The translations under genes and the position numbers were made by a program. Positions 1 through 64,000 of a stretch of DNA of 64,000 nucleotides are shown here, in pieces. Below the pieces are notes generated by a model that was given only the letters and a program-made list of their open reading frames with translations, was not told the origin of the DNA and made no database searches. Origin of the DNA: Actinomycetota bacterium (lineage in GTDB: Bacteria > Actinomycetota > Geothermincolia > Geothermincolales > RBG-13-55-18); the NCBI GenBank assembly GCA_030019255.1, contig JASEFK010000006.1:154553-218552 (forward strand). Reading direction: 5' to 3'. Positions within the stretch are counted from its first letter, which is position 1. Every line of letters starts with the position of its first letter.

Positions 1-395
1 GAGGCGGTGACCAAGGCGTGGCCTCCGCTGTAGGAGGATCCCCACAGGCCGACCCTCGACCCGTCCACCTCCTTCAGGGAACGCACGTAGGAAAGGGCAT
101 GTCTCCAGTCCCGGAGATGACGCCAGGGATTCACCAGGTTGCGGGGCCTTCCCTCGCTGGCCCCGAAGTTCCGGTAATCGAAGAGGAAGACCGCCAATCC
201 TACCGAGGCGAACCTCTCCGCATAGGCGGGAAGCCCGAAATCCCTCTGGGCCCCGAAGCCGTGGGCCATGACCACCACCGGTGGCCTGTCCACCCCCTCC
301 GGAAGGTAAAGCCAGGCCGCGCAGCGCAGCCTCCCCACCCGGAAATAGTGGTCGGACCTGGTGAAATTCGTCTTGTCAGGCCCTGCTCCCGCCAT
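1..395 (-). CDS. alpha/beta-fold hydrolase (partial; the 3' end lies beyond the window start)
   Basis: Minus-strand reading from the ATG at 395 gives MAGAGPDKTNFTRSDHYF...VVVMAHGFGAQRDF...VGLWGSSYSGGHALV. This has an HGFG oxyanion-hole region and a GSSYSGG nucleophile elbow (GxSxG). An AAAGGGGG RBS sits 4 nt upstream. The listed + ORF 18..536 is its antisense shadow. Confidence 0.6.
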   Translation of the reverse strand, partial: MAGAGPDKTNFTRSDHYFRVGRLRCAAWLYLPEGVDRPPVVVMAHGFGAQRDFGLPAYAERFASVGLAVFLFDYRNFGASEGRPRNLVNPWRHLRDWRHALSYVRSLKEVDGSRVGLWGSSYSGGHALVTA

Positions 396-604
396 TTTTA
401 CCCCCTTTCGACCGTCGCCGTTCCCGGATTTCTTTTTATTCCAAGTTCTTACCGCGAATCAACTCCCTTTACACGTCCCCGGCATGTCCTGCCTTGGAAA
501 GCCGGAGCAGGAATGACGGCCAACCGCTTCTTGTGATAATATCCGGCTGGATCGCACGCATCGGGGTAGTGACCTGGATGGCATATTCTGGCAGGAGGAA
601 GAGG

Positions 605-1048
605 ATGAAGCTTTTTCCGCAGTCGCGCCTGGATGAGCTGCTTTCCGCCTATCTTGGGAATTCGTCCTCCCTCCCCCCGCCCGATCCCGAGGGACAGGCG
701 GCCTTCATGGAGGAATATTTCCGGGCCGGCGCCCCGGAGCTGCCCTATCTTTACCGGTACTGCCTGTACTCCTTGCACCTGCTCTGCCCGTTCATGACGG
801 GTAAACCCTTTTCCCGCCTGAACCCGCAGGCCAGGGAGGACTTTCTCAACCGCCTGCTCGCCTCGCGCAATCCCCTCCTACGGGGGGTGGCCCTGCTGGC
901 GGGGATGCCTCTCTACATGTCCTATTACCGGCGCCCGGAGGTCTCCGTCCCCCTGGGGTTCGACCCCCAGGCCCTCCGGGAGGAGGCCGACCTTCGCGTG
1001 GTTACCAGGGACGGCACCCTTCCACCCCGCAAGGAGGGAGAGCCATGA
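605..1048 (+). CDS. small accessory subunit encoded with a GMC oxidoreductase (gluconate 2-dehydrogenase subunit-3-like, tentative)
   Basis: A GGAGG RBS (594-598) precedes ATG 605. Its stop overlaps the start of the downstream GMC oxidoreductase (ATGA at 1045-1048), which is the typical two-gene arrangement. Sequence ...FLNRLLASRNPLLRGVALLAGMPLYMSYY... The start at 494 in the ORF track is probably too far upstream. Confidence 0.4.
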   Translation: MKLFPQSRLDELLSAYLGNSSSLPPPDPEGQAAFMEEYFRAGAPELPYLYRYCLYSLHLLCPFMTGKPFSRLNPQAREDFLNRLLASRNPLLRGVALLAGMPLYMSYYRRPEVSVPLGFDPQALREEADLRVVTRDGTLPPRKEGEP

Positions 1049-2571
1049 TCATCACCCCGGACATGGTCTCCACGGACCTGCGGCTTGAAGCCGACGTGGT
1101 CATCGTCGGCAGCGGTGCCGGAGGTGGACCCCTGGCCCGGGAGCTGGCTTCGGAGGGACACCGGGTGGTGGTCCTCGAGGAGGGAGGGTATTTCACCCGC
1201 GAGGACTTCAACCTCCGGCCTTCCGAGGCCTACATGCGCATGTACCGGGACGCCGGACAGACCGTGACCCTGGGCATGCCCTTCATCCTCCTCCCCCTGG
1301 GGAAGACGGTGGGCGGCACCACCACCGTCAACTCCGGAACCGCACTGCGCATGCACCGTCCCGTGCTCAAGAGGTGGCAGATGACCCACGGGCTCCGCGA
1401 GATAACCGAGGAGGAACTCAACCTCATTTACTCCCACCTGGAAGAGTACCTCTTCGTGAAAAGGGCCGACCCGGAGGTGGCGGGAAAGGTGGCGCAAACT
1501 TTCCTGGCCGGGGCGGAGAGGCTGGGCCTGTCCTGCGGATGGCTTCCCCGCAACGCCAAGGAATGCGAGGGTTTCGGGTCCTGCGCCTTCGGGTGTCCCT
1601 CCGGCTCCAAGCAGAGCGTGGACGTCTCCTTCATTCCCGATGCCCTGGCCTTCGGGGTCGACATATATACGCGCTGCCGGGCGGAGCGCATCCTGGTCCG
1701 CGACGGGCGCGCCGCCGGCGTCGCCGCCTCTTTCCTGGACCCGGGGAGCGGGAAGCCGAACGGCCGCCGCCTGGAGGTGGAGTCCCGGGTAGTGGTGCTC
1801 TCCGCCGGCGCCGTTTACACTCCCTTCCTCCTCCTGCGGCAGGGCCTGGCCAACTCCAGCGGCCAGGTGGGGAGGAACCTACAGATCCATCCCGCCGTGC
1901 AGACGGTGGCCCTCTTTGACGAGGTACTGGGGCCGCCCCGGGGCATCCCCCAGGCCTGCTACGTGGACGAGTTCCAGGGGGAAGGCATCATGCTGGAGGG
2001 CGGCACGGTACCCCCCGAGGTGCATGCCCTGGCCCTGCCCTTCGCCGGCCGACGCCACATGGAACTCATGGAAAAATATCCCAATATGGGCATTTTCGGG
2101 GGCATGGTCTCGGAAAGCGACTCGCGGGGAAGGGTGGTGGACCTGCGCAGGCCGGGGAATCGACCCGCCATGCTCTACAACCTCCGCGGCCGCGACGTGG
2201 AGAAGGCCAAGGCGGCGGTGGCGCTCATGGCCGAGATATGGTTCGCCGCGGGGGCCCGCCGGGTCTTCACGCCCATCGCCGGGCATTACGAGCTGAGCGG
2301 GCCCGGGGACCTCCGCCGCCTGGAGCGTGCCAGGGTGAGAGCCTCGGACTTCTACGGCATGAGCGCCTACCACCCCCTGGGGACCTGCCGCATGGGGGAC
2401 GACCCGGCATGGTCGGTGGTGCGCCACACCGGGGAGACCTGGGACGTGGAGAACCTCTTCATCTGCGACGGGAGCATCCTTCCCTCCTCGCCGGGGGTCA
2501 ACCCCCAGCTGACCATCATGGCCATGGCCATGCGCATCGCCGGGTTCATCGATGAAAGGCTTTCCGCCTGA
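1045..2571 (+). CDS. GMC-family FAD-dependent oxidoreductase
   Basis: N-terminal Rossmann/FAD motif ADVVIVGSGAGGGPLARELASEGHRVVVLEEGG. Length 508 aa. C-terminal GMC region ...SAYHPLGTCRMGDDP...FICDGSILPSSPGVNPQLTIMAMA with the conserved His/Asn-type active-site block. Confidence 0.8.
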   Translation: MIITPDMVSTDLRLEADVVIVGSGAGGGPLARELASEGHRVVVLEEGGYFTREDFNLRPSEAYMRMYRDAGQTVTLGMPFILLPLGKTVGGTTTVNSGTALRMHRPVLKRWQMTHGLREITEEELNLIYSHLEEYLFVKRADPEVAGKVAQTFLAGAERLGLSCGWLPRNAKECEGFGSCAFGCPSGSKQSVDVSFIPDALAFGVDIYTRCRAERILVRDGRAAGVAASFLDPGSGKPNGRRLEVESRVVVLSAGAVYTPFLLLRQGLANSSGQVGRNLQIHPAVQTVALFDEVLGPPRGIPQACYVDEFQGEGIMLEGGTVPPEVHALALPFAGRRHMELMEKYPNMGIFGGMVSESDSRGRVVDLRRPGNRPAMLYNLRGRDVEKAKAAVALMAEIWFAAGARRVFTPIAGHYELSGPGDLRRLERARVRASDFYGMSAYHPLGTCRMGDDPAWSVVRHTGETWDVENLFICDGSILPSSPGVNPQLTIMAMAMRIAGFIDERLSA

Positions 2572-2588
2572 GGGAAGGGGGCGGGAGC

Positions 2589-3431
2589 ATGGTCGACATG
2601 GAGGAAAGGGAATTCCTGGAAACCTTCCATTCCCTGGTGGGCAAGGCCCAGCACCACAACATCCAGGACCTCAACCTCCTGGACGAGGCGACCAGGGAAA
2701 GGGTCTACGCGCTGCTCATCCCCGGGAAGATATTCGACCTCTTCGGCATCGACCGCGAGACCCTCACCAACCCCCGGGGCGAGAAGGTGGTGGAGATAAA
2801 GGCCCCCACCCGGTCCACCTTCGCCATCATCGAGGTGCGGGAGAACCCGGGGGACCGGGACTACATCTTCTACTTGGAGATAGAGGACACCCCCCTCTAC
2901 AAGATCGAGATAAACTTCCTCATCATCAACGACCCGCGCAGCCCGCGCTTCGACACCGACGTGGACGAACAGGGGCGGCGCACCAAGTTCGCCACCGTGC
3001 GCCGCAACATCCCGGAGGAGATCCGGGCCATGGAGGCCGGGCTGGCCCCCGGACAGGTACGGCGCGGCCTGCGCCTGCTGCGGGACTTCGTCTCCCTGGC
3101 GGAGAAGTTCATCACCGCCATGGGCCAGGACATGGTCATCGCCGAGCCCCTGACCTACAACACGGCCATCCTCTTCGAGTACTACGGTTTCAACTACATC
3201 CGCGGCCGCCGCAGGATGGAGGAGATCCACGCCGGGTTCCAGCCGGGCGGCGAATTATTCCAGAAGCTGGACGGGAGCACCCCCTTCCGCAGGCCGGGAA
3301 TGGAGAAGACGGTGCGCGGCCGGGCCTGGGCCATCCACGACGGCATCCTGGGGGAACCCTGGCGGGGCATCGAGATGTACCGCACCCGGGAACCGGCCAA
3401 CGTGTGCACCTTCCCCGGCTGGGTATACTGA
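2589..3431 (+). CDS. hypothetical protein (no family recognised)
   Basis: Clean 280-aa ORF with an AAGGGGG RBS 7 nt upstream of the ATG. Composition is non-repetitive, unlike the GC-driven junk ORFs. No motif I can name. Confidence 0.5.
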   Translation: MVDMEEREFLETFHSLVGKAQHHNIQDLNLLDEATRERVYALLIPGKIFDLFGIDRETLTNPRGEKVVEIKAPTRSTFAIIEVRENPGDRDYIFYLEIEDTPLYKIEINFLIINDPRSPRFDTDVDEQGRRTKFATVRRNIPEEIRAMEAGLAPGQVRRGLRLLRDFVSLAEKFITAMGQDMVIAEPLTYNTAILFEYYGFNYIRGRRRMEEIHAGFQPGGELFQKLDGSTPFRRPGMEKTVRGRAWAIHDGILGEPWRGIEMYRTREPANVCTFPGWVY

Positions 3432-3432
3432 T

Positions 3433-3936
3433 TCACCGCCCCGGGAAACGGTAACCCTTTACTCCCTCCACCCTGGCGCCCCTGAGCCTGGCGTCCGTTA
3501 GGTCCACGTCCTCCATGTTCGCGCCGGTGAAATCGGAGTTCTCCAGGTTGGTTCCCAGCATCATGGCCGAACGCAGGTCCGCCCCGGAAAAATCCACCCC
3601 CGTCGCCAGGGACTTATTGAGCACCGCACCCACCAGCCGGGCCCCGCGCAGGCTGGCCTCGCTCAGGTGACAGCCGCGCATGTCCGCCCCCTCCAGGTCA
3701 CACCCCGAGAGGTCGGCGCCGTGCAGGTAGGCACCCACCAGGTAGGACTTGCGCAGGTTGCACCCGGCCAGGTTGGCCTCTCCCAGGTTGGTGCGCATGA
3801 AGTGCACGTACTGCAGGTCCATGCCCCGCAGGTCGGCGCCGTAAAGGTCGGGGACGACGTAGACGTTGTTCCTCCTCCACTCGTTCCAGGCCTCCACTCC
3901 CCGCTTGAGTATCTCCAGGTGCTCGGGGTCCGCCAT
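3433..3936 (-). CDS. pentapeptide-repeat protein
   Basis: Tandem A(D/N)LxG pentapeptides along most of the length (ADLRGMDL, ANLAGCNL, ADLSGCDL, ADMRGCHL, ASLRGARL, ADLRSAMM, ANMEDVDL...). Confidence 0.85.
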   Translation of the reverse strand: MADPEHLEILKRGVEAWNEWRRNNVYVVPDLYGADLRGMDLQYVHFMRTNLGEANLAGCNLRKSYLVGAYLHGADLSGCDLEGADMRGCHLSEASLRGARLVGAVLNKSLATGVDFSGADLRSAMMLGTNLENSDFTGANMEDVDLTDARLRGARVEGVKGYRFPGR

Positions 3937-4241
3937 CCGTGCTCCCTCCCTCGGTCCTCTTTCGTCCGCCGTCTTTCGCCCATGCCCATTCCCCGGGCAC
4001 CGGCGTCACTTGAATCCTCCCCGATCGTGCCCTCCCACCGGGCCCGAATCTTCCTCCCGCCTCTACGCCGGCCCTGTAAGCCGGGGTGGACAGGGTAGAG
4101 TATACAATGCCCCGGAGCGCCGGGTTGGCATCCCGGGGGTGTACATCCTCGTTACTTGAGGGGACCATGCGCCCGGCGCACGTTCGGGGTGAGCCCGCCG
4201 GCGGGGCACGGGACAGGCGAAAAAACAGGCTTTACCGAACC

Positions 4242-4667
4242 TCACACCCGGCGAGGGAACTTCCCGCCTTCCGCGAGCTCCCACACCCTTTCCAGGACCA
4301 CGCGCCTGGCTCGCGCGGCCAAAAATAGGTTGACCGCCAGGAAGACGACCGCGGCGCCCAGGGTGGGCCAGGAACGGAAACCCAGGGCCACCCCCAGGTG
4401 CATCGCCCCCCTGGCCCATACCAGGGGATACCCCCCGGGGAACATCCGCCGCCTCCCCCTCCCCCGCCGCGCCTTCCATTCGCCGCGCCGCCTCAGGGTG
4501 TACAGGAGGCCGCCGCCCCACAGCAACACCCCGGCGGGCACCGCCAGCCAGGCGGGAAGCGGGATGCGCCAGTGCAGGAGGTAGGCGGCCACCACGCTGC
4601 CCATTATCAGCAGGGACTCCACCCATAATAGGGCGCGCAGTCGGTAGCCCGCTCGACGTGCCATCAT
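4242..4667 (-). CDS. small integral membrane protein (hypothetical)
   Basis: 141 aa with 3-4 hydrophobic helices (LLWVESLLIMGSVVAAYLL, WLAVPAGVLLWGGGLLY, LGAAVVFLAVNLFLAA). Its ATG overlaps the stop of the upstream TolB-like gene (ATGA), which implies co-transcription. Confidence 0.5.
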   Translation of the reverse strand: MMARRAGYRLRALLWVESLLIMGSVVAAYLLHWRIPLPAWLAVPAGVLLWGGGLLYTLRRRGEWKARRGRGRRRMFPGGYPLVWARGAMHLGVALGFRSWPTLGAAVVFLAVNLFLAARARRVVLERVWELAEGGKFPRRV

Positions 4668-6061
4668 CCACCTCCCGCGTACTCATCGTGCAGGGTCAGG
4701 ATATAGAGGTAGGAGGGGATGCCCAGGGCGGAATCCAGGGGATCGCCGGTCGGGCGGCAACGCCCGAAGACGATCCTCTTCCCGTCCGGACCGAAGCACA
4801 TCTCGGTTATCTGGGTGCCGGAGGGACGATACTCGTACGGACCCGTTTCCTCCATGACGTAGACAGGGTCATATTCCGGGTAACCGGGCTCGGTGAAGTG
4901 AGTAAGCCGGGTCTTACCCGATCCGTCGACCCGCACGATGTATATCTCGTCCTCGTGGCCCACGATACCCTTGGTCTCCTTGAAGGCGATGAGGGTGCCG
5001 TCGGGCGAATAAGAGGGGTCCTCGTCGTGCAGCCAGACGCTGTCCGTCAGCCTTTCCACCAGCCTCCCCTCCAGGTCGCAGGTGAACAACTCCCCGGCCA
5101 CCGCCCGCCCGTTGGTCTCGGCGAGCACGGAGTAGCAGCCTATGAAACCCTGGTCTCCGGGCACGAACCCGTTGGCCTCGTTGAGGGTGTAACCCGGGGG
5201 CGGCTCCAGCTTCCTTAAGTTGGAAAGCTCCGGCCCCTCCGGCCCGAAGGCAATATCGGCGTAGACTATCCTCCAGGCCAGCATCTCCTCCCCCACCCGG
5301 TAGGTGAACTGCTCGGAGGAATGGTAGGCACCGGGGTGACCATAGGGCGGGCCGGAGGGCCGGTCTCCCGGAAGAAGGAGGTCCCCCTCCTTCCCGTTGG
5401 GATATTTTTCCATGGAATATTCCTCGCACCAGAAGACCTTGCTCCCATCACCTGAAAAGGAGGGCTCTATGACCGCCCAGTTCTCGGGGTAGTCGGTCAG
5501 CCTCCAGAAGCGGGAACCGTCCGCGGTCATGATCCACACGTTGTGGTTCCGCCCCCAGCCGGGCCGCGCCGATGCACCGTGTTTTAAGCGAGGATAGGCG
5601 GCGTTCTCCGCGGTGAAGATGATGTAATCCCCGCTCGGGTGCCATGCCGACTGGCCGCGGTGCCCGCATCCCTCCAGGGCTTCCTTTCCCGCCGTGAGGC
5701 ATACCGCGTCGCTTCCGTCCGGACGGCAGACGAAAACTTCGTACCGGCCATCCACGAGGTCGGTGAAGGTGATCAGGTCGCGGCTCCAGGACCAGCGGGG
5801 GAAGGATCCGGTGCGGATGCGCTCCACGGTCACTGCCCCGGGCTTTTCCGGCTGGGCCGCTTTCCCTCCGCATCCCAGGTGGAGGGCGACCAGGATCAAA
5901 GTGGCCAGGAGCGCCGGCCGGAACGCAATCCGGCCCCGGGGCACGCCCCCCGGGGAAAAATCGCGGACCTGAGGTTTGAGACCTGCGCTCTTGGCTTCCA
6001 GGCCAGGGTTCCGAAACCCGTCCCGAGCGACATCTCTCCTCTTTCTCAGTCCTTTACGCAT
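4664..6061 (-). CDS. TolB-like / PD40 beta-propeller repeat lipoprotein
   Basis: Repeated PD40-type segments (WHPSGDYIIFTA, SFSGDGSKVFW, YSPDGTLIAF, CFGPDGKRIVF). A lipoprotein signal ...RPALLATLILVALHLGCGG carries a lipobox. The first ~40 codons of the listed ORF are Arg/Gly-rich, so the true start is probably the in-frame GTG near 5944 (MPRGRIAFRPALLATLILVALHLGC...). Confidence 0.7.
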   Translation of the reverse strand: MRKGLRKRRDVARDGFRNPGLEAKSAGLKPQVRDFSPGGVPRGRIAFRPALLATLILVALHLGCGGKAAQPEKPGAVTVERIRTGSFPRWSWSRDLITFTDLVDGRYEVFVCRPDGSDAVCLTAGKEALEGCGHRGQSAWHPSGDYIIFTAENAAYPRLKHGASARPGWGRNHNVWIMTADGSRFWRLTDYPENWAVIEPSFSGDGSKVFWCEEYSMEKYPNGKEGDLLLPGDRPSGPPYGHPGAYHSSEQFTYRVGEEMLAWRIVYADIAFGPEGPELSNLRKLEPPPGYTLNEANGFVPGDQGFIGCYSVLAETNGRAVAGELFTCDLEGRLVERLTDSVWLHDEDPSYSPDGTLIAFKETKGIVGHEDEIYIVRVDGSGKTRLTHFTEPGYPEYDPVYVMEETGPYEYRPSGTQITEMCFGPDGKRIVFGRCRPTGDPLDSALGIPSYLYILTLHDEYAGGG

Positions 6062-6587
6062 CCTGAGCCCCCTGCCCGTTTCCGCACCGGCGGCGCGGAT
6101 TACTTAATCACCGCGATTACAAGCCATTTGGGCGAAGAGCGTTTCGACACATGAATTGTCCCGCTTTACAATACCGCACACTTGCACCTATGCATGATTC
6201 CGCGAATGGAAACCGGCTTACCCTTACCATCATCTTCATCCCAGCACCTCCCGCTATCACTATGCCGGCGCCGCACGATTTCCGGGTCCGATCCTCTACC
6301 TGTCTTATGGCCCGATTTTCGTCCATAAATGTTAAGAATCCTTTATGCGCGGATTAAGCATTTCAACGCCTTGGGACGCTTCATCCAAAGGCGGGACGCA
6401 CGAAGCCGGGGTGAGTTTGCCCGGATGAGCCCGGATATGACCGGCCGGAGAGGACGCATACCTTTTCCGGTTCTATACGCGGCTTCGGCTCTTTAAAGAA
6501 GATTTTTCTCGCGGAAACTCGGGCAGAGATGCATGGTTGATTTTATCTCTCCTCATCCATCTTGCCAGGACACCGAATATATAATAA

Positions 6588-6603
6588 CTTTAGTAAAAGT
6601 GAA
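6588..6603. promoter_or_regulatory. 16-nt motif TTTAGTAAAAGTGAAC (reverse complement GTTCACTTTTACTAAA) in an AT-rich island upstream of the mutase operon
   Basis: Exact 16/16 reverse-complement match to 16264-16279 and a 15/16 match to 24126-24141. All three lie in AT-rich islands 100-500 bp upstream of + strand operons. Confidence 0.5.
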
Positions 6604-6844
6604 CTGAGCTGGTCGGTGGTGCGGCTGCGCACGGCGAGAAGGGTCAGGGGGGCGGGTTGGGAACGGGAATTTGCCGCTCCCTGGGAAATGAACCGTAAGA
6701 GCAGGATACAAGGATGCGGGAATTTATAATCTTTATGTCGGCCGGATGCCATGCTCCTTGCTCCCTGGGCAATCCCAAGGAGACATATCGAGCTTTTAAA
6801 GTTCTACGACCCACGTGCACCACGAGCAGGGAAAGGGGGATGAG

Positions 6845-8608
6845 ATGACCGAGGACCTGGACCGGATAAGCGAGGCGCGCCGTGCCTGGGAGGAGGGGCC
6901 CCTGGCCAAGGCCCTCCAGAGGTTCCCCTACCTGAACAAGGACAGCTGCCGCTTCTACACTCCCCTGGACATCGAGCCCTTCGACTTTTTGGAGAAGGTC
7001 GGCTTCCCGGGCACCTACCCCTTCACCGCCGGCACCTTCCCCATCGAGCCCATGGCCGGCCTGGCCCGCCTGGCCTCCCTGGCCGGGGGAAAGGGGGAGA
7101 TACCCGGGGCCGGTGGCCAGACCCGCGCCGCCATCTACTCCGGGTACGGCACCCCGGAGGACACCCGGGACTACTACAGGGGCCTTATCGAGCAGGGGGG
7201 ACGGGGAGGTCCCAACCTGGCCTTCGACCTCCCCACCCAGTGCGGCTACGACTCCGACCATCCCCTGGCCGAGGGGGAGGTGGGCAAGGTGGGGGTGTGC
7301 GTGGACACCCTGGCCGACTTCGAAATCATCTACGAACCCTACCGAGGGGACCTCGACCTGGACCGCATCGCCTCCAACTTCACCATCAACGCCCCGGCCA
7401 ACGTGATCATCGCCATGTACGCCGCCCTGGCCGAGAAGCGGGGCATACCCCTGGAAAAGTTGCGGGCCACCCCCCAGAACGACATCCTTAAGGAGTACAT
7501 CGCCCGGGGGACCTATATCTTTCCCCCGCGGCACGCCCTGCGCATGTTCCGGGACAGCCTGGTGTTCATCACCCGCCACATGCCCAACGTGAACATCACC
7601 AGCATCGGCGGCTACCACATCCGGGAGGCCGGGGCCACCCGGGAACAGGACCTGGCCTTCTCCATGGCCATCGCCATCGAGTACCTCAGGGTGGGGGTGG
7701 ATGCAGGCCTCCAGGTGGACGAATTCGCCCCCCGCTTCACCTTCAATGCCTTCGGAGGCTCCATGGAGATGCTCAAGGAGATCGCCTTCCAGCGGGCGGC
7801 GAGGCGCATGTACGCCAGGATACTGAAGGAGCGTTTCGGGGCCCGGGACGAGCGGAGCATGCGCATCCGCCAGGCCCTGGGGGCTCACATCGGGCCCTCC
7901 TCCACCACCCTACAGCGCCCTCTGAACAACCTCACCCGGGCGGTCATCGGGGCGGTGGCCAGCGCCCTCTCCGGCGGCCGGCCCCTCCCCTTCCCTCCCT
8001 ACGACGAGCCCCTAGGCCTGGGGTGGAGCCTGGAGGCCCTCCAGCTGGCCCAGGACGCGGGAAGGATCATCGCCTGCGAGGCGCGGCTCCTCGAGTATGC
8101 CGATCCCTTCGCCGGCTCCTACTGCATGGAGTCCCTCACCGACGAGATCGAGAGCGCCGCCTGGGAGGAGCTGGAGAAGATAGAGAAGATGGGCGGGGCG
8201 GTGGCGGCCATCGAGAACGGCTACATGCAGAGGGAGATATCCCGCAGCGCCTACGAGCGCCAGCGGGCCATGGAGCGGGGGGAGAGGCTGGTGGTGGGGG
8301 TGAACTGCTTCACCGGGGAGCACGAGCTGGAGGTGACCACCAACCGGCTGGTCCCCAACCCCTACGACCCCGAGAGGAGGGAACGGGCGGAGGAGAGGCA
8401 GAAGGCCCGCCTTTCGGAGATCAAAAGGTCCCGGGACAACCGGGAGGTGGCCCGGCTCCTCCGGGAACTGGAGGCCCTGGCCAAGAGGGAGGAGGAGAAC
8501 CTCATCCCTCACCTCATCCAGTGCGTCAAGGCCTACGTGACCGAGGGGGAGATATGCGAGGTGCTGCGGGGAGTCTTCGGGGAGTACCAGGCGGTCTCCC
8601 CCTTCTGA
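6845..8608 (+). CDS. divergent acyl-CoA mutase large (substrate-binding TIM-barrel) subunit, methylmalonyl-CoA-mutase family, lacking a fused B12 domain
   Basis: 587 aa. The first half ...YTPLDIEPFDFLEKVGFPGTYPFTAGTFP...AFDLPTQCGYDSDHP... and the C-terminal half with the acidic/Arg-rich coiled tail (LIPHLIQCVKAYVTEGEICEVLRGVFGEYQAV) match the MCM alpha / IcmA architecture. The canonical FTRG(P/V)Y-P-MY motif is replaced by FTAGTFPIEPM. AAAGGGGGA RBS 4 nt before ATG 6845. The B12 domain is encoded separately at 10937. Confidence 0.75.
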   Translation: MTEDLDRISEARRAWEEGPLAKALQRFPYLNKDSCRFYTPLDIEPFDFLEKVGFPGTYPFTAGTFPIEPMAGLARLASLAGGKGEIPGAGGQTRAAIYSGYGTPEDTRDYYRGLIEQGGRGGPNLAFDLPTQCGYDSDHPLAEGEVGKVGVCVDTLADFEIIYEPYRGDLDLDRIASNFTINAPANVIIAMYAALAEKRGIPLEKLRATPQNDILKEYIARGTYIFPPRHALRMFRDSLVFITRHMPNVNITSIGGYHIREAGATREQDLAFSMAIAIEYLRVGVDAGLQVDEFAPRFTFNAFGGSMEMLKEIAFQRAARRMYARILKERFGARDERSMRIRQALGAHIGPSSTTLQRPLNNLTRAVIGAVASALSGGRPLPFPPYDEPLGLGWSLEALQLAQDAGRIIACEARLLEYADPFAGSYCMESLTDEIESAAWEELEKIEKMGGAVAAIENGYMQREISRSAYERQRAMERGERLVVGVNCFTGEHELEVTTNRLVPNPYDPERRERAEERQKARLSEIKRSRDNREVARLLRELEALAKREEENLIPHLIQCVKAYVTEGEICEVLRGVFGEYQAVSPF

Positions 8609-8612
8609 TTGC

Positions 8613-8638
8613 GGCGGAAGGGGGGGCGGCCTTCCGCC
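8613..8638 (+). terminator. GC-rich hairpin (9-bp stem GGCGGAAGG/CCTTCCGCC, 8-nt loop) 5 nt after the mutase large-subunit stop, with no U-tract
   Basis: Read directly: 8613-8621 GGCGGAAGG, loop gggggcgg, 8630-8638 CCTTCCGCC. It sits between the mutase large subunit and the radical-SAM gene. Confidence 0.35.
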
Positions 8639-8740
8639 CGGAGGGCCCGGGCGGGGCGGGCGTCCCGCGGACGGGTGCGCGGAGTTCGCGACCCGGGCGC
8701 CGTGCGGACCCCGGACCGGCATCCGGAGGTGGGGGCGGAG

Positions 8741-10840
8741 ATGGACGAAGGGCAACCCTTGCCGGTAACCGAGAGGGCAAGTCCCGGACCTGAAACGGCG
8801 AAGCCAGCGGAGGAGGGCGCGCTCTTCCGCTACCCCCTGCACCCCCCGGCGGAACCGCGGACCGGCGATCCCCCCCTGGTGGAGTTCACCCGAGGCCTGC
8901 TGCGCGACCTCCTCTCCATCCTCCGCCTCCGGAGCGAAGGAAGGGAGGTGGAGGTGGAGGGGTTCCGCTTCCTGGGCCCGGATAAGGCGGTGCATTCCAT
9001 CCATGTCCCGCCCCGCGAGGGAGCGGAGGAACTCGAAGATTCCGGGATGGCCGGCCCATCCGCGCCCCGTCCTCCCCTCCCCGGATGCCGGGGGGAACAC
9101 CCGGAAGGAAAGGGAGACCTGGGGGCCGGCTCCGATGCAGTCCCCAGCCCGGGGAAGGGGCGATTCCCTCCCGGCGCGGTAAAAGGACTTTTGGCAAGGA
9201 AAGAGATCTCAGAGGCACCGGTCCGGGAAGGGATCCAGGGCCTCCCGCCCTTCCTCAACCGGGAGAACGCCGCCCTCTACGAGCCCCGGTTGGAGTTTTT
9301 GGCCCGGCTGCTGGAGAACCTGCTCTCCCTGGTGCAGCTGGAGGCCGGAGGTCGGCCGGTGGAGGTGGACGGATTCCGCCTGCGCCGCCTCTCCGACTGG
9401 GCGGACGCCCCGGTGCCGAGCGCCCAGGACGTAATCCTTCACGCCGCCGACCGCTGCTCTTGCCGTTGCCGGTTCTGCTACCTGCGGGGTTCCCCGCCCA
9501 CCCTGCATTACCATCCCCCCTTCGACCCGGGGGACGACTGGAGGAGGCTGGAGGCCAGGATTCGTCACTACCGCCCCCGGGCGCGGCGGGGGCTCTTCCC
9601 CACCTTCGGTGGCCCGCGGGAGCCGTTCGCTCATCCACAAATTCTCCCCTTGCTCCGATCCCTCCGCGAGACCACCGATGAACCCTTGCGCCTCTCCACC
9701 AACGGATGCGCTCTAAGTCCCGATCTCATAAGCGAACTGGCGAAGCTGGCCCCCCTCTTTCTGGACCTCTCCCTCAACAGCTCCGACCCCGCCCGGCGCT
9801 CCTTCCTCATGGGTGACCCCGAGCCGGGGAGGGCCATCTCCTCCCTGCCCCGCCTGGCGGAGGCGGGCATCCCCTTCGCCGTGACCGTGGTGGCCTGGCC
9901 GGAGCCCTCCCTGGAGGAGATGCTGGAGGACCTGGGAAGAACCTGCCTGTACGCCGCGGGTTGCGGGGCCCGCATGGTACAGGTCAACCTGCCGGGTTAC
10001 TCCCGGTTCTTCTCCCCGCGACCCCTCTTCGATACCGACGAGGTGTGGGGAGCCGTGGTGCGGCGGGTGCGGGAACTGCGCCAGGACATCCCCTGCCCGG
10101 TGGTGGTGAGCCCCGCCCTCTACGAGGAAAACCTCGTCCGGGAACGGAAGAACCTTGCGGAGGTGATAGGGGTGGTGCCCAACTCCCCGGCCGCCTCCTG
10201 GGGGCTTGAGCCGGGAGACGTCATCCTCCGCCTGAACGGGATCAACGTGTTTAACCGCCCCCAGGCCCGCGACCTGCTCACCCTTTTGCAGGAGAGCGGG
10301 AAGGGGAGGATGTCCATCCTGGTCGACCGGGGGGGTAAGAGGGTGGAGCTGGAGGGGGAAAGAAGCCGGTGCCGCTACCCCTTCGATTTTCATACCGGGA
10401 CCCACCTGGGGGTGGTGTTCATGGGGAGCGGTCTGCGCCTCTCCTACCTGCGGGACCTGGAGGACCTCATCCGCTCCTCTGGGGCGCGCCGGGTGCTCTT
10501 TCTCACCTCCCGGCTGGTCCGCCCCACCCTCGAACAGATGCTGCGCGAACGCCCGCTGAGCCTCCCGGAGGGCGTGGAGCTGCACTTGAGCGTGCCGGAG
10601 AACCGCTTCTTCGGGGGAAACATCATGCTCGGCGATCTTTTGGTGGTGCAGGACTTCATCGATCACCTCCGGGAGTGGAGGGAGAGGAAGGGGTTTGCGC
10701 CCCACCTGGTGGTCATACCCTCCTCGCCCTTCCGCCTCAGCGGCTGGGGGAGGGACCTGACCGGTCGGGTGTATCTGGACATCGCCCGGGAGACCGGGAT
10801 GCGGGTGGAACTCCTGGAATGCGAGGCGGTCATGGACTGA
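8741..10840 (+). CDS. radical SAM enzyme with internal PDZ domain (DUF512-like radical-SAM/PDZ family), inserted between the mutase subunits
   Basis: CxxxCxxC radical-SAM cluster motif C-SCR-C-RF-C at about 9455-9478 (HAADRCSCRCRFCYLRG). PDZ-like segment EVIGVVPNSPAASWGLEPGDVILRLNGINVFNRPQARDLLTLLQESGKGRMSILVDRGGKRV (about 10150-10330). GGAGGTG RBS 9 nt before ATG 8741. The listed ORF start 8609 (TTG) would add a 44-codon Arg/Gly-rich extension overlapping the hairpin, which is probably not translated. Confidence 0.75.
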   Translation: MDEGQPLPVTERASPGPETAKPAEEGALFRYPLHPPAEPRTGDPPLVEFTRGLLRDLLSILRLRSEGREVEVEGFRFLGPDKAVHSIHVPPREGAEELEDSGMAGPSAPRPPLPGCRGEHPEGKGDLGAGSDAVPSPGKGRFPPGAVKGLLARKEISEAPVREGIQGLPPFLNRENAALYEPRLEFLARLLENLLSLVQLEAGGRPVEVDGFRLRRLSDWADAPVPSAQDVILHAADRCSCRCRFCYLRGSPPTLHYHPPFDPGDDWRRLEARIRHYRPRARRGLFPTFGGPREPFAHPQILPLLRSLRETTDEPLRLSTNGCALSPDLISELAKLAPLFLDLSLNSSDPARRSFLMGDPEPGRAISSLPRLAEAGIPFAVTVVAWPEPSLEEMLEDLGRTCLYAAGCGARMVQVNLPGYSRFFSPRPLFDTDEVWGAVVRRVRELRQDIPCPVVVSPALYEENLVRERKNLAEVIGVVPNSPAASWGLEPGDVILRLNGINVFNRPQARDLLTLLQESGKGRMSILVDRGGKRVELEGERSRCRYPFDFHTGTHLGVVFMGSGLRLSYLRDLEDLIRSSGARRVLFLTSRLVRPTLEQMLRERPLSLPEGVELHLSVPENRFFGGNIMLGDLLVVQDFIDHLREWRERKGFAPHLVVIPSSPFRLSGWGRDLTGRVYLDIARETGMRVELLECEAVMD

Positions 10841-10936
10841 GGGGAAGGTGGCCATCCGGAAGACCGAAAGGGATGGGACTAGGTGATGGACAGAGCGTCA
10901 GGAGCGCGAAAAGGTGAAGGACAAGGGAGGCAGGAA

Positions 10937-11353
10937 ATGGCATCGAAGACGGAGGGCAAGGTCATCCGGGTACTTATCGCCAAGCCCGGTCTTGACGGGC
11001 ACGACCAGGGAGCCAAGGTCATCGCCTACGGCCTCAAGGACGAGGGGTTCGAGGTCATCTACACCGGCCTGAGGCGCACCCCGGAGGAGATCGTCAACGC
11101 GGCCGTGGACGAGGACGTGGACGTCATCGGCCTCTCCATCCTCTCCGGGGCTCACCTGAGCATTGCGCGGCGTGTCATGTCCCTTCTCCGGGAAAAGGGC
11201 GTGGAGGACAAGATGGTCCTGGTGGGAGGCATCATCCCTCCCGAGGACATCCCCAAGCTCAAGGAGATGGGCGTGGCCGAGGTCTTCGTCTCCGGGACCT
11301 ATATCTCCCAGGTGGCGGAATTCATCCGCTCCCGGTTGGGTGTCTCTTCCTGA
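10937..11353 (+). CDS. cobalamin-binding small subunit of an acyl-CoA mutase (B12-binding Rossmann domain)
   Basis: [73 protein letters not shown]... contains the DxHxxG B12 lower-ligand motif (LDGHDQG) and the MCM small-subunit fold. AGGGAGG RBS before ATG 10937. Confidence 0.9.
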
Positions 11354-11401
11354 GGCAACCCCGGTTATCTGCACCAGAGGCGGCGTGAGTCGGACAGTGC
11401 C

Positions 11402-12763
11402 TCAACCCTGGTAGGCACGCACCAGCCTATTCACGTGCTCCAGATTCTCCAGATCCCGCAACATCTCCAAGGTGGAATCGGCGACCCGGTAGCTCAAAAC
11501 GCTCCCCACGCATTCGCGGTATTTATCGTAGATCTGCTCCTCGCTCATGGGATTGCCGGGTTCGCCGAGGGGCCTTTCGGCCTTCCCCACCGCTTTCCCG
11601 CCGGACTTCAGGTGCACTACCACCTCGGAGGCGAAAGGGCTAGTGATCTCCCCTTCCAGGTCCTGCCAGTCGAAGCGGCGTATCACATGCACTATCGGCT
11701 CCGAGGTGACCACCTGGTCCCTGAACTGCCCCACTCCCACCTTGCCCCAAAGCAGGGCGGCGGCCACGCAGAACTCCAGGCTAAACTTTCCCTCCGTGCC
11801 CGTCTTCGGCTCGTGGTAGACGAGCACCGATCGCAACCAGGAGGGCACCCGGCACTCCACCCTCTCCACCTCGGAAGCGTCGATATTTCCCATCTTCTTC
11901 CATTCCTCCCTGGCCGCCAGGGCGGCGTCGATAGCGCCCTGGGGGCCGCGGCAGCAGGGATAGGGCTTGTAGGAGAGACCGGGGTCGATGAGCTCATAGG
12001 GCTCTCCGAGGGTCCCGGGTAGCTCCCCCGCTTTCTCCAGGTCGGAAGTGAAGACCCGGGCGAATCCGTTCTCCCCGTAGAGAGCATCCGGGTTGGCGGT
12101 GAACCCCCGGGAGGCCAGCTGGGCGGCCATAATCCCGTTCATGGCCGCGACTCCGGCGTGGAGGGGCTTGGTCATGGTTCCGAAGTTAGCCCGGATGCCC
12201 GTGGCCAGGGAGCAGGAGATGCCTAGGGCATGGACCATCCTTTCCTCGGCGAGCCGCAGGAGCTTGCCGCAGGAGGCGGCGGCGCCCAGGACCCCCAGGG
12301 TACTGGTATGGTGCCAGCCCAGCATGTAGGAGTTCCCGCCCAGGGCCGCTCCGACCTTGGCTGCTACCTCCAGGCCGGCCACGTAGGCCAGTAGGCAGTC
12401 CCTTCCCGGGGACTCCAGAACCTCCCCCAGGGCCAACACGGCCGGGACCAGGGCCACGGAAGGATGGCCCATCATGCGGAAACTGACGTCGTCGTAATCC
12501 AGGGCGTGGGCGGCTGTCCCGTTGGCCAGGGCAGCCCAGGGTGCCGCGCTTTTCTTGAAACCGTAGAAGAGGGTGGCTTCACCCTTTGCACACATGGAAT
12601 CCACCCACTCGGCGGCGATGCGTGAACTCTCATCCTCCAGGCCGGCTATGGTGACCCCCAGGCAATCGATGAACGGGAGCTTGGCCGCCTCCACCACCTC
12701 TCCCGGCAAGTCCTCGTACTTCAGGCCACAGACGAACTTCCCCACTTCCAAGAGCTCGTTCAT
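11402..12763 (-). CDS. MmgE/PrpD-family protein (2-methylcitrate dehydratase / cis-aconitate decarboxylase superfamily)
   Basis: Minus-strand translation MNELLEVGKFVCGLKYEDLPGEVVEAAKLPFIDCLGVTIAGLEDE...HALDYDDV...GHPSVALVPAVLALGE...TKPLHAG... is typical of PrpD/MmgE. An AAGGGGGG RBS 6 nt upstream supports the ATG at 12763. The listed ORF start 13102 adds about 113 junk codons. Confidence 0.8.
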   Translation of the reverse strand: MNELLEVGKFVCGLKYEDLPGEVVEAAKLPFIDCLGVTIAGLEDESSRIAAEWVDSMCAKGEATLFYGFKKSAAPWAALANGTAAHALDYDDVSFRMMGHPSVALVPAVLALGEVLESPGRDCLLAYVAGLEVAAKVGAALGGNSYMLGWHHTSTLGVLGAAASCGKLLRLAEERMVHALGISCSLATGIRANFGTMTKPLHAGVAAMNGIMAAQLASRGFTANPDALYGENGFARVFTSDLEKAGELPGTLGEPYELIDPGLSYKPYPCCRGPQGAIDAALAAREEWKKMGNIDASEVERVECRVPSWLRSVLVYHEPKTGTEGKFSLEFCVAAALLWGKVGVGQFRDQVVTSEPIVHVIRRFDWQDLEGEITSPFASEVVVHLKSGGKAVGKAERPLGEPGNPMSEEQIYDKYRECVGSVLSYRVADSTLEMLRDLENLEHVNRLVRAYQG

Positions 12764-13099
12764 TTTCGACCCCCCTTGTTCGTTTTTCATACCCTTAACC
12801 GGTATCAACCCGTCCACTTCCCGGCTCCACCCCCGTTGACGCCCCGGGGTTCCGGGGCTGGCCCACGGGAGGGTATACCGGGTACCGCTCACGCATCCAT
12901 GCCCCTTTTCAGATCGCCTCTCGCCCGAAGAAGCCCCCGTCAAACCCCGGATCACCGTAACGGTAGAGGAAGCCGACTCCCGCCCTTTCGAACCGTGGCT
13001 CAACCAATGGTATCCTTTCCACTCCCCTCCGGAAAAGACCAGCAGCCGGAGTGAGGCCACCACGGTTATCGATATGAAACCGAAGCCCAGCCGACACGA

Positions 13100-13330
13100 C
13101 AATTATGCACCATGAACTTAACCTTCAATTTTCCTGATGATATCAAAGATACCAACGGGCGTAAAGAAGGGGTTCATGTTTCAAATTTTTTCTTTATTTA
13201 AGCCAGATATAAAAATTCTGTCGGCGCATCTGCGCATTAATTATTTTAGGATTGTTGTACTTTCCTACTTTACATATAGTGAACTTTCCTCCATAATTAT
13301 TCGCGCGGGCTGACGGACGACAACGGGCGG
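13100..13330. promoter_or_regulatory. AT-rich divergent promoter island between the PrpD-family gene (-) and the acyl-CoA ligase gene (+)
   Basis: About 230 bp at roughly 30% GC inside a ~67% GC genome (…caaattttttctttatttaagccagatataaaaattctg…ttattttaggattgttgtactttcctactttacatatagtgaactttcc…). The genes on each side diverge from it. Confidence 0.5.
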
Positions 13331-13480
13331 CTGCTAAATTCGTCTTGGCGACCGTGTGAGGAACTTCCTTGAGGACTTCGCCGAACCATTTTCCGCAGCC
13401 ATCGTCGCCCACTTATTCGCATTCTCGAAAGAAAGGTTCCGCGGCCCGGGGCTCAGGGTGAAGCACGGGTATGAACGGGG

Positions 13481-15031
13481 GTGACAACGATGAACGTGGG
13501 CAACTGGGCCACCAAGCGGGCGCTCTTCCCGCTCACCAGGGACAAGACGGCCTTCATCAGCGGTGACCGCTCCCTTACCTACACGGAGTTCAACCACCGT
13601 GTTAATCAAGTGGCCAACGGCTTACTGGAGGCGGGCCTCAAGAAGGGCGAGCGGGTGGCCGCCCTCTTCTTCAACAGCATAGAGTTCATGGAGGTGTACT
13701 TCGCCTGCGCCAAGGCGGGGTTCATCTTCATCCCCCTCAACTTCCGCCTCACGCCCCAGGAGCTGAACGATATATTCACCGACACCAATCCCCGGGCCTT
13801 CTTCTTCCACCCCGAGTTCGCGGGCACGGTGGGACAGCTGCGGGAACTCTACCGCGAACCGATAGAGGTTTTGGCCACCGCCGGGGAGCCAGTGCCGGAG
13901 TTCGCCTCCCCTTACGAGGAGTGGCTCTCGGAATTCGGGGAGGAGGAGCCCGCGGTCCACGAGCCCCCGGGCATGGAGGACCCCCAGATGATCATGTACA
14001 CCTCGGGAACCACCGGGCGGGCCAAGGGGGCCGTGCTCCCCCACCGCAAGACCTTCTGGAACACCTTCAACGACACCCTGGAGCTGCTCTTCGACATGGA
14101 GGCCGTATCTCTGGTCTCCATACCCCTGTTCCACTCCGGGGGCCTGAACATCATCACCATGCCCACCTTCTACATAGGGGGCACCACGATCTTCCAGAGG
14201 TTCTGGAACCCCGAGGAGGCCCTGCGCCTCATCGAGCGCCACCGGGTCACCCACTTCGGGGCCGTGCCCACCATGCTCCAGATGATGCTGGACGTTCCCG
14301 ACTTTTCCCGCTACGACCTGAGCTCCCTCAAGGGGGTGGGGGTGGGAGGAGCCCCCGCCTCCCGGGAGCTTTTGGACCGCATCCTGGAGCGGATGAAGGT
14401 GCCCCACCTCATCCAGGTCTTCGGGTGCACGGAGACCTCCATCGTCCTCTCCTGCTCCAACATGGAAAAGATCGGCAGCGCCGGCATCCCCATGTTCCAC
14501 GCCGAGGTCCGGGTGCTCAAGGAGGACGGCACGGAGGTGGTACCGGGATCCGGCGAGGTGGGGGAGATATGCACCCGGGGCCCCTACGTCATGCTCGGCT
14601 ACTGGAACCTCCCCGAGGAGACCGCCGAGGCCATGAAGGACGGGTGGTTCCACTACGGGGATCTGGCCACCGTGGACGAGGACGGGTACGTATATATCGT
14701 GGACCGCAAGAAGGACATGATCATCTCCGGGGGGGAGAACATCTACCCCGCGGAGGTGGAGAAGGTGCTCGCCGAGCACCCCAAGGTGAGGGACGTGGCG
14801 GTCATCGGCATGCCGGACGAGAAGTGGGGGGAGGTGGGCCACGCCCTGGTGCTCCTGGAGGACCCCGAGGACCCCCTGAGCCTGGAGGAGATGGAGGCCT
14901 TCTGTGCGGGGAAGCTGGCCCGTTACAAGATACCTAAAAAGATCACCTTCGTGGATGCCATCCCCCGCACCCTCACCGGCAAGATATTGAAGAAGGAACT
15001 GCGCAGGCTCTACGGCGGGGGCCGGGATTGA
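13481..15031 (+). CDS. AMP-forming acyl-CoA synthetase / ligase (ANL superfamily)
   Basis: AMP-binding P-loop MYTSGTTGRAKGAVLPH, plus the GYWN...ET, GDLAT...DEDGYVYIVDRKKDMIISGGENIYP and TLTGKILKKELR motifs. 516 aa. Confidence 0.9.
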   Translation: MTTMNVGNWATKRALFPLTRDKTAFISGDRSLTYTEFNHRVNQVANGLLEAGLKKGERVAALFFNSIEFMEVYFACAKAGFIFIPLNFRLTPQELNDIFTDTNPRAFFFHPEFAGTVGQLRELYREPIEVLATAGEPVPEFASPYEEWLSEFGEEEPAVHEPPGMEDPQMIMYTSGTTGRAKGAVLPHRKTFWNTFNDTLELLFDMEAVSLVSIPLFHSGGLNIITMPTFYIGGTTIFQRFWNPEEALRLIERHRVTHFGAVPTMLQMMLDVPDFSRYDLSSLKGVGVGGAPASRELLDRILERMKVPHLIQVFGCTETSIVLSCSNMEKIGSAGIPMFHAEVRVLKEDGTEVVPGSGEVGEICTRGPYVMLGYWNLPEETAEAMKDGWFHYGDLATVDEDGYVYIVDRKKDMIISGGENIYPAEVEKVLAEHPKVRDVAVIGMPDEKWGEVGHALVLLEDPEDPLSLEEMEAFCAGKLARYKIPKKITFVDAIPRTLTGKILKKELRRLYGGGRD

Positions 15032-15290
15032 GACCGCGGGAGGGAAGCCTCCCCGCCCCGGAGGGAGGCCCTGGACCGTGTTTTCCGGGGGGATCCCGCT
15101 CCCCTTGGCCAAGGGTAAGGAGGCCCCCGCCCTTCGGCCCGGGCCCTGTGCGACCGCGCCGGTGGAGGCGGCCGCCCCGGGCGGAACGTCCTCCAACGGG
15201 GAAGGGAGATGACCCGTTTAAGGAGAAAAAGTCAACGGCTTGTCCTGGAAGGAGAAGGCCAAAGGCCTTGGGACGTGAAGGGAGGTCCCC

Positions 15291-16091
15291 ATGAACCAAG
15301 AAGAGGAGCTCCTGGTGGAGGTGAGGGAGCCCCTGGCCTTCCTCACCATCAACCGGCCGGAGCGCCGGAACGCCCTCTCCGTCTCCCTCCTCGTCTCCCT
15401 GGCCCAGGCCCTCCAGGACCTGGCCGAGAAGGGAACGGTGCGCTGCGCCGTGCTGCGGGGGGCGGGGGACCGGGCCTTCTCCGCGGGCATGGACCTCACC
15501 GCCATCCCCGAGGGTCTCCCCGCGGAGGTCCAGGAGCGCATCCAATCCCAGGGCCCCCTGCAGTACGGCCTGGAGGCCATCGAGGAGTGCCCCTTCCCGG
15601 TCATCGCCATGATCCGCGGCTACTGCGTGGGGGCGGGGTGCGAGACCAGCATGGCCTGCGACCTCCGGGTGGGGGCGGAGGACTGCCGCATGGGGATGCC
15701 CCCCGCGCGCCTGGGCATCGTCTATCCCCCCGAGGGCCTGCACCGCTTCCTGCGCACCATCGGCCTGGCCGCCACCCGGAAACTCTTCCTCACCGCAGAG
15801 CTCTTCGGTGCCCACGAGGCCTACCAGATGGGCATGCTGGACTACCTGGTCCCCGTCCCGGAGCTGGAGGCCTTCACCGAGGATCTGGCCCGGCGCATAG
15901 CCTCCAACGCCCCCCTCTCCATCTCCGGGCACAAGCGCATGCTGCGCATGCTCACCCACCCCCTTCCCCTGGCTGAGGAGGAGCGCCGGGAGGCCGATGC
16001 CATCATGGCGCGGGCCCTGGCCAGCGAGGACGCCCGGGAGGGCATCGCCGCCTTCCGCGAGAAGAGGGACCCGGTGTTCAGGGGTAAATAA
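15291..16091 (+). CDS. enoyl-CoA hydratase/isomerase (crotonase fold)
   Basis: LTINRPERRNALS...LRGAGDRAFSAGMDL...IAMIRGYCVGAGCE... show the classic crotonase oxyanion and catalytic segments. GGGAGG RBS. Confidence 0.85.
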   Translation: MNQEEELLVEVREPLAFLTINRPERRNALSVSLLVSLAQALQDLAEKGTVRCAVLRGAGDRAFSAGMDLTAIPEGLPAEVQERIQSQGPLQYGLEAIEECPFPVIAMIRGYCVGAGCETSMACDLRVGAEDCRMGMPPARLGIVYPPEGLHRFLRTIGLAATRKLFLTAELFGAHEAYQMGMLDYLVPVPELEAFTEDLARRIASNAPLSISGHKRMLRMLTHPLPLAEEERREADAIMARALASEDAREGIAAFREKRDPVFRGK

Positions 16092-16263
16092 GGGCCTTTC
16101 TCCCGCGGACTTGACCTCCAGTGGAGCAACCTGAACGAGACCCGGAAGGCTCGTTCCCCTAACCGCTCGTCGCTTACGGAGATGACCCGAGACGGCGCAT
16201 GGCAGCGGAATGCCGAGCCGGGAAAGGCAGTTGAAGGATTTCAAAAAACCCCTTGAAAAATAT

Positions 16264-16279
16264 GTTCACTTTTACTAAA
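16264..16279. promoter_or_regulatory. 16-nt motif GTTCACTTTTACTAAA in the AT-rich island upstream of the GRE operon
   Basis: Identical to the reverse complement of 6588-6603, and 15/16 identical to 24126-24141. Confidence 0.5.
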
Positions 16280-16333
16280 ATAAGCCTCAAGATGATTGCT
16301 GTTATTAAGGCATAATAAGAAATATTAATAATT

Positions 16334-16349
16334 TATTACTATAGTAATA
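16334..16349. promoter_or_regulatory. perfect 16-bp palindrome TATTACTATAGTAATA (candidate operator) upstream of the GRE operon
   Basis: Read directly. It is its own reverse complement. It lies in the 16240-16400 AT-rich island, about 400 nt upstream of the GRE start. Confidence 0.45.
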
Positions 16350-16748
16350 GTGTAAATTGCTTACTTAAACGCTTTTGAATTTTGACTAACTAGGATTCGG
16401 AAAAACGTCTGTACCACCGCCCGATTATTCCGCAGCAGGATTCGCCCCACGTGATAAGCAGCCATCGAGGGGGTGAGCTTTCCCCGTTTGAGGAACCGTG
16501 AAAGGCGAATCGGCCGATGAGCTCCGCAGGAGCGTGAAAGAGAAGGTGCGCGGTTTTCGTCTCAAATAGGGGGCTCGTGAATGGAAAGGCGTGCCATTCG
16601 CGAGGGCAACGGGCACGGACATCCGGCCGGAGAGGCTGTCGGGAAGGGAGGGATGAAAACCCGAAAGGAAAGCAGTGGGATTTTCTCGGTTTGAAGGAAA
16701 GAACGTTGCTTTCACAAGCGGGGGGCAACCGGAAGAAGAAGGGGGTAG

Positions 16749-19241
16749 ATGATGTCGGCGGTTGAGATGCGAACCATCGAGGAGATCGAAAAGAGCGGTC
16801 AGTGGTGGTGGTGGGCGGAACACAAGAGGTCGAAACGCCTGGATTACCTGCGCAAGGCGGTATGGAAAAAGGGGGCCAAGGGCTCCGGTTACCAGCCGGG
16901 AGTGAAGGTGGACCTGGAGAGGGCCGTCCTCTTCACCGAGGCCTTCAAGGCCAACGAGCACGACTCCCTGCGCATGCGCTATGCCAAGGCTCTGGCCAAC
17001 GTGTTCGACAACATCACCATCTTTATCCAGGACCACGCCCAGATCATGGGCTACCTGGGTTCCCGGCCCCACACCATCGTGTGGCACCCGGAGATCCTCT
17101 TTCTGCTCAACGAGGACCTGTATAACGACCGCACGGTCATACCTGAGCCTGTGGATGAGAACCTGAAGCTCATCCGGGAGCTCTGCGACTACTGGAACCC
17201 CCAGACGGCGGGGGCCAAGGTCTTCAACCTGGTCCCACCGGAGGAGATCGTCAAGCTCCTAACCGGGGTTATCGGTTGGGGGCTTCCCATCTCCCGCATC
17301 GGCTACGCCACCAAGCAGTGGGACTACATGTTCCGCTTGGGTCTGGAAGGCATCATAGCTGAAATAGACGAGCGTATTAAGGAGGCCGAGGAACGCATTT
17401 ACAACAAGGTGCCCGATCCCGAGGACCTCCCCTACTACGAGAAGCTTGACGTCTGGAAGTCCATGAAGGTGGTGCTGGAGGCGGTCATCCGCTGGGCACG
17501 CCGCTACAGCCGCCTGGCCAGGATCATCGCCGAGCACTTCGAGACCGACCCCCAGCGCAAAGAGGAGCTCCTGCGCATCGCCGAGGTCTGCTGGAAAGTG
17601 CCAGCCAAGCCCCCGGAGCACCTGCACGAGTCCCTGCAGTTCGACCATTTCATCCAGATTGCCTGCCGCTACGAGGCCTGCGAGGGCGCCTGGCCGGCCC
17701 GCCCCGATTACTGGCACGGTCCCTTCTACGACAAGGACGTCAACCGGGACAAGATCCTTACCCGGGAGGAGGCCCTGGATCTCACCGGAGAGTTCCTCAT
17801 CCGCTGCTACGAGGTGGGATGGTTCTGGTTGATGCTGGCCCGCGACACCCTGCAGGGCATCACCGGGACCTGGGTATGGACAATCGGCGGGGTTAACGAG
17901 GACGGGACCGACGCCTGTAACGACATGACCGACTGCCTGCTGGAAGCGGCCCGCCTGGTACGGGTGGCCAATCCCACCTTCGCCTTCCGTTACCATCCCA
18001 ACGTGAGGATGCAGACCCTGCGCCAGGTCTTCGAGTGCATCCGGCAGGGATTGGGATATCCTTCCATGCGCAACGATCCCATCCTCATCACCAACGCCAT
18101 GCATTGGCACAGGCATCCGTTGCGGGAGGCGCGGCGCTGGGTGCACCAGGCCTGCATGTCCCCCTGCCCGGATACCAAACTGGGATGCCAGCCCTTCCGC
18201 ATGGCCAACGCCACCATCATCGCCGCCAAGGCCATCGAGTATGCCCTATTCGACGGGTACGACAACGTGCTCCAGATGCAGTTCGGACCCCATACCGGGG
18301 ATGCCACAAAGTTCGAGACCTTCGAGGAGCTCTACCAGGCTTGGTACACGCAGATCAAATGGATGATGGACACCCTGGTAAAACTGACTAACGGCGGCCG
18401 CTTCATGGCCCAGTTCCTGGACCCCCGCCCCCTGCTCTCCGGACTCTACGAGCGCTGCGTGGAGCTGGGCGTGGACTCCTCCCATCCCTCGGAGCGCGGC
18501 AATTCCTGGATTACCTTCTTCGCCTGGATGGAGACCGGGGACAGCCTGGCCGCGGTGAAGAAGCTGGTTTTCGACGAGAAGAAGTACACCATGGCCCAGC
18601 TCATCGAGGCTCTCAAGGCCAACTGGGAGGGCTACGAGGAGATGCGCATGGACTTCGTGCGCGCTCCCAAGTGGGGCAACGACGACGACTACGTGGACCA
18701 GATCCACATCCGCTGCCACCGCGACGTGGCCAGGCACTCCTGGGAAATAATGGATCCCACCGGGAATCCCTGGCCTCCGCTGCCGGAGAACATCGCCGCC
18801 TACGTGACCAACGCCACCAAGGTTTGGGCGCTGCCCAACGGGAGGAGGCTTGGCGACACCCTCTACGACGGCGGGTGCTCCCCCGGGGCGGGGCTGGACA
18901 AGAAAGGTCCCACCGCCGTCCTGCGCTCGGTGGCCAAGATCGACCACATCGGGGACGTGCGAGCCACCCTGCTCAACCAGCGCCTGTCCCCCCAGCAGCT
19001 GGCCGGCGAGAAGGGCTTCCACATCTGGCACTCCTACATCAAGACCTGGGCCGAACTGGGTATCGACCACGTGCAGTTCAACATGGTGGACAACGAAACC
19101 CTGAAGGCGGCCCAGAGGGAACCGGAGAAGTATCCCGAGCTCATCGTGCGCATCGCCGGTTACAGCGCCCATTTCGTGGACCTGAACAAGAAGACCCAGG
19201 ACACCATCATCGCCCGCAACGTGCAGGAACTGGGCGTATGA
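16749..19241 (+). CDS. glycyl radical enzyme, pyruvate formate-lyase family; X-succinate-synthase-like (fumarate-adding, AssA/BssA-type) catalytic subunit, inferred
   Basis: 830 aa. C-terminal glycyl-radical motif RIAGYSAHFVDLNKKTQDTIIARNV (about 19155). Candidate thiyl Cys loop QACMSPCPDTKLG (about 18151-18165). The fumarate-adding subtype is inferred from context: two small 4-Cys subunits, ferredoxin-domain activases, and adjacent CoA-ligase, mutase and carboxylase genes. Confidence 0.8.
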   Translation: MMSAVEMRTIEEIEKSGQWWWWAEHKRSKRLDYLRKAVWKKGAKGSGYQPGVKVDLERAVLFTEAFKANEHDSLRMRYAKALANVFDNITIFIQDHAQIMGYLGSRPHTIVWHPEILFLLNEDLYNDRTVIPEPVDENLKLIRELCDYWNPQTAGAKVFNLVPPEEIVKLLTGVIGWGLPISRIGYATKQWDYMFRLGLEGIIAEIDERIKEAEERIYNKVPDPEDLPYYEKLDVWKSMKVVLEAVIRWARRYSRLARIIAEHFETDPQRKEELLRIAEVCWKVPAKPPEHLHESLQFDHFIQIACRYEACEGAWPARPDYWHGPFYDKDVNRDKILTREEALDLTGEFLIRCYEVGWFWLMLARDTLQGITGTWVWTIGGVNEDGTDACNDMTDCLLEAARLVRVANPTFAFRYHPNVRMQTLRQVFECIRQGLGYPSMRNDPILITNAMHWHRHPLREARRWVHQACMSPCPDTKLGCQPFRMANATIIAAKAIEYALFDGYDNVLQMQFGPHTGDATKFETFEELYQAWYTQIKWMMDTLVKLTNGGRFMAQFLDPRPLLSGLYERCVELGVDSSHPSERGNSWITFFAWMETGDSLAAVKKLVFDEKKYTMAQLIEALKANWEGYEEMRMDFVRAPKWGNDDDYVDQIHIRCHRDVARHSWEIMDPTGNPWPPLPENIAAYVTNATKVWALPNGRRLGDTLYDGGCSPGAGLDKKGPTAVLRSVAKIDHIGDVRATLLNQRLSPQQLAGEKGFHIWHSYIKTWAELGIDHVQFNMVDNETLKAAQREPEKYPELIVRIAGYSAHFVDLNKKTQDTIIARNVQELGV

Positions 19242-19305
19242 GGGAGATCGCGTTGAAACCGCCGGTGCTACCACCAGCGGGGTCGCTTGAAAAGGGGGTA
19301 GAGCG

Positions 19306-19605
19306 ATGAGCGACTGGGAACAGCTCCGCCAGCAGTGGCTGCAGGGGGCCATCTCCAAGGGGCGCCGTGATATGCCGGAGAAGGCCTGCGGCATTTGCAG
19401 TAACTTCCGGCAGAATTCGGCCTCCGCGGCCGGTGATGGTTTCTGCACGGCCATCAAGATGGGGGAGAAGAACAAGCCGGTCTTCGACAATACCGATGCC
19501 GCCGACTGCCCGCACTTCCGGGAGATCGACCGCGTGCGGACGGACACCAGTGAGTTCATGTGGGATCCCCAGTTCCGGCCGCAGAGGCAGATCCAGGAGA
19601 AGTAG
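19306..19605 (+). CDS. small 4-Cys subunit, candidate FeS-binding beta-like subunit of the X-succinate-synthase-type GRE
   Basis: 99 aa directly after the GRE gene, with an AAGGGGG RBS. Cys ligand pattern C28-x2-C31-x15-C47-x20-C68, comparable to the HiPIP-like small subunits of benzylsuccinate synthase. It is a paralog-like pattern match to 22139-22294. Confidence 0.55.
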   Translation: MSDWEQLRQQWLQGAISKGRRDMPEKACGICSNFRQNSASAAGDGFCTAIKMGEKNKPVFDNTDAADCPHFREIDRVRTDTSEFMWDPQFRPQRQIQEK

Positions 19606-19623
19606 GAGCAGCAACCGGAGAAG

Positions 19624-19851
19624 ATGGTCACCTGTTCCAGGTGCGGAAGGTCCGGCTCTTTAGCCGAGTTCGCCTACGTGGGGCAGGCCGTGGAGGTGGG
19701 ACCCGTTTCCCTGAGGCGGTGCCCTGCCTGCGGTGAACTCCTGGTCGTGGACGAACTGGAGCTGGAACGGGATGGATCATCATCTCCCGGTCCCTGGGGA
19801 CTGAGCGACATCTGGGGTAGAAAATTTACCTGTAAGAACGGGGAGGTGTGA
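19624..19851 (+). CDS. zinc-ribbon mini-protein, paralog 1 (CxxCG...EF-Y...CPxCG family)
   Basis: 75 aa: MVTCSRCGRSGSLAEFAYVGQAVEVGPVSLRRCPACGELLVVDELE... with two CxxC knuckles. It shares the pattern TC-x-RCG-xxG-x2-AEF-x-[YH]-...-R-x-CP-x-CG with the ORFs at 19855 and 22633. Confidence 0.55.
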   Translation: MVTCSRCGRSGSLAEFAYVGQAVEVGPVSLRRCPACGELLVVDELELERDGSSSPGPWGLSDIWGRKFTCKNGEV

Positions 19852-19854
19852 ACT

Positions 19855-20034
19855 GTGGTCAAGTGCGACAACTGCGGATACCAAGGGGTGAAGTCGGAGT
19901 TCCGTTACCTCTACAACACCACCCTGGACGCGGAGACAGCATACCGCGAATGTCCGCAATGCTACGCCTGGGTGGTGGTCAACGAGCTGCAGGAGGAAAA
20001 GGCCGAAAAGGAGCTCCAGAAGGGAAAAGCCTGA
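19855..20034 (+). CDS. zinc-ribbon mini-protein, paralog 2 (absent from the ORF track; 59 aa, GTG start)
   Basis: GTG at 19855, 4 nt after the stop of paralog 1. Translation VVKCDNCGYQGVKSEFRYLYNTTLDAETAYRECPQCYAWVVVNELQEEKAEKELQKGKA*. It has the same CxxCG...EF-Y...CPxC pattern. The alternate-frame ORF 19848..20234 is low-complexity. Confidence 0.45.
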   Translation: MVKCDNCGYQGVKSEFRYLYNTTLDAETAYRECPQCYAWVVVNELQEEKAEKELQKGKA

Positions 20035-20118
20035 TTCCCCCGTGGGAGTTCACGCTTTTTCCTGTGACGCTTTCCGGCTTCCCCGGCGTGTCGAGAGAAA
20101 CGGAAAAGGAGTCCTTTC

Positions 20119-21057
20119 ATGCCCGAGCAGGTATTAATCACCAACATCCAGCGCTATTCCATAAACGACGGGCCGGGAATCCGCACCACCGTCTTCCTCA
20201 AGGGCTGCAAGCTCAACTGCGCGTGGTGCCATAACCCGGAGTGTATCCATTTTTACCCGGAGATCTACTGGAAGCCCTCGCTCTGCCGGCAGTGCGGGAT
20301 ATGCTTCGACGCCTGCCCGAGGGGTGCCATACAGCCGCCTATTCCGGTAACGGGGGAAGAAGACAACGAGCACTATTACAAGATCGACCTATCTCTATGC
20401 GACCACTGCATGGAGTGCGTGGAGGCCTGCTTCTACGGCGCCCTGGTGAGGGTGGGAGAGCCGAAGACGGTGGAGGAGATACTCGACGAGGTGGAGAGGG
20501 ACATGCCCTTCTACCTGAACTCGGGAGGAGGCATGACGGTAACGGGAGGCGAGCCCACTGCCTTCCCCGAGTTCACCCTCGAGCTCCTGCGCAGAGCCAA
20601 GGAACGAGGGATTCACAACTGTCTGGACACCAGCGGGTTCTGCGCCTGGGAAATCCTGGATTCCCTGCGCCCCTACGTGGACATCTTCCTCTACGACATC
20701 AAGTGCATGAGCGCCAAGCTGCACGTCATGCGCACCGGGGTGAACAACTCGCCCATCCTGGCCAACCTGCGCCGACTGGTGGAGGTGGGAGCCGAGGTCA
20801 TCGTGCGCGTCCCGGTGATTCCCGGCTTCAACGATTCACCGGAGCACATGGAGAGGGTGGCCGATTTCCTCGCCGACCTGGGGTCCTCCATAGTTCGCGT
20901 GGACCTACTCCCCTTTCACAACTGGTGCCAGGACAAGTATCGCTGGCTGGGAAGGGAATGGGAATACCGGGACGTGGAAAGCCTGGCCGCGAGCGAGATA
21001 AGCGACCTGCAGGACATCCTCAAGGAACGCGGGCTGGCGACCACCATCGGAGGATGA
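20119..21057 (+). CDS. glycyl-radical enzyme activating enzyme (radical SAM) with a ferredoxin-like 2x[4Fe-4S] insertion, copy 1
   Basis: N-terminal IRTTVFLKGCKLNCAWCHNPE (the GRE-activase CxxxCxxC). Insertion with two Cx2Cx2Cx3CP motifs (LCRQCGICFDACPRG; LCDHCMECVEACFYG), typical of non-PFL activases such as BssD, CutD and GD-AE. This is followed by the SAM-binding G-rich GGGMTVTGGEP. Confidence 0.85.
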   Translation: MPEQVLITNIQRYSINDGPGIRTTVFLKGCKLNCAWCHNPECIHFYPEIYWKPSLCRQCGICFDACPRGAIQPPIPVTGEEDNEHYYKIDLSLCDHCMECVEACFYGALVRVGEPKTVEEILDEVERDMPFYLNSGGGMTVTGGEPTAFPEFTLELLRRAKERGIHNCLDTSGFCAWEILDSLRPYVDIFLYDIKCMSAKLHVMRTGVNNSPILANLRRLVEVGAEVIVRVPVIPGFNDSPEHMERVADFLADLGSSIVRVDLLPFHNWCQDKYRWLGREWEYRDVESLAASEISDLQDILKERGLATTIGG

Positions 21058-21066
21058 GGCGGTAAG

Positions 21067-21996
21067 ATGGGAAGCGGCGAAACCTCGGGCTACGTCAACG
21101 ACATCCAGTTCTATTCCCTGAGCGACGGGCCGGGGATACGTACCACCGTCTTCCTCAAGGGATGCCTACTCAACTGCCGCTGGTGCCACAACCCTGAAGG
21201 CCACCGCCGATTCCCAGAGGTCCTCCCCTATCGCAACAACTGCACCGGGTGCGGTAAATGCCTGGAGGTGTGCCCCTCCGGGGCCATCGAGATGGAAGGC
21301 CCCTGCCTGCCCCGTATCCGCCGTGAACGCTGCATCGACTGCTTTCGCTGCGCCGAGGCCTGCCCGGAACAGGCCCTTGTGGTGTGGGGAAAGCTGATGA
21401 CCGTGGACCAGGTATTGGCGGAGGTGGAGAAGGACAAGCCCTTCTACAAGCATTCCGGCGGAGGGCTCACGGTTTCCGGCGGAGAACCCCTGGCCCAGCC
21501 GGAATTCACTCATGATCTCCTGGCGGAGGCCAGGGCAAGGGGAATGAACACCGCGCTGGATACGTGCGGGTTCGCCCCCTGGGAAGTGCTGGAAAAGGTG
21601 CTGCGCGTCGCCGACCACGTGCTCCTGGACCTCAAGCACATGGATTCCGCGGCGCACCGCGCCTACTGTGGGGCTCCCAACGATCTCATCCTTGCCAACG
21701 CCCGGCGCCTGGCGGAAGAGGCCCGCGAGCTGCGCTTCCGGATCCCCCTCATCCCGGGCTTCAACGACGGGGAGGAAAACCTCGCCCGCACGGCGGATTT
21801 CATTCGCGGGTTGTGCCGCAATGGGAAGGAATGCGAGGTGGACATCCTGCCTTATCACCCTTACGCCGGAGCCAAGTACCGCATCTTCGGACTGGAATAT
21901 CCCTTCCCGCGGGGAGAGGGATACCCCGAGGAAAAGCTGTGCGGAATTGTGAAGATCTTCACCTCCCGGCGTCTCACGGTCACCGTGGGAGGTTGA
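21067..21996 (+). CDS. glycyl-radical enzyme activating enzyme with a ferredoxin-like insertion, copy 2 (tandem paralog)
   Basis: IRTTVFLKGCLLNCRWCHNPE; ferredoxin motifs CTGCGKCLEVCPSG and CIDCFRCAEACPEQ; GGGLTVSGGEP. Collinear with copy 1. Confidence 0.85.
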   Translation: MGSGETSGYVNDIQFYSLSDGPGIRTTVFLKGCLLNCRWCHNPEGHRRFPEVLPYRNNCTGCGKCLEVCPSGAIEMEGPCLPRIRRERCIDCFRCAEACPEQALVVWGKLMTVDQVLAEVEKDKPFYKHSGGGLTVSGGEPLAQPEFTHDLLAEARARGMNTALDTCGFAPWEVLEKVLRVADHVLLDLKHMDSAAHRAYCGAPNDLILANARRLAEEARELRFRIPLIPGFNDGEENLARTADFIRGLCRNGKECEVDILPYHPYAGAKYRIFGLEYPFPRGEGYPEEKLCGIVKIFTSRRLTVTVGG

Positions 21997-22138
21997 AATC
22001 ATGGAGGGTCGTTGGCCAAGGCGGAGGCCGGGCACCGGCAAGGCGGAACGGGCGAGCGTGGAACGATGAGAGCGTTCGGGAATTCGCGATGGAGATCGAC
22101 ACTTGGTTGAACGCTGCAATGGAGCAGGAGGTGCGACC

Positions 22139-22294
22139 ATGAGCTGTGGAGATTGCAAGTGGTTCTTCCCCCTGGAAGAAGACCCCAGCAGGGGAGACTG
22201 CGTGCGGCGCGAATCGGACGGAAAGAGCGAGTACTACACGGCCAAGCCCCATAACGCCGACGACGCCGAGTGCGAGAACTTCGAGGCCCGCTGA
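22139..22294 (+). CDS. small 4-Cys subunit, candidate gamma-like subunit of the X-succinate-synthase-type GRE
   Basis: 51 aa from ATG 22139, with a strong GGAGCAGGAGGTG RBS. Sequence MSCGDCKWFFPLEEDPSRGDCVRRESDGKSEYYTAKPHNADDAECENFEAR. Cys pattern C3-x2-C6-x14-C21-x23-C45, parallel to the 99-aa protein at 19306. The listed ORF start 22103 is a TTG extension. Confidence 0.5.
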   Translation: MSCGDCKWFFPLEEDPSRGDCVRRESDGKSEYYTAKPHNADDAECENFEAR

Positions 22295-22632
22295 GGGCGC
22301 GCAACGAACGGCGGGGGTCTTGCAACCCGTGGCCCGCTCCCGGGAACCTCGACGCATGCGTTGGTGACACGATAGTTGGCGGGTGGAAGAGGGTAACAAC
22401 GCTGCCTTGCGCCATCCCGCAAGGTATTGACCGGTATGTTCTTGCGTAGTAACGTCCGCCGCCGCAAGAGCCTCCCGGCCTGGATGTAATGCACAAGTTC
22501 AGCTCCGGCGGCGGTAAGCAAGAATCGGTCCGCGAACGCAAGGGGGGAGACGGGTTGACCCAGCTTGATCCACGCGAAAGGAAAAATGGAACATACCGGG
22601 TCGTGTAACGGCAAATGACAAGGAGAAAAGCC

Positions 22633-22980
22633 ATGCTCATTACCTGTGATCGCTGCGGCTATGAAGGCGAGGGCGCGGAATTCCGGCATATCGGCAACGT
22701 GATGTGCTGCGGCCCGCTCATCTTCCGGGAGTGCCCGAGCTGCGGCAACCCGGTGATTTGCGACCGGCAGGAGATGCGCGAGGAGATCGAGGACACGGCG
22801 CGGGAGCTATCATGTCGGGTGGAGTCGGCCATCGCTTCCGGAGACGCCGCTCGAGCCAGGGCGCTGCTTAAGGACCTGTCCTTCCTCAATCAGTGCCTCA
22901 ACCTGGAAGCCATCGACGAGTACATCCGCCTGAAAAAGAGGGAGATTCGCTTCCTGGAAAGTACTTCCACTCCGCCATGA
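22633..22980 (+). CDS. zinc-ribbon mini-protein, paralog 3 (with a C-terminal helical extension)
   Basis: AAGGAGA RBS before ATG 22633. Sequence MLITCDRCGYEGEGAEFRHIGNVMCCGPLIFRECPSCGNPVICDRQE... has the same signature as 19624 and 19855. Confidence 0.55.
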   Translation: MLITCDRCGYEGEGAEFRHIGNVMCCGPLIFRECPSCGNPVICDRQEMREEIEDTARELSCRVESAIASGDAARARALLKDLSFLNQCLNLEAIDEYIRLKKREIRFLESTSTPP

Positions 22981-23181
22981 TGCCGAAGTCGTGGCAGGCC
23001 ATAGCGGAGGGAGAAACCGACCCGGGTTCAAACCACTCCCGCCGTCGCGAAGCTCGTTGGCCGGAATCCCTCTTACCGACACATGGGTCCTGGGCAAGGG
23101 AGAAATCTCGTTGCCGGGCTTGGCAAGTTCGCAGGTAGTGATTTTCCTGTTTCCGCGCATCCGGCGTTGCGGACCGTGCTC

Positions 23182-23967
23182 TCAGTCCGGCAGCGGGGCG
23201 AGATCGCCCGCGGACACCGGGAGGACCTTCCCCCCCACCTCGAGCAACAGGTTGCCCAGCTCGTCGACCCCCACCAGAAGGCCCTCGAGTAGCGCGCCCC
23301 TCCTTTCCGGCGCCACCTCCCCTTCCTCCCGACCTCCGCGCCTCAGGCCGCATATGACAAAATCTTCCACCACTACCTGCCGCCCGCGGTAAGCCAGGTT
23401 GGCGCGGTATTCCTCCACCAGGTTTCTCCCCTCCTCCCGCAGCCGATTTTCCATTTCGCCGAGAAGGGCGTGCAGAAGTTCCTCGACGCCCCAGAGCCTG
23501 CCTTCCTCCAACAGCAGGGAGGTGGGCGGAAGCCGAGCCGGAAAATTCAACTCCTCCGGCAGGTACCCGACGTTTAAACCCAGGCCCACGATGAGGAAAT
23601 GGTCCCCGTCCCGGCGGAAGGACTCGGTGAGCACGCCCCCCACCTTTCTGTCCCCGTAGACCAGGTCGTTGGGCCACTTGCAGAGGGGCCCCGCACCTCC
23701 CAGCCTCCTCACCGCCGCCCGGGCCGAGAGCGCCGCCAGCGCCGCGGCACGGAAGGGCTCCACGTCCCGGAGTGCCAGGCTCACCAGAAGGCTCTTTCCG
23801 GGTCGGTCCAGCCAACTCCGGTCCATCCTCCCGCGTCCCGCCGTCTGGTGGACCGCGGTCACCACCAGCCCTTCCGATGCCCCCCGGGCCAGGAGCCTCC
23901 TGGCCTCCAGGTTGGTGGAGTCCAGGCTCTCGTAACGACGCACGTCCCAATGGATATCACTGCCCAA
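23182..23967 (-). CDS. birA: biotin--[acetyl-CoA-carboxylase] ligase, group I BirA without an N-terminal HTH
   Basis: BPL catalytic domain ...LDSTNLEARRL...VVTAVHQTAGRGRMDRSWLDRPGKSLLVSLAL... (GRGRxxRxW biotin-binding loop). The listed ORF start 24234 runs into the bioY coding region. The in-frame TTG at 23967 is preceded by GGAGGT and gives a 262-aa group I enzyme. Confidence 0.7.
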   Translation of the reverse strand: MGSDIHWDVRRYESLDSTNLEARRLLARGASEGLVVTAVHQTAGRGRMDRSWLDRPGKSLLVSLALRDVEPFRAAALAALSARAAVRRLGGAGPLCKWPNDLVYGDRKVGGVLTESFRRDGDHFLIVGLGLNVGYLPEELNFPARLPPTSLLLEEGRLWGVEELLHALLGEMENRLREEGRNLVEEYRANLAYRGRQVVVEDFVICGLRRGGREEGEVAPERRGALLEGLLVGVDELGNLLLEVGGKVLPVSAGDLAPLPD

Positions 23968-24125
23968 GGCGACGAGACCTCCGCTGGGTAGTGGCCCGAC
24001 CTTCCCGCAATCAGCACGGTTGCGGGCTGGAAGGGCGGCTGCTCCGCCACGCTTCACGCTGCCGGGGTGCGCTTCCCGCTTCGTTTCGAGAGCCGGGGCG
24101 ACCCTCGAAACCGATTTTTCATAAA

Positions 24126-24141
24126 GTTCACCTTTACTAAA
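24126..24141. promoter_or_regulatory. third copy (15/16) of the motif GTTCACCTTTACTAAA, upstream of the bioY-carboxylase operon, next to a near-consensus -35
   Basis: Read directly. TTGACA at 24162-24167 lies about 20 nt downstream of the motif, and the bioY ATG is at 24220. Confidence 0.45.
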
Positions 24142-24219
24142 CTTAAATTCCGCGTAACCTATTGACAATGCGCATGTTTTCCTATACAAATATAACAAAC
24201 TTCCAAAGGAGAGAAACCC

Positions 24220-24822
24220 ATGAAAACAGCTCAAGCGGGAAAGTTTACACCAAAAACGGCCGCTCTTGAATGGGAGTGGGTGGCCAATGCCGTGCTCTTC
24301 GCCGCCCTCACCGGCATGGGCGCCATCATCAGGATTCCCTTAAGTCCTGTCCCGGTAACCATGCAGGTTTTCTTCGTCCTCCTTTCCGGGTTGGTGCTGG
24401 GGCCGTTCTGGGGGATGGCCAGCCAGATGACCTACCTGGTGATGGGAGCCTGCGGGGCTCCCTTCTTCGCCGCTCCTCCCCATGCCGGTCCCCTGGTGCT
24501 CTTCGGGCCCACCGGAGGATACCTGTGGGGCTTCGTGCTGGCGGCTGGCTGCGCGGGGTGGGTCTCGCGAAACCTCCCGAGCCGTATCCGGCTCCGTGGA
24601 ACACCCGCCCGCATCCCGGTCATCGCCGCGTCTCTGGCCGGTATAGCCATCATCTACGCCTGCGGGGCCTCCTGGCTCGCGACCTGGCTTGCCATGCACG
24701 GCAAGAAAGCTTCACTGGCCTTTGCGCTGGGGGTAAAACCCTTCATTCTCGTCGACGTGGCCAAGGCCGCGGCGGCGGCGGCGGTCGCCCACCTCATCCC
24801 GGGAAAAAGGTCCGGCACCTGA
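24220..24822 (+). CDS. bioY: BioY-family biotin transporter S-component
   Basis: 200 aa with five or six TM helices. BioY-like segments ...ALTGMGAIIRIPLSPVPVTMQVFFVLLSGLVLGP...LVLFGPTGGYLWGF.... Confidence 0.8.
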   Translation: MKTAQAGKFTPKTAALEWEWVANAVLFAALTGMGAIIRIPLSPVPVTMQVFFVLLSGLVLGPFWGMASQMTYLVMGACGAPFFAAPPHAGPLVLFGPTGGYLWGFVLAAGCAGWVSRNLPSRIRLRGTPARIPVIAASLAGIAIIYACGASWLATWLAMHGKKASLAFALGVKPFILVDVAKAAAAAAVAHLIPGKRSGT

Positions 24823-24987
24823 GGGCCGCGGAAGGCATCCGGATTTACCCGGTGAATTTACACGGTGTAGCGTGGGTCTTCCGGGAAAGCGAAGGGCTTT
24901 ACCGCCGGGAAAGCCGTGCTTCATGAAAATAAGGCGCGGGAAAGATTACAATGGTTTCGAAGGCCCGAATCCGGTGAAGGGGTGAAA

Positions 24988-26829
24988 ATGGATAAAAAGA
25001 AAAGGCTGGTGATGGTAACCGACACCACCCTCCGGGACGCCCATCAGTCCCTGTGGGCCACCCGTATGCGCCTCACCGACATACTACCCATCGCCGAGCG
25101 CATCGACGAGGTAGGTTACCATTCCGTGGAGGTCTGGGGCGGGGCCACCTTCGACGTCTGCATGCGTTACCTCAACGAGGACCCCTGGGACCGCCTGTAC
25201 CGCATCCGGGAGAAATTCAAGCGAACCAAGCTCCAGATGCTCCTGCGCGGCCAGAACCTGGTGGCCTACCGTAACTTTGCCGACGACCTGGTGGAGGAAT
25301 TCATCAAGCGGGCGGTAGCCGGGGGGATCGACATCATCCGCATCTTCGACGCCCTCAACGACGTGCGGAACATGCAGAAATCCATAGAGGTCACCAAGCG
25401 CGAGGGCGCCCACGCCCAAGGCACCATCTGCTACACCATAAGCCCGGTCCACACCATCGAGGGTTACGTGGAGACGGCCAAGACCCTGGTGGAGATGGGG
25501 GCCGACTCCATATGCATCAAGGACATGTCCGGCATCCTCGCCCCTTACGTGGCCTACGAACTGGTCAGGCGCCTCAAGGAAGCGGTGGAAGTGCCCGTCC
25601 AGCTCCATTCCCACGCCTCCACGGGAATGGCCTCCACTTCTTACCTGAAGGCCATCGAAGCGGGCGCGGACATCGTGGACTGCGCCGCGGCGCCGCTTGC
25701 CCTCTATACCAGCCAGCCGGCCATAGAGACCCTGGTGGCTTCCCTCAAGGACACGGAGTACGAGCTGGATTTGGACTTCGAGGCCATCCGCGACGTGTCG
25801 GAATACTTCGAGGTGGTGTCCAAGAAGCGCAAGCTGATGGGTGCCGAGCAGCCCCTCATCGACATCACAGTTATCTCCCACCAGATACCCGGCGGCATGG
25901 CCACCAACCTCATCGCCCAGCTGGAGCAGCAGAACGCCCTGGACCGCATGGAGGAGGTCCTGGAAGAGATTCCCAGGGTAAGAAAGGACATGGGCTACCC
26001 TCCCCTGGTAACCCCTACCAGCCAGCTGGTGGGAACCCAGGCCGTCTTCAACGTGCTCCTAGGGGAAAGATACAAGATAATCCCGCGCGAGATCGTCAAC
26101 TACGTGAAGGGCTATTACGGAAAACCTGCCGGGCCCATAAGCGAGGAGCTCATGGAGAAGGCGCTGAAGGGCGAGAAGCCCATCACCTGCCGGCCGGCGG
26201 ACCTCCTGGAGCCTGAGCTACCGAAGGCCAAGAGGGAGCTCGACCCCTCCCTGGTGGAGAAGGAGGAGGACTATATCTCCTACGCCATATTCCCGGACGT
26301 GGCCCTCAAGTTCTTCCAGTGGAGGAAGAACCCGGTCATCGACGAGGAGGAGGAGGAGCCCCCGCAGAAGGCCATGGAGAGGCGGGAAAGGGCCATGCTG
26401 GACGGGACCTACCTGGAGGAGCTTTCGGCGAAGCTGGCGGACGTGGTCAGCGAGGGGGTGAGCAGGGCCCTGCAAAACCTGACAGTGACCATAAGCTTGG
26501 GGGGGCAGGTCGCGGCGGCGGAGGCGGCCCCGGCCCCTTCCCGGCGGGCGCAGGTGGCGCAACTGGAAAGGGAGGAGCTGGGGTTGGTACAGGTGAGGTC
26601 CCCCATGGTGGGTACCTTCTACCGCACCCCCTCTCCCGGCGCGCCGCCCTTCGTGGAGGAGGGCGACGAGGTCAAGGAGGGCCAGACCCTCTGCCTCATA
26701 GAGGTCATGAAGCTCTTCAACGAGATACCCTCCCCAGTGGACGGCCGGGTGAAGCGCATCCTGGCCGAGCACGGCAAGGGCGTGGAATACGACGAAGTGC
26801 TCATGGAAATCGAGCCCTCGGGAGGGTAG
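24988..26829 (+). CDS. pycB: pyruvate carboxylase subunit B-like protein: 5S carboxyltransferase (HMGL-like TIM barrel) plus C-terminal biotin carboxyl carrier domain
   Basis: N-terminus VMVTDTTLRDAHQSLWATRMRLTDILPIAERIDEVGYHSVEVWGGATFD... (pyruvate/oxaloacetate carboxyltransferase). C-terminal biotinyl domain ...GQTLCLIEVMKLFNEIPSPVDGRVKRIL... (biotinyl-Lys in the E-x-MK-x motif). GAAGGGG RBS before ATG 24988. The ORF track start 24916 is an upstream extension. Confidence 0.8.
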   Translation: MDKKKRLVMVTDTTLRDAHQSLWATRMRLTDILPIAERIDEVGYHSVEVWGGATFDVCMRYLNEDPWDRLYRIREKFKRTKLQMLLRGQNLVAYRNFADDLVEEFIKRAVAGGIDIIRIFDALNDVRNMQKSIEVTKREGAHAQGTICYTISPVHTIEGYVETAKTLVEMGADSICIKDMSGILAPYVAYELVRRLKEAVEVPVQLHSHASTGMASTSYLKAIEAGADIVDCAAAPLALYTSQPAIETLVASLKDTEYELDLDFEAIRDVSEYFEVVSKKRKLMGAEQPLIDITVISHQIPGGMATNLIAQLEQQNALDRMEEVLEEIPRVRKDMGYPPLVTPTSQLVGTQAVFNVLLGERYKIIPREIVNYVKGYYGKPAGPISEELMEKALKGEKPITCRPADLLEPELPKAKRELDPSLVEKEEDYISYAIFPDVALKFFQWRKNPVIDEEEEEPPQKAMERRERAMLDGTYLEELSAKLADVVSEGVSRALQNLTVTISLGGQVAAAEAAPAPSRRAQVAQLEREELGLVQVRSPMVGTFYRTPSPGAPPFVEEGDEVKEGQTLCLIEVMKLFNEIPSPVDGRVKRILAEHGKGVEYDEVLMEIEPSGG

Positions 26830-26833
26830 AAAC

Positions 26834-28174
<1,341 letters not shown>

Positions 28175-28283
28175 GACGGAGGGACACAGCTCTTCGGGAC
28201 GGCACGAACCTCGCCCCCTGGAACCCGGTGCTCCGGGAAAGAACGCACCTACAGCTTTATATATTTTCTTCCAAAGGTCCGGC

Positions 28284-29180
28284 CTAGCCCCGCTCCGGGA
28301 CCCACGCCCGGCGGATGACCATGGCCCCGGCCAGGATGATGAGCAGACCTCCTGCCAAATCCTGCCATCCCATGCTCTCCCCCAGGAACAGCAGGCCATA
28401 GAGCATAGCGCTGGCCGGCTCAAGGTAGGCGATGATCCCCACGTGTTGAGCCTTCACCTTCTTCACCGCGAACACGTACAGCAGGCCCGCCAGCCCGGTG
28501 TGCACTAGGCCCAGCACGATCAGGGACGCCCAACCCCGCGGGGAGACCGTGAAATCGCGGAAAGCGCAGAAAGGCAGGAGCAAGGATGCGTTGACCGCCG
28601 TCTGGTAAAAGGTCACGGTGAGGGTCGGGGTGTCCTCGCGAAGGTACTTGAGGATGAAGAGGAGCAGGGCATAAGATACCGCCGAGCACAGGGCATAGGT
28701 TATTCCCGCCGCCGGAGAACCGGTCCCGGCCTTGGACCTGGTGAGCGAGATCAGCCCCATGCCCGCCAGGGCCAGGGCCAGGGCTAGCAGGGTCGTTCCC
28801 TCCAACCTCTCCCTGAGCACCAGGGGGGCCAGCAGCGCCACCAGCACCGGGGCGAGGTAGGTTATAAACTCCGCATCCCCGATGGGCAGGTTGTTCAAGG
28901 CCTTGAGGAAGAGCACCCAGTGCAGGGTGAGCAGCGCTCCGCTCGTCAGGAGGAGCACCGGGTGCCCGCCGAGCCGAAAATCCCCCGTCCTCCCGCTCAA
29001 GGCCATCACCGCCGCCAGGAAGGCCGCGCTGATCATGGAGCGGATGAAGACCACGAAATGTTCGCTGCCCGGAAGGTCTATCCACCGCAGGAAGACACCC
29101 ACCGACCCCCAGAGAGCCGCAGCACCGGCGATAAGGAGATATTCGAGACCCGCCGCTCCCCTTCCCTCCCTCGCTTCCAA
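28284..29180 (-). CDS. EamA/DMT-superfamily transporter
   Basis: 298 aa with ten predicted TM helices in two EamA half-domains (AALWGSVGVFLRW..., ...LGLVHTGLAGLLYVFAVKK...). Confidence 0.75.
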   Translation of the reverse strand: MEAREGRGAAGLEYLLIAGAAALWGSVGVFLRWIDLPGSEHFVVFIRSMISAAFLAAVMALSGRTGDFRLGGHPVLLLTSGALLTLHWVLFLKALNNLPIGDAEFITYLAPVLVALLAPLVLRERLEGTTLLALALALAGMGLISLTRSKAGTGSPAAGITYALCSAVSYALLLFILKYLREDTPTLTVTFYQTAVNASLLLPFCAFRDFTVSPRGWASLIVLGLVHTGLAGLLYVFAVKKVKAQHVGIIAYLEPASAMLYGLLFLGESMGWQDLAGGLLIILAGAMVIRRAWVPERG

Positions 29181-29344
29181 TCTTCCACTCTCCTTTCCCG
29201 TCGGTTCAACGTGTTCTGAAAATACTGCGTCGGCAACAAATCCGCGAGAAATTCTCCGCTTTCACCCCACCTGGTTGGTGGTAACCCTGATGACGGAGGG
29301 CTGGGGAGAGGAACCCACCCCGCGTTCCATCACCGGGAGGGGGA

Positions 29345-30496
29345 TCAGGCTGCCCTTATGGAGATGGATAACCGTCCTTCTTCGTTGAGTTCCCACTCGG
29401 CGATGGTGCTCTCGTTTCCGGAGGTGATCTCGTAGAAAGCCTGGGTCATGCCCACCATGAAAAGCTCCAGGCAGGCGTTGTGGAGCGTCATTTCCAGCTT
29501 CTTCCTATCCCCTTCCAGGGAAACCAGGTAACCCAGGCCCCTGCGGGCCATGTGCATCTTGAGCATGCCGGTTATGGTGGAGACCAGCTCCCGGTCCACC
29601 CTTTCGTGTATGTAGCGCCTGTGCGCCTCCACCACCGCCCTTCGAAGGGCCGGTCCGTGTTCCTCGGCCAAGTCATCGAACACCGCCTCCAGGGCCAGGG
29701 GGCCGAAGACGGCCACCCTCCTTCCGGTATCCGAGGCGGTGATGATCCCCCTCTCCAGGTCCCAATGGTACCCGGAGATGAGGGAGGGAACACCGCAGGA
29801 AGGGCACTTTTCGTGTTCCACGTCCCCGGCTACGAACTCGTACCTTTTTCTGCGCCTCAGCTTGCCCCCGAGCTCTACGGGGTGTTCGGAGGGAAAGAGG
29901 TGCAGCCTGAAGACGTCTTCTTCCATCTCCTCCCCCTCTATCCACATGTCCAAGCCCTCGAAGGCTTCGACGGTCCCCAGGATGTCCGCCTTCCAGAGGG
30001 GAACGGAATAAGGATACCTCATCACCAGCCGGCGCCATGGATAAGGCTCATCCTCCGCCCAGTCCACGGATACCTCCCCGTACCCGAAAACGCGGGCCAC
30101 GCCGGAGACCCTTTCCACCAGGTCCTCCCTTATCCGGACCACGAAATCGGCCATGGCCCGGCTGAGCGGAGAGTCCTTCGCCGTGGGTCCCGCATCGCCC
30201 AGAAGAAGGGTGTTCCGGATCTCGAAGGGAAAGCTCCTCTCGATGAACCTCCTGGTCTCCCTGCGCCGGCTCTCCACAACCATCGGCTCTATGCTCCGTC
30301 CCAGAATCCCCTCGATTCCCCGGAAGACGTTGTCTATGATGTTGGACTCGTAGATCACCATGCGGTTGTGAGGAGACTGGGCCAGGCTGATCACCCCGCC
30401 GCTTTCCCACCGCAGCTCGTTTCCCATCAGGGCGGGAACCCCGCACTGCTCACACCTTTCAATAGGTTGTGCCATTCCGCCCGTGCCCCCCTTCAC
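29345..30496 (-). CDS. uncharacterised protein, paralog A of a tandem pair; internally duplicated CxxCG(VP)...HNRM...IIDN module
   Basis: 383 aa. N-terminal half: CEQCGVPALMGNELRWESGGVISLAQSPHNRMVIYESNIIDNVFRGIEGILG. C-terminal half: CPSCGVPSLISGYHWDLERGIITASDTGRRVAVFGPLALEAVFDDLAEEHG. About 45% identical to the protein at 30840-31976. A likelier start is M8 (ATG about 30475), which has an AAGGGGGG RBS. Confidence 0.6.
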   Translation of the reverse strand: MKGGTGGMAQPIERCEQCGVPALMGNELRWESGGVISLAQSPHNRMVIYESNIIDNVFRGIEGILGRSIEPMVVESRRRETRRFIERSFPFEIRNTLLLGDAGPTAKDSPLSRAMADFVVRIREDLVERVSGVARVFGYGEVSVDWAEDEPYPWRRLVMRYPYSVPLWKADILGTVEAFEGLDMWIEGEEMEEDVFRLHLFPSEHPVELGGKLRRRKRYEFVAGDVEHEKCPSCGVPSLISGYHWDLERGIITASDTGRRVAVFGPLALEAVFDDLAEEHGPALRRAVVEAHRRYIHERVDRELVSTITGMLKMHMARRGLGYLVSLEGDRKKLEMTLHNACLELFMVGMTQAFYEITSGNESTIAEWELNEEGRLSISIRAA

Positions 30497-30839
30497 CAGG
30501 CTTTAATAACTTTGATAAGCATGTTCGGGTCTCCATCCTCCGAATACTCCCTTTCGTGGGAAAAATCCTCCACGCCGAGCGCGATCTCGAACCTACTTAT
30601 CTTCCTGTTTTGATTAATGACCGGTTTGCCAGCTTTACCTTGCTTAACGCTCTTCCCTTTCTTTACTCCCTCAAGCTTGCTTTCCGGGTGAAAGAGGGTT
30701 TGCATCTCTAGGGATTTATTCGCCTTCTCGCAGCCCGACCTTGAGTAAATGTCGGAAAGTCTTCCGGCGGATCGACCGGCAGCTCCTCGCGGGCCGCGCC
30801 CGGGGAGACATCCCTCAACCCGATATCTGAAGGATACCC

Positions 30840-31976
30840 CTAAAGAGTGACCTCTATCTCTAGGTCACCGTCGTCGCGCAGGCTCCATCTGACCTCGGAA
30901 TTCTCCCTGCCCATGGCGATCTCGTAAAGGGCCTGCGCCATGCCCACGTTCAGATAGGGCATACAGGCGTTATGGAGGGTCACCGAGAGGTGCTCTGTGT
31001 CCGCTTCGAATCTGGCCACGTAGCCCAGCCCCCTGAGGGCAGCCATGTGCATGAAATCGGTGCCCCTCTTCCTCCAGTTCTCACCCGCGACGCGCGATTT
31101 CACGTACCTCCTCTGGGCTTCCACGGCGGCTGCGGGCACCTCATCGCCCAGCTCCGCTTCCAGGTCCTGCAGGACGGCATCCACGGCATGGGGACCGAAG
31201 AGGGCCATCCTCCTCCCGCTATCGGTATCGGTTATGATTCCCCTGTCCAGGTCCCAGTTCAAGCGCTCAACTTCACGAGGCACGCCGCATCCCGGACAAA
31301 GGTCATAGTGGAGTTCACCAGGCTTGAAAGGGTAGCGCTTTCTCGCCAGGCGTTCCCGGAGAGCCACGGGGTGTTCTCCGGGCTGGACCTCGAAAAGATA
31401 GACTCCCTCCTCAAGTTCACGGTAGGTGACGCAGTGGTCCTTGCCCTCGAAGGCCTCCACGGAAGCCAGGCACTCCGCGGCGAAAAAGAGCACCGAATAG
31501 GGATTGTGGACTACGGTGGAGCGCCAGGGATGCACGTCACCCTCCTCCCACAGGGGACCCGGCCTGGAGTCCCCGTAACCGTATACCCTGCCTACCTCGA
31601 AGACCCTGCCGGCCAGAGCCTTTCCCAGCGGCCCGCGAACCGCCCGCGCCAACCCTTTCAATCCCGGCATCCCGCTGAGGCGCTCGTTGAGTGTCACCAA
31701 GGGCCGCCGTATCCAGGCGGGGAATACCCCCTCGATGTACTTCCTCACCTCCCGGCGCCGGCTCTCGATGACGATGTGCTCGATGGAAACGCCGATGAGC
31801 TCCTCGATGCCCCGGAAGAGATTGTCGATGATGTTGGACTCGTAAAGAACCATGCGGTTGTGGGGTGCCCTGGCCAGGTGAATGACCCCGTCGCTTCCCC
31901 ACCGCAGTTCCCTGCCAATGAAGAGCGGCACACCGCAGGAAGGGCATTTTTTCCTGAGTGAAGATCCTCCCGGCAT
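30840..31976 (-). CDS. uncharacterised protein, paralog B of the tandem pair (same two-module architecture)
   Basis: 378 aa. CPSCGVPLFIGRELRWGSDGVIHLARAPHNRMVLYESNIIDNLFRGIEELIG and CPGCGVPREVERLNWDLDRGIITDTDSGRRMALFGPHAVDAVLQDLEAELG. Collinear with paralog A. Confidence 0.6.
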   Translation of the reverse strand: MPGGSSLRKKCPSCGVPLFIGRELRWGSDGVIHLARAPHNRMVLYESNIIDNLFRGIEELIGVSIEHIVIESRRREVRKYIEGVFPAWIRRPLVTLNERLSGMPGLKGLARAVRGPLGKALAGRVFEVGRVYGYGDSRPGPLWEEGDVHPWRSTVVHNPYSVLFFAAECLASVEAFEGKDHCVTYRELEEGVYLFEVQPGEHPVALRERLARKRYPFKPGELHYDLCPGCGVPREVERLNWDLDRGIITDTDSGRRMALFGPHAVDAVLQDLEAELGDEVPAAAVEAQRRYVKSRVAGENWRKRGTDFMHMAALRGLGYVARFEADTEHLSVTLHNACMPYLNVGMAQALYEIAMGRENSEVRWSLRDDGDLEIEVTL

Positions 31977-32305
31977 TTCCGGTTCCTCCCCCGGCTCTTT
32001 CCCCGGTGGGGTTATAAATATGCGCCATTCATTCCCTGCGCCTCTCCTCCTAAGAGGCGCCCGGTCCTTTTTACGCCGGGTTTAAGTTTATACCAAGTAA
32101 ACTTGTTGTCAACCACGCAGAGGCAGCCATCATCTTTACGGATTCCCGTGCGGTTTACCATGAACCTGCTGAAGGTGATGGAGATTTTCGTTGGGCGCAT
32201 GACCTGAGGAGGGCGGTAATGATCATATTCCGATGAGATCACCACGAGGTCTCGGCAGGCGATCTTCCCCTTCTCCTCCACGGCCCTGGTAGCGTTCCCC
32301 GCCGC

Positions 32306-32956
32306 CTAAGGGCCGCCGTAAGGCTCTTCCGATCCGGTTTCGTGTATCATCCATCTCTTTCCATCGTTGCGCAACCCCAGGCGGAACCGACTGCCCCCGC
32401 CGTCACGCAATAGTTCCACGTCCACGTAGGCCCTGGAGCCGGTCAGGTGCGAAAGATGCGTCTTCCAGCCCGTGACCGAATCCATCCGCTCCTTCATGAG
32501 GCTCAGGTATCCCTCGAAATCCCCTTCCTCCTTAAACCTAGAGGTGACGTGAAGCATCTCCCATGCCTCGCCCAGTCGGCCTTCGTTCAGGGTCAGTAGG
32601 TAATGTTCAACCGTCTCGACCGGCGCATGCGCTGCTTGGACGGCCAGAAAGGAGAAGGCGGCCAGGGCCAGCACGGCGAAGGCGGCGGCCATCATAATCC
32701 GGGCCAGCAAGCTCCAGGTTCTTCCGCCCATCCCCCCGGAAGGGGGACCGGAAAAGGCGGAAATGCCTTCAGAACCGACCTCTGGAATCGGGCCCGACGC
32801 TTCCTCTACCGCAGGCTCATGCGGCCCGCCTCCATCGGGAGATATTCCTTGCGTCCTCCCATGCTTTTCCTGATCGGCTCCCTTGCCCGGGCGATCGTCG
32901 TCCTTCCTCCTTCCATTCACCATTACCTTCGCTCCTTGTAGGTCTTGAATGTCCAC
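32306..32956 (-). CDS. membrane-anchored hypothetical protein
   Basis: Single TM LLARIMMAAAFAVLALAAFSFLAV, then a ~120-aa soluble domain. The N-terminal 75 aa are low-complexity (G/P/D-rich), so the start may be internal, for example at MGGRTWS. Confidence 0.4.
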   Translation of the reverse strand: MDIQDLQGAKVMVNGRRKDDDRPGKGADQEKHGRTQGISPDGGGPHEPAVEEASGPIPEVGSEGISAFSGPPSGGMGGRTWSLLARIMMAAAFAVLALAAFSFLAVQAAHAPVETVEHYLLTLNEGRLGEAWEMLHVTSRFKEEGDFEGYLSLMKERMDSVTGWKTHLSHLTGSRAYVDVELLRDGGGSRFRLGLRNDGKRWMIHETGSEEPYGGP

Positions 32957-33403
32957 CTTGCCGCTTGGCCCTCTTTATCCGCTCCTCAAGCCGCTTCGAG
33001 CCTCCTTGTCCCTTCCTCGAGGAGATGCCTCTCCGGTAAGTCCTCCCAGCTTTCTCGCTTCTCCATCCCAGCCGACTTCCATACCTTTCCCGGGAGGCCG
33101 GAAAGGCGACCCTTCTTCCGCCACGCCGGTTAAAGAGTCGCCTGTGATGTATTTCTTCCATTCCATGGAAAAACTAAACCTGGCCATATTTTCATCGGAT
33201 TTTTCCACCGGAACTTTATCCGACCGAACCGTACGGGTAAAAGCCGTGCTTGGATAAATGCGACCGGTCTTCCCCGGCGGAACGATACACCCTGCGGGGT
33301 AATGATCTCCTTACCTGTGGGAAACCGGATTCCGGCGCCAACGACGTTCTTTCGCATAAAATATATCCATGATCAGTATTCGGAAAGGCGTGAGGGGGCC
33401 GTC

Positions 33404-34723
33404 ATGGAGGCAGGAAAACTGGCCGATGAGGCTGTAGAGGTGCTAAGCGCCTACCTACGCGTTGACACCACCAACCCACCCGGCAACGAGGCGGCCGGCG
33501 CTTCCTTCCTGGCGGGCGTCCTGCGCGACTACGGACTGGAATACCAGGTCTACGAGACGGCGCCTGGGCGTTCCTCGCTTCTCGCCCGCCTGCCGGGAAG
33601 CGGGGAGGGTAAACCCCTCGTCTTCCTCAACCACATCGACGTGGTGCCGGCGGACCCGGAAGGTTGGCAGGTGGCGCCCTTCTCCGGGGAGATAAGCGAC
33701 GGCTTCGTGTGGGGAAGAGGGGCCCTGGACATGAAGGGCATGGGAGTCATGCAGCTCATGGCCTTCATCGCCGTGGCCGGCGAAAACATTCCGTTGCGCA
33801 GGGACCTGGTTTTTTTGGCCGTCGCCGACGAGGAAGCGGGTGGATACGCGGGAGTGAAGCTCCTCCTGGAAAAGTATCCCAGGGAGCTGGAAGCGGACCT
33901 GGTGATCAACGAGGGAGGCTACGCCCTCCTGGACCTGGTTCCGGGAAAGCCCTTCTTCATGGTCGCCTGCGCCGAGAAATACGGGCTCTGGCTCCGCCTG
34001 CTCCAGCATGGCCAGGGCGGCCACGGTTCCATGCCCACAGGAAAGGGCGCCCTAGAGCTCCTGGTCGTTTCCCTGGCCCGTTTCCTGGAACACAAGAGGC
34101 CCCTCCGGATCAACCCGGTGATGCAGGCCTTCTTCGCCAGGCTGGCCGAATACTGGGAGGTCCTCAGGCCTTACCGTGAGGACGGGAAGGCGGAAACCCT
34201 GCTGCACATCATCGAGGAGAATAAACTAGACGCCGTACCGGCCCTCAACGCCGTGCTTCGCGATACCGCCAGCCTGAACGTGCTCCATGCCGGCAACAAG
34301 ATCAACGTCATCCCGGACCGCGCCGAGGCCTTCCTGGACTGCCGGCTCCTGCCGGAGACGGAGGCCTCGGAATTCGAAGATTTCGTGCGTAAGACCCTGG
34401 ATGGAGAGGACCCGGAAATCCATCACTACCTGGAAATGGAAAAATCTCCTCCCTCCCCCTGGGACGGCGAAATCTACCGCGTGGTGGAGGAGAGTATCCT
34501 CGAGTGCTATCCGGACGCCGTGGTCTCCCCTTTCATGCTCTCCGGCCTCTCCGATTCGCGCTTCTTCCGCGCCCGCGGGGTCCCCTGCTACGGCATTATC
34601 CCCGCGCGTATCGGCCTCTCCGACCTCCCCCGCATCCACGGCGCGGACGAGCGTATCTCCGTCCGGGACGTGCGAGATGGCGTGTTCTTCCTCCGTAACC
34701 TGGCCTTGCGGTTCTGCGCCTGA
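33404..34723 (+). CDS. M20-family metallopeptidase (ArgE/DapE/dipeptidase-like)
   Basis: ...VDTTNPPGNEAAG...LVFLNHIDVVPADPEGWQVAPFSGEISDGFVWGRGALDMKG... contains the M20 metal-ligand His (HIDVV) and the GRGxxDxKG block. GAGGGGG RBS before ATG 33404. Confidence 0.8.
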   Translation: MEAGKLADEAVEVLSAYLRVDTTNPPGNEAAGASFLAGVLRDYGLEYQVYETAPGRSSLLARLPGSGEGKPLVFLNHIDVVPADPEGWQVAPFSGEISDGFVWGRGALDMKGMGVMQLMAFIAVAGENIPLRRDLVFLAVADEEAGGYAGVKLLLEKYPRELEADLVINEGGYALLDLVPGKPFFMVACAEKYGLWLRLLQHGQGGHGSMPTGKGALELLVVSLARFLEHKRPLRINPVMQAFFARLAEYWEVLRPYREDGKAETLLHIIEENKLDAVPALNAVLRDTASLNVLHAGNKINVIPDRAEAFLDCRLLPETEASEFEDFVRKTLDGEDPEIHHYLEMEKSPPSPWDGEIYRVVEESILECYPDAVVSPFMLSGLSDSRFFRARGVPCYGIIPARIGLSDLPRIHGADERISVRDVRDGVFFLRNLALRFCA

Positions 34724-34747
34724 GGTCCGGGTGCCGGGAAGCCGGTC

Positions 34748-35812
34748 CTACTGCAGGGCCACCATCTCGTGCAGGGTGGTACCCGTCTCCTCGACGGAAC
34801 GCCCATCATGGTTCACGCGGAGGGTAAAATCCGACTCGAAGCGGAACCATCCCGGGCGCATGAAACGGTTCACCAACCACTTGACGGCCGGGTTCATGAT
34901 CACCGGGTTGAGCTCGGAGAGGAAATCGTTGGCGTCTATGATGCGCCTCACGTCCAGTCGCAGGAAGACCCGGTCGGGGATTTCCATTTCCAGGAAAGTG
35001 GGATAGGTGCGGTTGGCTGCAGGATGGAAGTCCGGCGGCCCCTCCCTCAGCCGCATCTCCCCGGAGCTGAGAATCACCTCGCCTCCCCGGGCCAGCATGA
35101 GCGGCCTGGAGGCCTTCCCCCCGAAGCGTTTCCGCGTCTTCACGTAGGCGTAGAGCAGGGTGTGTTCCGGGGTGTACAGCCTTCCCCAGTACCAGAAGGA
35201 GAGGATGCGCCGCATGTCCGCGGTGACCACATTGTGGTCATGGTAGCCTATCCCCCGGGCCCGCAGGGTGGTGCCCCCGTAACGCACTGTTCCCTCCACT
35301 TCCGCCCGCGGCGCGGGGACCACCCAGGCGAAGTAACCGCGGTCCCCGTACCTGGTGAGACCCTTTCCGGGTTTCCATCCCGGGACCTGGCTGCGGAAAG
35401 TGAGGTCCGCTTCCATGCCCTCCTCGGCGATGTGCAGGTAGTGCACGGGCAAGTTGCCGCCCTCGGGAAACTCGGCGTAGCAGTGGTTGTCCCCCACCCG
35501 CACGTCACACTTCTCGGTGGAGGCCTTCAGCTGGGAGTGCGGGAACTTCTTGACCACGGAGAGCTTCTCTCCGTCCGGCTTATAGACATGCAGTTCTATG
35601 CCCGGCTTACGGGACATAAGTTCCGAGGCCTGGAGGAAACCAACCACCACGTGTCCGTCATCCAGGCGGGCGTCGAAATACCACCATTCCCCGTAGTAGC
35701 GGCTGCTCCTTGCTTCGGGATGCAGGGCGTTCTCTTCGGGAGTCAGAGGAATTATTTCCCCGTCCTTCTCCCCGGGACCTAACCACTCGTCGACAACCGG
35801 CTCTATCCTCAT
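34748..35812 (-). CDS. CrtC/AttH-like (hydroxyneurosporene-synthase-type lipocalin-like hydratase) family protein, tentative
   Basis: 355 aa from the ATG at 35812, with a GGGAGG RBS 5 nt upstream. Trp/Tyr-rich beta-rich sequence (YYGEWWYFDARLDDGHVVVGFL...GYFAWVV...). The family assignment rests on overall resemblance only. Confidence 0.4.
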   Translation of the reverse strand: MRIEPVVDEWLGPGEKDGEIIPLTPEENALHPEARSSRYYGEWWYFDARLDDGHVVVGFLQASELMSRKPGIELHVYKPDGEKLSVVKKFPHSQLKASTEKCDVRVGDNHCYAEFPEGGNLPVHYLHIAEEGMEADLTFRSQVPGWKPGKGLTRYGDRGYFAWVVPAPRAEVEGTVRYGGTTLRARGIGYHDHNVVTADMRRILSFWYWGRLYTPEHTLLYAYVKTRKRFGGKASRPLMLARGGEVILSSGEMRLREGPPDFHPAANRTYPTFLEMEIPDRVFLRLDVRRIIDANDFLSELNPVIMNPAVKWLVNRFMRPGWFRFESDFTLRVNHDGRSVEETGTTLHEMVALQ

Positions 35813-36428
35813 CTCTACCTCCCTCTCCGAGACGCCTCGTGCCGTCACTCCGCCCTTTATGGACGGAAACCGTAAATGAAAACCTTCGGCCCACGGATCC
35901 ACCCGATTTCCCGCTTGCCTCTACCCACGATCCGCCAGGAGAGCCCTGGAACGACAGGGCAGGGACGCCTCGTCTCCTGGTACCATCCATTATAGACAAG
36001 ATCCCTTGTTCTGTTTTATGCTTATCCCGGGCTCCCCGTGAGTTCAAGGCATCTTCCAATCCCCCGAAGCTCGCCTTGATGCGGAAGCCTGGTGTGGATG
36101 ACACTGGTGGTTCCAACCCGGCCCCTCACCCGGACGCCCCTTCATTTCCCTCGACACAGGCCGGGCACAGGGATGTTCGCCATGTTCCGGGACCGGGGCC
36201 ATCCCTCCCCGGAAGCACTCACTTGCCCCCCGAGGCGCCGCGGGGCCCTGGCGGCCAGGCAAGGTGAGCCCCTGCCGGCTCCCTAAGTCGTTCCTCCTGG
36301 AAAAACCGGGGAAAGGGTGATCACATGGGAAGAGAGCGGCACCGGGCCTCTTGCCGCCGCGCGCGGGATATGGCGCCGCAAGGTGGTCGAGCGTCATCTT
36401 CCCGGTCAGAACCGGGGCCGGGAGGGGA

Positions 36429-37277
36429 TCACCTCGGCTTCCTGGCCCGGAGCCCCAGGCTCCTGACCCCGCGCAACAGGCGGTTTGCCTCCTCCAGGGG
36501 CAGCCCGAGTTCGGCGAGCAGCGCCTTGGCAGTAGGGTCGTTGCTCATGAGCTCGATGGGGAAGGGCGATTCCGCCACCACCTCCAGGTTCCGAAAGCCG
36601 GCCTGCTCGATCATCTCCAGGTAATCCTTCTTGAGGGCGGCGCCGGAGATGCAGCCCAAGTAGGCGGCCGTCGACTTCCGCACTGCCTCCGGGAGTTCCT
36701 CCTCCAGGACGATGTCCGAGACCATGAGCCTGCCGCCCGGCTTGAGCACCCGGTATGCCTCCCGGAAGACCCGGGGCTTGTCCGGGGAGAGGTTGATCAC
36801 GCAGTTGGAGATGATCACGTCCACCGAATTATTAGCCACCGGGAGGTTTTCTATCTCCCCCAGCCGGAACTCCACGTTGGAGTAGCCGCCGCGCCGCGCG
36901 TTTTCCCGTGCCCTCTCCAGCATCTCGGGGGTCATGTCCACGCCGATAACCCTGCCCTTTTCTCCCACCCGCCGGGCGGCCAGGAAGCAGTCCAAGCCGG
37001 GGCCGGAACCGAGGTCCAGGACCGTCTCTCCCTCCCGGAGGGAGGCCAGGGCCACCGGGTTTCCGCATCCCAAGCCGAGGTTGGCCCCCTCGGGGACGGA
37101 TTCTAACTCTTCCCTGGTATATCCAATGCGTATGCCGATCTCATCCGCCCGTGCGGGTCCGCAACAGCACAGCTGGGCAGAGCCACAGCAGGAAGATCCA
37201 TTTCCGGCGATAGCTCCGTATCCCTCCCTGACCACCTTCTTCACGTCCCTCTCCTCCATCTCTTCCTCCTTATCCAA
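36429..37277 (-). CDS. arsM: arsenite S-adenosylmethionine methyltransferase
   Basis: VREGYGAIA...SCCGS...LCCCG N-terminal Cys motifs. SAM-binding motif I VLDLGSGPGLD. Third conserved Cys region ...YLGCISGA. AAGGAGG RBS. Confidence 0.85.
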   Translation of the reverse strand: MDKEEEMEERDVKKVVREGYGAIAGNGSSCCGSAQLCCCGPARADEIGIRIGYTREELESVPEGANLGLGCGNPVALASLREGETVLDLGSGPGLDCFLAARRVGEKGRVIGVDMTPEMLERARENARRGGYSNVEFRLGEIENLPVANNSVDVIISNCVINLSPDKPRVFREAYRVLKPGGRLMVSDIVLEEELPEAVRKSTAAYLGCISGAALKKDYLEMIEQAGFRNLEVVAESPFPIELMSNDPTAKALLAELGLPLEEANRLLRGVRSLGLRARKPR

Positions 37278-37396
37278 TCGGGTTATCCTCGACCAATCGA
37301 GTTGTAAAACGCGTTCTTACCGCACCTGCAGGCAATAACGTCCACGGTGGTATCGACTCCCCCACCTCCACGGGAACCGGGTGGAAAAACGTCCGT

Positions 37397-37666
37397 TCAG
37401 GCCAGCCCCCGAAGGACCGGGCCCAACTTCTCCCTCACCAGTTCCCCGAGCTCATCGGCCCTCATGAGGACCACGCAGCAGATCCGGCCGTCCCTCTCCC
37501 AGCTCACCAGGGCCAGGCGGTCCCCCGCCTTGATGCCGGCCCGCTCGCGGAAATCCTTGGGAAGGACCATCTGCCCCCTCTCATCCACGCTCACCAGCGT
37601 CTCCACCCGGCAACCGGTGGACCCGGACGGGGCACAGCAGGCCTCCTCCGCCTTCCTCGCCGCCAT
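37397..37666 (-). CDS. AbrB/MazE/SpoVT-type (swapped-hairpin) DNA-binding protein with an N-terminal Cys triad, immediately upstream of arsM
   Basis: 89 aa from ATG 37666, with a GAGGAGG RBS 5 nt upstream. Sequence MAARKAEEACCAPSGSTGCRVETLVSVDERGQMVLPKDFRERAGIKAGDRLALVSWERDGRICCVVLMR.... It carries the SpoVT/AbrB signature (QMVLPKDFRE..GIK.GD.L). The listed ORF start 37843 lies in AT-rich non-coding DNA. Confidence 0.6.
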   Translation of the reverse strand: MAARKAEEACCAPSGSTGCRVETLVSVDERGQMVLPKDFRERAGIKAGDRLALVSWERDGRICCVVLMRADELGELVREKLGPVLRGLA

Positions 37667-37706
37667 GGACGCCTCCTCGCTCTCCACTGCGATCTGTGTT
37701 TGAATT

Positions 37707-37731
37707 TTCTGAATATTCTTATATTTCAGAA
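37707..37731. promoter_or_regulatory. imperfect palindrome TTCTGAATAT-tctt-ATATTTCAGAA in an AT-rich promoter upstream of the AbrB-like/arsM operon (candidate operator)
   Basis: Read directly. TTCTGAA (37707-37713) and TTCAGAA (37725-37731) are reverse complements flanking AATAT/ATATT. It sits 40-65 nt upstream of ATG 37666. Confidence 0.4.
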
Positions 37732-38822
37732 AATTACTGCAAAAGTCAAGCCGCACCCGGAGGTGCGGCGGAGGGCCAGGGAGACCATTCCCCGGAGCAG
37801 GCTCCGGAAGTATTCGTGCCGGGTCCCGTCGGCCCTTCCCCACAGGCGGCGGACCTTATCCGCCCAGGGGCCGAAGAAGGCGGGGTGTTCCGGGTAGTCC
37901 CCGTACGACCTACGCAGGGCCGCGGCGGTGCCGGCCAGGGCGGCCATGCGCGCCAGGGAGGAGGGGCGCAATTTCCCGGAGGCGATCCCCCGGGCCATGG
38001 TGGGAAGCCCCCCTGGCCACCTCCGCGAGGTCGGACCTCAGCTCGTATTCCAGGTTGAAGCCACGGTCCCCTCCTCGCTGAAGATGCCGGGCACGGAATA
38101 GAGGAAGTCTGTCCCCCTTTCCATGACTCCATGTACACCACCAGGGTGTCCAGGTCTTCCGGGGGGTCGTCCTCCCATCAGGGACTTACGGGAACCCTCG
38201 TCCTCACCGCCCCCCGGAGCCCGGAGGCGTCCACCACCAGGCGACCGCGCAGTTCGTACTCCGAATCCCCCCTGCGGACCCTCATTCCCTTCGGGAATCC
38301 CCTCTTCCAAAGCAGGTCCAGGAATTCCGTCTCCTCCCGGAATTCCACCCCCTCCTCCGCCGCGTAACCCCGCAGGCGCCTCATGAAAGCCGGTTTGTCC
38401 ATGTCCAGGGTTACCAGGCGGGCGGTGACCCGATGTCCGCCCCCCGTGGACCACATGGTAATGGTTTCCAGGCGGTGCAGCAGCTTCTTTCCCCGCGGGA
38501 GGGGGATGGCGAACCTCTCGAAGGAAGGTTTTTCCATGTGGAAGGGCCCTATGGACCTGCCCAGCGAATCCAGTCTCTACCTCTCCAGCACCAGGCAGCG
38601 GAAACCCGCCTCTGCCAGCTTCCAGGACAGATAGGTGCCCGACGTCCCCGCGCCTACGATGATCGCGTCGTATTCATCCGCCACCGTTGGTCGCCCCTTT
38701 TCTCTCCCCGCCTTCGCCGTCCCCGGAAGGACGAGGGATACTCTCCCCTCTCCTCTCTCCCCTTCCCCCGCCACCGCGCATCCCGCCATCGTCGCCTGTT
38801 CCCTTTTCCGGGCCGGCCCCAC
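37726..38822 (-). pseudogene. geranylgeranyl-reductase-family FAD-dependent oxidoreductase, disrupted (at least 3 frame changes and stops)
   Basis: Three same-strand fragments in different frames together cover one GGR-type protein. N-terminus YDAIIVGAGTSGTYLSWKLAEAGFRCLVLER (38577-38822). Middle ...EYELRGRLVVDASGLRGAVR (38178-38537). C-terminus ...GIASGKLRPSSLARMAALAGTAAALRRSYGDYPEHP... (37726-37998). Confidence 0.55.
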
Positions 38823-39115
38823 CCCGGCCTTCTCGCGGCCTTTCTATATATATGACCCAAGGTGGGAGCCTTCGATTTTCCCGTGGGACCCGGCTCCCTG
38901 CCTCCCATCCGTCGCCGACCTCGATTCCGCCTGCTGCCCGCAAGGTCTTGCCCGGGCCCGCACCGCATGCCTGCCGGGCACAATCTCACCGCGGACCCGG
39001 ATATTACTCCTATCTCTCGCCGCCGTGAACCGTTCCCGACCCTCCCTCCGGGTCTCGTAGCCCGCAGGGCCAAGCCATGATCTTCCCTTGAATCGGCAGC
39101 GTTCCTCCCGCTTCC

Positions 39116-39916
39116 TCAGACCAGGATATCGCGCCGCTCGAACAGGTAGACCGAAAGCGCTTCCAGCGCCAGCGACGCGGCCAGGAGCACCAGGACGTGC
39201 ATGGCGTTCAGCCCGTTCTTTAGGGGGTCGGCCGCGATGTAGTAATAGAAGGGAGATACCCTGCTCCAGGGCTTGAGCCCCTCCACCAGGCTGGAGAGGG
39301 AGTAGAGGAAGAAGGAGGCCACCGCCACGGCGGCGGCGACGCCCACCGCCCGCCCGCGCCTGCCGGTCAGGCAACCCACGGCCAGGGCCAGCGAGCCGAA
39401 GAAAAGGGCCAGGAGGACGCAGGAGAGACATGCCGCCGCCAGCCGCGCGGCACTGATATCCATTCCCACCCCGGCGGCGCCCAGGGCCAGGGAGGCCCAG
39501 AGGACCAGCCCCAGGCAGAGAACCGCGGTGAACATGGCCGCCGCCTTCTCCAGCACCACCCGGCGCCGGGACACGGGATTGGCCAGGAGGATGTCCAGGG
39601 TTCCCTTCCCCTCCTCTCCGGCCACGGCCGCGCTTCCCCGGGAGACGGCGAAGATGATGAAAAGGATGGGGGCCATCATGAAGAACAGCTCTCCCTGGAG
39701 GTACCCGGCCGGGGAGGTGTAATCCTCCGCGTTCTCCCCGATGAAGGCCTTCATCCACTCCGGCGCTTCCTCCAGGAACTCGGTCACCGCCGGAGTCCTG
39801 GAGATGGTGGGATAATAGGCCACCAGGAAGACGCAGAGGGCTACTATCCCCACCGTCCACCAGGCGAAGGAGACCCGCTGGTCCCGCAGGGTCTTCAGGT
39901 ATATGTTCCTAAGCAT
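39116..39916 (-). CDS. ABC-2-type transporter permease
   Basis: 266 aa, six TM helices, typical ABC-2 permease. It overlaps the upstream ATPase gene by 8 nt. Confidence 0.75.
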   Translation of the reverse strand: MLRNIYLKTLRDQRVSFAWWTVGIVALCVFLVAYYPTISRTPAVTEFLEEAPEWMKAFIGENAEDYTSPAGYLQGELFFMMAPILFIIFAVSRGSAAVAGEEGKGTLDILLANPVSRRRVVLEKAAAMFTAVLCLGLVLWASLALGAAGVGMDISAARLAAACLSCVLLALFFGSLALAVGCLTGRRGRAVGVAAAVAVASFFLYSLSSLVEGLKPWSRVSPFYYYIAADPLKNGLNAMHVLVLLAASLALEALSVYLFERRDILV

Positions 39917-40829
39917 GGCTCGCGCCTCCGGATTCCCCGCCCCCCTCGCGGTACATCTCCAGGAATATCTCCTCCAGGCCCACCTCGGGACTTACCACGT
40001 TGAGGACCTCGAAGCGGGCCACCGCCTTCACCAGGGCATCCACGCTCCCGGTCACCGTGCAGGTAAGTACGCGGTCCTCCAGGCGCAGGTCCCGCACCCC
40101 CGGGATATCCCGGAAATCCCGCGGGGATACCGGGTTCGCGAAGTGGATCTCCAGCCTGCGCAGCGCCTTCCGCTTCAGCGCCTCCACCTCGTCCACGGCC
40201 ACCAGGGTGCCCTCGCGGATCATCCCCACCCGGTCACACATCCTCTCCACCTCCGGGAGGTTGTGGGAGGAGATGAAATATGTGGTGCCCTCCCCTGCCG
40301 TCTCCCGCACTAGGCGGTGGAACTCGTTCTGCATCAGGGGGTCCAGGCCGCTGGTGGGCTCGTCCATGATCAAGAGTTCGGGGCGGTGGATGAAGGCCTG
40401 GAGGATGGCCAGCTTCTGGCGGTTACCCCGGGAGAGGGTCCTGATGGGACGGTCCAGGTCGCACTCCAGGCGCTCGGCCAGGAGGGAGACGTAGCCTCGG
40501 TCCACCCCGCCCCTCAGGTTCCCCAGGAAGCGCAGGAACTCCTCGCCGGTGAGGTTCTCGTAGAGCACGGGTTCCCCGGGCAGGTAACCCACCCGCCGCC
40601 GTATTTCCACGGAGCGCGAACGTACGTCCATGCCCAGGACCTCCGCCCTCCCGGCGCTGGGCCGGATGAGGTCCAGGAGCAGGCGGATGGTGGTGGTCTT
40701 TCCCGCCCCGTTGGGTCCCAGGTAGCCGAAGACCTCGCCGCGCCTCACCTCGAGGTTCAGGTCCCTGACCCCGCGGGCGCGGCCGTAATACTTGGTCAGT
40801 CCCTCGGTGAGTATGACCGTGTCGGCCAT
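39909..40829 (-). CDS. ABC transporter ATP-binding protein
   Basis: Walker A GPNGAGKTT, signature LSRGNRQKLAI, Walker B LLIMDEPTSGLD, H-loop. Confidence 0.9.
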   Translation of the reverse strand: MADTVILTEGLTKYYGRARGVRDLNLEVRRGEVFGYLGPNGAGKTTTIRLLLDLIRPSAGRAEVLGMDVRSRSVEIRRRVGYLPGEPVLYENLTGEEFLRFLGNLRGGVDRGYVSLLAERLECDLDRPIRTLSRGNRQKLAILQAFIHRPELLIMDEPTSGLDPLMQNEFHRLVRETAGEGTTYFISSHNLPEVERMCDRVGMIREGTLVAVDEVEALKRKALRRLEIHFANPVSPRDFRDIPGVRDLRLEDRVLTCTVTGSVDALVKAVARFEVLNVVSPEVGLEEIFLEMYREGGGESGGASHA

Positions 40830-40935
40830 CCGCCGACTCCTTTCCGCCCTCTCTCATCACGCCGGACCCGAGATCCTCCTCCGCGGGCCGCCGGACCCGC
40901 GGCCCCCGTGCAAGCACTGCGCCTCCGGGTGCATC

Positions 40936-41904
40936 TCAGCCCGACGCCTTACTTCTCACCTCCGCCCGCATGAGTATCCTACCACAGGCTCCCCGCGGCC
41001 AGGCGTCACCGTAGCAGGAGATGGGGATGTCGAAAAGGGTTCCCGAGAACTCTGGTTCCTCCTCCACTCCCTGGGCCATCCTCTCCAGGAGGAGCATGAC
41101 CCGGAACCAGGCCTTGTGCAGGGCCATGATGCAGGGGTCCTTTCCCGTTTCCCGCCGCAGCACACGTCCCACGGAATCCAGGACCACCTCGTCGCCCGAC
41201 ACGTGGCCGGCGGGGCAGCCCACCGCCTCCACCACCCTGAGCACCACCCGGAGGTCCCGGAACCTCTCCATGGCCCGCAGGCGCATGACCCTCTCGGGGC
41301 GGGAAAGGAAGACCTCCATCTCCTCCGGGGAGAGGGGCAGGTCGGACGAAGGTGCGGGGGCGCAGGTGGCGGCATCGCGCTCCCCCGCGGAGTCCTTGAA
41401 CGCCCGGTCCCGCCCCCGCTGCCGCCGGTCGGTGATAAAAAGGTAGGGAAGGAGGCGCAGCATGCCGCGCACCGCCTCCAGGAAGGGCATCCTCTCCCTG
41501 CTCACCCGGAAAACGCACCTCCCCAGGCCGCCCTGCTCCAGGCCCGGGTCCGTACAGGCCACGGTGTGGAAGACCATGTCGTTGGGGTCCCTGCCCCGCA
41601 GCATGTGGTCATAATAGGAATAGATGACCGGCGAGAGCTGGGAAAGGCCGTGGACGCATATGGTGGCCGGACTTTTCCTCCTGATCAGTCCCCCCATGGC
41701 ATCGAAATACAGGGGACGTCCCTCGTAGTTCTGGCCCATGCAGTGGCGCGAGTACACCGGCTCCGCCTTTATCCAGTAGAACATGTCCCTGACGCTGATG
41801 GCATCCAGCAGGCCGGTGCGCCTGGCCTTCTCCAGCTCCTCCGGGGTGTAACCCCAGCGGTTCCTTATCAACCTCATGGTAACTTTTTCCATCAGGCCAC
41901 CCAT
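40936..41904 (-). CDS. conserved hypothetical protein (Cys-containing, possibly internally duplicated)
   Basis: 322 aa from ATG 41904, with a perfect AAGGAGGTG RBS 6 nt upstream. The listed ORF start 41991 is a junk extension. No family recognised. Confidence 0.5.
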   Translation of the reverse strand: MGGLMEKVTMRLIRNRWGYTPEELEKARRTGLLDAISVRDMFYWIKAEPVYSRHCMGQNYEGRPLYFDAMGGLIRRKSPATICVHGLSQLSPVIYSYYDHMLRGRDPNDMVFHTVACTDPGLEQGGLGRCVFRVSRERMPFLEAVRGMLRLLPYLFITDRRQRGRDRAFKDSAGERDAATCAPAPSSDLPLSPEEMEVFLSRPERVMRLRAMERFRDLRVVLRVVEAVGCPAGHVSGDEVVLDSVGRVLRRETGKDPCIMALHKAWFRVMLLLERMAQGVEEEPEFSGTLFDIPISCYGDAWPRGACGRILMRAEVRSKASG

Positions 41905-42338
41905 CCTCGCCACCTCCTTCTCTCTATATCCCGCCCGGCCCCACTCCCGGACGGGAGAAAGACCGGGCCTCCCCGCCCTTCCCTCGTCCATCCCCTACGG
42001 TCGGCAAGTGATTCCCGAAAGGAACAGACCTCTTATCTCCCCGGCCACCATCCCGCGTTCCGATCCCTGTCCTGGTCAACGGGCCAGGGACATCTCACCG
42101 GTAGCGGTTTCTATTCTCTTCCCCGCCTCGATCCGGGGCAACCCACCGCCTCCACCCGCAAAGCCGGCATACGGCTCCGAATGCTGAAACCAGGCCGGTT
42201 TCAAGGCCCCTACCGGGAGGAGGCTGCATTATACTTAAGGTTGATGCTTCCGGCCCCGCGGGAGGATAAACCGGGAGCCGGAGGACGGGTCCACGGGGGC
42301 GGATGGTAACGTGCCTCACGCGCCGGAAGGGAGGAGAA

Positions 42339-43529
42339 ATGAACCGGGGCTACCCTTTCTTCGACCGGGAGAGCTGTGACCTGTGCGGGGAATGCCTGGC
42401 CCGCTGCCGATACCTGGGCCTTTCCCTCCCGGAGGCGCGCGAGGAGATGCGGCGCCTGGTGGAGGGCCTTCCCACGCGGGTGGTGCACCGCCGGTGCATA
42501 AGCTGTTACGCCTGCGACGCCTTTTGCCCCCGGGGATGCCGCCCCTACGAGCTCATCATCTCCGCCTGGCACCGCCGCTACCGCGAGCGGGGCCTGCCCG
42601 TTAGGGCCGCCTACCTCATGCCCGCTTCCCGTCCCAACTTCCGCACGGACCTGGTGCAGACCATGAGTCCCCGCGAAAGGGAGCTTCTGCGGCGGTGGCG
42701 GGAAACGTCCCCCGAGGGCGAGCTGGTCCTCTACCCCGGCTGCAACGCCCTGGCCCTTCCCCACCTGCTCGACGCTCCCTTCCTCCGGGAGGTGGTCGTC
42801 TCCGGCGACTTCGACCTCTGCTGCGGGGAGATGTACTTCCGCATGGGCCTCTTCGACGTGGTCCAAGAGACGGCCGAAAAACTTACCGCCTATTACCGTG
42901 GCCGATCCATCGGCACCATGCTCTTCGTGTGCCCCGCGGGCCTGAACATGTTCCGCAACGTCCTCCCCGGCCTCTTCGGGGCGAGGTTTGACTTCCGGAC
43001 CATGTACCTGGGCGAGTACCTATGGCAGAAAGTGGAAAGCGGCGAGCTGTCCATAAAGAAGAAGCTCGGCCGCCGGGTGGCGGTGCACGATTCCTGCCAC
43101 GGGAGGATACTGGGGGAGGAGGTCCAGGGCTCGGCCCGCCGCCTTTACACGGCCATGGGGCTGGACCTGGTGGAGCTTTCCGCGGACCCCGGGGAGGGAC
43201 TGTGCTGCGGCATGGCCGCCGGGTGCAACCGTTACCGTCCCGAGGACATGTACCGGGCGGCGGTCATGGAGCTGCGCGAGGCCGCGCGCACCGGGGCCGA
43301 CGAGCTGGCCGTCTACTGCGGGGGTTGCCAGCTAACCTTCTCCCTCATGCGTTGGCTCTACCCCACCCGGCAGCCCGTCCGCCACCTGCTGGAATATCTC
43401 CAGGAGGCCACGGGAGCGCCCGTCCACCATCCCGCTTCCCGTCGCGCCCTGCATCTGCTGGGAAATATTACCATTAAAGCCCTTCCCGGGATGCTTTCCC
43501 GCCGTTCGTACCGTATCCGGATCCCCTGA
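42339..43529 (+). CDS. HdrD/GlcF-like iron-sulfur oxidoreductase: 2x[4Fe-4S] ferredoxin motifs plus two CCG (Cys-rich) domains
   Basis: CDLCGECLARCRY...CISCYACDAFCPRG, then CCG-domain signatures ...LCCGEMYF... and ...GLCCGMAAGCN.... GGGAGGAGAA RBS before ATG 42339. Confidence 0.75.
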   Translation: MNRGYPFFDRESCDLCGECLARCRYLGLSLPEAREEMRRLVEGLPTRVVHRRCISCYACDAFCPRGCRPYELIISAWHRRYRERGLPVRAAYLMPASRPNFRTDLVQTMSPRERELLRRWRETSPEGELVLYPGCNALALPHLLDAPFLREVVVSGDFDLCCGEMYFRMGLFDVVQETAEKLTAYYRGRSIGTMLFVCPAGLNMFRNVLPGLFGARFDFRTMYLGEYLWQKVESGELSIKKKLGRRVAVHDSCHGRILGEEVQGSARRLYTAMGLDLVELSADPGEGLCCGMAAGCNRYRPEDMYRAAVMELREAARTGADELAVYCGGCQLTFSLMRWLYPTRQPVRHLLEYLQEATGAPVHHPASRRALHLLGNITIKALPGMLSRRSYRIRIP

Positions 43530-44050
43530 CCGGGATTAACATATCCTCGAACCCCGAGACCCCCTCTCCCTATCTCGCCTTCGAAGCTCGCCCCCCAGGC
43601 CCGAACGGGCGACCGCGCCGCCACCGTTCCCCGAGGAAAGCCAGCCTCCCCCGGGGGACTCCCGTCCACTCTCGCGCGCTGCACCATCTCCTACCCATGC
43701 GTTACCACCCTCGTAGTCACGTCATCGCGCATCCGCACAAGCGTCCCGGCCACGCACATCCCCAAGACCCCGGAAACACCCACCACGTTCCGGCACGCCG
43801 GGGACCCGCACCCCCTCGTTCCGCTGGGGCGAGAATGCCGCCACCACTACCAAAACGCCGGGAGCGACGCGGGATTCACCGTCCACCAACTCCGCGGCGG
43901 CCTCCCCGGCCGATAGGGGCCTCGCGGAGCGGCCTTCCCGTGCGGCGAAAGTTGAAGCGGCTCCCGGGGATGAAAGATAATGGGCTTGCCCCCGCCGGCA
44001 GGCGGGGCACATCACGGGAAGGAGAATGGCACCGAGAGGGAGGGGGAAAG

Positions 44051-45193
44051 ATGGACTTCGCACTCACCGAGGAACAAAAGGCCCTGCAGCGGACGGTGCA
44101 CGAGTTCGCCGCCAACGAGATCCGGCCCGTGGCCCGGCAGTACGACGAGAGCGGCGAGTTCCCCTGGGAGGTGATCCGCAAGGCGGCCCGGCTGGAGCTC
44201 ACCTATTCGGGCGTACCCGAGGAATACGGGGGGCCCGGCCTGGGAATGCTGGACAACGTGATCATCATCGAGGAGCTGGGTTGGGGGTGCGTGGGCATAG
44301 CCTCGGCCATCGCCCTCAACCAGATCGCCATCCTCCCCGTTCTGCTGGCGGGTACCGAGGAACAGAGGCGGGAATACCTGGGCCGTCTCACTGACCCCGA
44401 CAATCCACGCCTGTGCGCCTTCGGTCTTACCGAGCCGGAGGCGGGTTCCGACGCCGCCTCGCTCAAGACCCGCGCCGTCCGGGACGGTGACGAGTACGTG
44501 CTCAACGGGCAGAAATGTTTCATCACCAACGGCGGGGTGGCCGACTTCTACACCATCTTCGCCACCGTGGACCCGGAAAAGAGGTACCAGGGCATCACCG
44601 CCTTCCTGGTGGACGCGGACACCCCTGGCTTTTCCATCGGGAAGATAGAGCACAAGATGGGCATGCGGGCCTCCCAGACGGCGGAGCTGATCCTCGAGGA
44701 CGTGCGCGTGCCCGCCTCCAGCGTCCTGCGGGGCGAGGGCCAGGGCTTCTACGTGGCCATGGAGACCCTGGACACCTCCCGGCCCGGGGTGGGAGCCATC
44801 GGGGTGGGCCTGGCCCGCGCCGCCTTCGAGGAGGCCCTGGCCTACTCCAAGCAGCGGGTGCAGTTCGGGAAACCCATCTGTCGCCAGCAGGCCATCGCCT
44901 TCATGCTGGCGGACATGGCCACCAAGATCGACTACGCCCGCCTCCTCTGCTACCGCGCCGCCTGGATGCTGGACCAGGGGATGAACGCCATCAAGGAATC
45001 CTCCATGGCCAAGTACGTGGGAACCGACGTGGCCATGGAGGTGTGCACGGACGCGGTGCAGATCCACGGCGGGTACGGTTACATGAAGGACTACCTGGTG
45101 GAGAAGCTCTTCCGGGACGCCAAGATCCTGCAGATCGTGGAGGGCACCAACCAGATCCAGCGCCTGGTCCTCTCCGCCCAGCTCTTGGCCTGA
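44051..45193 (+). CDS. acyl-CoA dehydrogenase
   Basis: MDFALTEEQKALQRTVHEFAANEIRPVARQYDESGEFPWEV...AFGLTEPEAGSDAA...YVLNGQKCFITNGG... and the C-terminal QIHGGYGY...IVEGTNQIQRLV catalytic-base region. 380 aa from ATG 44051. The listed start 43697 is an extension. Confidence 0.9.
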   Translation: MDFALTEEQKALQRTVHEFAANEIRPVARQYDESGEFPWEVIRKAARLELTYSGVPEEYGGPGLGMLDNVIIIEELGWGCVGIASAIALNQIAILPVLLAGTEEQRREYLGRLTDPDNPRLCAFGLTEPEAGSDAASLKTRAVRDGDEYVLNGQKCFITNGGVADFYTIFATVDPEKRYQGITAFLVDADTPGFSIGKIEHKMGMRASQTAELILEDVRVPASSVLRGEGQGFYVAMETLDTSRPGVGAIGVGLARAAFEEALAYSKQRVQFGKPICRQQAIAFMLADMATKIDYARLLCYRAAWMLDQGMNAIKESSMAKYVGTDVAMEVCTDAVQIHGGYGYMKDYLVEKLFRDAKILQIVEGTNQIQRLVLSAQLLA

Positions 45194-45217
45194 GGGATAC
45201 CGCCGGCCCGCGCCGCC

Positions 45218-45496
45218 TCACGTTTTCTCGTAGGTCACGCCCGTGCCGGCGGGTGGGTAGCTGAAATCCACGGCTCCCTTCTCGCAGGCCAGGTAGCAGC
45301 TGCCGCATTCCAGGCACCATTGCCGGTACCTGGAGGAGAGGGCGGCCCTGCCCTTGCTTACCTTCCATAGGTCCATGGGACAGATGACCGCGCAGGCGCC
45401 GCATCCGTCGCACCCTTCCTCCCGGAGGAAGATGAAGTGGCGGGGGGAAGGCCTTATTCTTACCAGTTTCTTCCTGTCGATGCGCAGGGGCTCCAT
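45218..45496 (-). CDS. fixX: FixX-type ferredoxin-like protein
   Basis: 92 aa with one full Cys cluster motif (CDGCGACAVICP) and a second Cys-containing region (CLECGSCYLACEKG); this size and pattern is typical of FixX. Immediately downstream of the fixC-like gene. Confidence 0.75.
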   Translation of the reverse strand: MEPLRIDRKKLVRIRPSPRHFIFLREEGCDGCGACAVICPMDLWKVSKGRAALSSRYRQWCLECGSCYLACEKGAVDFSYPPAGTGVTYEKT

Positions 45497-45647
45497 TCAA
45501 TTCCCTCCTTCGTCCTCGACCGGGAAGGTCGCGTGCATTCCGATCGTCTTCCGGGTCCCCCTCCCCCTTGCCTCCCGGGTCCCACCCGGATTCATCCGGC
45601 ATCCGTCCCCTCCCGGGACCTTCGTCCACTTCCGGGTCCGACCGTCC

Positions 45648-47051
45648 TCACAGGTCCGTGAAGTCGGGCAGGAAACGGCCGAGCAGGGCGCGCAAACCCC
45701 GAGCCAGGCCAAGGTAGAAACGCGCTCGCTCCTCCCCCACCTCCATAAGGAGGGGAAGGTAGACCCTGGCCAGGGCCAGGATGGCTGGGAGGTTCTCCGC
45801 CACTATGGGAAGCACCCGGGCCATGGCCTCCGCCTTGGGTTCCTGGCCGGACATGAGTAGGTGCACGGCCAGGTCCACAGCCATCTCCTCCAGCTCGCGG
45901 CAGACCACCGGGTCCCCGAGCAGCTCGAAGAGCCTGCGCAGCTGCTCCCCGGCCACGAACTCCTGACCCACCGGGCTCTCCCGGAGCCTCTCCCGGTACC
46001 TCTCCAGGAAGGCCGGGGAGGCGTCGTTTTCCTCCAGCGACTCCGCGGCCACCTCGGCGGCCAGGCGGCCGGAATACATGGCCTGCCACACTCCCTCGGC
46101 GTACAGGGGTTCGGGAAGTCCCGCCGCGTCGCCCACCAGCATGAGGCCACCACAGAGGATGTCCTCCGGCATGCGCTCCATCCAGGTCAGGCAGTGGGCC
46201 TGCCACTCCCGCGGCTCCGCCTCCAGCGCCCGCAGCAGCCGTTGCACGGGAGGGGCGAGGATGGTGTCCAGGAGCTCCCGGGCCGGCTTGGCCCGCCTGC
46301 GCACCGCCCTGGAGATCAGGCTGTTGGTCACCCCGGGTCCTCCCAGGTGAACCCCGTCGGCGTAGGCGATGAGGAAGTTACCCCCCAGCCCGGGACCGAA
46401 GAAGGCATGGAATGCGGCCTCGTGGATGACGCAGTCCATCCTTTCCCGGGGAGCGGCGAAATCGATGATGCAGGTGCTGGTGACCTGGTGCGGTTTCCAC
46501 CTTTCGCGCAGGCCCGCCGCGCGGGCCACCGTGGAGAGAACCCCGTCCGCCCCGATGGTCAGCGGGGCGCGGTATTCCTCCCCTCCTTCCAGGCGCACTC
46601 CCACCACCTTCCCGGCCTCGCGGACCACGCCGGTGACCAGGGAGCGCGTGCGCAGCTCCGCCCCCGCCTTCACCGCCAGGCCCGCCAGGTAGGGATCGAA
46701 CTCCCGCCGCAGCATGCCCACCACGAAGAAGTCGCGGGCCTGGGGATAGGACATGCGCCTGGAGGGACCGGAGGCCAGGACGAACCTCTCCTCCATCTCC
46801 GGGGGTGGGGAGAGGAAGTGGGCCACGCACTCCCGGCCGTAGCGCATGGAAGGAAGTTCCATCTCCCGGATGAAGGGGAAATCCCTCCAGGCCTTGCTGG
46901 AAAGCGCGAAGCCGGAGGCGTTCTTCTCCCCCGGGGTATCCGCCCTCTCCAGCAGGAGGGTCCTCAGGCCCGCTTCCGCCGCCGCCAGGGCAGCCGTGCT
47001 CCCGCCCGGCCCGGCCCCCACCACGATGAGGTCGTAGCTCTTCACCGCCAC
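45648..47051 (-). CDS. fixC: FixC-type FAD-dependent electron-transfer-flavoprotein:quinone oxidoreductase
   Basis: MAVKSYDLIVVGAGPGGSTAALAAAEAGLRTLLLER... FAD Rossmann at the N-terminus. 467 aa. Followed by fixX. Confidence 0.75.
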   Translation of the reverse strand: MAVKSYDLIVVGAGPGGSTAALAAAEAGLRTLLLERADTPGEKNASGFALSSKAWRDFPFIREMELPSMRYGRECVAHFLSPPPEMEERFVLASGPSRRMSYPQARDFFVVGMLRREFDPYLAGLAVKAGAELRTRSLVTGVVREAGKVVGVRLEGGEEYRAPLTIGADGVLSTVARAAGLRERWKPHQVTSTCIIDFAAPRERMDCVIHEAAFHAFFGPGLGGNFLIAYADGVHLGGPGVTNSLISRAVRRRAKPARELLDTILAPPVQRLLRALEAEPREWQAHCLTWMERMPEDILCGGLMLVGDAAGLPEPLYAEGVWQAMYSGRLAAEVAAESLEENDASPAFLERYRERLRESPVGQEFVAGEQLRRLFELLGDPVVCRELEEMAVDLAVHLLMSGQEPKAEAMARVLPIVAENLPAILALARVYLPLLMEVGEERARFYLGLARGLRALLGRFLPDFTDL

Positions 47052-48526
47052 CCCTCTCTTCCCAGCCAGTCCCTTTCCTCCAACAGTCTTTTCAACTCCG
47101 CGGCCTCGCCCTCCTTTATGCCGGAGAGGTCCATTTCCTCCTCGCCCACGTAGAGGTACGCATCCGCGGCTCCCCGCGGGTCCAGCCGGCGCAGTATATC
47201 CTGTTGCCAGCGATTAAAATCCCCCTGCAGGGGTCCCACGACCTTCCGCTGTTGAGGAAAAATGTTCCAGGGCTGGTCGCAGCATTCCCGCAGGGCCTGG
47301 AGGAAGAAGTCCAGGACCAGTCCCCTCGCCGCTTCCTGGTGCCCTTCGTCCCGGGGATCGTAATACCACAGCTCCTCGCTGTGGCCGATGGCGCCGCCTT
47401 CCCAGGCCATGTCCACGCAGGCGTCGCCCATGTCGTCCACGCAGCCGTTCCTTTCTATCCACTTGCGCTTGATGCCCTCGCTCAGGCGATCCCAGGTGAC
47501 GGCACTGTCCCAGGAATCGTTGGGCCCCAGCCCGGACTGCATCTGCCCTCCCGGCCGGAAGGCCAGGCCGGGCACCGCTCCGCTGACTATGCTCCAGGTA
47601 AAGGAGGGGCCGAGGGGGGTGCTGCCCAGGTCCAGGGCGATACCCCCGTACCTTCCGGTCACCGCCCTGGCCACCCCTTCCTTGAACTTCATCTCCTCCA
47701 CCGACTCCGCGGCGATCACCAGCATGATGCCGTGCCGCAGGGCCTGGAGAGCGTCCCTTATCCCGCTTCTCCCTTCCAGTAGCCTGCCCAGGTGGGGGAA
47801 GAGGATGAGGGGCACCACGCCCACGGCCGCCTTCTGCATGTTGTAGTCCACCCCCTCCTGGGCCAGGTCGTAGAAGGCCTCCCCGAAGGACCGGTAGTCC
47901 GGGAAAACCAGGTAGTAGAGCCGGAGCCCGGGTGGCATCTCCATCTCCAGGTCGAAGAAGAGGCCGCGCGGTCGCGGTTGCGGGGGGCCAGGCCAGGGAA
48001 AGAGCTTGAGCGCGCAGGCGGTGAAGATGCCGTTGCCGGAGAGGGCTCCCGCCTTACCCCTCATGATGCCGCGCAGGGAAGGGCCCGGGCCGTCGCCGCA
48101 GAACCACCCGCATCCCGAACCCAGGGTCCCCAGCCTCAGGACCTCGCCGTCGGGGAGCACCCATTCCACTCCCAGGAGATTGCGCGGGCTGTAGGTCCCG
48201 TCGGTCCCCGGTCCGAAGGCGGCACAGGCGCTGGCCAGGGGGGAGACTCCCGCGCCCGCGGAGATCATGTGCACGTTGAGTCCCCGCTTCATGGCCTCGG
48301 CCCTCACCTGGCCGCCGCAGGCGTAGGGCTGCACCACGGCGATCATGTTCTTCTCGTCGATGTCCAGGACGCGGTCCATGCGCCTCAGGTCCACCTGGAC
48401 CACGCCGCCGCCCGACGGTCCGGCCCACGCTCCCCAGCCGGTGGAAAAGGCCTTGAACCTCAAGCCGTGGCGATTACATATCCTTACCACTTCCTGGACC
48501 TCTTCGGTGCACCCGGGAAGGACCAC
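47042..48526 (-). CDS. FAD-linked oxidase (PCMH-type FAD_binding_4; GlcD / D-lactate-dehydrogenase-like); the N-terminus continues upstream across an in-frame TAG
   Basis: ...VVLPGCTEEVQEVVRICNRHGLRFKAFSTGWGAWAGPSGGG... The same frame upstream reads MISGEVYRELVEAVGEENVSREPAVLDGYAFQPTFNDELGL-TAG(48545-48547)-VPRPEA-, which is the canonical N-terminus of this family, from the ATG at 48670. Confidence 0.65.
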   Translation of the reverse strand: MVLPGCTEEVQEVVRICNRHGLRFKAFSTGWGAWAGPSGGGVVQVDLRRMDRVLDIDEKNMIAVVQPYACGGQVRAEAMKRGLNVHMISAGAGVSPLASACAAFGPGTDGTYSPRNLLGVEWVLPDGEVLRLGTLGSGCGWFCGDGPGPSLRGIMRGKAGALSGNGIFTACALKLFPWPGPPQPRPRGLFFDLEMEMPPGLRLYYLVFPDYRSFGEAFYDLAQEGVDYNMQKAAVGVVPLILFPHLGRLLEGRSGIRDALQALRHGIMLVIAAESVEEMKFKEGVARAVTGRYGGIALDLGSTPLGPSFTWSIVSGAVPGLAFRPGGQMQSGLGPNDSWDSAVTWDRLSEGIKRKWIERNGCVDDMGDACVDMAWEGGAIGHSEELWYYDPRDEGHQEAARGLVLDFFLQALRECCDQPWNIFPQQRKVVGPLQGDFNRWQQDILRRLDPRGAADAYLYVGEEEMDLSGIKEGEAAELKRLLEERDWLGREGWR

Positions 48527-48668
48527 CGCCTCCGGCCTGGGTACCTAGAGCCCCAGCTCGTCGTTGAAGGTGGGCTGGAAAGCGTAACCGTCCAGCACCG
48601 CCGGCTCCCGGGAGACGTTTTCCTCCCCCACCGCCTCCACCAGTTCCCGGTAGACCTCCCCGGATATC

Positions 48669-51600
48669 ATGTCCCCTCCCTCGGTCGATAAGGATGCGGG
48701 CACACCTGTCATCCCCCCACGCCTCTGTCATCCCCCACGCCTATTATGGTACGCGTGCGAGCCGCCGGAAACCGGAAAGGGGGTGATCCGCCTGGAGGCG
48801 GGGGGAAAAAACCGGGCCAATCGACTGGTCACGAGCATCGCGGACCTCTGCCGGCGCTTCCCCACGCAGGAGAAATGGCTGCTGGTGCCCGGCTACCGCC
48901 TGGGTTACCAGTGGCTGGAGAACGTGGCCCTGGGAGGGGTTGCGGTGTTCAACCTCCGCCTTTTCACCTTGCCGTCGCTGGCCCTGCGGCTGGCGTCCCG
49001 GGCCATGCAGGACCAGGGGCTACGCTACGTGCAGGGGTTGGAATACGACCTACTGGTGGGGGAGTTGCTCTCCCGCGTCCTCCCGGAAGACGCTTACCTC
49101 CCTCGGGACCGGCTCGAACCCGAGCTGGTGCGGGCAGTGCGCAGGACCCTATCCGACCTCAGGAAAGCAGGCCTGCGCCCGCAGGACCTGGACACCCGGG
49201 CCTTCTCCCCTCCACGGAAGGGACATGAACTCAAGGCCCTGCTCGCCGGGCTGCAGGAGGAGCTTCAACGGCGGAAGCTGGTGGACTACGCCGACGTGCT
49301 GCGGATGGCCCGCCAGGCGCTCCAGCGGGGCAACCACTTTTGGCCCGAAGGGTTGCGCATCGCCGCCCCCGGGGACCTGGAATCGGACCTGGTGGGACTG
49401 GAAAGGAAGCTCTGGGAGAAAATACCAGCTCCCCTGAAGGAGGTCCTCGAGGTGGACCGTCCCGGCTCTCCCGGAGAGGAGGGAAGCGACGTGGCTCTCC
49501 TGGGCTGGCTGGGCAGACCCCACCAGGCTCCTCCTCCCGCGGGGGACGGGGCGGTGCGCATCTTCCGGGCCGTGGGGGAGACCAACGAGGTGCGGGAGGT
49601 CCTCCGCCGCTGTCTCAGGGAGGGGATACCCGCCGACCGCGTGGAGATCCTGCACACCGACTACGGTACCTATGTCCCCCGCGTCTTCGAGCTGTGCTCC
49701 CTTCTCTTCCCGGACCCGGGCGGGGATCCGCCGGCGACCTTCGCCGAGGGGCTTCCCCTGCGCCTCACCCGGCCGGGTCGGGCCCTGCTGGGATGGATAC
49801 GATGGCTCCAGGAGGACCTTTCCCCGCAGCGCCTGGCGGAGCTGGTCCAGGACGGCCTTTTGCACATCACCGCCGAGGGTGAAGATGAAGGCCGCTTCGA
49901 CCGCCTGGCCGCCCTGCTCCGAGCCCTTCCCATCCCGCGGGGGAGGGACGGTTACGACCTCATCCTCCGATCCCCGACCGCGGAAATCCCTCCCCCTCCG
50001 GAAACGGAGGGTGAGAACGGGCCCAGCCCGGCGGCCGCCTTGAGACCCGGACCGGGGGAGATGGAGCTCCTGCGGGGACTGTGCGCCGGTCTCCTCGCCA
50101 CCGTACCCGGGGATCCCTCCGACGCGCCGGGACTGCTCCGGGGAGCCGAGGAACTGCTCTCCCGGTGGGTGCGTGCCCTGGACAAGGCGGACCAGTTCGC
50201 CCTGCACCTTTTGCGGAGACGGGTGCGGGAGTTCCAACTCTCCATCAAGGGTTCCGGTCCGGACTCCCTTCCCGCCCTGGACTGGCTGGAGGACCTGGTC
50301 CGGAGCTCCAGGGTCCTCGGGGAAGGCCCCCGTCCGGGTCGCCTGCACGTGGCTCCCCTGGGAGGCGGCGGTTCCTCGGGAAGGCCGGTGACCTTCATCC
50401 TGGGGCTGGACGACGGCCGTTTCCCGGGTGCAGGACTGCAGGATCCCCTTCTCCTGGACAGCGAGCGGGAAAGCCTGTCCTCCTCGCTGGCCACGGCCGC
50501 GGACAGGCTGGCCGCGTCCCTGGAGGAACTCTCCTCGCTCTTCTCCCGTCTGCGGGGAAAGGTCGCCCTCTCCTTTTCCGGGTACCAGGTGACCGAGGAC
50601 CGCGAGATGTTTCCCTCCCAGGCCCTGGTGACCTCCTTCCGCCTTCTCACCGGGTCCCTTACCGCCACCCAGGAGGACCTTCTCCTCCACCTGGCGGACC
50701 CCGCCTCCTTCGCCGCCCGGGACCCCGAAGACGCCCTCCTCCCCTCCGAGTGGTGGCTCAGCGCCCTGGGCGGATCGCTACACGACCCGGTCCCCGGTAT
50801 CATCCTCCCGGCCCACTTTCCCCACCTGTGGCGGGGGCTCCAGGCCACCCGGGCCCGGTGCGGGGAGAACTTCACCGCCTACGACGGGTACGTGCCGGAG
50901 GCGGGCCGCGACCTGGACCCGGGGGCGGAGGGCGGCCCGGTGGTCTCCGCCAGTCGCCTGGAAACATATGGCAGGTGCCCCCTAGAGTACTTCTTCCGCT
51001 ACGTGCTGGAGGTCACCCCCCCGGAGGAATACGGCGACGACCCGGGGACTTGGCTCTCCCCGCTGGAGAGGGGGAACCTCCTGCACACCGTCTTCCGGAG
51101 GTTCCACCAAGGCTTGTCCGCCGAGGGGCGCAGCCCGAGTACCAAAGGTGATTGGCATATCCTTGAAAATATACTCCGGGAAGAGGTGGCGCGGTGGTGC
51201 CGCATGAAGCCTCCCCCCTCCCCCCGGGCCCTCGAGGAGGAGGTCCGCGAGCTGGAGAGGACGGCGCGCATCTTCCTGCAGGAGGAGGAACTCTGCTGCC
51301 GCGAGAGGGAACCCGTCTACCTGGAGGTGGCCGTAGGCATGGAAAGGGAAGGCCTCGGCAATCCCATAGACCGGGCGGAACCCCTGGAGATCCGTCTCCC
51401 CGGGGGTGAGCGTATCCGGGTGCGCGGCCGCATCGACCGTGTCGACAGGGTACGGGCAAGCACCGCCGACACCTTCCTGGTCTGTGACTACAAGACGGGC
51501 TCCAGCGGTGGTTACGACCCCTCGGATCCCTTCGGCAAGGGAAGGTTCGTCCAGAACTACCTCTACAAGGTCATGGCGGAGGACTGCCTGCGCGGTCTGC

Positions 51601-51911
51601 ACCCGGAAGCCAGGGTCGCCGGTTTCGAGTACTTCTTCCCCGGCACGCGGGCGCACGGTGAACGCATATACTGGGAATCCGACCTCCTCTCCGAGGGTGA
51701 TCGCGTACTCCACGACCTCTACCTCTCCCTGGCCGCGGGCTGCTTCCCGGCCAGCGACGATCCCAACGACATGCGATACAGCGATTTCCTGCCCGCCCTG
51801 GGGGACCCGGACGAGGCGGCGGCGTCCGCCCGAATGAAGCTGGAAAATACCGCCAACCAGATGCTGGAACCCCTGCGAAGGCTGAGGGGGTACGGGGAGG
51901 TGAAACGATGA
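48669..51911 (+). CDS. AddB/RexB-like helicase-nuclease subunit (degenerate helicase-like N-terminus, C-terminal PD-(D/E)xK nuclease)
   Basis: C-terminal nuclease ...RIDRVDRVRASTADTFLVCDYKTGSS.... It is co-oriented with the following AddA-like gene and overlaps it (ATGA at 51908-51911). The first ~38 codons cover a tandem repeat and may be untranslated. An alternative in-frame GTG at 48783 gives (V)IRLEAGGKNRANRL..., resembling the AddB N-terminus. Confidence 0.6.
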   Translation: MSPPSVDKDAGTPVIPPRLCHPPRLLWYACEPPETGKGVIRLEAGGKNRANRLVTSIADLCRRFPTQEKWLLVPGYRLGYQWLENVALGGVAVFNLRLFTLPSLALRLASRAMQDQGLRYVQGLEYDLLVGELLSRVLPEDAYLPRDRLEPELVRAVRRTLSDLRKAGLRPQDLDTRAFSPPRKGHELKALLAGLQEELQRRKLVDYADVLRMARQALQRGNHFWPEGLRIAAPGDLESDLVGLERKLWEKIPAPLKEVLEVDRPGSPGEEGSDVALLGWLGRPHQAPPPAGDGAVRIFRAVGETNEVREVLRRCLREGIPADRVEILHTDYGTYVPRVFELCSLLFPDPGGDPPATFAEGLPLRLTRPGRALLGWIRWLQEDLSPQRLAELVQDGLLHITAEGEDEGRFDRLAALLRALPIPRGRDGYDLILRSPTAEIPPPPETEGENGPSPAAALRPGPGEMELLRGLCAGLLATVPGDPSDAPGLLRGAEELLSRWVRALDKADQFALHLLRRRVREFQLSIKGSGPDSLPALDWLEDLVRSSRVLGEGPRPGRLHVAPLGGGGSSGRPVTFILGLDDGRFPGAGLQDPLLLDSERESLSSSLATAADRLAASLEELSSLFSRLRGKVALSFSGYQVTEDREMFPSQALVTSFRLLTGSLTATQEDLLLHLADPASFAARDPEDALLPSEWWLSALGGSLHDPVPGIILPAHFPHLWRGLQATRARCGENFTAYDGYVPEAGRDLDPGAEGGPVVSASRLETYGRCPLEYFFRYVLEVTPPEEYGDDPGTWLSPLERGNLLHTVFRRFHQGLSAEGRSPSTKGDWHILENILREEVARWCRMKPPPSPRALEEEVRELERTARIFLQEEELCCREREPVYLEVAVGMEREGLGNPIDRAEPLEIRLPGGERIRVRGRIDRVDRVRASTADTFLVCDYKTGSSGGYDPSDPFGKGRFVQNYLYKVMAEDCLRGLHPEARVAGFEYFFPGTRAHGERIYWESDLLSEGDRVLHDLYLSLAAGCFPASDDPNDMRYSDFLPALGDPDEAAASARMKLENTANQMLEPLRRLRGYGEVKR

Positions 51912-54900
51912 AGTTTCCCGAAGGCCACGGGACACGGGCCGAGGTTTCGCCCCCGGACGTGGAGGCACGTTCCCTTATCGTCACCGCCCTGGACAGGAAC
52001 CTACTGGTGGAGGCGGCGGCGGGAACCGGGAAGACCTCGGCCATGATTGCTCGCATGCTGGCCCTGCTGCGCTCCGGCTCCTGCCGCCATGTCCGGCACC
52101 TGGCGGCGGTCACCTTCACCCGCAAGGCGGCGGCGGAGATCCGCGTCCGCTTCCTGTCCGCCCTGGAACAGGCCTGGCGGGAAGCCGAGGACGGGAAGGA
52201 GAGAGAAAGGCTGGAACGTGCCCTGGAGGAAGCGGAGCAGTGCTTCATCGGTACCATCCATTCCTTTTGCGCGCGCATCCTGCGGGAAAGGCCGCTGGAG
52301 GCGGGGTTGGGGCTGGAGTTCCGGGAGATCGACGACCTGGAGGATCGGCTCCTGCGCGAGGAGGCCTGGCGGGAATTCAGTAACCGGCTCTTCCTGGGGG
52401 ATGACCGGGGACTGCTCGCCCGCCTGGAGGAGAAGGGCCTGCAGCTCTCCGACCTCGAGTCTGCTTTCCTCTCCTACGCCGATTTTCCCGACGTGGAGGA
52501 ATGGCCGCGTCCCGAAGACGTCGTGGACCTCGCCATGCTGGAAAGAGTCCGGGAAGGGCTGAGGGATTACCTCCGCCACGTGGAGGAGCTGGCCCCTTAC
52601 CTTCCCCGGGACGCGGAGAGGGACACCCTCATCCCGTTGCTGCGCCGCCTCCCCCGCGTCATCTCCCACTACCGGCTGGAAGAACCGGCGGAGCTCATGG
52701 AGGCGCTGGAACACCTGGACAGGAGCGTCTCCATAGTACAACGGGTGTGGCGGGAAAGGGCCGGCCTCAGCGGGGAGAAAGCCAAGGAGGAGAAAGAGCG
52801 CTGGGAGAGCTTCCGCGACGAGGTGGTCCGGCCCGCCCTTTCCCGGTGGCGGGAATCCCGCTACGCCCTGTGCCTGGAGGTGCTGGAGGCGGCGCGCGGC
52901 GTCTACGACGAGATGCGCAGGGAAAGGAAGCTGCTCAACTTCCAGGACTTGCTGGTGGAGGCGGCCCGCCTGCTGCGGGAAAACCCCGCGGCCAGGAAGG
53001 AGCTCCAGGGACGCTTCACCCACCTCCTGGTGGACGAGTTCCAGGACACCGACCCGGTGCAGGCGGAGATCATCTTCCTGCTCGTTTCCACTGATCCAGA
53101 GGAAAGGGACTGGCGGAAGTGCGTCCCGCGTCCCGGGTCCCTCTTCCTGGTCGGTGATCCCAAGCAGTCCATCTACCGCTTCCGCCGCGCGGACATCTCC
53201 ATCTACAACGAGGTCAAGGAGCTCGTGCAACGAGGTGGAGGACATGTCCTCAACCTGGCCGCCAACTTCCGTTCCCTGCCCGAGATCACGCACTGGGTGA
53301 ACTCCGTCTTTTCGCCGCAGGGAGGCGGGGACCCCGATACGGACGAAGCGGGAGGGTTCCCTTCCCGGGCCACCGAGTTCTCGCCCGCCTACGTGGAACT
53401 GTTCCCCGCCCTCCCGGAAGTCCCGGAGGATGGTTTCCGCGGCATATACCGGCTTACCATCCCGGGGGAACATGGCCGGACCGAGGAGGCCCTCCCCTAT
53501 CTCGCCGATCGTATCGCCCGTTTCATCGCCGGCGCCTGCTCGGGAGGGTTGAAAGTCCTGCGCCGCACCGGCAAGGAGCCTTTCTGGAGCTGCGGTCCCG
53601 CCGAGCCCTCCGACTTCCTGGTCCTCACCTACCAGAAGGGGGACCTCGCCGTCATCGCTGAAAAGCTGCAGGAGCACGGCGTACCTTGCAGGGTCAGCGG
53701 GGGGGAATCCCTGAACCGGGTGCCGGAGCTCCGGCTCCTTCACCTCTGCCTGCGAGCGGTCCTGCGGCCTTATGACTCCCTTGCCCTGCTCGCCGTCCTG
53801 CGCAGCGAGCTCTTCGGGTTCAGCGACGCCCAGCTCTACGCCTTCAAGAAGGCGGGGGGAGTCTTCTCCTACCTGGCTTCCCTCCCCTCCACCCTGGACC
53901 CGGAATTGCGGGAGCTCTTCGGTGACGCCTTCGATCGCCTGGGAGAATACAGGCGCTGGTTTCATCGCCTCCCCCTCCTGTCCGCCCTGGAGAGGATGGT
54001 CGACGACCTCGGCCTGCCGGTCTCCGCCGCGCTGCGACCGGGAGGGGACGTACAGGCGGGAAGCCTGGCCAAGGCCCTGGAGGTGCTGAGGGAGGCCGAG
54101 GAGGAGACCTGGACCACTTCCCGGCTGCTCGACCGCCTGGGGCGCCTGGCGGAAAACCGCGAGAGCTACGATGGGATATCCGCCCTTTCCGAGGAGCCCC
54201 CGGCGGTAAGGGTAATGAACCTGCACAAGGCCAAGGGGCTCGAGGCCCCGGTGGTCTTCCTGGCCGGGGTCCGCGGAGGGGGAAGCACCAGTGTGGAGAG
54301 GCACGTGGATCGATCGCCCGCCGGCACCCGCGGGTACCTGGCCATCCTTCGCGATATCTCCTCTTATAAACGGCAAGTCCTGGCCCACCCCGCGGGCTGG
54401 GAGGAACTGGAAGCCAGGGAGCAACGCTTCCTGGAAGCGGAGGCCCTCCGGCTGAGGTACGTGGCCGCCACCCGCGCCTCCAGTGCCATCGTGATAACGG
54501 TCCGGGAGAGAAACGACGCCAACCATCCCTGGCGACACTTCGCCCCGCACCTCGAGGAAGCTCCCGAACTTCCGGACCTCTCTTCCCCGGAGGGGAAGGA
54601 GGAATCCTCGCCGAAATACCAGGTGCCGCGGGTGGAGGAATTCGTCCTCTCTTCCGCCGCAAGGCGGGAATCTTTCCTCCGTCCCACTTACCAGGTTTTC
54701 GCCGCCGGGGGGCTGGCCCGTACCCCCCAGGGGGAAATCCTACCCGAGACGGGCAAGATGGAGGCGTGGTTGGAACTGGAGGAAAGCCCGCGGTCGCCAT
54801 CTCCTCCCGGCGACACCATCCTATCAGGGCAGGAGAGGACGAGGGCCGATTGCCAGGCCCCCTTGGACACGCCACCATCTCCTGCCAGCGGCAACGCCCC

Positions 54901-55546
54901 ATCAGAAAGCGGGGTTCGGCATCCCCCCTTCTCCCGCGGATCCCCCGACCCCTCGGGCGGGAAAGGGCGAGGCGAGGAGATGAGAACCCGGGACACCGTA
55001 GGAGAATCCTCCCAGAATGGGGAACCCGGCGAGGATGTTCATGGGCCGGACTTCGGGGAGGTGGTCCACCTTCTCCTCCAGGCGGCCGCGGAAGGTCCCC
55101 CCGAGGGCCTGCCCACCCTGGCCACCGCCCTATTGGAGGAGAGAGACCTGGCCCCGGAGCTGGCGCCTGAGGCGCTGCGACTGGTGGAAAGGGTAAGGTC
55201 CTCCTCCCTCTGGGCCCGGGCACTGGCCAGCCGGCAGAGGCTGGTGGAAGTGCCATTCCATTACTTGGAGGAAAAGGCCTTCCCCCTCCCCACCTTGATC
55301 AGGGGCGTAGTGGACCTCGCCTTCCGGGAGGAAGACGGCTGGGTCCTGGTGGATTACAAGACGGACCGGGAGGCCTCACGGGATCCCCTGCGCACGGCAC
55401 GCAGGTATCTCCCCCAGGTCCGCCTTTACGCCTCCGCCTGGGAACGCATGCTCGGGGAAAGGGTTAAGGAGGCCTTCATCTACCTGCTGGAGCCTGACCT
55501 TGTGTATCGCTTAAGGCCCGTGGCGGATGGCCGGGGTGCAGGTTGA
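51908..55546 (+). CDS. addA: AddA/UvrD-family helicase with a C-terminal PD-(D/E)xK nuclease
   Basis: Walker A EAAAGTGKTSAM. Motif II LLVDEFQDTDPVQ. Motif III FLVGDPKQSIYRFRRAD. Motif VI-like VMNLHKAKGLEAPVVFLAG. Nuclease VVDLAFREEDGWVLVDYKTD. 1212 aa. Confidence 0.8.
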   Translation: MKFPEGHGTRAEVSPPDVEARSLIVTALDRNLLVEAAAGTGKTSAMIARMLALLRSGSCRHVRHLAAVTFTRKAAAEIRVRFLSALEQAWREAEDGKERERLERALEEAEQCFIGTIHSFCARILRERPLEAGLGLEFREIDDLEDRLLREEAWREFSNRLFLGDDRGLLARLEEKGLQLSDLESAFLSYADFPDVEEWPRPEDVVDLAMLERVREGLRDYLRHVEELAPYLPRDAERDTLIPLLRRLPRVISHYRLEEPAELMEALEHLDRSVSIVQRVWRERAGLSGEKAKEEKERWESFRDEVVRPALSRWRESRYALCLEVLEAARGVYDEMRRERKLLNFQDLLVEAARLLRENPAARKELQGRFTHLLVDEFQDTDPVQAEIIFLLVSTDPEERDWRKCVPRPGSLFLVGDPKQSIYRFRRADISIYNEVKELVQRGGGHVLNLAANFRSLPEITHWVNSVFSPQGGGDPDTDEAGGFPSRATEFSPAYVELFPALPEVPEDGFRGIYRLTIPGEHGRTEEALPYLADRIARFIAGACSGGLKVLRRTGKEPFWSCGPAEPSDFLVLTYQKGDLAVIAEKLQEHGVPCRVSGGESLNRVPELRLLHLCLRAVLRPYDSLALLAVLRSELFGFSDAQLYAFKKAGGVFSYLASLPSTLDPELRELFGDAFDRLGEYRRWFHRLPLLSALERMVDDLGLPVSAALRPGGDVQAGSLAKALEVLREAEEETWTTSRLLDRLGRLAENRESYDGISALSEEPPAVRVMNLHKAKGLEAPVVFLAGVRGGGSTSVERHVDRSPAGTRGYLAILRDISSYKRQVLAHPAGWEELEAREQRFLEAEALRLRYVAATRASSAIVITVRERNDANHPWRHFAPHLEEAPELPDLSSPEGKEESSPKYQVPRVEEFVLSSAARRESFLRPTYQVFAAGGLARTPQGEILPETGKMEAWLELEESPRSPSPPGDTILSGQERTRADCQAPLDTPPSPASGNAPSESGVRHPPFSRGSPDPSGGKGRGEEMRTRDTVGESSQNGEPGEDVHGPDFGEVVHLLLQAAAEGPPEGLPTLATALLEERDLAPELAPEALRLVERVRSSSLWARALASRQRLVEVPFHYLEEKAFPLPTLIRGVVDLAFREEDGWVLVDYKTDREASRDPLRTARRYLPQVRLYASAWERMLGERVKEAFIYLLEPDLVYRLRPVADGRGAG

Positions 55547-55690
55547 TCTTTCCATGCACGGGGTATGATGGATAAAGGAATGCGTGAAGTCCGGCGACAA
55601 GCCCGGCCAGTTAAAGCATGCAAGCGCATCCGCGGACCGGATGATGGATGGATAAATACGCGAGGTCCGGCGACGAACAAGGGAGGTAAA

Positions 55691-56284
55691 ATGAAATATC
55701 GCCTGTTAATCTTCATCCCGGCCTCGGTATTCCTTCTTTCCATCGGCCTCCTCGTCGGATGCTCCAGAACGGAGGTGGAAGGGACCCGGGGACAGGATTC
55801 CGGGAGCCTGCAGACCGACCCACGCTACCAGGATGGTTACGGCGCTGGCTTCCGGGAAGGCTACAAACGCGGATACGCGGACGGCGGCCTGGGAGCCCAC
55901 GACCCCCAACCTGAAACGGACCCCGGATGGGACCCTTACTACGCTTCCGGTTACCGGGATGGTTTCCTCGAGGGCTACGAAAAGGGCTACGCGCGAGCCC
56001 GGGGCGAAGCCGCCGAAAGGGAGGAAGAAGGCGAGGAAAGCGGAGACGAGATGGCGGAGGTGGAGGCGGCGATGCTCGCCTTCGCCAAGTTCTGCTCCTC
56101 CTCAGGCCTGGAATTCCGCATCCAGGACATCGTCATCCATGGGGACGAGGCGGCCGGGATAGCCGTGTGCACCAACGAGATATTGGAGCACGCCCTGGTG
56201 ATCGTGAGGAAAGGGCCTTCGGGCTGGTACGGCGTGGATTTCGGGACCGGTATCGAGCCTCCGCCCTGGTACCCCTACTACTGA
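55691..56284 (+). CDS. lipoprotein with a duplicated GY-rich motif (hypothetical)
   Basis: AAGGGAGG RBS before ATG 55691. Signal peptide plus lipobox MKYRLLIFIPASVFLLSIGLLVGCS. Duplicated motif QDGYGAGFREGYKRGYADG / ASGYRDGFLEGYEKGYARA. Confidence 0.6.
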   Translation: MKYRLLIFIPASVFLLSIGLLVGCSRTEVEGTRGQDSGSLQTDPRYQDGYGAGFREGYKRGYADGGLGAHDPQPETDPGWDPYYASGYRDGFLEGYEKGYARARGEAAEREEEGEESGDEMAEVEAAMLAFAKFCSSSGLEFRIQDIVIHGDEAAGIAVCTNEILEHALVIVRKGPSGWYGVDFGTGIEPPPWYPYY

Positions 56285-56360
56285 CGGGAATTAAGTATTT
56301 TTCCGCGTTCCGCCGGAAAACCCGGTCCATGCGGGAATGTGAACAGGAACCTCACCGGGC

Positions 56361-58745
56361 TCAGCGGCCGGTATAGGCCTCGGCGAAGTACCACGCGGGC
56401 CTACCGCCGTTCACTCCCGGGGAGACGTGACCCCCGCGAATGGCCTCCCTCCCATCCCCTCCCCTTCCCATGTCGAAGTACATGGCCCTCTCCGCCACCA
56501 CCGGCCGGTCCGAGGAGATGATGACGGCCACCTGCGCGGGGGTGCCCAGGGAGGAGAGCTCGGCGTTGACGTTCAGGCTCAGCCTCTGTTCCCCCTTCAG
56601 TCGGTAGACAGCTTCCCGGGTCCCTTCACCGGGGCCCAGGAGGTAGGTGACCTTCAGCAGAGTCTCGTCCTTTCCGGGATTCATGACCAGAAGGTATTCC
56701 TGGATTCCGGGATAGGCGGAACCCTCGGCGAAATACCAGGTATTGGAAGGTGTCGGCGTGCCGGGAGCCACGTGCCCGTCGTCCCACAAACCGTTAAACA
56801 CGAAGTACATGGCCCGCTCGCAGGCTATGGGCCTGTCCGCCCGGATAACCGCGGAGACGTCCGAGGCAACGGTACCCTCCAGGCATCGGTTGACCATCAG
56901 GGTGGCACGCCCACGGGCGGGAATCTCCACGCGCCACGGCCCTATCTTGCCCCCCGGGGTGACAAGGTGGACGTCGGCCAGGGCCCGCTCCTCCCCCGGG
57001 TTGGCCAGGCACAGCCACTCCTCGAAATCCTGGCTCACGTGGCCTTCCGCGAAATACCAGGTGTCGGAGAGCGAGGTCAGCCCGGCTTTCGTGTGTCCTC
57101 CGTCGGCGACGAAGGACCCCTTCACGGCCCGGTATTGGAAATACATGGAACGCTCGGCCACCACCGGCGTGTCGGCCTCCAGGACCGCGGAAACCTCGCC
57201 CTGAAGATAGCTGTTGACCAGGAAGGTGCGGCGCGAGCAGGCGGGAAGGATATATTCATGGGAAAGGATGCTGCCATGATTTCCCATCAAGGTGAGCTTC
57301 AACCTCGCCTCCCGGGAATTGAAGTTTGCCACGCAGAGATATTCGTGGAAGGGCAGGCCGTCGGATGTGTAACCCTCGGCGAAATACCAGGTATCGTCGG
57401 GCTCCGGGGTCCCGAAGGAATCCGAGCCCCCGTCCATCCATCCGGCGTAACGGAAATACATGGGTCGCTCGGCGAGCAGGGGTGTCCCGTCCACCGATTC
57501 CACCCGCACGGCGAGGTTCTTGTTCCTGAGGTAACGGTTGGCGTTGCAGTCCAGGGTTATCCGGGAGAGACCGGGAACCTCCCGGTACACGGTGAGGTAT
57601 TCGCTCTTCTCGTCCAGGAAGGTGATCCTGGCCCAGGTGCCTGCGGGCTCCGGGTTGGCGATGCAGAGGAAGGGAAAGAAGCCATAGGAGGTATCCTCGG
57701 CCATGAAGATGTCCCGGCTGTCATGGGGGAAACAGGGCTCCCCCAGGTCGGTATTGTCCCCGTCGCCGTTCCTGTCCCCCGGCACCCGGCCGAATATCCA
57801 GGAGGGAGTGGCCTGGGGATTGCCGGCCCAGGCCGCCTGCCCCCATACCTGCGTGTTGCTGGAACCCGGCATGCGGTTCTTGCGGTATACGCAACCTGCA
57901 GAACCGAGGTAATAATGGGGCCCGGTGAGCAGCCGGTACCCGCTCCCGGCCGCGTAGTCCGCGGAGAGGTCGGGGACGGTCACCTGCCCCACCGGTCGAG
58001 AGTGTTCCCGGAAGATGCTCTTCAGGTAGGAGGGAGTGAAGTTGTAGCTGGCGGAAGCGGTGTAGGAGACTATTCCGGTCCGGGGTTGAAGGAAGGTATA
58101 GGAATACTCGTTTATCCTCCTGGCAACCTCCGCGTCAGGGAGCAGGGGAGCCCCGTTCTGCATGTCCGCGACCTCCAGCCCCGCCGCATAACAGGTGTGC
58201 CGGAGGATGACCATGGCCCGGGGAGCCAGGTTGATGTCCTTTTGCCAGTGGGAGCGGAGGTCCCCGAACTCCACGGTCTCGTAATATCCCTCCTCGGTAT
58301 CCGTCCTACCCACCCAGGCGGGGTCCTGGGGGAGACAGAAGGCCCAACGGGAGGCATCCCCGTGCCCGTAGTAGATGAGCAGCTGGTAAAGGTTGTCCTC
58401 CAGGTGGCGGTGCAGCCGGTAATGAGGACAGGAGGACACGGTGCCGTCAGGGTTATAGGTATCCAGCAGGGAGACCTGGAAGCCGAACTCCTCCAGGGTG
58501 TCCACCGTCTCCTGAAGTTCGCTTTCCGCGGCCTGGCGCAGCGGGTCCCCGGCCGAGAAGGCCATGACCAGTAGGGCCTGGAGAGATTCCTCCGCCCGGG
58601 GGGAAGGCGAAAACGGGGGCAAGGCGAGGAAGAAGGCCAGCCAGAGGACCACGGCCAATACCCGGCCCGCCGACTTTACTTTCAAGCTTCCGCCACTCCT
58701 CAACTCCTCACCCTTCCCCTCTTCACCCACCGGAATCGCGGACAA
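56361..58745 (-). CDS. secreted/membrane-anchored multidomain protein: N-terminal clan-CD-like cysteine-peptidase domain plus 4-5 tandem ~100-aa repeats
   Basis: N-terminal hydrophobic anchor VLAVVLWLAFFLALPP. His and Cys each preceded by a hydrophobic block (LLIYYGHGD; AMVILRHTCYAAG), which is the clan-CD (C11/C25-like) arrangement. Repeats are bounded by (D/N)TWYFAEG...L(C/L)xANP...(A)ER(A/S)MYF, four full copies, and the protein ends just after a fifth PAWYFAEAYTGR. Confidence 0.6.
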   Translation of the reverse strand: MSAIPVGEEGKGEELRSGGSLKVKSAGRVLAVVLWLAFFLALPPFSPSPRAEESLQALLVMAFSAGDPLRQAAESELQETVDTLEEFGFQVSLLDTYNPDGTVSSCPHYRLHRHLEDNLYQLLIYYGHGDASRWAFCLPQDPAWVGRTDTEEGYYETVEFGDLRSHWQKDINLAPRAMVILRHTCYAAGLEVADMQNGAPLLPDAEVARRINEYSYTFLQPRTGIVSYTASASYNFTPSYLKSIFREHSRPVGQVTVPDLSADYAAGSGYRLLTGPHYYLGSAGCVYRKNRMPGSSNTQVWGQAAWAGNPQATPSWIFGRVPGDRNGDGDNTDLGEPCFPHDSRDIFMAEDTSYGFFPFLCIANPEPAGTWARITFLDEKSEYLTVYREVPGLSRITLDCNANRYLRNKNLAVRVESVDGTPLLAERPMYFRYAGWMDGGSDSFGTPEPDDTWYFAEGYTSDGLPFHEYLCVANFNSREARLKLTLMGNHGSILSHEYILPACSRRTFLVNSYLQGEVSAVLEADTPVVAERSMYFQYRAVKGSFVADGGHTKAGLTSLSDTWYFAEGHVSQDFEEWLCLANPGEERALADVHLVTPGGKIGPWRVEIPARGRATLMVNRCLEGTVASDVSAVIRADRPIACERAMYFVFNGLWDDGHVAPGTPTPSNTWYFAEGSAYPGIQEYLLVMNPGKDETLLKVTYLLGPGEGTREAVYRLKGEQRLSLNVNAELSSLGTPAQVAVIISSDRPVVAERAMYFDMGRGGDGREAIRGGHVSPGVNGGRPAWYFAEAYTGR

Positions 58746-59532
58746 TCCGCCAACGCACCCGAATCGCTTATCCCGGGCAGGGGTCCCCGGCTCGCTCGAC
58801 CTCGTCTTTCAATAAACCCTCTCTCGTCTACTACCACCCCTGGAAAGAACCCTGCCGCTACCTTCCCATCCCCATCCCGGTAACCAGTCCCGGCCCTTCC
58901 GTACTTTCCTATCCACGATCCTCATTCGTCCAACACCGGCCTTTAAAACATTTTCATCTTCGCCTTCCGGCATCCGACCCCCTGCCGGGCGTCCCCTCCC
59001 CACCGCGGAGGATGCCGTGCCTGATTCCATCCCCTCTCCCGCGAGCTGCATACGAAGCGGAGGCGATACCGCCTTTCCCCTGCTCCCGGACGATACCCGA
59101 TACAAGTGCGGCCTCTTCCTCTCTCCCGAAAAAGCTCCAGGGTGGATCCCAACCCCATGGTCGTGTTCCCATAACCCTATCCCCGATCCTTTATCCGGAG
59201 GTTGACCGTTTTCAACCCCTCCGGCCATAACACCATCCTTTCTGTAAATCCTTCTCTACCTTACCGACCTCCTCCTTGCCCCTCCATCCAGACACTTTCC
59301 GTGATCAGCGCCACGCCTTCCTTGATCGCTCCCCCGCCTCCAGGGCCCCTCCCCGCCAGGTCGAGGAGTGGTGTTGCCCGCTCCTGGCCTCTACTGGCCC
59401 ATCCCTGCCTCTCCCATGTGACGAACATGTTACCGCCAAATGTATATCCTGTTACGATTCCACCGCAGGCATAAACATACAAGACAAGAACAACGATATT
59501 ATTCATGAGCCTAGCGGTTGAAGGAGTGAGGG

Positions 59533-59754
59533 ATGCAAAACAGGGAAACGAAGGGATTCTTCTTCAACAAGGTGCTGAAGCGTCCGGTGATCCTGCGCAC
59601 GTTGCTGCGGGGGCTCAGCCACCACCGGGAGGAGAAGGGCGAAGGAGACGAAGAAAGGGCCGACCTTCCCTCTCCTCCCGGTTTGCCTTTCCAGCGGCTA
59701 AAGGGAGATCCTTCGCGGGGCGACCAGACCCTGAAGAAGATATGTGGCCTCTGA
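59533..59754 (+). CDS. small basic hypothetical protein (73 aa)
   Basis: Good AAGGAG RBS 7 nt upstream of the ATG, after about 0.8 kb of non-coding DNA. No recognisable domain. It could be spurious. Confidence 0.25.
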   Translation: MQNRETKGFFFNKVLKRPVILRTLLRGLSHHREEKGEGDEERADLPSPPGLPFQRLKGDPSRGDQTLKKICGL

Positions 59755-59821
59755 GCCTCCGGGGCACCGGCCCGGTGGTGAAGGATTCGCTTCCACCCTG
59801 CTTGCCCTCCCCTTTTCCGCC

Positions 59822-60991
59822 CTAAAGCGAAGGGGTGGTGGTATACAGGCAGAGGATGCCCTCTTGGTGGTTGACCTCCGCCCGGGTGGGTTCGCCCCCC
59901 AGCACGCGCAGCAGCAACTCGCGGAGTTCCCGGGCTACCTCTCGCAGGGACCTCCCCTCCAGGACCGTGCCGGCGTTGACGTCCATGTCGTCACGCATGG
60001 CCTCGTAGAGACGGGTGTTGCTGGCCACCTTGATGACCGGGACGGCGGGAAATCCGATGGGGTTGCCCCGGCCGGTGGTGAAGATGATGACCTGGCATCC
60101 CGCCGCCGCCAACCCGGTCATGGATTCCACGTCATACCCCGGGCCGTCCATGATCACTAGCCCCCGCCTGCCGGGAGGGCAGGCGTAGTCCACCACCTCC
60201 GTGACGGGGGAATCGCCTCCCTTGAGGATGCAACCCAGGGATTTCTCCCGGATGGAGCTCATGCCGCCGTCCATGTTCCCGGGAGCTATGGCCAGGTTGG
60301 CGAAGGGGCCCAGTATCTCCCGCGTCCTCCGCTCCGCGGCCTCGATGCGTTCCCTCACCACCCTCCCGGTTTCGGGGTCCACGGCGCGACGCTCCAGGAT
60401 GTGGGCGGTCCCGATCATCTCCGTGGTCTCGGTTAGGACAACCGTTCCGCCCTTTTCCACCAGCCAGTCGGCCACCAGGCCCACGGAGGGGTTGGCGGTG
60501 ATGCCGGAGAAGGCGTCCGAACCCCCGCACTCTAGTCCCAGGACCACCTCGCTCAGGGGGATCTCCTCCCGCTCCACTCTGGCCGCCTCGTTCCATAAAG
60601 CCTGTGCCAGTTCCACCCCCCGCCGCGCTGCCTTGCGTGAACCTCCCACTTCCTGGATCTCCAGGTATTCCACCCTCTTGCCGGACGCCGCTATGTTTTC
60701 CGCCAGGTAGGGGGCGCGGAGGGCCTCGCAGCCCAGCCCCACCAGGAGCAGCCCGTAGATATTGGGGTTACGCCCCAGGTTGGTTAGGGTGCGGTAGTGC
60801 AGTCCCAGGTCCTCTCCTCCCCTGCCGCAACCGTGCCCGTGGAGCATGGCCACCGCGCCCGGCACCCGGGCCGCGATGGCGGAGGCCACGCCGTTGGCGC
60901 AGGCCACGGAGGGGAGGACGGCCACGTGATTTCTCACTCCCACCCTCCCGTCCGGGCGGCGATACCCGAGAAAGGTGTCTTTCCCGCTCAT
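59822..60991 (-). CDS. UxaA-family sugar-acid dehydratase, large (C-terminal) subunit (altronate/galactarate dehydratase-like)
   Basis: MSGKDTFLGYRRPDGRVGVRNHVAVLPSVACANG... and ...GLECGGSDAFSGITANP... are typical of the UxaA/GarD catalytic portion. Confidence 0.75.
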   Translation of the reverse strand: MSGKDTFLGYRRPDGRVGVRNHVAVLPSVACANGVASAIAARVPGAVAMLHGHGCGRGGEDLGLHYRTLTNLGRNPNIYGLLLVGLGCEALRAPYLAENIAASGKRVEYLEIQEVGGSRKAARRGVELAQALWNEAARVEREEIPLSEVVLGLECGGSDAFSGITANPSVGLVADWLVEKGGTVVLTETTEMIGTAHILERRAVDPETGRVVRERIEAAERRTREILGPFANLAIAPGNMDGGMSSIREKSLGCILKGGDSPVTEVVDYACPPGRRGLVIMDGPGYDVESMTGLAAAGCQVIIFTTGRGNPIGFPAVPVIKVASNTRLYEAMRDDMDVNAGTVLEGRSLREVARELRELLLRVLGGEPTRAEVNHQEGILCLYTTTPSL

Positions 60992-60996
60992 CTACC

Positions 60997-61260
60997 TCAC
61001 TCCTCCAGGACCAGGTTGTGGGTGTGCACCCACGATCCGCGGGCGATGTTCTCGGCGGCCCTCCCGATGATCTCCCCGTACTTGATGACCTCCGTCCCCT
61101 TGGGAATATCTACCAGGGCCACCTTGTGGCTGCAGGGGATGTCCTCAATCGCCTGCAGACTCTCGCCTCCGGCAAGTCTCACCGTGCCTCCCCTGGGGAC
61201 GTCCTTCAGGACTACCGCTACGTTGTCCCGGGGATTGATGACCAGGGCGTTGACTTCCAT
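60997..61260 (-). CDS. SAF-domain protein, small (N-terminal) subunit of the split UxaA-family dehydratase
   Basis: 87 aa from the ATG at 61260, with an AAGGAGG RBS 8 nt upstream. Sequence MEVNALVINPRDNVAVVLKDVPRGGTVRLAGGESLQAIEDIPCSHKVALVDIPKGTEVIKYGEIIGRA... is a SAF domain. The gene ends 6 nt upstream of the large-subunit start. Confidence 0.7.
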   Translation of the reverse strand: MEVNALVINPRDNVAVVLKDVPRGGTVRLAGGESLQAIEDIPCSHKVALVDIPKGTEVIKYGEIIGRAAENIARGSWVHTHNLVLEE

Positions 61261-61443
61261 CCTTCCCGCCTCCTTAATGACCTCCTCCTTCCCATCGAGC
61301 CCCCTTCTTCCGCTCCCCGTCGAACCACGCGTCGGGGCCACGCCGGTCCCCATCCCCTTGAGCAGGTTCAGCCCCCTCCGCCCGCTCCACCCCCGCTTCA
61401 CCCACGGACTCACGACGCTTGCCAGGCGCGCCCCCGATACGCC

Positions 61444-62532
61444 TCACTCCCAGCGGAAGAACCTTACCGCGGCCAGGAAGGCCGCTACCCCCACGCCCAC
61501 CAGGACCACCACGTCTACCCAGATATCGGCCAGGTGGGCGGCGTCTATCATCACCCCCCGCAGGCCGTCACCCAGGTAATAGAGGGGGAGGCACCGGGCG
61601 ATGACCCTCACCGGCACCGGGACCCACTCCAGGGAGAAGAAGATACCGGACAGGAACATCATGGGCAGGCCGATGGCCTGCGCGGCCAGTCCTGCGCTCC
61701 GCGAGTTGCGGGTCAGGGAAGCGATGAGGAATCCCACGGCCAGGAAGGAAAGGGAGCCGAGGAGAACCAGCAGGGCCATGCCCAGGTAATTGCCCTGCAG
61801 CTTCATCCCGAAGGCCAGCACGCCGAAGGCCACCAGCACCACTGCCTGGAGGATGGAGAAGAGCAGAACTGAAACGATGCCGCCGGCCAGGAAGGTGGAC
61901 AGCGGTAGGGGAGAGACCCTGATCCTCCTCAGTATCCCCTTCTCCCGGTAAGTTGCAATCTCCAGCGAGTAACCGGTGAGGCCGGAGAACATGATGACCA
62001 TGGCCAGGATGCCAGGGATCATGAAGTCGATGTACTCGAAGTCCTTGGTACCGCCGGCTTCCTCCTCCCTCACGGCGATAACCTCCGGGGCCCCGGTCAT
62101 CGCCTGCCCCACCTTCTCCAGTATTCCCCTGAGGGTGGAGGAGGTGACCTGGGCAGTGGTCATCTCCGAGCGGTTGACCAGCATCACCACCTCGCCGGTC
62201 CGGCCCGCGGACACCCGGTCGCCGAAGCCCTCGGGGATGATGAGGATGGCGTTTCTCTTCCCCTCCCGGAGGGCCTCGCGCTCCACCCCCTCCTCCCCCA
62301 CCTCCACCTTCAGGGCATCGATACCCTCGAAGGCCTCCACCACCGCGCGGCTGACGGGGGAGCCGTCAATATCCACCAGCCCCACGCTGAGCCTTATCTC
62401 CCCCGAGCCGCCGAAGACCAGCCCGAGTATGGCCATGAGTAGGATAGGGAAGAGCAGGAGCCAGAACACGGCCTCCCGCTGGCGCAGGGTCATCTTCAGG
62501 TCGTAGATGACGACTTTCAGGAAAGCCCTCAT
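61444..62532 (-). CDS. ABC-2-family transporter permease
   Basis: 362 aa from the ATG at 62532 (MRAFLKVVIYDLKMTLRQREAVFWLLLFPILL...). Six TM helices and an ABC-2 signature. It overlaps the ATPase stop by 4 nt. The listed ORF start 62940 reads through the ATPase gene in another frame. Confidence 0.75.
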   Translation of the reverse strand: MRAFLKVVIYDLKMTLRQREAVFWLLLFPILLMAILGLVFGGSGEIRLSVGLVDIDGSPVSRAVVEAFEGIDALKVEVGEEGVEREALREGKRNAILIIPEGFGDRVSAGRTGEVVMLVNRSEMTTAQVTSSTLRGILEKVGQAMTGAPEVIAVREEEAGGTKDFEYIDFMIPGILAMVIMFSGLTGYSLEIATYREKGILRRIRVSPLPLSTFLAGGIVSVLLFSILQAVVLVAFGVLAFGMKLQGNYLGMALLVLLGSLSFLAVGFLIASLTRNSRSAGLAAQAIGLPMMFLSGIFFSLEWVPVPVRVIARCLPLYYLGDGLRGVMIDAAHLADIWVDVVVLVGVGVAAFLAAVRFFRWE

Positions 62533-63450
62533 GAACGGATGGTCCTCCCCGTGAGCTTGAGAAAGACGTCCTCCAGGGAGGCCCGCCTCATGTTCACCTC
62601 GTGGGCCTCCACGCCCTCCTCTCGACAGAGGGCCATGATCTCCATGAGCGCCTCTTGGGGCCGAGTGGTGATCACCTTGTAGTTGCCTTCGTCCACGCTG
62701 GCCATCACCACCCCCGCCAGTCCCGCCAGCCTCTCCACCTCGAGAGGGGGAAGGAGACGAAAGCTGATGTTGCTCTCCGGCACGTGCTCTGATACCAGGT
62801 CGCGGGGAACCCCCTGGGCGATTATCCTGCCGTGGTCCATGATGGCCACCCGGTCGCAGAGCGCCTCGGCCTCCTCTATGTAGTGGGTGGTGATGACCAC
62901 CGTCTTTCCCCGCTCCCTGAGGTGTCCCACCATCTCCCATATGTGCCTCCTAGCCTGGGGATCCAGGCCGGTGGTAGGTTCGTCCAGGAATACCAGGCGG
63001 GGGTCGTTAACCAGGGCCAGGGCGATGGACAGGCGCTTGTGCTGCCCCCCCGGAGAGGGTGTTCACCCTCGACTTCGCCTTCTCCCGCAGCTCCGCCAGC
63101 TCCAGGAGCGCCCAGGGAGAAAGGGACCGGGTGTAAAAGGAAGCGAAGAGGTCCAGGGTTTCCCACACCGTGAGTTCCTCGAAAAATACCGTGGTTTGGA
63201 GCTGGACCCCGATCGACTCCCGTATCTTCCTCTGCTCCCGGCGGGCATCGAGTCCCAGAACGGAGATCTCCCCCGCGTCCGGGTCCCGCAGGGTCTCTAT
63301 CATCTCCAGGGTGGTGGTCTTACCGGCTCCGTTGGGCCCCAGTATCCCGAATACCTCTCCTTCCTCTATATCCAGGTCCACGCCGTCCACGGCGCGCACG
63401 TCCCCATAATATTTCTTCAAACCTCGCACGCTGACGGCTAGCATCCTCAA
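62529..63450 (-). pseudogene. ABC transporter ATP-binding protein interrupted by a +1 frameshift in a C7 homopolymer (63045-63051)
   Basis: N-terminal part (63007-63450): GPNGAGKTT Walker A ... ending LSGGAAQAPV out of frame. C-terminal part (62529-62933): ...VVITTHYIEEAEALCDRVAIMDHG.... Removing one C restores [33 protein letters not shown]. Confidence 0.6.
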
Positions 63451-64000
63451 CCTCCAGGAGCCGAAGACGATGTAAAACTTGGTGCGACCTCCTTCCGCCT
63501 ACCCGGACGATCCGTGGAACTCACGCCCATAATACCCTGCCTTGCCCTTCTGGGATCCAGGAAGGACCGTTTTTTTACCCCCATTACCGGTCCTCCTTAG
63601 AAGGAGGTCGCCTGGGGATCCCGGGCCGCCGATACGGTAATGCGCATCTATCATTAGTTTAAGGGATCCGCGTTCAGGGATGAGGAGAGCAAGATGCTAT
63701 TTCCTTATCCCCGAAGAATGCTTTCCGTTCCCCCAGGAGCTCGTGGGAGAAGGGAAAACCACGGCACCCTCGCCCGCACAGGCTGGACCACGCGGCGCCT
63801 CATCCCGGTCCAGGAGCTGAATCTTGCGGCATCCACTCTTCAGATGTCGGTGGGACGAGCTGGCGAACCAGGACCCGTGGGGGCAGGAGCCCATTTACCC
63901 TCCCGGTAGTAAAAAGGAAGGCCTTTGCGCAAGCTTCGCCCTTTCCGCTCGGAATCAGGCAAAACGCGATACAGCCCTTCCTCGCTAGCTCCTTCGTTCG

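Follow-up and report, generated by a model that had tools for sequence, protein, structure and literature searches.

A cobalamin-domain radical SAM/PDZ protein encoded between the subunits of an acyl-CoA mutase is a conserved partner of one mutase clade and a possible mutase maturase

The window, the whole 64-kb stretch of DNA that was analysed (64,000 nt, from an Actinomycetota bacterium), carries a gene for a 699-residue radical SAM (RS)/PDZ protein between the genes for the large and small subunits of an acyl-CoA mutase. The genes and features are listed below.

6845-8608, plus strand: mutL, acyl-CoA mutase large (substrate-binding) subunit of the 'type-1' clade (PF01642, TIGR00641)
8613-8638, plus strand: GC-rich hairpin GGCGGAAGG/CCTTCCGCC with a 9-bp stem and no T-tract, in the 132-nt spacer (read from the sequence)
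8725-8731, plus strand: Shine-Dalgarno site GGAGGTG, 9 nt 5' of the ATG at 8741 (read from the sequence)
8741-10840, plus strand: radical SAM/PDZ/cobalamin-binding protein, 699 aa (profiles, AlphaFold2 model, Foldseek)
8798-9025, plus strand: N1 module, aa ~20-95, helix and three strands, first N-terminal repeat (alignments, model)
9041-9235, plus strand: low-complexity disordered linker, aa 101-165 (pLDDT <50, mostly alignment gaps)
9236-9445, plus strand: N2 module, aa 166-235, second repeat, common to all family members
9446-10105, plus strand: radical SAM core with CxxxCxxC at aa 239-246 (nt 9455-9478), then Y247 (PF04055 at aa 237-397)
10139-10360, plus strand: RseP/HtrA-like PDZ domain, aa 467-540, between the RS core and the cobalamin (Cbl) domain (PDZ_6, PDZ_2)
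10373-10837, plus strand: DUF512/Mmp10-type cobalamin-binding domain, aa 545-699 (PF04459, profile matches to 9cg2 and 9cg1, motif)
10937-11353, plus strand: mutS, mutase small, B12-binding subunit (PF02310, TIGR00640, DxHxxG)
11402-12763, minus strand: MmgE/PrpD-family protein (PF03972/PF19305)
13490-15031, plus strand: acyl-CoA ligase, AMP-binding (PF00501, 300 bits; NF004837, 500.7 bits, cut-off 476)
15291-16091, plus strand: crotonase-family protein, either enoyl-CoA hydratase (ECH) or ScpB-like acylmalonyl-CoA decarboxylase (PF00378, 169.8 bits)
16749-19241, plus strand: glycyl radical enzyme nearest (1-methylalkyl)succinate synthase MasD (PFL-like and Gly_radical domains)
20119-21996, plus strand: two tandem canonical glycyl-radical activating enzymes, 20119-21057 and 21067-21996 (TIGR02494)

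In profile searches, the mutL product matches MM_CoA_mutase (PF01642, 457.8 bits) and TIGR00641 (482 bits), and its nearest solved structure is HcmA (4r3u, 366 bits). Alignment to 1req shows that the carboxylate-binding residues of MCM are kept, Y98, Q211 and R221 corresponding to Tyr89, Gln197 and Arg207. Type-1 mutL proteins carry a clade-specific, active-site-proximal insertion of 9-22 aa immediately N-terminal to the substrate Tyr. The mutS product matches PF02310 (83.3 bits) and TIGR00640 (169.5 bits), its B12 motif reads LDGHDQG, matching DxHxxG, and its ribosome-binding site AAGGGAGG is located at 10923-10930. By PF01642, the substrate residues and DxHxxG, the flanking genes encode an AdoCbl-dependent acyl-CoA mutase, with alkylsuccinyl-CoA and plain methylmalonyl-CoA as candidate substrates.

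The type-1 mutase of the window is part of an alkylsuccinate (fumarate-addition) catabolic cluster. The glycyl radical enzyme scores 1128.5 bits with MasD (PDB 9o8u) versus 558.7 bits with benzylsuccinate synthase, and the tandem activases both exceed the 174-bit cut-off of TIGR02494 (344.8 and 332.9 bits). The crotonase-family protein is 36% identical to E. coli ScpB and reaches 193 bits with the methylmalonyl-CoA decarboxylase model NF008506, under its 257-bit cut-off; the MmgE/PrpD-family protein likewise scores far under the NCBIfam PrpD cut-offs. Recurring neighbours at 81 loci are the crotonase-family/ECH gene (54), the MmgE/PrpD-family gene (41), a family-III CoA-transferase (32), the acyl-CoA ligase (17), an MmdA-like carboxyltransferase (13) and ACAD (10), together with TRAP/MFS transporters and GntR regulators. 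The radical SAM/mutase pair is often found within anaerobic alkane-degradation gene clusters.

The spacers upstream and downstream of the radical SAM gene measure 132 and 96 nt, longer than in some other lineages. A preliminary description of this DNA, made from the sequence alone, had located the three genes, the GGAGGTG site and the hairpin, and all of these positions were confirmed on the sequence. It had also counted the hairpin, as the gene's own, among the coding signals, but a reading of the hairpin as a sign of independent expression is not supported: the 70% GC spacer with the hairpin folds with a z-score of -1.25, 24 of 200 shuffles fold equally well, and the terminator scan did not score 8613-8638 as a terminator. 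Sequence scans of both spacers found no promoter, terminator or Rfam element. The hairpin is unlikely to be a functional signal, and the radical SAM gene is probably co-transcribed with the mutase.

The 699-residue protein is 100% identical to a protein annotated as 'radical SAM protein [Candidatus Solincola sp.]' (P0001). Its AlphaFold2 model has a mean pLDDT of 85.1 and a pTM of 0.81, and the top Foldseek matches are pfDUF512 (9cg2, 5.5e-13), csDUF512 (9cg1, 2.8e-12) and Mmp10 (7qbu, 1.1e-07). The protein belongs to the radical SAM superfamily, with the CxxxCxxC motif, a Radical_SAM (PF04055) score of 45.4 bits above the 29.5-bit cut-off, and a fold matching RS enzymes; all 78 aligned homologues keep C239, C243 and C246, and at least 90% keep Y247. 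The PDZ domain is recognised by PDZ_6 (37.3 bits, 2.2e-09) and PDZ_2 (3.7e-06), and profile search also matched it to the PDZ domain of Aquifex RseP (1.2e-17) and to DegP/DegQ. The preliminary domain calls, CxxxCxxC radical SAM and PDZ, are confirmed. The PDZ helix 'RPQARDLL' hardly varies within the mutase-linked clade. The 5' third of the gene codes for residues of low complexity, and the linker at aa 101-165 differs widely in length among homologues. The N2 motif EPR...LE..G.PV.VDGFRL is nearly invariant in the homologue alignment. N1 is homologous to stand-alone proteins of 81-96 aa encoded beside short-form relatives (BLASTP, 8e-08; hhalign, 97.6%, E 3.4e-12), and a stand-alone N1-like protein also matches aa 177-214, within N2 (BLASTP).

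The C-terminal domain matches 9cg2 (2.7e-09) and 9cg1 (2.5e-06) in profile searches. With DUF512 (PF04459), it scores 23.6 bits, slightly under the 25-bit cut-off and over profile positions 90-174 only, and a precomputed PF04459 match is present in about 16 of 106 homologues. The domain contains the motif NRFFGGNIxxGDL, in which the invariant L633 aligns to '...NNFFGKTITVAGL366' of csDUF512 (9cg1) and '...NEFFGGNIGTAGL286' of pfDUF512 (9cg2); L366 and L286 are the Leu residues beneath the corrin (PMC11659888). Y247 corresponds to pfDUF512 Y47 and Mmp10 Y23, which, like csDUF512 F95, follow the third cluster Cys and sit between the cluster and the corrin (PMC11659888). The preliminary call of a DUF512-like C-terminus was right, and this domain is now known as a cobalamin binder (PMC11659888). 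All four DUF512 proteins tested bind Cbl, form MeCbl from SAM and release 5'-dA (PMC11659888). Since the C-terminus is a DUF512/Mmp10-type cobalamin domain by fold and motif, the 699-residue protein is a 'class-2' (Mmp10/DUF512-type) cobalamin-dependent radical SAM enzyme, having the C-terminal Cbl domain, the sub-corrin Leu and the aromatic residue after the third Cys. Judging from sequence and fold, cobalamin is very probably bound by the protein itself. The canonical PDZ-RS-DUF512 type (PF04459 sensu stricto) was rejected as an identity, with the score below threshold and the order here being RS, PDZ, Cbl domain. The order N-modules, RS core, PDZ and Cbl domain is a new, undescribed layout.

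The gene for Mmp10 (methanogenesis marker protein 10), the B12-dependent radical SAM arginine C-methyltransferase of methyl-coenzyme M reductase (MCR), lies near the genes of the MCR that it modifies. Like the window protein, Mmp10 has an RS core followed by a C-terminal four-stranded cobalamin domain; an aromatic residue follows the third Cys, and a Leu lies beneath the corrin. Its target, like the partner here, is a large radical or metallo-enzyme. Among class-2 enzymes, Mmp10 alone has a known function, and what it modifies is a protein; its substrate is a protein segment (PMC8828468). The two proteins, however, share only 12-14% sequence identity, Mmp10 lacks PDZ, N1 and N2 and has a four-Cys 'iron loop', and its target is MCR in archaea, whereas the partner here is a bacterial acyl-CoA mutase with a putative modification. 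csDUF512 and pfDUF512 (Wang et al. 2024), the top structural matches, have the FFG..I..AGL/GDL cobalamin motif in common with the window protein. A PDZ domain is present in csDUF512 as well, but the order there is PDZ-RS-Cbl and the PDZ fills out a truncated barrel, in contrast to N1-N2-RS-PDZ-Cbl in the window protein. Unlike the window gene, canonical PDZ-RS-DUF512 genes adjoin der/engA and gpsA rather than mutases (PMC6411480).

Across genomes, the radical SAM gene and the mutase are linked in both directions. Of 58 non-redundant loci with full flanks, 51 have a mutase gene within 8 kb. So do 60 of the 80 loci of the genome set, and mutL, mutS or MeaB is directly adjacent in 47 of these 80; in the metagenome set, the linkage is 45/80 overall and 14/18 with full flanks. 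Sampling from the mutase side, with eight mutL homologues (66-73% identity) picked irrespective of their neighbours, found the radical SAM gene at the loci of seven. The two genes are paired in at least five phyla (Actinomycetota, Chloroflexota, Desulfobacterota, Bacillota and Abyssubacteria) and in no fewer than five gene orders, with spacers down to 6-14 nt in one locus (L062). Only the type-1 mutL adjoins the radical SAM gene; the canonical and 'type-2' copies present at these loci are not next to it. Bare mutL-radical SAM pairs without other pathway genes within 8 kb are seen at two of the loci sampled from the mutase side (L087 and L088, the latter with a truncated radical SAM gene) and in two metagenome loci (L102 and L107), and mutL and the radical SAM gene occur without mutS within 8 kb in 10/58 full-flank loci. 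In a Dehalococcoidia subgroup (L011, L023, L024, L027, L031, L033 and L046), no mutase is present within 8 kb, and the radical SAM gene follows carboxyltransferase, biotin carrier, OAD-beta and ECH genes. The radical SAM gene is missing within 8 kb of one type-1 mutase operon (L174). The radical SAM protein is a conserved, co-inherited, dedicated partner of the type-1 mutase clade and not a chance insertion. The reciprocal linkage bears out the functional partnership that the preliminary description had proposed, and we found no earlier description of this association in the literature.

The preliminary description had further placed the radical SAM gene in a slot normally held by MeaB. Its statement that MeaB is absent holds for the whole 64-kb window, where tblastn with E. 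coli ArgK and the MeaB of a related locus gave no match. A fixed MeaB slot is a premise that holds only loosely, and the idea that the radical SAM gene fills in for MeaB is not supported: since a bona fide MeaB gene shares the operon at at least 14 loci (L086, L173 and 12 of the 80 in the genome set), the radical SAM protein is not a simple MeaB substitute. An identity as MeaB/ArgK was ruled out, as the 699-residue protein has no PF03308/NTPase match and true MeaB coexists elsewhere. Like MeaB/ArgK, the G-protein chaperone that serves methylmalonyl-CoA mutase along with ATP:cob(I)alamin adenosyltransferase, it is an accessory encoded beside the mutase subunits that might serve cofactor loading or repair; unlike MeaB, it has neither a P-loop GTPase domain nor MeaB homology.

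Distant short-form relatives (L170 and L172) are found in RiPP-like clusters with small ORFs and no mutase nearby. These clusters contain other rSAM/SPASM genes, a 50-aa precursor-like ORF, an S8 peptidase and an exporter, and N1 occurs there on its own, as a small protein standing to the enzyme as PqqD does to PqqE. Since these relatives occur without a mutase nearby, the ancestral job of the radical SAM/PDZ/Cbl architecture was probably peptide modification. No precursor-like small ORF was seen beside the radical SAM gene of the window. The small recognition module that is either separate or fused to the enzyme N-terminus resembles the PqqD/PqqE-type RiPP maturases, although N1 and N2 (one helix and three strands in the model) are not recognisable as a PqqD/RRE domain. 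Likewise, genes for RS maturases such as glycyl-radical activases and anaerobic sulfatase-maturating enzymes adjoin those of their protein substrates, as the gene here adjoins that of its presumed one. Unlike these RiPP and RS maturases, the window protein has no SPASM/twitch domain, and its cobalamin dependence and PDZ domain are unusual for such enzymes.

We tentatively prefer the reading that the protein is a maturase modifying the mutase protein, as Mmp10 modifies MCR, with a probability of roughly 0.4; the mutase as substrate and methylation as the reaction are what we infer. Docked through its PDZ domain and N-modules, the enzyme would work on the mutase itself, and the candidate PDZ ligand would be the C-terminal tail of mutL, which is hydrophobic without exception. 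Methylcobalamin would deliver the methyl group and a second SAM would re-methylate the cobalamin, in a chemistry like that by which Mmp10 forms 5-methylarginine in MCR. A protein or peptide substrate is suggested by the PDZ domain, the Mmp10 precedent, the RiPP-like relatives, the detachable N1 and the mutL tail, whose last residue is hydrophobic in 58/58 mutL homologues versus 6/54 for mutS, in a comparison that covered partner-linked homologues. On the other side, the four non-type-1 mutL copies in the surveyed loci also end in a hydrophobic residue, and no covariation is visible between the variable mutL tails and the nearly invariant PDZ helix. It also counts against the maturase that the target residue cannot be named, that acyl-CoA mutases are not known to carry any modification, that the PF04459 score is under threshold, and that the L174 operon lacks the gene. 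The Dehalococcoidia subgroup without a nearby mutase fits a pathway-level role better.

Such a role would be that of a small-molecule enzyme carrying out a radical step (C-methylation, epimerisation or another rearrangement) on alkylsuccinyl-CoA or alkylmalonyl-CoA, with the mutase linkage arising merely from a common catabolic pathway. We consider this a possible, though rather unlikely, alternative. The wider neighbourhood at the 81 loci is a conserved CoA-ester pathway, ECH is the direct upstream neighbour as frequently as mutL (20 loci each), and the Dehalococcoidia gene follows decarboxylase genes and ECH. Against this, the accepted alkylsuccinate route of CoA activation, epimerisation, mutase, decarboxylation and beta-oxidation needs no radical SAM step, the bare mutL-radical SAM pairs lack other pathway genes, the link is restricted to a single mutase clade, and the PDZ and the detachable recognition module suggest a peptide or protein ligand. 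Small molecules are nevertheless the substrates of most characterised Cbl-dependent RS enzymes (PMC12931638). Activation of the MasD-like glycyl radical enzyme 6 kb away is very improbable, even though JGI labels several homologues 'pyruvate-formate lyase-activating enzyme': two canonical TIGR02494 activases directly follow that enzyme, and a glycyl radical enzyme lies within 8 kb in only about 7/80 genome and 2/80 metagenome loci. The radical SAM/PDZ protein itself matches no activase model (TIGR02494 and related, which describe small RS proteins of ~250-310 aa with ferredoxin-like inserts). An unrelated insertion splitting the mutase operon, which the preliminary description had kept as its alternative, is hardly tenable. 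The longer spacers of the window and the low-complexity 5' third of the gene would fit it, but the neighbourhood tallies refute it, the pairing recurs in at least five phyla and at least five gene orders, no mobile-element genes flank the gene, and the spacers carry no promoter or terminator signals.

Repair factors encoded beside AdoCbl enzymes, such as MeaB and the diol-dehydratase reactivases, are a known theme, and the idea of a cofactor maturase or repair factor in the preliminary description is retained as a rival that we regard as doubtful. The DUF512-like domain would hold cobalamin, AdoCbl would be re-formed from cob(II)alamin and the SAM-derived 5'-deoxyadenosyl radical, and the mutase would be loaded or repaired. 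This radical recombination, without ATP or a Co(I) step, would make the protein adenosyltransferase- or reactivase-like rather than MeaB-like, and the co-occurrence of MeaB would be expected if an adenosyltransferase, not the gating GTPase, were replaced. Both proteins need B12, the gene lies between or beside the mutase subunits, and the bare pairs and the loci without mutS are consistent with this reading. DUF512 domains bind Cbl base-off with the Leu below the cobalt, they can carry AdoCbl (38-44% of the bound cofactor), and 5'-dA lies above the cobalt in pfDUF512 (PMC11659888); that AdoCbl, however, was derived from the E. coli host. Furthermore, we found no physiological radical SAM route to AdoCbl described in the literature, the RiPP-like relatives lack a nearby mutase, and mere cofactor holding needs neither a PDZ domain nor N-modules. 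The specific form of a SAM-powered adenosylation and repair module, capturing cob(II)alamin, re-forming AdoCbl and passing it to the mutase, is less likely still; under it, the protein might even be the cobalamin-carrying subunit in the lineages that have mutL and the radical SAM gene but lack mutS.

[quoted passage not shown] Only Mmp10 among the class-2 members has a known substrate, and the type-1 acyl-CoA mutase is a concrete and testable candidate substrate or partner. If the preferred maturase reading is true, it would give the first described case of a post-translationally modified acyl-CoA mutase. Cofactor handling, if true, would be a new route for coenzyme B12 loading, and an adenosylation and repair module would form a direct biochemical bridge between the two 5'-deoxyadenosyl radical routes of biology. 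On either reading, the protein is an unrecognised and widely conserved component of the clusters for anaerobic degradation of alkanes (alkylsuccinate) and related dicarboxylates in subsurface bacteria, and the radical SAM partner should be allowed for in any reconstitution of the proposed alkylsuccinyl-CoA mutase step.

The gene that separates the large-subunit gene (mutL) from the B12-binding small-subunit gene (mutS) of the acyl-CoA mutase encodes a radical SAM/PDZ protein (rSAM). Profile matches bear out the gene positions and domain calls that the preliminary description gave for these three genes.

6845-8608, plus strand: mutL, acyl-CoA mutase large subunit, 587 aa (PF01642, 457.8 bits; TIGR00641, 482 bits)
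8741-10840, plus strand: rSAM, 699 aa (Radical_SAM, 45.4 bits, above threshold; PDZ_6/PDZ_2; DUF512 below threshold, 23.6 versus 25 bits)
10937-11353, plus strand: mutS, B12-binding subunit, 138 aa (TIGR00640, 169.5 bits; DxHxxG motif)

The rSAM protein is 100% identical to the database entry 'radical SAM protein [Candidatus Solincola sp.]', which identifies the source of the window as an uncultured actinomycete. The Shine-Dalgarno sequence GGAGGTG noted for its gene is present at 8725-8731, and so is the 9-bp stem of the described hairpin at 8613-8638. However, the hairpin lacks a T-tract and the predicted fold of the mutL-rSAM spacer is no more stable than those of composition-matched shuffles (z = -1.25); since a scan of both spacers also found no promoter-like, terminator-like or Rfam elements, an independent rSAM transcription unit with its own hairpin is unsupported. 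An Rfam scan of 6000-11500 returned only two matches, both at chance level, and no cobalamin riboswitch or other known RNA reached gathering scores across the whole window.

A 2024 study established that the DUF512 domain binds cobalamin: four such proteins took up the cofactor, used SAM to form methylcobalamin and released 5'-deoxyadenosine, and the crystal structures 9cg1 (csDUF512) and 9cg2 (pfDUF512) are Mmp10-like (PMC11659888). The AlphaFold2 model of the rSAM protein, built with 78 homologues, has a pLDDT of 85.1 and is confident except in two disordered stretches, and its best structural matches are pfDUF512 (5.5e-13), csDUF512 (2.8e-12) and Mmp10 (1.1e-07). At the sequence level, the DUF512 structures were reached only by the family profile (9cg2 at 2.7e-09, 9cg1 at 2.5e-06), as a solved-structure search with the single sequence gave PDZ matches only. 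NRFFGGNIxxGDL, the family's best-conserved motif, aligns with '...FFGKTITVAGL366' of csDUF512 and '...FFGGNIGTAGL286' of pfDUF512, placing the invariant L633 at the position of the leucine beneath the corrin ring. Y247 directly follows the third cluster cysteine, like Y47 of pfDUF512 and Y23 of Mmp10. On the basis of the fold and profile matches, the L633 motif and Y247, we file the rSAM protein as a putative class-2 (Mmp10/DUF512-type) cobalamin-dependent radical SAM enzyme; from sequence and model, it is predicted to bind cobalamin.

While canonical DUF512 proteins have the order PDZ, radical SAM and DUF512, the rSAM protein consists of an N-terminal module (N1), a disordered linker, a related module (N2), the radical SAM core, PDZ and the cobalamin domain. 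Its sub-threshold Pfam score places it outside canonical DUF512, whose members neighbour der and gpsA and not mutases (PMC6411480). The linker (9041-9235, residues 101-165) is a low-complexity stretch rich in proline, glycine and glutamate, predicted to be disordered (pLDDT < 50), and close homologues have linkers of about 0 to about 100 aa. Among 1.84 billion representatives searched, 457 relatives were found at E <= 1e-30; the best 150 of these were all below 1e-100, mostly with near-full profile coverage. We found no description of the family, its domain order or its mutase linkage in the literature. The structural class of the rSAM protein is known, but its architecture and its conserved partnership with the mutase are new.

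Tabulation of gene neighbourhoods, as proposed in the preliminary description, revealed that rSAM recurs beside B12 mutases in both sampling directions, and the adjacency is more than chance. Among 80 genome loci retrieved with the family alignment, at least 60 have a mutase subunit gene within 8 kb, and the immediate neighbour is mutL, mutS or MeaB in 47. In an independent metagenome set with many short contigs, 45 of 80 loci have a mutase within 8 kb, rising to 14 of 18 among loci with 5 kb or more of sequence on each side. After removal of near-identical loci, 51 of the 58 loci with full flanks (88%) are mutase-linked (mutL and mutS, 38; mutL only, 10; mutS only, 3; neither, 7). From the mutase side, rSAM lies beside or within the operon for seven of eight mutL homologues (66-73% identity), which were chosen only for long contigs and varied taxa; the exception is locus L174.

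The gene order varies with the lineage: mutL-rSAM-mutS in Actinomycetota, Abyssubacteria and several Desulfobacterota; ECH-rSAM-mutL-mutS in Chloroflexota, where ECH is a crotonase-family gene; rSAM-mutS-mutL-mutL in Desulfobacterales; mutL-mutS-MeaB-ECH-rSAM in Peptococcaceae and other Bacillota; and mutL-mutS-rSAM-MeaB in Desulfovirgula. A bare mutL-rSAM pair stands among unrelated genes at L087, L102 and L107, and also at L088, where the rSAM gene is truncated. This recurrent pairing across lineages, with a single mutL clade, excludes the unrelated insertion that the preliminary description had considered, and we give a chance insertion a negligible probability.

In ten of the 58 full-flank loci (L028, L036, L063, L067, L073, L087, L132, L137, L151 and L159), type-1 mutL and rSAM occur with no mutS within 8 kb. 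In these genomes mutS may lie at another locus, or the cobalamin domain of the rSAM protein itself may matter. The L174 operon, which has no rSAM within 8 kb, ends at an ISL3 transposase and is surrounded by genes for an isocitrate-lyase/PEP-mutase-family protein, aconitase subunits, two PrpD-like proteins, DctP, a thiolase and a 3-hydroxyacyl-CoA dehydrogenase; it is a natural 'minus' case, useful for comparison. A Chloroflexota-like layout (PrpD, ligase, TRAP transporter, ECH, rSAM, mutL, mutS, CoA-transferase) was seen at L085, on a contig binned as the archaeal Candidatus Methanosuratincola sp., and reflects either mis-binning or horizontal transfer.

The preliminary description had placed rSAM in the slot of the chaperone MeaB. 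MeaB is indeed absent from the window (tblastn with two MeaB queries, zero matches in 64 kb), but functional substitution is rejected because both genes coexist in the same operons elsewhere: a genuine MeaB gene is present in the rSAM operon at 12 of the 80 genome loci and also at L086 and L173. Profile searches detected no GTPase features in the rSAM protein. A glycyl-radical activase identity was rejected by curated-model searches, canonical activases being encoded at 20119-21996, and has next to no probability.

The mutL linked to rSAM always belongs to one clade (type 1) at the 80 genome loci, with an insertion of 9-22 residues that is lacking in canonical or other mutL copies at the same loci. 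Type-1 proteins have '...RAxxYSGYGTxEDTRDYY' in place of the canonical '...PWTxRQYAGF' and GGPNL in place of TGLSV, and are unusually conserved (66-73% identity between phyla). The insertion and motif lie just before the equivalent of Tyr89 of methylmalonyl-CoA mutase (window 7010-7140, mutL residues ~55-98). In the alignment, the carboxylate-binding residues of that enzyme are kept in the window mutL (Y98 for Tyr89, Q211 for Gln197 and R221 for Arg207), which fits a succinyl-CoA-type substrate. The Desulfobacterales-type loci L029, L038, L054, L160 and L162 have rSAM and mutS, then two type-1 mutL copies in tandem, and the cluster also contains a second, divergent mutase pair (identity to the window genes: mutL 33-36%, mutS 48%). 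At L001, an 80-nt direct duplication of the mutL 3' end (7705-7782, encoding ...ITEGEICDVLREVFGEYQAVSP) occupies the spacer before rSAM; no start codon was evident on inspection, and a remnant or an assembly artefact is the probable explanation.

The sole class-2 enzyme whose function is known, Mmp10, methylates a protein at an arginine residue (PMC8828468), and the reactions of DUF512 enzymes are stated to be unknown in recent reviews (PMC13331322, PMC12931638). The most distant rSAM family members (33-39% identity, short form) have no adjoining mutase, and two of three inspected (L170, L172) lie in RiPP-like clusters. These clusters contain extra rSAM/SPASM genes, an S8 peptidase, an MFS exporter and a 50-aa ORF whose product combines an acidic leader with a Cys-rich C-terminus ending ...YAYEMCCCGKRFS. 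Proteins of 81-96 aa encoded beside short-form members (L170, 7589-7867; L171, 9616-9906; L172, 6721-6966) share homology with the N1 module, which in the long form is part of the enzyme (BLASTP 8e-08; hhalign 97.6%), so N1 homologues are either stand-alone or fused, as PqqD is known to be relative to PqqE. By profile comparison, the rSAM PDZ domain is RseP/HtrA-like, a type whose ligands are hydrophobic C-termini. Of the mutL homologues, 58/58 end in F, L, V, I or M, compared with 6/54 for mutS and 0/64 for the crotonase. The PDZ helix barely varies whereas the mutL tails do, so comparing the two gave no covariation signal. The PDZ domain, the RiPP-context relatives and the stand-alone N1 homologues point to a protein or peptide ligand rather than a CoA ester.

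We tentatively favour, at a probability of about 0.4, a maturase: by homology and context, the rSAM protein would dock on the type-1 mutase via its PDZ domain and N-modules and modify this predicted target by cobalamin-dependent radical methylation. However, in a Dehalococcoidia subgroup rSAM follows decarboxylase genes and ECH, and no mutase gene lies within 8 kb, the type-1 operon L174 lacks rSAM, and the 58/58 tally of hydrophobic mutL tails has no control. A small-molecule step in a CoA-ester pathway seems rather unlikely, even with the wider neighbourhood being of that kind: over 81 loci, crotonase occurs at 54, MmgE/PrpD at 41, family-III CoA-transferase at 32, ligase at 17, an MmdA-like carboxyltransferase (with biotin carrier and OAD-beta) at 13 and acyl-CoA dehydrogenase at 10, and transporters recur. 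Cofactor handling, in which a SAM-derived 5'-deoxyadenosyl radical and cob(II)alamin in the DUF512-like domain would regenerate adenosylcobalamin for the mutase, is in our view improbable. Both proteins need B12, DUF512 proteins can hold AdoCbl (PMC11659888), and the mutL-only loci and the coexistence with MeaB agree with this role, but no route of that kind has been described and the relatives in RiPP contexts argue against it.

In the window, the mutase genes precede a putative alkylsuccinate pathway.

11402-12763, minus strand: MmgE/PrpD-family gene, downstream of the three genes
13490-15031: acyl-CoA ligase, likewise downstream
15291-16091: crotonase-family gene, likewise downstream
16749-19241: glycyl radical enzyme; best solved relative by far, (1-methylalkyl)succinate synthase MasD (PDB 9o8u)
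19306-19605 and about 19855-20034: small subunit-like ORFs downstream of the glycyl radical enzyme
20119-21996: two tandem canonical glycyl-radical activases
24916-26829: pyruvate-carboxylase-like carboxyltransferase/biotinyl subunit
26834-28174: biotin carboxylase

The glycyl radical enzyme scores 1128 bits to MasD and 559 bits to benzylsuccinate synthase, and the genes at 16749-21996 form a complete alkylsuccinate-synthase-like module in a Candidatus Solincola (Actinomycetota) genome. A MasD-like enzyme lies within 8 kb of rSAM at about 7 of 80 genome loci, at L089 and at 2 of 80 metagenome loci. Alkylsuccinyl-CoA is the proposed mutase substrate of the fumarate-addition pathway of anaerobic alkane degradation, the basis of the pathway assignment here; the window mutase could act on it, or on plain methylmalonyl-CoA for fumarate regeneration. 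The recurrent MmgE/PrpD-family gene scores 46 bits against a curated PrpD cut-off of 950, and its product might dehydrate, decarboxylate or epimerise a substituted succinate. Genes for biotin ligase, carboxyltransferase/biotinyl subunit, biotin carboxylase and acyl-CoA dehydrogenase (23182-28174 and 44036-45187) may serve the same pathway by regenerating fumarate and by beta-oxidation. Since a full-text search found no paper with both 'Geothermincolia' and 'alkylsuccinate', anaerobic alkane activation may be unreported so far in this lineage. The rSAM protein would be a missing component of anaerobic alkylsuccinate catabolism, and its family would offer an orphan class of enzymes a substrate that can be tested.

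Follow-up and report, generated by a model that had tools for sequence, protein, structure and literature searches.

The steps that come after alkanes have been added to fumarate in anaerobic degradation (CoA activation, epimerisation, rearrangement and decarboxylation) were reportedly proposed in 2002. Ethylmalonyl-CoA mutase (Ecm) is a fused single polypeptide. It interconverts 2-alkylmalonyl-CoA and 2-alkylsuccinyl-CoA, the alkyl group being methyl (Erb et al. 2008, as cited in PMC8360864 and PMC5719088). For alkanes, the 'mcm' genes of ass clusters have already been proposed for the rearrangement step (PMC7180275, PMC6776118, PMC5606693), so that the idea is not new but a standing hypothesis of the field. 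For D. alkanexedens ALDC, PMC7180275 reports an ass cluster 1 with genes for the large and small subunits of such a mutase, an MmgE/PrpD protein and a LAO/AO (MeaB-type) ATPase. Mutases for bulkier substrates have been described or proposed in other pathways: ActD/MatB (with MatQ) is proposed to convert hexylmalonyl-CoA to 2-pentylsuccinyl-CoA in actinonin and matlystatin biosynthesis, with genetic and labelling rather than enzymatic support (PMC5719088), and IaaGH of Aromatoleum is the phenylsuccinyl-/benzylmalonyl-CoA mutase of anaerobic auxin degradation (PMC8360864). In the literature searched, the steps after fumarate addition were assigned by annotation only ('putative methylmalonyl-CoA mutase'), searches for 'alkylsuccinyl-CoA mutase' or for a description of the clade defined below returned generic 'mcm' annotations only, and no report of (1-methylalkyl)succinyl-CoA activity was found for any clade member.

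The 64-kb stretch of DNA analysed here (the window) carries a mutase gene of this kind among the following features.

6845-8608, plus strand: mutase large subunit (catalytic, TIM-barrel), 587 aa (PF01642, TIGR00641, exact match to WP_458011114.1)
8741-10840, plus strand: radical SAM/PDZ/DUF512 protein, 699 aa counted from Met45 of the ORF (Pfam)
10937-11353, plus strand: B12-binding small subunit (TIGR00640, 168.9 bits, cutoff 57.45)
11402-12790, minus strand: MmgE/PrpD-family protein (Pfam; PDB 2hp0, 4.3e-62)
13481-15031, plus strand: AMP-forming acyl-CoA ligase (Pfam AMP-binding, 2.9e-89; NF004837, 500.7 bits, cutoff 476)
15291-16091, plus strand: crotonase-family protein (NF008506, 193 bits, cutoff 257; PDB 1ef8, 2.3e-35)
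16749-19241, plus strand: (1-methylalkyl)succinate synthase catalytic subunit, MasD/AssA homologue (PDB 9o8u_A)
19306-19605, 19624-19851 and 19855-20034 (together 19306-20034), plus strand: three small Cys-rich ORFs (ORF list)
20119-21057 and 21067-21996, plus strand: two tandem glycyl-radical-enzyme activases (TIGR02494)

The reading frame at 6845-8608 (plus strand) is unbroken, with a Shine-Dalgarno-like stretch (AGGGAAAGGGGGA) just 5' of its ATG, and the sequence of its 587-residue product is that of WP_458011114.1, named 'methylmalonyl-CoA mutase family protein [Candidatus Solincola sp.]'. The Pfam profile MM_CoA_mutase (PF01642) matched at 5.9e-137 and 457.8 bits (cutoff 22.1) over profile positions 10-512 of 512, and TIGR00641 at 482 bits (cutoff 303.8), in agreement with the acyl-CoA mutase architecture claimed by the first-pass annotation, whose quoted signature strings were also found where it had placed them when checked on the translation. 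Against NF006944, the methylmalonyl-CoA mutase (MCM) equivalog model with a cutoff of 876, the large and small subunits scored 390.8 and 127.5 bits, both below. The best solved match was HcmA (4R3U; E 1.8e-108, or 6.6e-129 with a clade profile), and the MCM beta-chain model TIGR00642 (126 bits, cutoff 617) and PDB 1e1c_B were also matched. On its sequence, the product of 6845-8608 is one half of a split AdoCbl-dependent acyl-CoA mutase, the catalytic large subunit, and is partnered by the B12-binding subunit encoded at 10937-11353; this latter assignment, likewise made at first pass, is upheld by the TIGR00640 score and by a His-on DxHxxG motif reading DGHDQG (nt 10994-11011). The clade motif occurs once within the window, with no second mutase large subunit there. 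An Rfam scan of the whole window gave zero matches, and thus no cobalamin riboswitch or other RNA element that would explain regulation.

The placement of the large subunit was examined by neighbour-joining (NJ) with bootstrap, using 86 clade sequences and, as outgroups, the MCMs of P. shermanii, human and S. meliloti, HCM (2-hydroxyisobutyryl-CoA mutase) and eight plasmid-borne mutases of split and fused form. The clade was monophyletic (100/100 NJ bootstrap) and set apart from all MCMs compared. With homologues from ass/mas clusters included, the window protein fell outside the ordinary MCMs, as the first-pass annotation had supposed, and Desulfatibacillum, Smithella and Desulfonema, among others, carry members of the same clade in their ass/mas clusters. 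The window protein is at least 56% identical to clade members (median 58% overall), identity to any outgroup is at most 45%, and identity to MCM is 34-37% (P. shermanii MutB, human MMUT). Scores in a 50%-identity library stepped down sharply: 916 bits, then 511/494, then at most 400. The clade takes in more than 578 stretches of GTDB species genomes; no member was found in the plasmid collection, where all matches lay below 41% identity and served as outgroups. The best 120 matches of a search seeded with a Desulfatibacillum MAG member came almost entirely from MAGs and included no cultured alkane degrader. A clade member (L056) is carried by the cultured alkane degrader Desulfosarcina alkanivorans PL12. 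By phylogeny, 6845-8608 belongs to a distinct clade of B12 acyl-CoA mutases apart from ordinary MCM, and these comparisons show the mutase of the ass/mas clusters to be, in its sequence, not an ordinary MCM but part of a sharply delimited clade, the definition of which appears to be undescribed in the literature searched.

Three regions of the large subunit distinguish it from, or tie it to, the solved mutases.

7022-7150, plus strand: remodelled N-terminal CoA strand, Gly-rich insert and TRAAIY up to Tyr98
7466-7636, plus strand: catalytic and substrate motifs ATPQNDILKEYIARGTYIFPP and GGYHIREAGA (alignment with solved mutases)
7736-8026, plus strand: clade-specific replacements of conserved mutase motifs (motif alignment)

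In the mutases compared, the N-terminal strand reads (F/Y)TRG-x-Y-x-TMY-xx-R-x-WT-x-RQY in our alignment. The window protein has FTAGTFPIEP (residues 60-69, nt 7022-7051), then a variable, Gly-rich insert of 23 residues, MAGLARLASLAGGKGEIPGAGGQ (residues 70-92, nt 7052-7120), followed directly by TRAAIYSGYG (residues 93-102); HMMER paired YPFTAGTFPIEP with a segment of the HCM large subunit 4r3u_A, with a gap opposite the Gly-rich stretch. The insert position holds 13-26 residues in 85/85 full-length clade members versus exactly 4 in the 11/11 outgroups with an N-terminus, so that the non-canonical signature exceeds chance. An extra seven Gly-rich residues occur in actinobacterial clade members only. 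The arginine of FTRG is replaced by alanine in 74 of the 85 members and the TMY..RxWTxRQ motif is absent from the clade; among the 11 outgroups, all have the RG core (RS in one) and nine have TMY-type residues. The non-canonical signature claimed at first pass is therefore real. Residues 75-87 are assigned to CoA binding in the structure annotations of P. shermanii. The segment had also been read as a determinant of substrate specificity, a role that is not sustained for it, since it is mainly the CoA-binding strand ending at Tyr89 and the classical residues are conserved.

Within the barrel, FTFNAFGGSME stands in place of LSFF-WGIGMN, GAHIGPSS in place of HxQTSG (HxQT, 328-331) and RPLPFPPYDEPLGLGW in place of QSLHTNSxDEAxxLP (QSLHTN, 361-366; here RPLPFP). 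HxQT and QSLHTN are kept in MCM, HCM and most other outgroups and are absent from the clade, throughout which QSLHTNS becomes xPxxFPP and HxQT is lost. Clade-invariant changes at conserved positions are S114N, H122Q, R123C, S164N, I196P, Q246R, the F287 region and I290G. At the level of sequence motifs, TQCGYDSD, FNAFGGSME, PFPPYDEPLGLGW and the N-terminal insert are diagnostic of the clade. The remodelled strand, the insert and the altered barrel motifs may together make room for a branched alkyl chain. An AF2 model from a 23-sequence clade alignment had a mean pLDDT of 71.6, with values <50 at residues 43-100, 350-358 and 387-395, exactly the signature regions; an 'enlarged pocket' is hence something we infer rather than observe, and the model yields no conclusion on the pocket or the insert.

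The residues that contact the substrate are, by contrast with the N-terminal signature, MCM-like under alignment with the solved mutases, and on this point the first-pass view of a divergent pocket needs correction. The motif ATPQNDILKEYIARGTYIFPP carries Thr209, Gln211 and Arg221 (MCM Thr195, Gln197 and Arg207 in P. shermanii numbering), GGYHIREAGA carries Tyr257 and His258 (Tyr243 and His244) with a clade-specific Arg260 replacing Gln246, D387/E388 correspond to Asp369/Glu370, and Tyr98 corresponds to Tyr89, a column placed by means of the 5REQ Y89F chain, whose residue at that point is Phe. The carboxylate clamp (Tyr98, Arg221) and His258 are thus in place, and Y98, R221, Y257/H258, Q211 and D387/E388 are invariant or nearly so across the 85 members. 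Conservation of Tyr89, Arg207, His244 and Gln197 implies that the substrate still bears a free carboxylate; the same set is what succinyl-/methylmalonyl-CoA requires, so that plain MCM activity equally fits these positions. An HCM-like reading, prompted by HcmA as the top PDB match, was rejected because HCM 4r3u has Ile and Gln in columns 89 and 207, whereas the window protein has Tyr and Arg and so lacks the ICM/HCM/PCM-type signature (non-Tyr 89, Gln 207).

The MasD homologue, both activases, the AMP-ligase, the crotonase and the PrpD-like gene all lie within 13 kb. The MasD homologue, 8 kb downstream, matched MasD 9o8u_A with E=0 and 1128 bits, BSS alpha at 1.8e-166 and the Pfam PFL-like and Gly_radical profiles, confirming that the neighbouring glycyl radical enzyme is a MasD/AssA-type, fumarate-adding homologue as first annotated. 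MASS has three small subunits (PMC13450708); the three small Cys-rich ORFs gave no significant match in a Pfam scan, so that they are candidate synthase small subunits by position only. The tandem activases scored 344.8 and 332.9 bits against TIGR02494 (cutoff 174), and just downstream come genes for a biotin ligase and for both subunits of a pyruvate carboxylase. The ligase is a candidate AssK-like alkylsuccinate-activating enzyme. The crotonase resembles methylmalonyl-CoA decarboxylase (1ef8 among its top 10 matches) below the cutoff of that model, and is a candidate decarboxylase or hydratase. The PrpD-family protein, which likely starts at Met105 or Met114 of a long ORF reaching 13102, has iminodisuccinate (IDS) epimerase as its closest solved relative.

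The radical SAM/PDZ protein (100% identical to P0121; CX3CX2C motif at nt 9455-9478) is encoded between the genes of the two mutase subunits. Its gene is a conserved neighbour of clade mutases and of a crotonase gene, and as a partner it appears to be undescribed in the literature searched. In the subclade of the window, the radical SAM/PDZ gene occupies the place between the subunit genes. No MeaB homologue was found within the 64-kb window; strict replacement of MeaB by the radical SAM protein was rejected as a rule, four loci (L001, L013, L021 and L095) having both.

Gene context was scored within 10 kb at 84 related loci. Roughly a quarter of the clade loci lie within 10 kb of ass/mas genes, some of them in genomes of recognised alkane degraders, and about 75% do not, with a MasD homologue at 16/84 and an activase at 15/84, spread over three subclades. 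The commonest neighbour after the B12 subunit is an MmgE/PrpD gene (48/84). MasD-adjacent members occur in Desulfatibacillum (L073, L067), Desulfonema (L038) and Desulfobacterales (L001, L010, L066), and the Smithella members (L062, L063) adjoin a glycyl-radical-enzyme activase. The order B12 subunit, mutase large subunit, MeaB, PrpD, activase, MasD is found in L038, L066-L070 and L073. Many members, in Dehalococcoidia, Chloroflexota and Syntrophorhabdus, have no ass genes in view, some members adjoin TRAP dicarboxylate transporters (DctPQM-type), and tandem paralogue arrays occur, with four copies in L069 for example. No alignment column separates ass-linked members from the rest. A residue signature specific to ass-linked members was sought and zero columns qualified, so the signature itself is no alkane marker. 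The inference drawn at first pass, from divergent signature to alkylsuccinyl specificity, is therefore not supported: the signature is clade-wide, present also in members without ass genes in view, and alone does not point to that specificity.

Gene context and the distinct clade nevertheless support the alkylsuccinyl-CoA mutase reading itself, although the signature does not and ordinary MCM activity has to be weighed beside it. For the carbon-skeleton rearrangement in the alkane pathway, the product of 6845-8608 is the strongest candidate, and we hold with moderate confidence that it most likely converts (1-methylalkyl)succinyl-CoA to (2-methylalkyl)malonyl-CoA. In the pathway as we envisage it, MasD would add the alkane to fumarate and the AMP-ligase would form the CoA thioester, with epimerisation by the IDS-epimerase-like PrpD-family protein possibly before or after thioester formation. 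The mutase would act as in MCM, Co-C homolysis giving a 5'-deoxyadenosyl radical that removes hydrogen from the methylene adjacent to the free carboxylate, upon which the thioester carbon migrates. The crotonase-family enzyme (15291-16091) or a carboxyltransferase might then remove the carboxyl group, and the resulting 4-methylalkanoyl-CoA would enter beta-oxidation.

The protein could instead be a functionally ordinary MCM (succinyl-CoA to methylmalonyl-CoA and back) of a deeply diverged split lineage, though this is unlikely. Every residue known to grip the succinyl/methylmalonyl moiety is conserved, the database name is 'methylmalonyl-CoA mutase family protein', and alkane degraders also need MCM for propionyl-CoA to fumarate; its role here would be fumarate regeneration from propionyl-CoA, which the downstream biotin ligase and two-subunit pyruvate carboxylase fit, as they do anaplerosis. 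In TRAP-linked loci such an enzyme would turn imported succinate into propionate, like E. coli Sbm/YgfG/YgfH; DctPQM-type transporters beside some members and a module of mutase, methylmalonyl-CoA decarboxylase-like crotonase and CoA-transferase/ligase mirror the sbm operon, and at some 75% of the loci covered, ass genes are absent within 10 kb. However, the NCBIfam MCM equivalog threshold is missed by a wide margin, the protein is placed outside the MCM clade (100/100), and FTRG..TMY..RxWTxRQ, HxQT and QSLHTN, conserved in MCM, HCM and most outgroups, are replaced. The tandem arrays, with up to four paralogues, argue against a housekeeping role, and the PrpD/IDS-epimerase-like protein to which the clade is steadily linked has no role in the methylmalonyl-CoA pathway. 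That the protein is instead an inactive structural subunit, like MutA, the P. shermanii MCM beta chain, or a decaying paralogue, is very improbable: the weak beta-chain similarity (TIGR00642, 1e1c_B) and the loss of several canonical motifs would suit it, but the catalytic Tyr, His, Arg, Gln and Glu are invariant in 85 members from many phyla, which together with the high identity (median 58%) indicates strong purifying selection, and the protein has its own dedicated B12 subunit and is the only large subunit within the window.

A less likely possibility than ordinary MCM activity is that the mutase acts on another carboxylated acyl-CoA (methylsuccinyl/ethylmalonyl-CoA, or an aryl- or cycloalkyl-succinyl-CoA) or is a broad 'substituted succinyl-CoA mutase', the clade being a general module for substituted-succinate catabolism with alkane substrates as one use only. 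To our knowledge, the known substrates of the MmgE/PrpD family are all substituted succinates. The clade-wide signature, the many members in Dehalococcoidia, Chloroflexota and Syntrophorhabdus, the dicarboxylate TRAP transporter and AMP-ligase of some modules, which suggest uptake of free diacids, and the precedents of IaaGH (PMC8360864) and ActD/MatB (PMC5719088) are all consistent with it. This reading overlaps the alkylsuccinyl-CoA one more than it contradicts it, and the window gene is embedded in a complete mas/ass cluster, so that alkylsuccinate is the substituted succinate to which this cell has access. A bolder extension, which we regard as doubtful, is that the clade forms a new functional subfamily of dedicated substituted-succinyl-CoA mutases with a rebuilt CoA/substrate channel, the substrate here being (1-methylalkyl)succinyl-CoA, the radical SAM protein an obligatory accessory in the subclade of the window and the IDS-epimerase-like PrpD protein the supplier of the correct alkylsuccinate diastereomer. 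The radical SAM/PDZ/DUF512 protein might then load or repair the cofactor, replacing or working beside the MeaB G-protein chaperone, or alternatively epimerise the substrate by a radical route.

In metagenomes, the clade motifs provide a sequence marker by which housekeeping MCMs can be told from mutases that are candidates for the pathway, and the hot-spring Ca. Solincola offers a compact, possibly thermostable gene set for heterologous reconstitution, in which the conserved radical SAM/PDZ and IDS-epimerase-like PrpD partners could account for missing steps. If the favoured (1-methylalkyl)succinyl-CoA assignment is true, B12 mutases have a wider substrate range than known so far, reaching alkylsuccinyl-CoAs that are long and branched; were the enzyme a plain MCM, its clade would show to what extent the 'invariant' shell around the active site of MCM is replaceable.

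Compared with the solved enzymes, the window mutase shares fold and family with MCM (P. shermanii MutB, human MMUT; 1REQ, 2XIJ), and the same radical chemistry is expected: Tyr89, Arg207, Tyr243, His244, Gln197, Thr195 and Asp369/Glu370 are kept, as is DxHxxG in the B12 domain. It differs in being split where MCM is fused, in the rebuilt CoA strand with its 13-26-residue insert, in the loss of HxQT and QSLHTN, and in S114N, H122Q, R123C and Q246R. HcmA (4R3U) has the same split architecture and aligns over its full length, but, in line with its non-carboxylated substrate, has Ile and Gln at positions 89 and 207, and keeps the canonical strand and HxQT/QSLHTN. The nearest characterised chemistry is that of Ecm/MeaA of Rhodobacter sphaeroides, likened by reaction alone. 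ActD/MatB resembles the mutase proposed here as a split, HCM-like, proposed medium-chain alkylsuccinyl-CoA mutase, but it belongs to aerobic actinomycetes and to biosynthesis, and its physiological direction is the opposite one; a Streptomyces split mutase among our outgroups (L087; ActD orthology not shown) has all canonical motifs and lies outside the clade. IaaGH is, by description, alike in belonging to the catabolism of an anaerobe and in acting on a bulky 2-substituted succinyl-CoA, and further genes of its operon specify a CoA ligase, a CoA transferase and a solute-binding protein that serves uptake. The E. coli Sbm-YgfD-YgfG-YgfH (ScpABC) operon, which takes succinate to propionate, combines a mutase, a crotonase-family decarboxylase and a CoA-activating enzyme as the window does; its mutase is of another clade, the window crotonase falls below the methylmalonyl-CoA decarboxylase equivalog cutoff (193 vs 257 bits), and the window module adds the PrpD-like and radical SAM genes. 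By description, the ALDC cluster surrounds its mutase with a B12 subunit, a PrpD-family protein and ass genes as in the window, which differs in having the radical SAM/PDZ gene between the subunit genes, no MeaB in 64 kb, and as its host a hot-spring actinobacterium, Ca. Solincola.

The open reading frame at 6845-8608(+) gives an unbroken 587-residue translation behind a purine-rich Shine-Dalgarno-like stretch, and its product is identical to WP_458011114.1, 'methylmalonyl-CoA mutase family protein [Candidatus Solincola sp.]'. Pfam MM_CoA_mutase spans the protein end to end (5.9e-137), and with TIGR00641, an NCBIfam subfamily-domain model, the score is 482 against a cutoff of 303.8. The NCBIfam equivalog cutoff for methylmalonyl-CoA mutase (MCM) is 876; the protein falls below it at 390.8 bits, to which the small subunit adds 127.5. 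The first-pass annotation had pointed to a non-canonical N-terminal signature, whose strings occur in the translation as quoted:

Residues 60-69 (+), FTAGTFPIEP
Residues 70-92 (+), MAGLARLASLAGGKGEIPGAGGQ, the Gly-rich stretch
Residues 93-102 (+), TRAAIYSGYG

The strings could be aligned by HMMER to the solved large subunit of 2-hydroxyisobutyryl-CoA mutase (HcmA), with a gap opened opposite the Gly-rich stretch; their presence at residues 60-102 and this alignment confirm the observation.

In MCM structures, Tyr89 and Arg207 (P. shermanii numbering) grip the free carboxylate of succinyl- or methylmalonyl-CoA and His244 aids the rearrangement, and the Tyr89/Arg207 pair is replaced in mutases for non-carboxylated substrates. 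Residue numbers were assigned from alignments, both profile-based and pairwise, with mutases of solved structure. Phe of PDB 5REQ, the P. shermanii Y89F mutant, occupies the column of query Tyr98; in the same alignments YIARGTYIFPP of the query lies opposite FMVRNTYIYPP, so that Arg221 corresponds to Arg207, and GGYHIREAGA opposite SGYHMQEAGA, placing Tyr257 and His258 at Tyr243 and His244. HcmA has Ile and Gln in the Tyr89 and Arg207 columns. Judged from these alignments, the residues commonly held to set specificity are MCM-like in the window mutase, and a substrate with a free carboxylate is expected. We take MCM residues 75-87 to be the N-terminal strand that lines the CoA channel and ends at Tyr89. 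The highlighted segment is mainly this strand.

The nearest database relatives (66-95% identity, ~580 residues), from Actinomycetota, Thermodesulfobacteriota, Bacillota, Chloroflexota and other hosts, all have the unusual N-terminus. A scan for the motifs DEPLGLGW and TQCGYDSD, with one genome per GTDB species, found at least 578 stretches coding for a relative. We aligned 85 full-length members of this clade and the window protein with outgroups comprising P. shermanii and human MCM and HcmA (all three as given in the PDB alignments), as well as S. meliloti BhbA and nine other mutases from annotated plasmids or chromids. The clade was monophyletic in 100/100 NJ bootstraps; the window mutase thus belongs to a separate clade and not among the ordinary MCMs, where its placement would have refuted the annotation's proposal. 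Its identity is at least 56% to each clade member and at most 42.5% to any outgroup. In a representative library of 1.84 billion proteins (50% identity), the clade representative scored 916 bits. Two intermediate proteins, which are sister lineages with partial signatures, followed at 511 and 494, and those with canonical motifs did not exceed 400.

Column by column, the clade keeps Tyr89, Gly91, Thr195, Gln197, Arg207, Tyr243, His244 and Asp369/Glu370. It departs from the outgroups at positions that most or all of them hold invariant. Ala stands in place of the FTRG arginine, the TMY..RxWTxRQ segment is replaced (13-26 residues vs 4 in the outgroups), and point changes are S114N, H122Q, R123C, V163S/S164N, I196P, Q246R and S285T. 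F287 is replaced inside a one-residue insertion (FNAFGGSME), accompanied by I290G and G291S, and the HxQT (328-331) and QSLHTNS (361-367) motifs are absent, the latter giving way to xPxxFPP. One outgroup, an unrelated split mutase on the Paraburkholderia largidicola replicon PPGU16_p1 (L094, 4001-5569), keeps Tyr89 and Arg207 and has Ala243, Gly328, Val330, Phe364 and Cys366; from this pattern it may be another uncharacterised mutase type.

The mutase gene is followed in the window by these features:

8741-10840(+), radical SAM/PDZ/DUF512 protein, between the two mutase subunits
10937-11353(+), B12-binding small subunit with DGHDQG
11402-12790(-), MmgE/PrpD-family protein, between small subunit and ligase
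13481-15031(+), AMP-forming acyl-CoA ligase
15291-16091(+), crotonase-family protein, methylmalonyl-CoA decarboxylase-like (NF008506, 193 bits against a cutoff of 257; PDB 1ef8, 2.3e-35)
16749-19241(+), glycyl radical enzyme (GRE), homologue of the solved MasD of (1-methylalkyl)succinate synthase (E=0, 1128 bits)
Within 16749-21996(+), 3' of the MasD homologue, three small Cys-rich ORFs (from the ORF list)
Within 16749-21996(+), two tandem GRE activases
24916-26829, pyruvate carboxylase PYC_OADA and biotinyl subunit, directly downstream of the activases
26834-28174, pyruvate carboxylase, biotin carboxylase subunit
Within 23182-28174(-), biotin-protein ligase

The MasD match, well ahead of benzylsuccinate synthase, bears out the annotation's view that the neighbouring GRE is of the fumarate-adding type; its database label is only 'pyruvate formate lyase family protein'. 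With the Cys-rich ORFs and activases, 16749-21996(+) is a complete mas/ass-type alkane-activation cluster, and (1-methylalkyl)succinate synthase has three small subunits (PMC13450708). The two-subunit pyruvate carboxylase and biotin ligase may provide the oxaloacetate, and through it the fumarate, used in alkane activation. The best solved relative of the PrpD-family protein is iminodisuccinate epimerase (PDB 2hp0, 4.3e-62), with IRG1 and cis-aconitate decarboxylases next; it is a candidate alkylsuccinate epimerase. 2-Methylcitrate dehydratase was rejected as its closest kin, as its scores with the NCBIfam PrpD models lie far under their cutoffs. Homologues of MeaB, the mutase G-protein chaperone, of a carboxyltransferase and of family-III CoA-transferases were not detectable in the 64-kb window; a carboxyltransferase gene is present in other clusters (L001, L010). 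Given the decarboxylase-like crotonase and no carboxyltransferase, decarboxylation may here be carried out by a crotonase-type decarboxylase. Some 35 kb from the mutase, 42303-45193(+) encodes a CCG/4Fe-4S protein together with an N-terminally extended acyl-CoA dehydrogenase, both of which may belong to β-oxidation of the rearranged acyl-CoA. An Rfam scan of the whole window gave no match, hence no cobalamin riboswitch.

The radical SAM/PDZ/DUF512 protein carries CX3CX2C at nt 9455-9478. Its family is small: of 5.8 billion proteins, 113 match at E≤1e-10, and none of these has a functional name. Homologues lie in these related loci:

L001, 6333-8198
L002, 7961-9880
L095, 7001-8851
L096, 7001-8923

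In the places examined, wherever that flank was covered, the gene adjoins, and often overlaps, a crotonase gene, and three of four further places have a clade mutase, B12 subunit, PrpD-like gene and CoA-transferase alongside. It occurs in ass-linked and TRAP-linked modules alike and often, not strictly, where MeaB is missing.

We surveyed the neighbourhoods of 84 related loci, to ±10 kb where the sequence extended that far. The B12 small subunit was the commonest neighbour (53/84), followed by a PrpD-like protein (48/84), crotonase (32), AMP-ligase (28), MeaB (24), family-III CoA-transferase (22), radical SAM/PDZ protein (20), MasD homologue (16) and GRE activase (15). Linkage to ass/mas genes is seen in three separate subclades. 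The window's own, ordered large subunit-radical SAM-B12 subunit, includes L001, L006, L008, L010 and L012. The second (B12 subunit-large subunit-MeaB-PrpD-activase-MasD; Desulfatibacillum, Desulfonema, Smithella and others) matches the published ass cluster 1 of D. alkanexedens ALDC (PMC7180275), and the third includes Desulfosarcina alkanivorans PL12, an alkane degrader in culture. No ass genes were in view in other subclades (Dehalococcoidia; TRAP transporter-linked loci), and ass-linked members could not be told apart from the rest by any alignment column. Tandem arrays of clade paralogues occur at L069 (Dehalococcoidales, 1748-9300) and at L004, L030, L054 and L080, with four large-subunit genes in a row in L069 and two in several of the others, which suggests that substrates have diversified within the clade in organisms without ass genes in view. 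A GRE-free module in the Logan contigs L002/L003/L096 (TetR, PrpD-like, AMP-ligase, TRAP DctPQM, crotonase, radical SAM/PDZ, both mutase subunits, CoA-transferase) suggests that a free dicarboxylate, possibly a substituted one, is taken up and catabolised. A clade member grouped with these loci is labelled Ca. Methanosuratincola at NCBI, an archaeal label that may be a binning artefact.

From the family membership, residue conservation, clade separation and gene context observed here, we lean towards a mutase that converts (1-methylalkyl)succinyl-CoA to (2-methylalkyl)malonyl-CoA, the carbon-skeleton rearrangement of the alkane pathway. Standard AdoCbl radical chemistry would apply, with Tyr98 and Arg221 clamping the free carboxylate and His258 acting on the thioester carbonyl; the reaction would formally be a long-chain version of that of ethylmalonyl-CoA mutase. 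The rebuilt N-terminal strand, insert and altered barrel motifs would accommodate the branched alkyl group that the migrating carbon bears; we infer both this enlarged channel, in exactly whose regions the AF2 model is unreliable, and the substrate's identity.

Plain MCM activity, the main rival, is allowed by the unchanged carboxylate-binding set, and would serve fumarate regeneration here, or succinate-to-propionate conversion in TRAP-linked loci, by analogy with the E. coli sbm operon. However, the loss of otherwise invariant motifs, the paralogue expansions and the constant PrpD-like partner count against it. That the clade has a broader 'substituted succinyl-CoA mutase' role is slightly less probable again and overlaps the alkylsuccinyl-CoA assignment; an inactive subunit is very unlikely.

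The annotation's functional idea is the field's standing hypothesis, as genome papers routinely name 'methylmalonyl-CoA mutase (mcmLS/mcmA)' as the candidate for the rearrangement step (PMC6776118, PMC9576796, PMC5606693, PMC6163223). The ALDC genome note places mutase, MeaB-type ATPase and MmgE/PrpD genes within an ass cluster (PMC7180275). In the literature searched we found neither a characterised ass-cluster mutase nor a description of the clade or its signature, and hydrocarbons, fumarate and glycyl radical enzymes go unmentioned in the 2026 paper that describes a new Ca. Solincola species. The window mutase is an uncharacterised form of a known kind of enzyme, in a hot-spring actinobacterium. 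Functional analogues of the proposed alkylsuccinyl-CoA mutase are the hexylmalonyl-CoA mutase ActD/MatB (PMC5719088), IaaGH (PMC8360864) and Ecm.

Follow-up and report, generated by a model that had tools for sequence, protein, structure and literature searches.

The window, by which we mean the whole 64-kb stretch of DNA that was analysed, carries an asymmetric 18-bp box that is probably the binding site of one sequence-specific regulator. This regulator would be encoded outside the window, and the box would mark four promoter regions of an alkane pathway. The first of the predicted units is the mutase operon, with the mutase large subunit, a radical-SAM/PDZ protein and a B12-binding subunit. 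The second is the divergent prpD, CoA-ligase and enoyl-CoA hydratase region, the third the mas/ass operon with a MasD-like enzyme, small subunits and two activases, and the fourth the bioY/pyruvate-carboxylase operon. Together, the four units would account for the anaerobic activation of alkanes by fumarate addition and for the downstream processing of the products. The original prediction took the repeat for a shared operator or promoter element that ties such modules into a regulon. This is supported by the conservation of the box at orthologous promoters, by its fixed register and by its co-occurrence with the ass operon.

Results

Occurrence and definition of the box

A recurrent 16-mer with three copies had been claimed for the window. 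When GTTCACYTTTACTAAA was searched with up to three mismatches, exactly three matches were found in the 64 kb. Two of them are exact, at 6589-6604 on the minus strand and at 16264-16279 on the plus strand, and the third, at 24126-24141 on the plus strand, has a C at position 7. The reverse-complement copy had been placed at 6588-6603, which is one base off. The claim that the number of copies is beyond chance was confirmed, since 0.17 matches are expected and none of 100 dinucleotide-preserving shuffles contained three or more. The occurrence of the box is real and its excess over chance is large.

The GC content of the window is 64.2% and not about 67% as first assumed. The copies do lie in AT-rich islands, as described, with the box at the edge of each island (6291-6620, 16201-16450 and 24081-24280; 100-nt minima of 22-40% GC), and an AT-rich tract follows each copy. 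The relaxed core TNCAC-N6-TAAANT was matched four times in the window, compared with 0.04 expected matches, and all four are in promoter spacers. The fourth match, at 13267-13283 on the minus strand, lies in another AT-rich island. The copies had been assigned to the regions upstream of the mutase, the glycyl radical enzyme and the bioY-carboxylase operons. These positions hold, but copy 1 runs opposite to the mutase operon, and the prpD/ligase region has to be added as a fourth. At assA and bioY the box has the orientation of the downstream gene, and at the mutase and the ligase the opposite one.

The core of the box is TTCAC-N6-TAAANT, and its asymmetric, two-part consensus of 18 bp is GTTCACYTTTACTAAANT. 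Among 15 sites, the positions T2, C4, A5 and T13 to A16 are invariant and form two clusters about one helical turn apart. The asymmetry is identical in every one of these sites. A position weight matrix (PWM) was built from the 15 sites and used with a cut-off of 13 bits on the window and about 150 kb of related loci. The hits at or above the cut-off were the box sites described here and one weak inverted copy in the assA leader. Within the window and the related loci scanned, the box is confined to promoter regions. A weak site at 32087-32102 was not counted. It scores below the cut-off and is located inside a TTGACA-N16-TAAACT promoter (about 32087-32112), which precedes the second of two zinc-ribbon genes described below.

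The box is a discrete element

In an alignment of the three copies, the similarity stops abruptly at the edges of the box. Local alignment of the flanks, 150-250 nt on either side, gave no similarity above shuffled sequences for any pair (p ≥ 0.085), and the box is absent from the repeat families listed for the window. The case that had been named as refuting the prediction, a box that is part of a common repeat element, is thus not what was observed in the window. Extended similarity, a target-site duplication or a partner end, which characterise MITE and IS elements, were not found for the box. A search of the whole window with Rfam at gathering thresholds gave no matches, no tRNAs were found in the window, and no credible small ORFs were seen in the long leaders and spacers. 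Since the flanks are unrelated and the edges sharp, we regard the box as a discrete element of 16-18 bp and not as a relic of a mobile element or a structured RNA. The reading as a longer repeat or mobile element was rejected for the dissimilar flanks and the lack of a repeat family.

The genes around the boxes

The gene map was drawn from Pfam scans and from the gene calls of identical public contigs. The sequence of the window is also present in GCA_030024025.1 and in a Logan assembly.

4664-6061, minus strand: PD40 lipoprotein
6845-8608, plus strand: methylmalonyl-CoA-mutase-like large subunit
8609-10840, plus strand: radical-SAM/PDZ protein
10883-11353, plus strand: B12-binding subunit
11402-12763, minus strand: PrpD-family protein
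13481-15031, plus strand: acyl-CoA ligase
15291-16091, plus strand: enoyl-CoA hydratase
16749-19241, plus strand: glycyl radical enzyme, followed by small subunits
20119-21996, plus strand: two activases
about 22139-22294, plus strand: BssC-like subunit
22633-22980, plus strand: MasE-like zinc-ribbon protein of 115 aa
23182-23967, minus strand: biotin-protein ligase of 261 aa with a BPL_LplA_LipB domain only
24220-24822, plus strand: BioY
24916-28174, plus strand: two-subunit pyruvate carboxylase

The glycyl radical enzyme scored 1128 bits to MasD (9o8u_A), compared with 559 bits to benzylsuccinate synthase, and is by homology a MasD-like enzyme, that is, an alkylsuccinate synthase. The region 16749-22980 represents a complete MasD-like operon with the catalytic subunit, small subunits (BssC-like and MasE-like) and two tandem activases. 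From the likeness to MasD and MasE, the cluster is predicted to encode the alkane fumarate-addition route, which we take to be followed by the downstream CoA ligase, mutase and carboxylase steps. The four gene groups are probably used for anaerobic alkane breakdown. The mutase is 95% identical to that of Candidatus Solincola tengchongensis, and the nearest named homologues of BioY are from Actinomycetota. By these protein comparisons, the host, an uncultured hot-spring bacterium, is a Solincola-like actinobacterium.

Three further features of these genes were recorded. The radical-SAM/PDZ gene (8609-10840), which is DUF512-like, lies between the large and the B12-binding subunit of the mutase, and this arrangement is kept in the related loci L132 and L133. 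The biotin-ligase frame is open through the AT-rich spacer (23968-24234, minus strand) and across the box, giving an ORF of 350 aa. In relatives the frame is extended in a comparable but unconserved way, and the gene may be called too long. On the minus strand, two paralogues with an N-terminal zinc ribbon of the CxxC type, each about 380 aa long and not assigned to any family, are encoded at 29345-30496 and 30840-31976. Two or three copies of this gene were present downstream of the carboxylase genes in all relatives examined.

Position of the box in the promoters

The box sites of the window and the promoters at which they lie are as follows.

6587-6604, minus strand: box copy 1, GTTCACTTTTACTAAAGT, PWM score 35.4 bits, inverted relative to the mutase operon
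6540-6568, minus strand: predicted sigma-70-like promoter CTGGCA-N17-TAAAAT, 20 nt downstream of box copy 1, directed toward the PD40 lipoprotein gene
13267-13284, minus strand: box 4a, GTTCACTATATGTAAAGT, in the divergent prpD/CoA-ligase spacer, PWM score 26.0 bits
13243-13260, minus strand: box 4b, GTACAACAATCCTAAAAT, a weak tandem partner 24 nt from 4a, PWM score 20.7 bits
16253-16281, plus strand: assA promoter with the -35 hexamer TTGAAA at 16253-16258, a 17-nt spacer and the -10 hexamer TAAAAT at 16276-16281
16264-16281, plus strand: box copy 2, occupying the spacer and the -10 hexamer of the assA promoter
16334-16355, no strand assigned: second, weaker box in the assA leader, consisting of a palindrome and a 12/16 inverted copy (16340-16355, minus strand), PWM score 16.4 bits
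24126-24143, plus strand: box copy 3, GTTCACCTTTACTAAACT, upstream element of the bioY-pycB-pycA promoter
24162-24191, plus strand: bioY core promoter with TTGACA at 24162-24167, N17 and TACAAAT at 24185-24191; the -35 hexamer begins 20 nt after the box

Copy 1 ends 241 nt upstream of the mutase ATG (6845) on the opposite strand. The distance of 20 nt between this copy and the -35 hexamer of the promoter at 6540-6568 corresponds to the geometry at bioY. The function of this promoter is uncertain because its -10 hexamer is not kept in L133. Between copy 1 and the mutase start codon, we also noted a direct repeat GCTCCCTGGG(A/C)AAT at 6676-6689 and 6760-6773, with the two units 84 nt apart. Copy 2 ends 470 nt upstream of the ATG of the glycyl radical enzyme. 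About 64 nt downstream of it, the element at 16334-16355 matches a conserved GGTTACTAAA box of the relatives. A perfect 16-bp palindrome, TATTACTATAGTAATA, is found there at 16334-16349 and overlaps the weak inverted copy. Copy 3 ends 79 nt upstream of the bioY ATG. It lies 5' of the -35 hexamer and is therefore not transcribed with bioY.

Conservation of the box in related genomes

Scanning genome contigs for the 16-mer gave matches in at least 120 stretches. Among the matches listed, nearly all are single chance hits in AT-rich genomes. The GC-rich loci L064, L069 and L122, also among the matches listed, are orthologous bioY promoters in the divergent biotin-ligase/bioY spacer of related Actinomycetota. 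Further related loci were obtained by protein look-ups.

At the bioY promoter, the box was found in seven assemblies, the window and six others. It is identical at 16 of 16 positions in L064, L069, L129 and L134, and L130 and L135 have a single T-to-C exchange at position 10. All seven promoters show the same order of box, N19-20, TTGACA, N17, TACAAAT, a short leader and ATG. The BioY proteins that were compared with that of the window are only 62-74% identical to it, and no relationship is seen in the DNA around the promoters. Between the box and the divergent biotin-ligase gene, the distance ranges from about 60 to 360 nt. Since the spacing to the -35 hexamer is fixed and that to the ligase gene variable, the box belongs to the bioY promoter, where it spans about -71 to -54. 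When the architecture of box, N19-20 and TTGACA was used as the query, five hits were obtained in metagenomes; all five were bioY promoters and there were no chance hits.

The assA leader of about 410-560 nt can be aligned among the window, L129, L130 and L133. Conservation is highest in the block CC(C/T)CTTG(A/C)(A/T)A followed by N5 and the box, so that TTGMWA-N17-TAAAAT is present in all four. The -35 hexamers of L129, L130 and L133 read TTGCAA, TTGAAA and TTGCTA, respectively. L133 also has an inverted 12/16 copy of the box in this leader, at 18946-18961. In L129 (Ch49), a nucleotidyltransferase/HEPN toxin-antitoxin pair lies at 1675-2366, between the hydratase gene and the box-bearing assA promoter.

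In the mutase spacer, the inverted box is the sole strongly conserved block between the window and L133; it precedes the mutase ATG by 213 nt in L133 and by 241 nt in the window. The prpD/ligase spacer of L133 contains counterparts of 4a, GTTCACTTCATGTAAAGT, and of 4b, GTGCACTTATCCTAAAGT, with the same offset of 24 nt. The box is thus conserved in seven assemblies at bioY, in four at assA, and in two each at the mutase and at the prpD/ligase pair. Assemblies with the box include GCA_030024025.1, GCA_013178005.1, GCA_900175155.1, GCA_964529285.1 and the MAG of Ca. Solincola daggyaiensis with contig JACVJD010000030.1, and GCA_015711935.1 and GCA_015711755.1 are among those without it. As judged from these alignments, it is kept at orthologous promoter sites in a fixed register with the core promoter hexamers, and the flanks have diverged.

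The box as a possible promoter or biotin operator

The position over the assA promoter allows the reading that the box is itself the promoter and is read by the polymerase through a dedicated sigma factor, with TAAANT as the -10 element and GTTCAC as a close upstream element. TAAANT does fit the actinobacterial -10 form TANNNT, and T18 is present in all ten sites of the assA, mutase and prpD types. A conserved -35 hexamer lies 17 nt upstream of TAAAAT at assA, and the AT-rich tract follows each copy. However, a gap of 6 nt between GTTCAC and TAAANT fits no known geometry of the sigma-70 family. Hexamers 16-18 nt apart, as in sigma-70-type promoters, were found with the box at assA only (TTGAAA-N17-TAAAAT). 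At bioY, the box is outside the core promoter, 19-20 nt upstream of near-consensus hexamers, and T18 is missing in three of the seven copies. The sigma-54 promoter (TGGCAC-N5-TTGC) has the same block geometry of 6 + 5 + 5, but its GG is replaced by TT and its GC by AA in all sites. Moreover, the mutase-type box of L133 faces the 3' end of a convergent gene, where there is nothing to transcribe. We consider it quite unlikely that the box is a promoter of this kind.

The bioY copy, which is the most widespread and the best conserved, lies beside the gene of a biotin-protein ligase. The box could therefore be an operator of the biotin regulon, at which a BioQ- or BirA-like biotin sensor controls bioY, with the alkane genes added because their pathway depends on biotin enzymes. 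The box starts with GTTCA, which is one half of the BioQ palindrome. Against this, the TGAAC partner was not found at the expected spacing in any of the seven bioY promoters. The ligase, of class I and about 261 aa long, has no domain for DNA binding, and the open frame that extends it upstream is not kept between genomes. Wherever the contig is long enough, the box-bearing bioY promoter adjoins a glycyl radical enzyme gene or an ass operon, and the box has decayed in the sole relative whose bioY region adjoins no ass operon, S. tengchongensis. A biotin operator is thus an unlikely identity for the box.

A second conserved block, TTTTCC..TACAAATATAACAAACT, is present at bioY at 24176-24205 and spans the -10 hexamer and the start region. 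Its conservation exceeds what a -10 hexamer alone would need, and it may represent an operator of its own, perhaps one related to biotin. As the block is retained in S. tengchongensis, it is a better candidate for the biotin operator than the box.

Genomes and loci without the box

Positions 1-5828 of the window and those from 23234 onward are collinear with S. tengchongensis. The 17.4 kb or so between these points (5829-23233), comprising the mutase operon, prpD, the ligase, the hydratase and mas/ass, are missing from the syntenic site, and the PD40 and biotin-ligase genes are adjacent. The genes from the mutase to the hydratase are located elsewhere in that genome in a single direction, with prpD in the opposite orientation to that in the window. 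No ass operon was found at either syntenic site. Upstream of the S. tengchongensis mutase the box is absent and the region is non-homologous. The bioY box has decayed to GTTCACTATTATTTGA, the -35 hexamer likewise, and the carboxylase genes appear fragmented. This pattern suggests that the box accompanies the ass operon and not simply the bioY or the mutase gene.

No box was found within four mismatches in L003 (88%), L128 (90%), L005 (83%), L004, L126 and Desulfoglaeba (L127); the percentages refer to the assA homologues. In alignments, the upstream regions of L003, L128 and L005 are not homologous to that of the window. An analogous repeated motif was not seen in L003, L004 or L005, and ordinary promoter-like hexamers precede the assA homologues of L003 and L128. 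From L003, L128 and L005, which have the enzyme but not the box, we conclude that the box reflects the regulatory wiring of one lineage and is not a feature of the enzyme.

These rearrangements bear on another explanation, by which the copies are sites of recombination or transposition, either termini of a mobile element or a pair of inverted repeats on both sides of the 9.7-kb segment from the mutase to the hydratase. Copies 1 and 2 are perfect inverted repeats around 6605-16263. The gene order of the segment varies among genomes, with prpD inverted relative to S. tengchongensis, and the 17-kb block from 5.8 to 23.2 kb is missing from the syntenic site of that genome. Nevertheless, neither target-site duplications nor extended terminal similarity are seen, and the neighbourhood contains no gene for a transposase or recombinase. 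At bioY only one copy is present, in a fixed promoter register in seven assemblies, and the boxes are conserved in place where the gene order is the same. This explanation is largely refuted, and we regard it as very improbable.

Search for the regulator

Pfam and NCBIfam scans of about 50 ORFs gave no plausible regulator in the window, which agrees with the earlier remark that no regulator gene is evident there. Three candidates were rejected. The biotin ligase has only the BPL_LplA_LipB domain, and its upstream extension is unconserved. The zinc-ribbon protein of 115 aa is MasE-like and is also present in L003, which has no box. An AbrB-type protein (37397-37843) is HgcC-like, lies 13 kb away and has no link to the box. 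Its gene belongs to the region 36429-37843 on the minus strand, where an AbrB-domain protein matching the HgcAB-associated HgcC family is encoded beside a SAM-dependent methyltransferase. No AraC-family gene was found in the window or in the fetched loci. S. tengchongensis has a TetR gene about 1 kb beyond the point corresponding to the left end of the window; that genome is without the box, and L133 is without that gene.

Discussion

A short element that is sharply bounded, conserved, confined to promoters and in a fixed register is best explained as the site of a sequence-specific protein. We infer that such a protein binds the box. At assA, where the box covers the promoter spacer and the -10 hexamer, the bound protein would compete with RNA polymerase and should repress, and this repression might be relieved by an inducer. 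At bioY, with the box at about -71 to -54, the protein would act from upstream. Contact with the polymerase or cooperation with a second site is conceivable here and perhaps also at copy 1. The consistent asymmetry is most economically explained by a reader with two different heads, which could be a monomer with two helix-turn-helix units or a heterodimer. Its effector could be a pathway intermediate or the biotin status of the cell.

Some observations count against the operator reading. The near-identity across 16 positions is unusually strict for the site of a regulator, and the orientation of the box relative to the downstream gene is mixed. Since the box overlaps the core promoter at assA and lies upstream of it at bioY, one simple mode of action does not fit all sites.

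A more far-reaching proposal, which we think fairly unlikely, is that a regulator of an undescribed kind has rewired resident operons (the mutase and bioY-pyruvate carboxylase operons) and an acquired mas/ass island into one alkane regulon. The box would then be a portable module of promoter plus operator that carries its own -10-like TAAANT and was placed in lineage-specific AT-rich islands, which replaced the ancestral promoter regions. If this were true, the box would provide the first experimental handle on the transcriptional control of alkylsuccinate synthase genes.

A literature search for the regulation of native ass/mas genes (Ass/Mas, in any organism) turned up no study. The one paper that this search returned appears to deal with the engineering of a methane biosensor and not with native ass/mas regulation. 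One published description of Candidatus Solincola mentions neither alkanes nor glycyl radical enzymes. The box gives a testable regulon prediction that links the mutase, the prpD/ligase and the pyruvate-carboxylase/biotin-uptake genes to the Mas enzyme. The 18-bp sequence can be used as bait for isolating the regulator and as a marker for recognising functional alkane islands in metagenomes.

Comparison with known systems

Several systems resemble the box in one respect or another. The biotin operators, bioO of BirA and the BioQ sites of Corynebacterium and Mycobacterium, share with it the divergent biotin-ligase/bioY spacer, the actinobacterial host and the sequence GTTCA, which is the BioQ half-site. 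The box differs from them in being non-palindromic and in lying near a ligase without a DNA-binding domain. It also precedes the alkylsuccinate synthase, mutase and CoA-ligase operons and is decayed where bioY adjoins no ass operon. The inverted repeat of bioO, with TGTWAAC-type half-sites about 14-16 bp apart, was absent from all eight aligned bioY upstream regions. The ligase of the window is not of the bifunctional BirA type with an N-terminal winged helix-turn-helix. The BioQ operator is a 13-bp palindrome, TGAAC-N3-GTTCA or GTTAC. Of this, the box has the GTTCA half only; the 8 nt upstream of the box are AT-rich and variable and do not contain TGAAC. No TetR gene was found in the window.

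The Streptomyces PHO box, bound by PhoP, consists of at least two direct 11-nt repeats starting with GTTCACC. The C7 variants of our box match the first unit, but what would be the second (CTAAANN...) is unlike GTTCACC. Compared by eye, none of the sites of sigma-28, ECF sigma factors, IHF, LytTR, GlnR, CRP/FNR and Rex, nor the T7/T3-type promoters, fitted the box.

The two-component systems TdiSR and TutBC of toluene degraders are comparable as pathway-specific transcriptional control of an operon for a hydrocarbon-activating glycyl radical enzyme. These regulators, however, are encoded beside the bss/tut genes and have unrelated sites, and genes of this kind are absent from the window. KstR of the cholesterol pathway is similar in that one conserved operator precedes several operons of one degradative pathway across related genomes. 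The overlap of the box with the core promoter in at least one case would also fit a KstR-type repressor that is released by a pathway intermediate. In contrast to the asymmetric box, KstR-type sites are palindromic and are recognised by TetR dimers, whose gene is known and in most cases lies close by.

The marbox of MarA, SoxS and Rob, which belong to the AraC/XylS family, has the consensus AYnGCACnnWnnRYYAAAYn with GCAC and AAA 8 nt apart. Like the box, it is asymmetric, about 20 bp long and made of two short conserved elements, xCAC and YAAA, which a T-rich spacer sets about one helical turn apart. It also occurs in either orientation and lies either upstream of the -35 hexamer (around -62) or over the core promoter. 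One regulator ties many marbox promoters together, as is predicted for the box. The two differ in that position 3 of the box is never the G of GCAC in 15 sites (it is T in 12), in that CAC and AAA are separated by 7 nt and not 8, and in that the box sites are far less degenerate. In the 15 aligned sites, the sequence is accordingly not that of a marbox.

In its logic, the box resembles most closely the asymmetric sites of the marbox type and the single-operator catabolic regulons of Actinobacteria. Its sequence is that of neither, and it is not that of the BirA, BioQ, PhoP or sigma-54 sites. In conclusion, we view the box as a predicted operator, a familiar kind of feature, that would define a small regulon.
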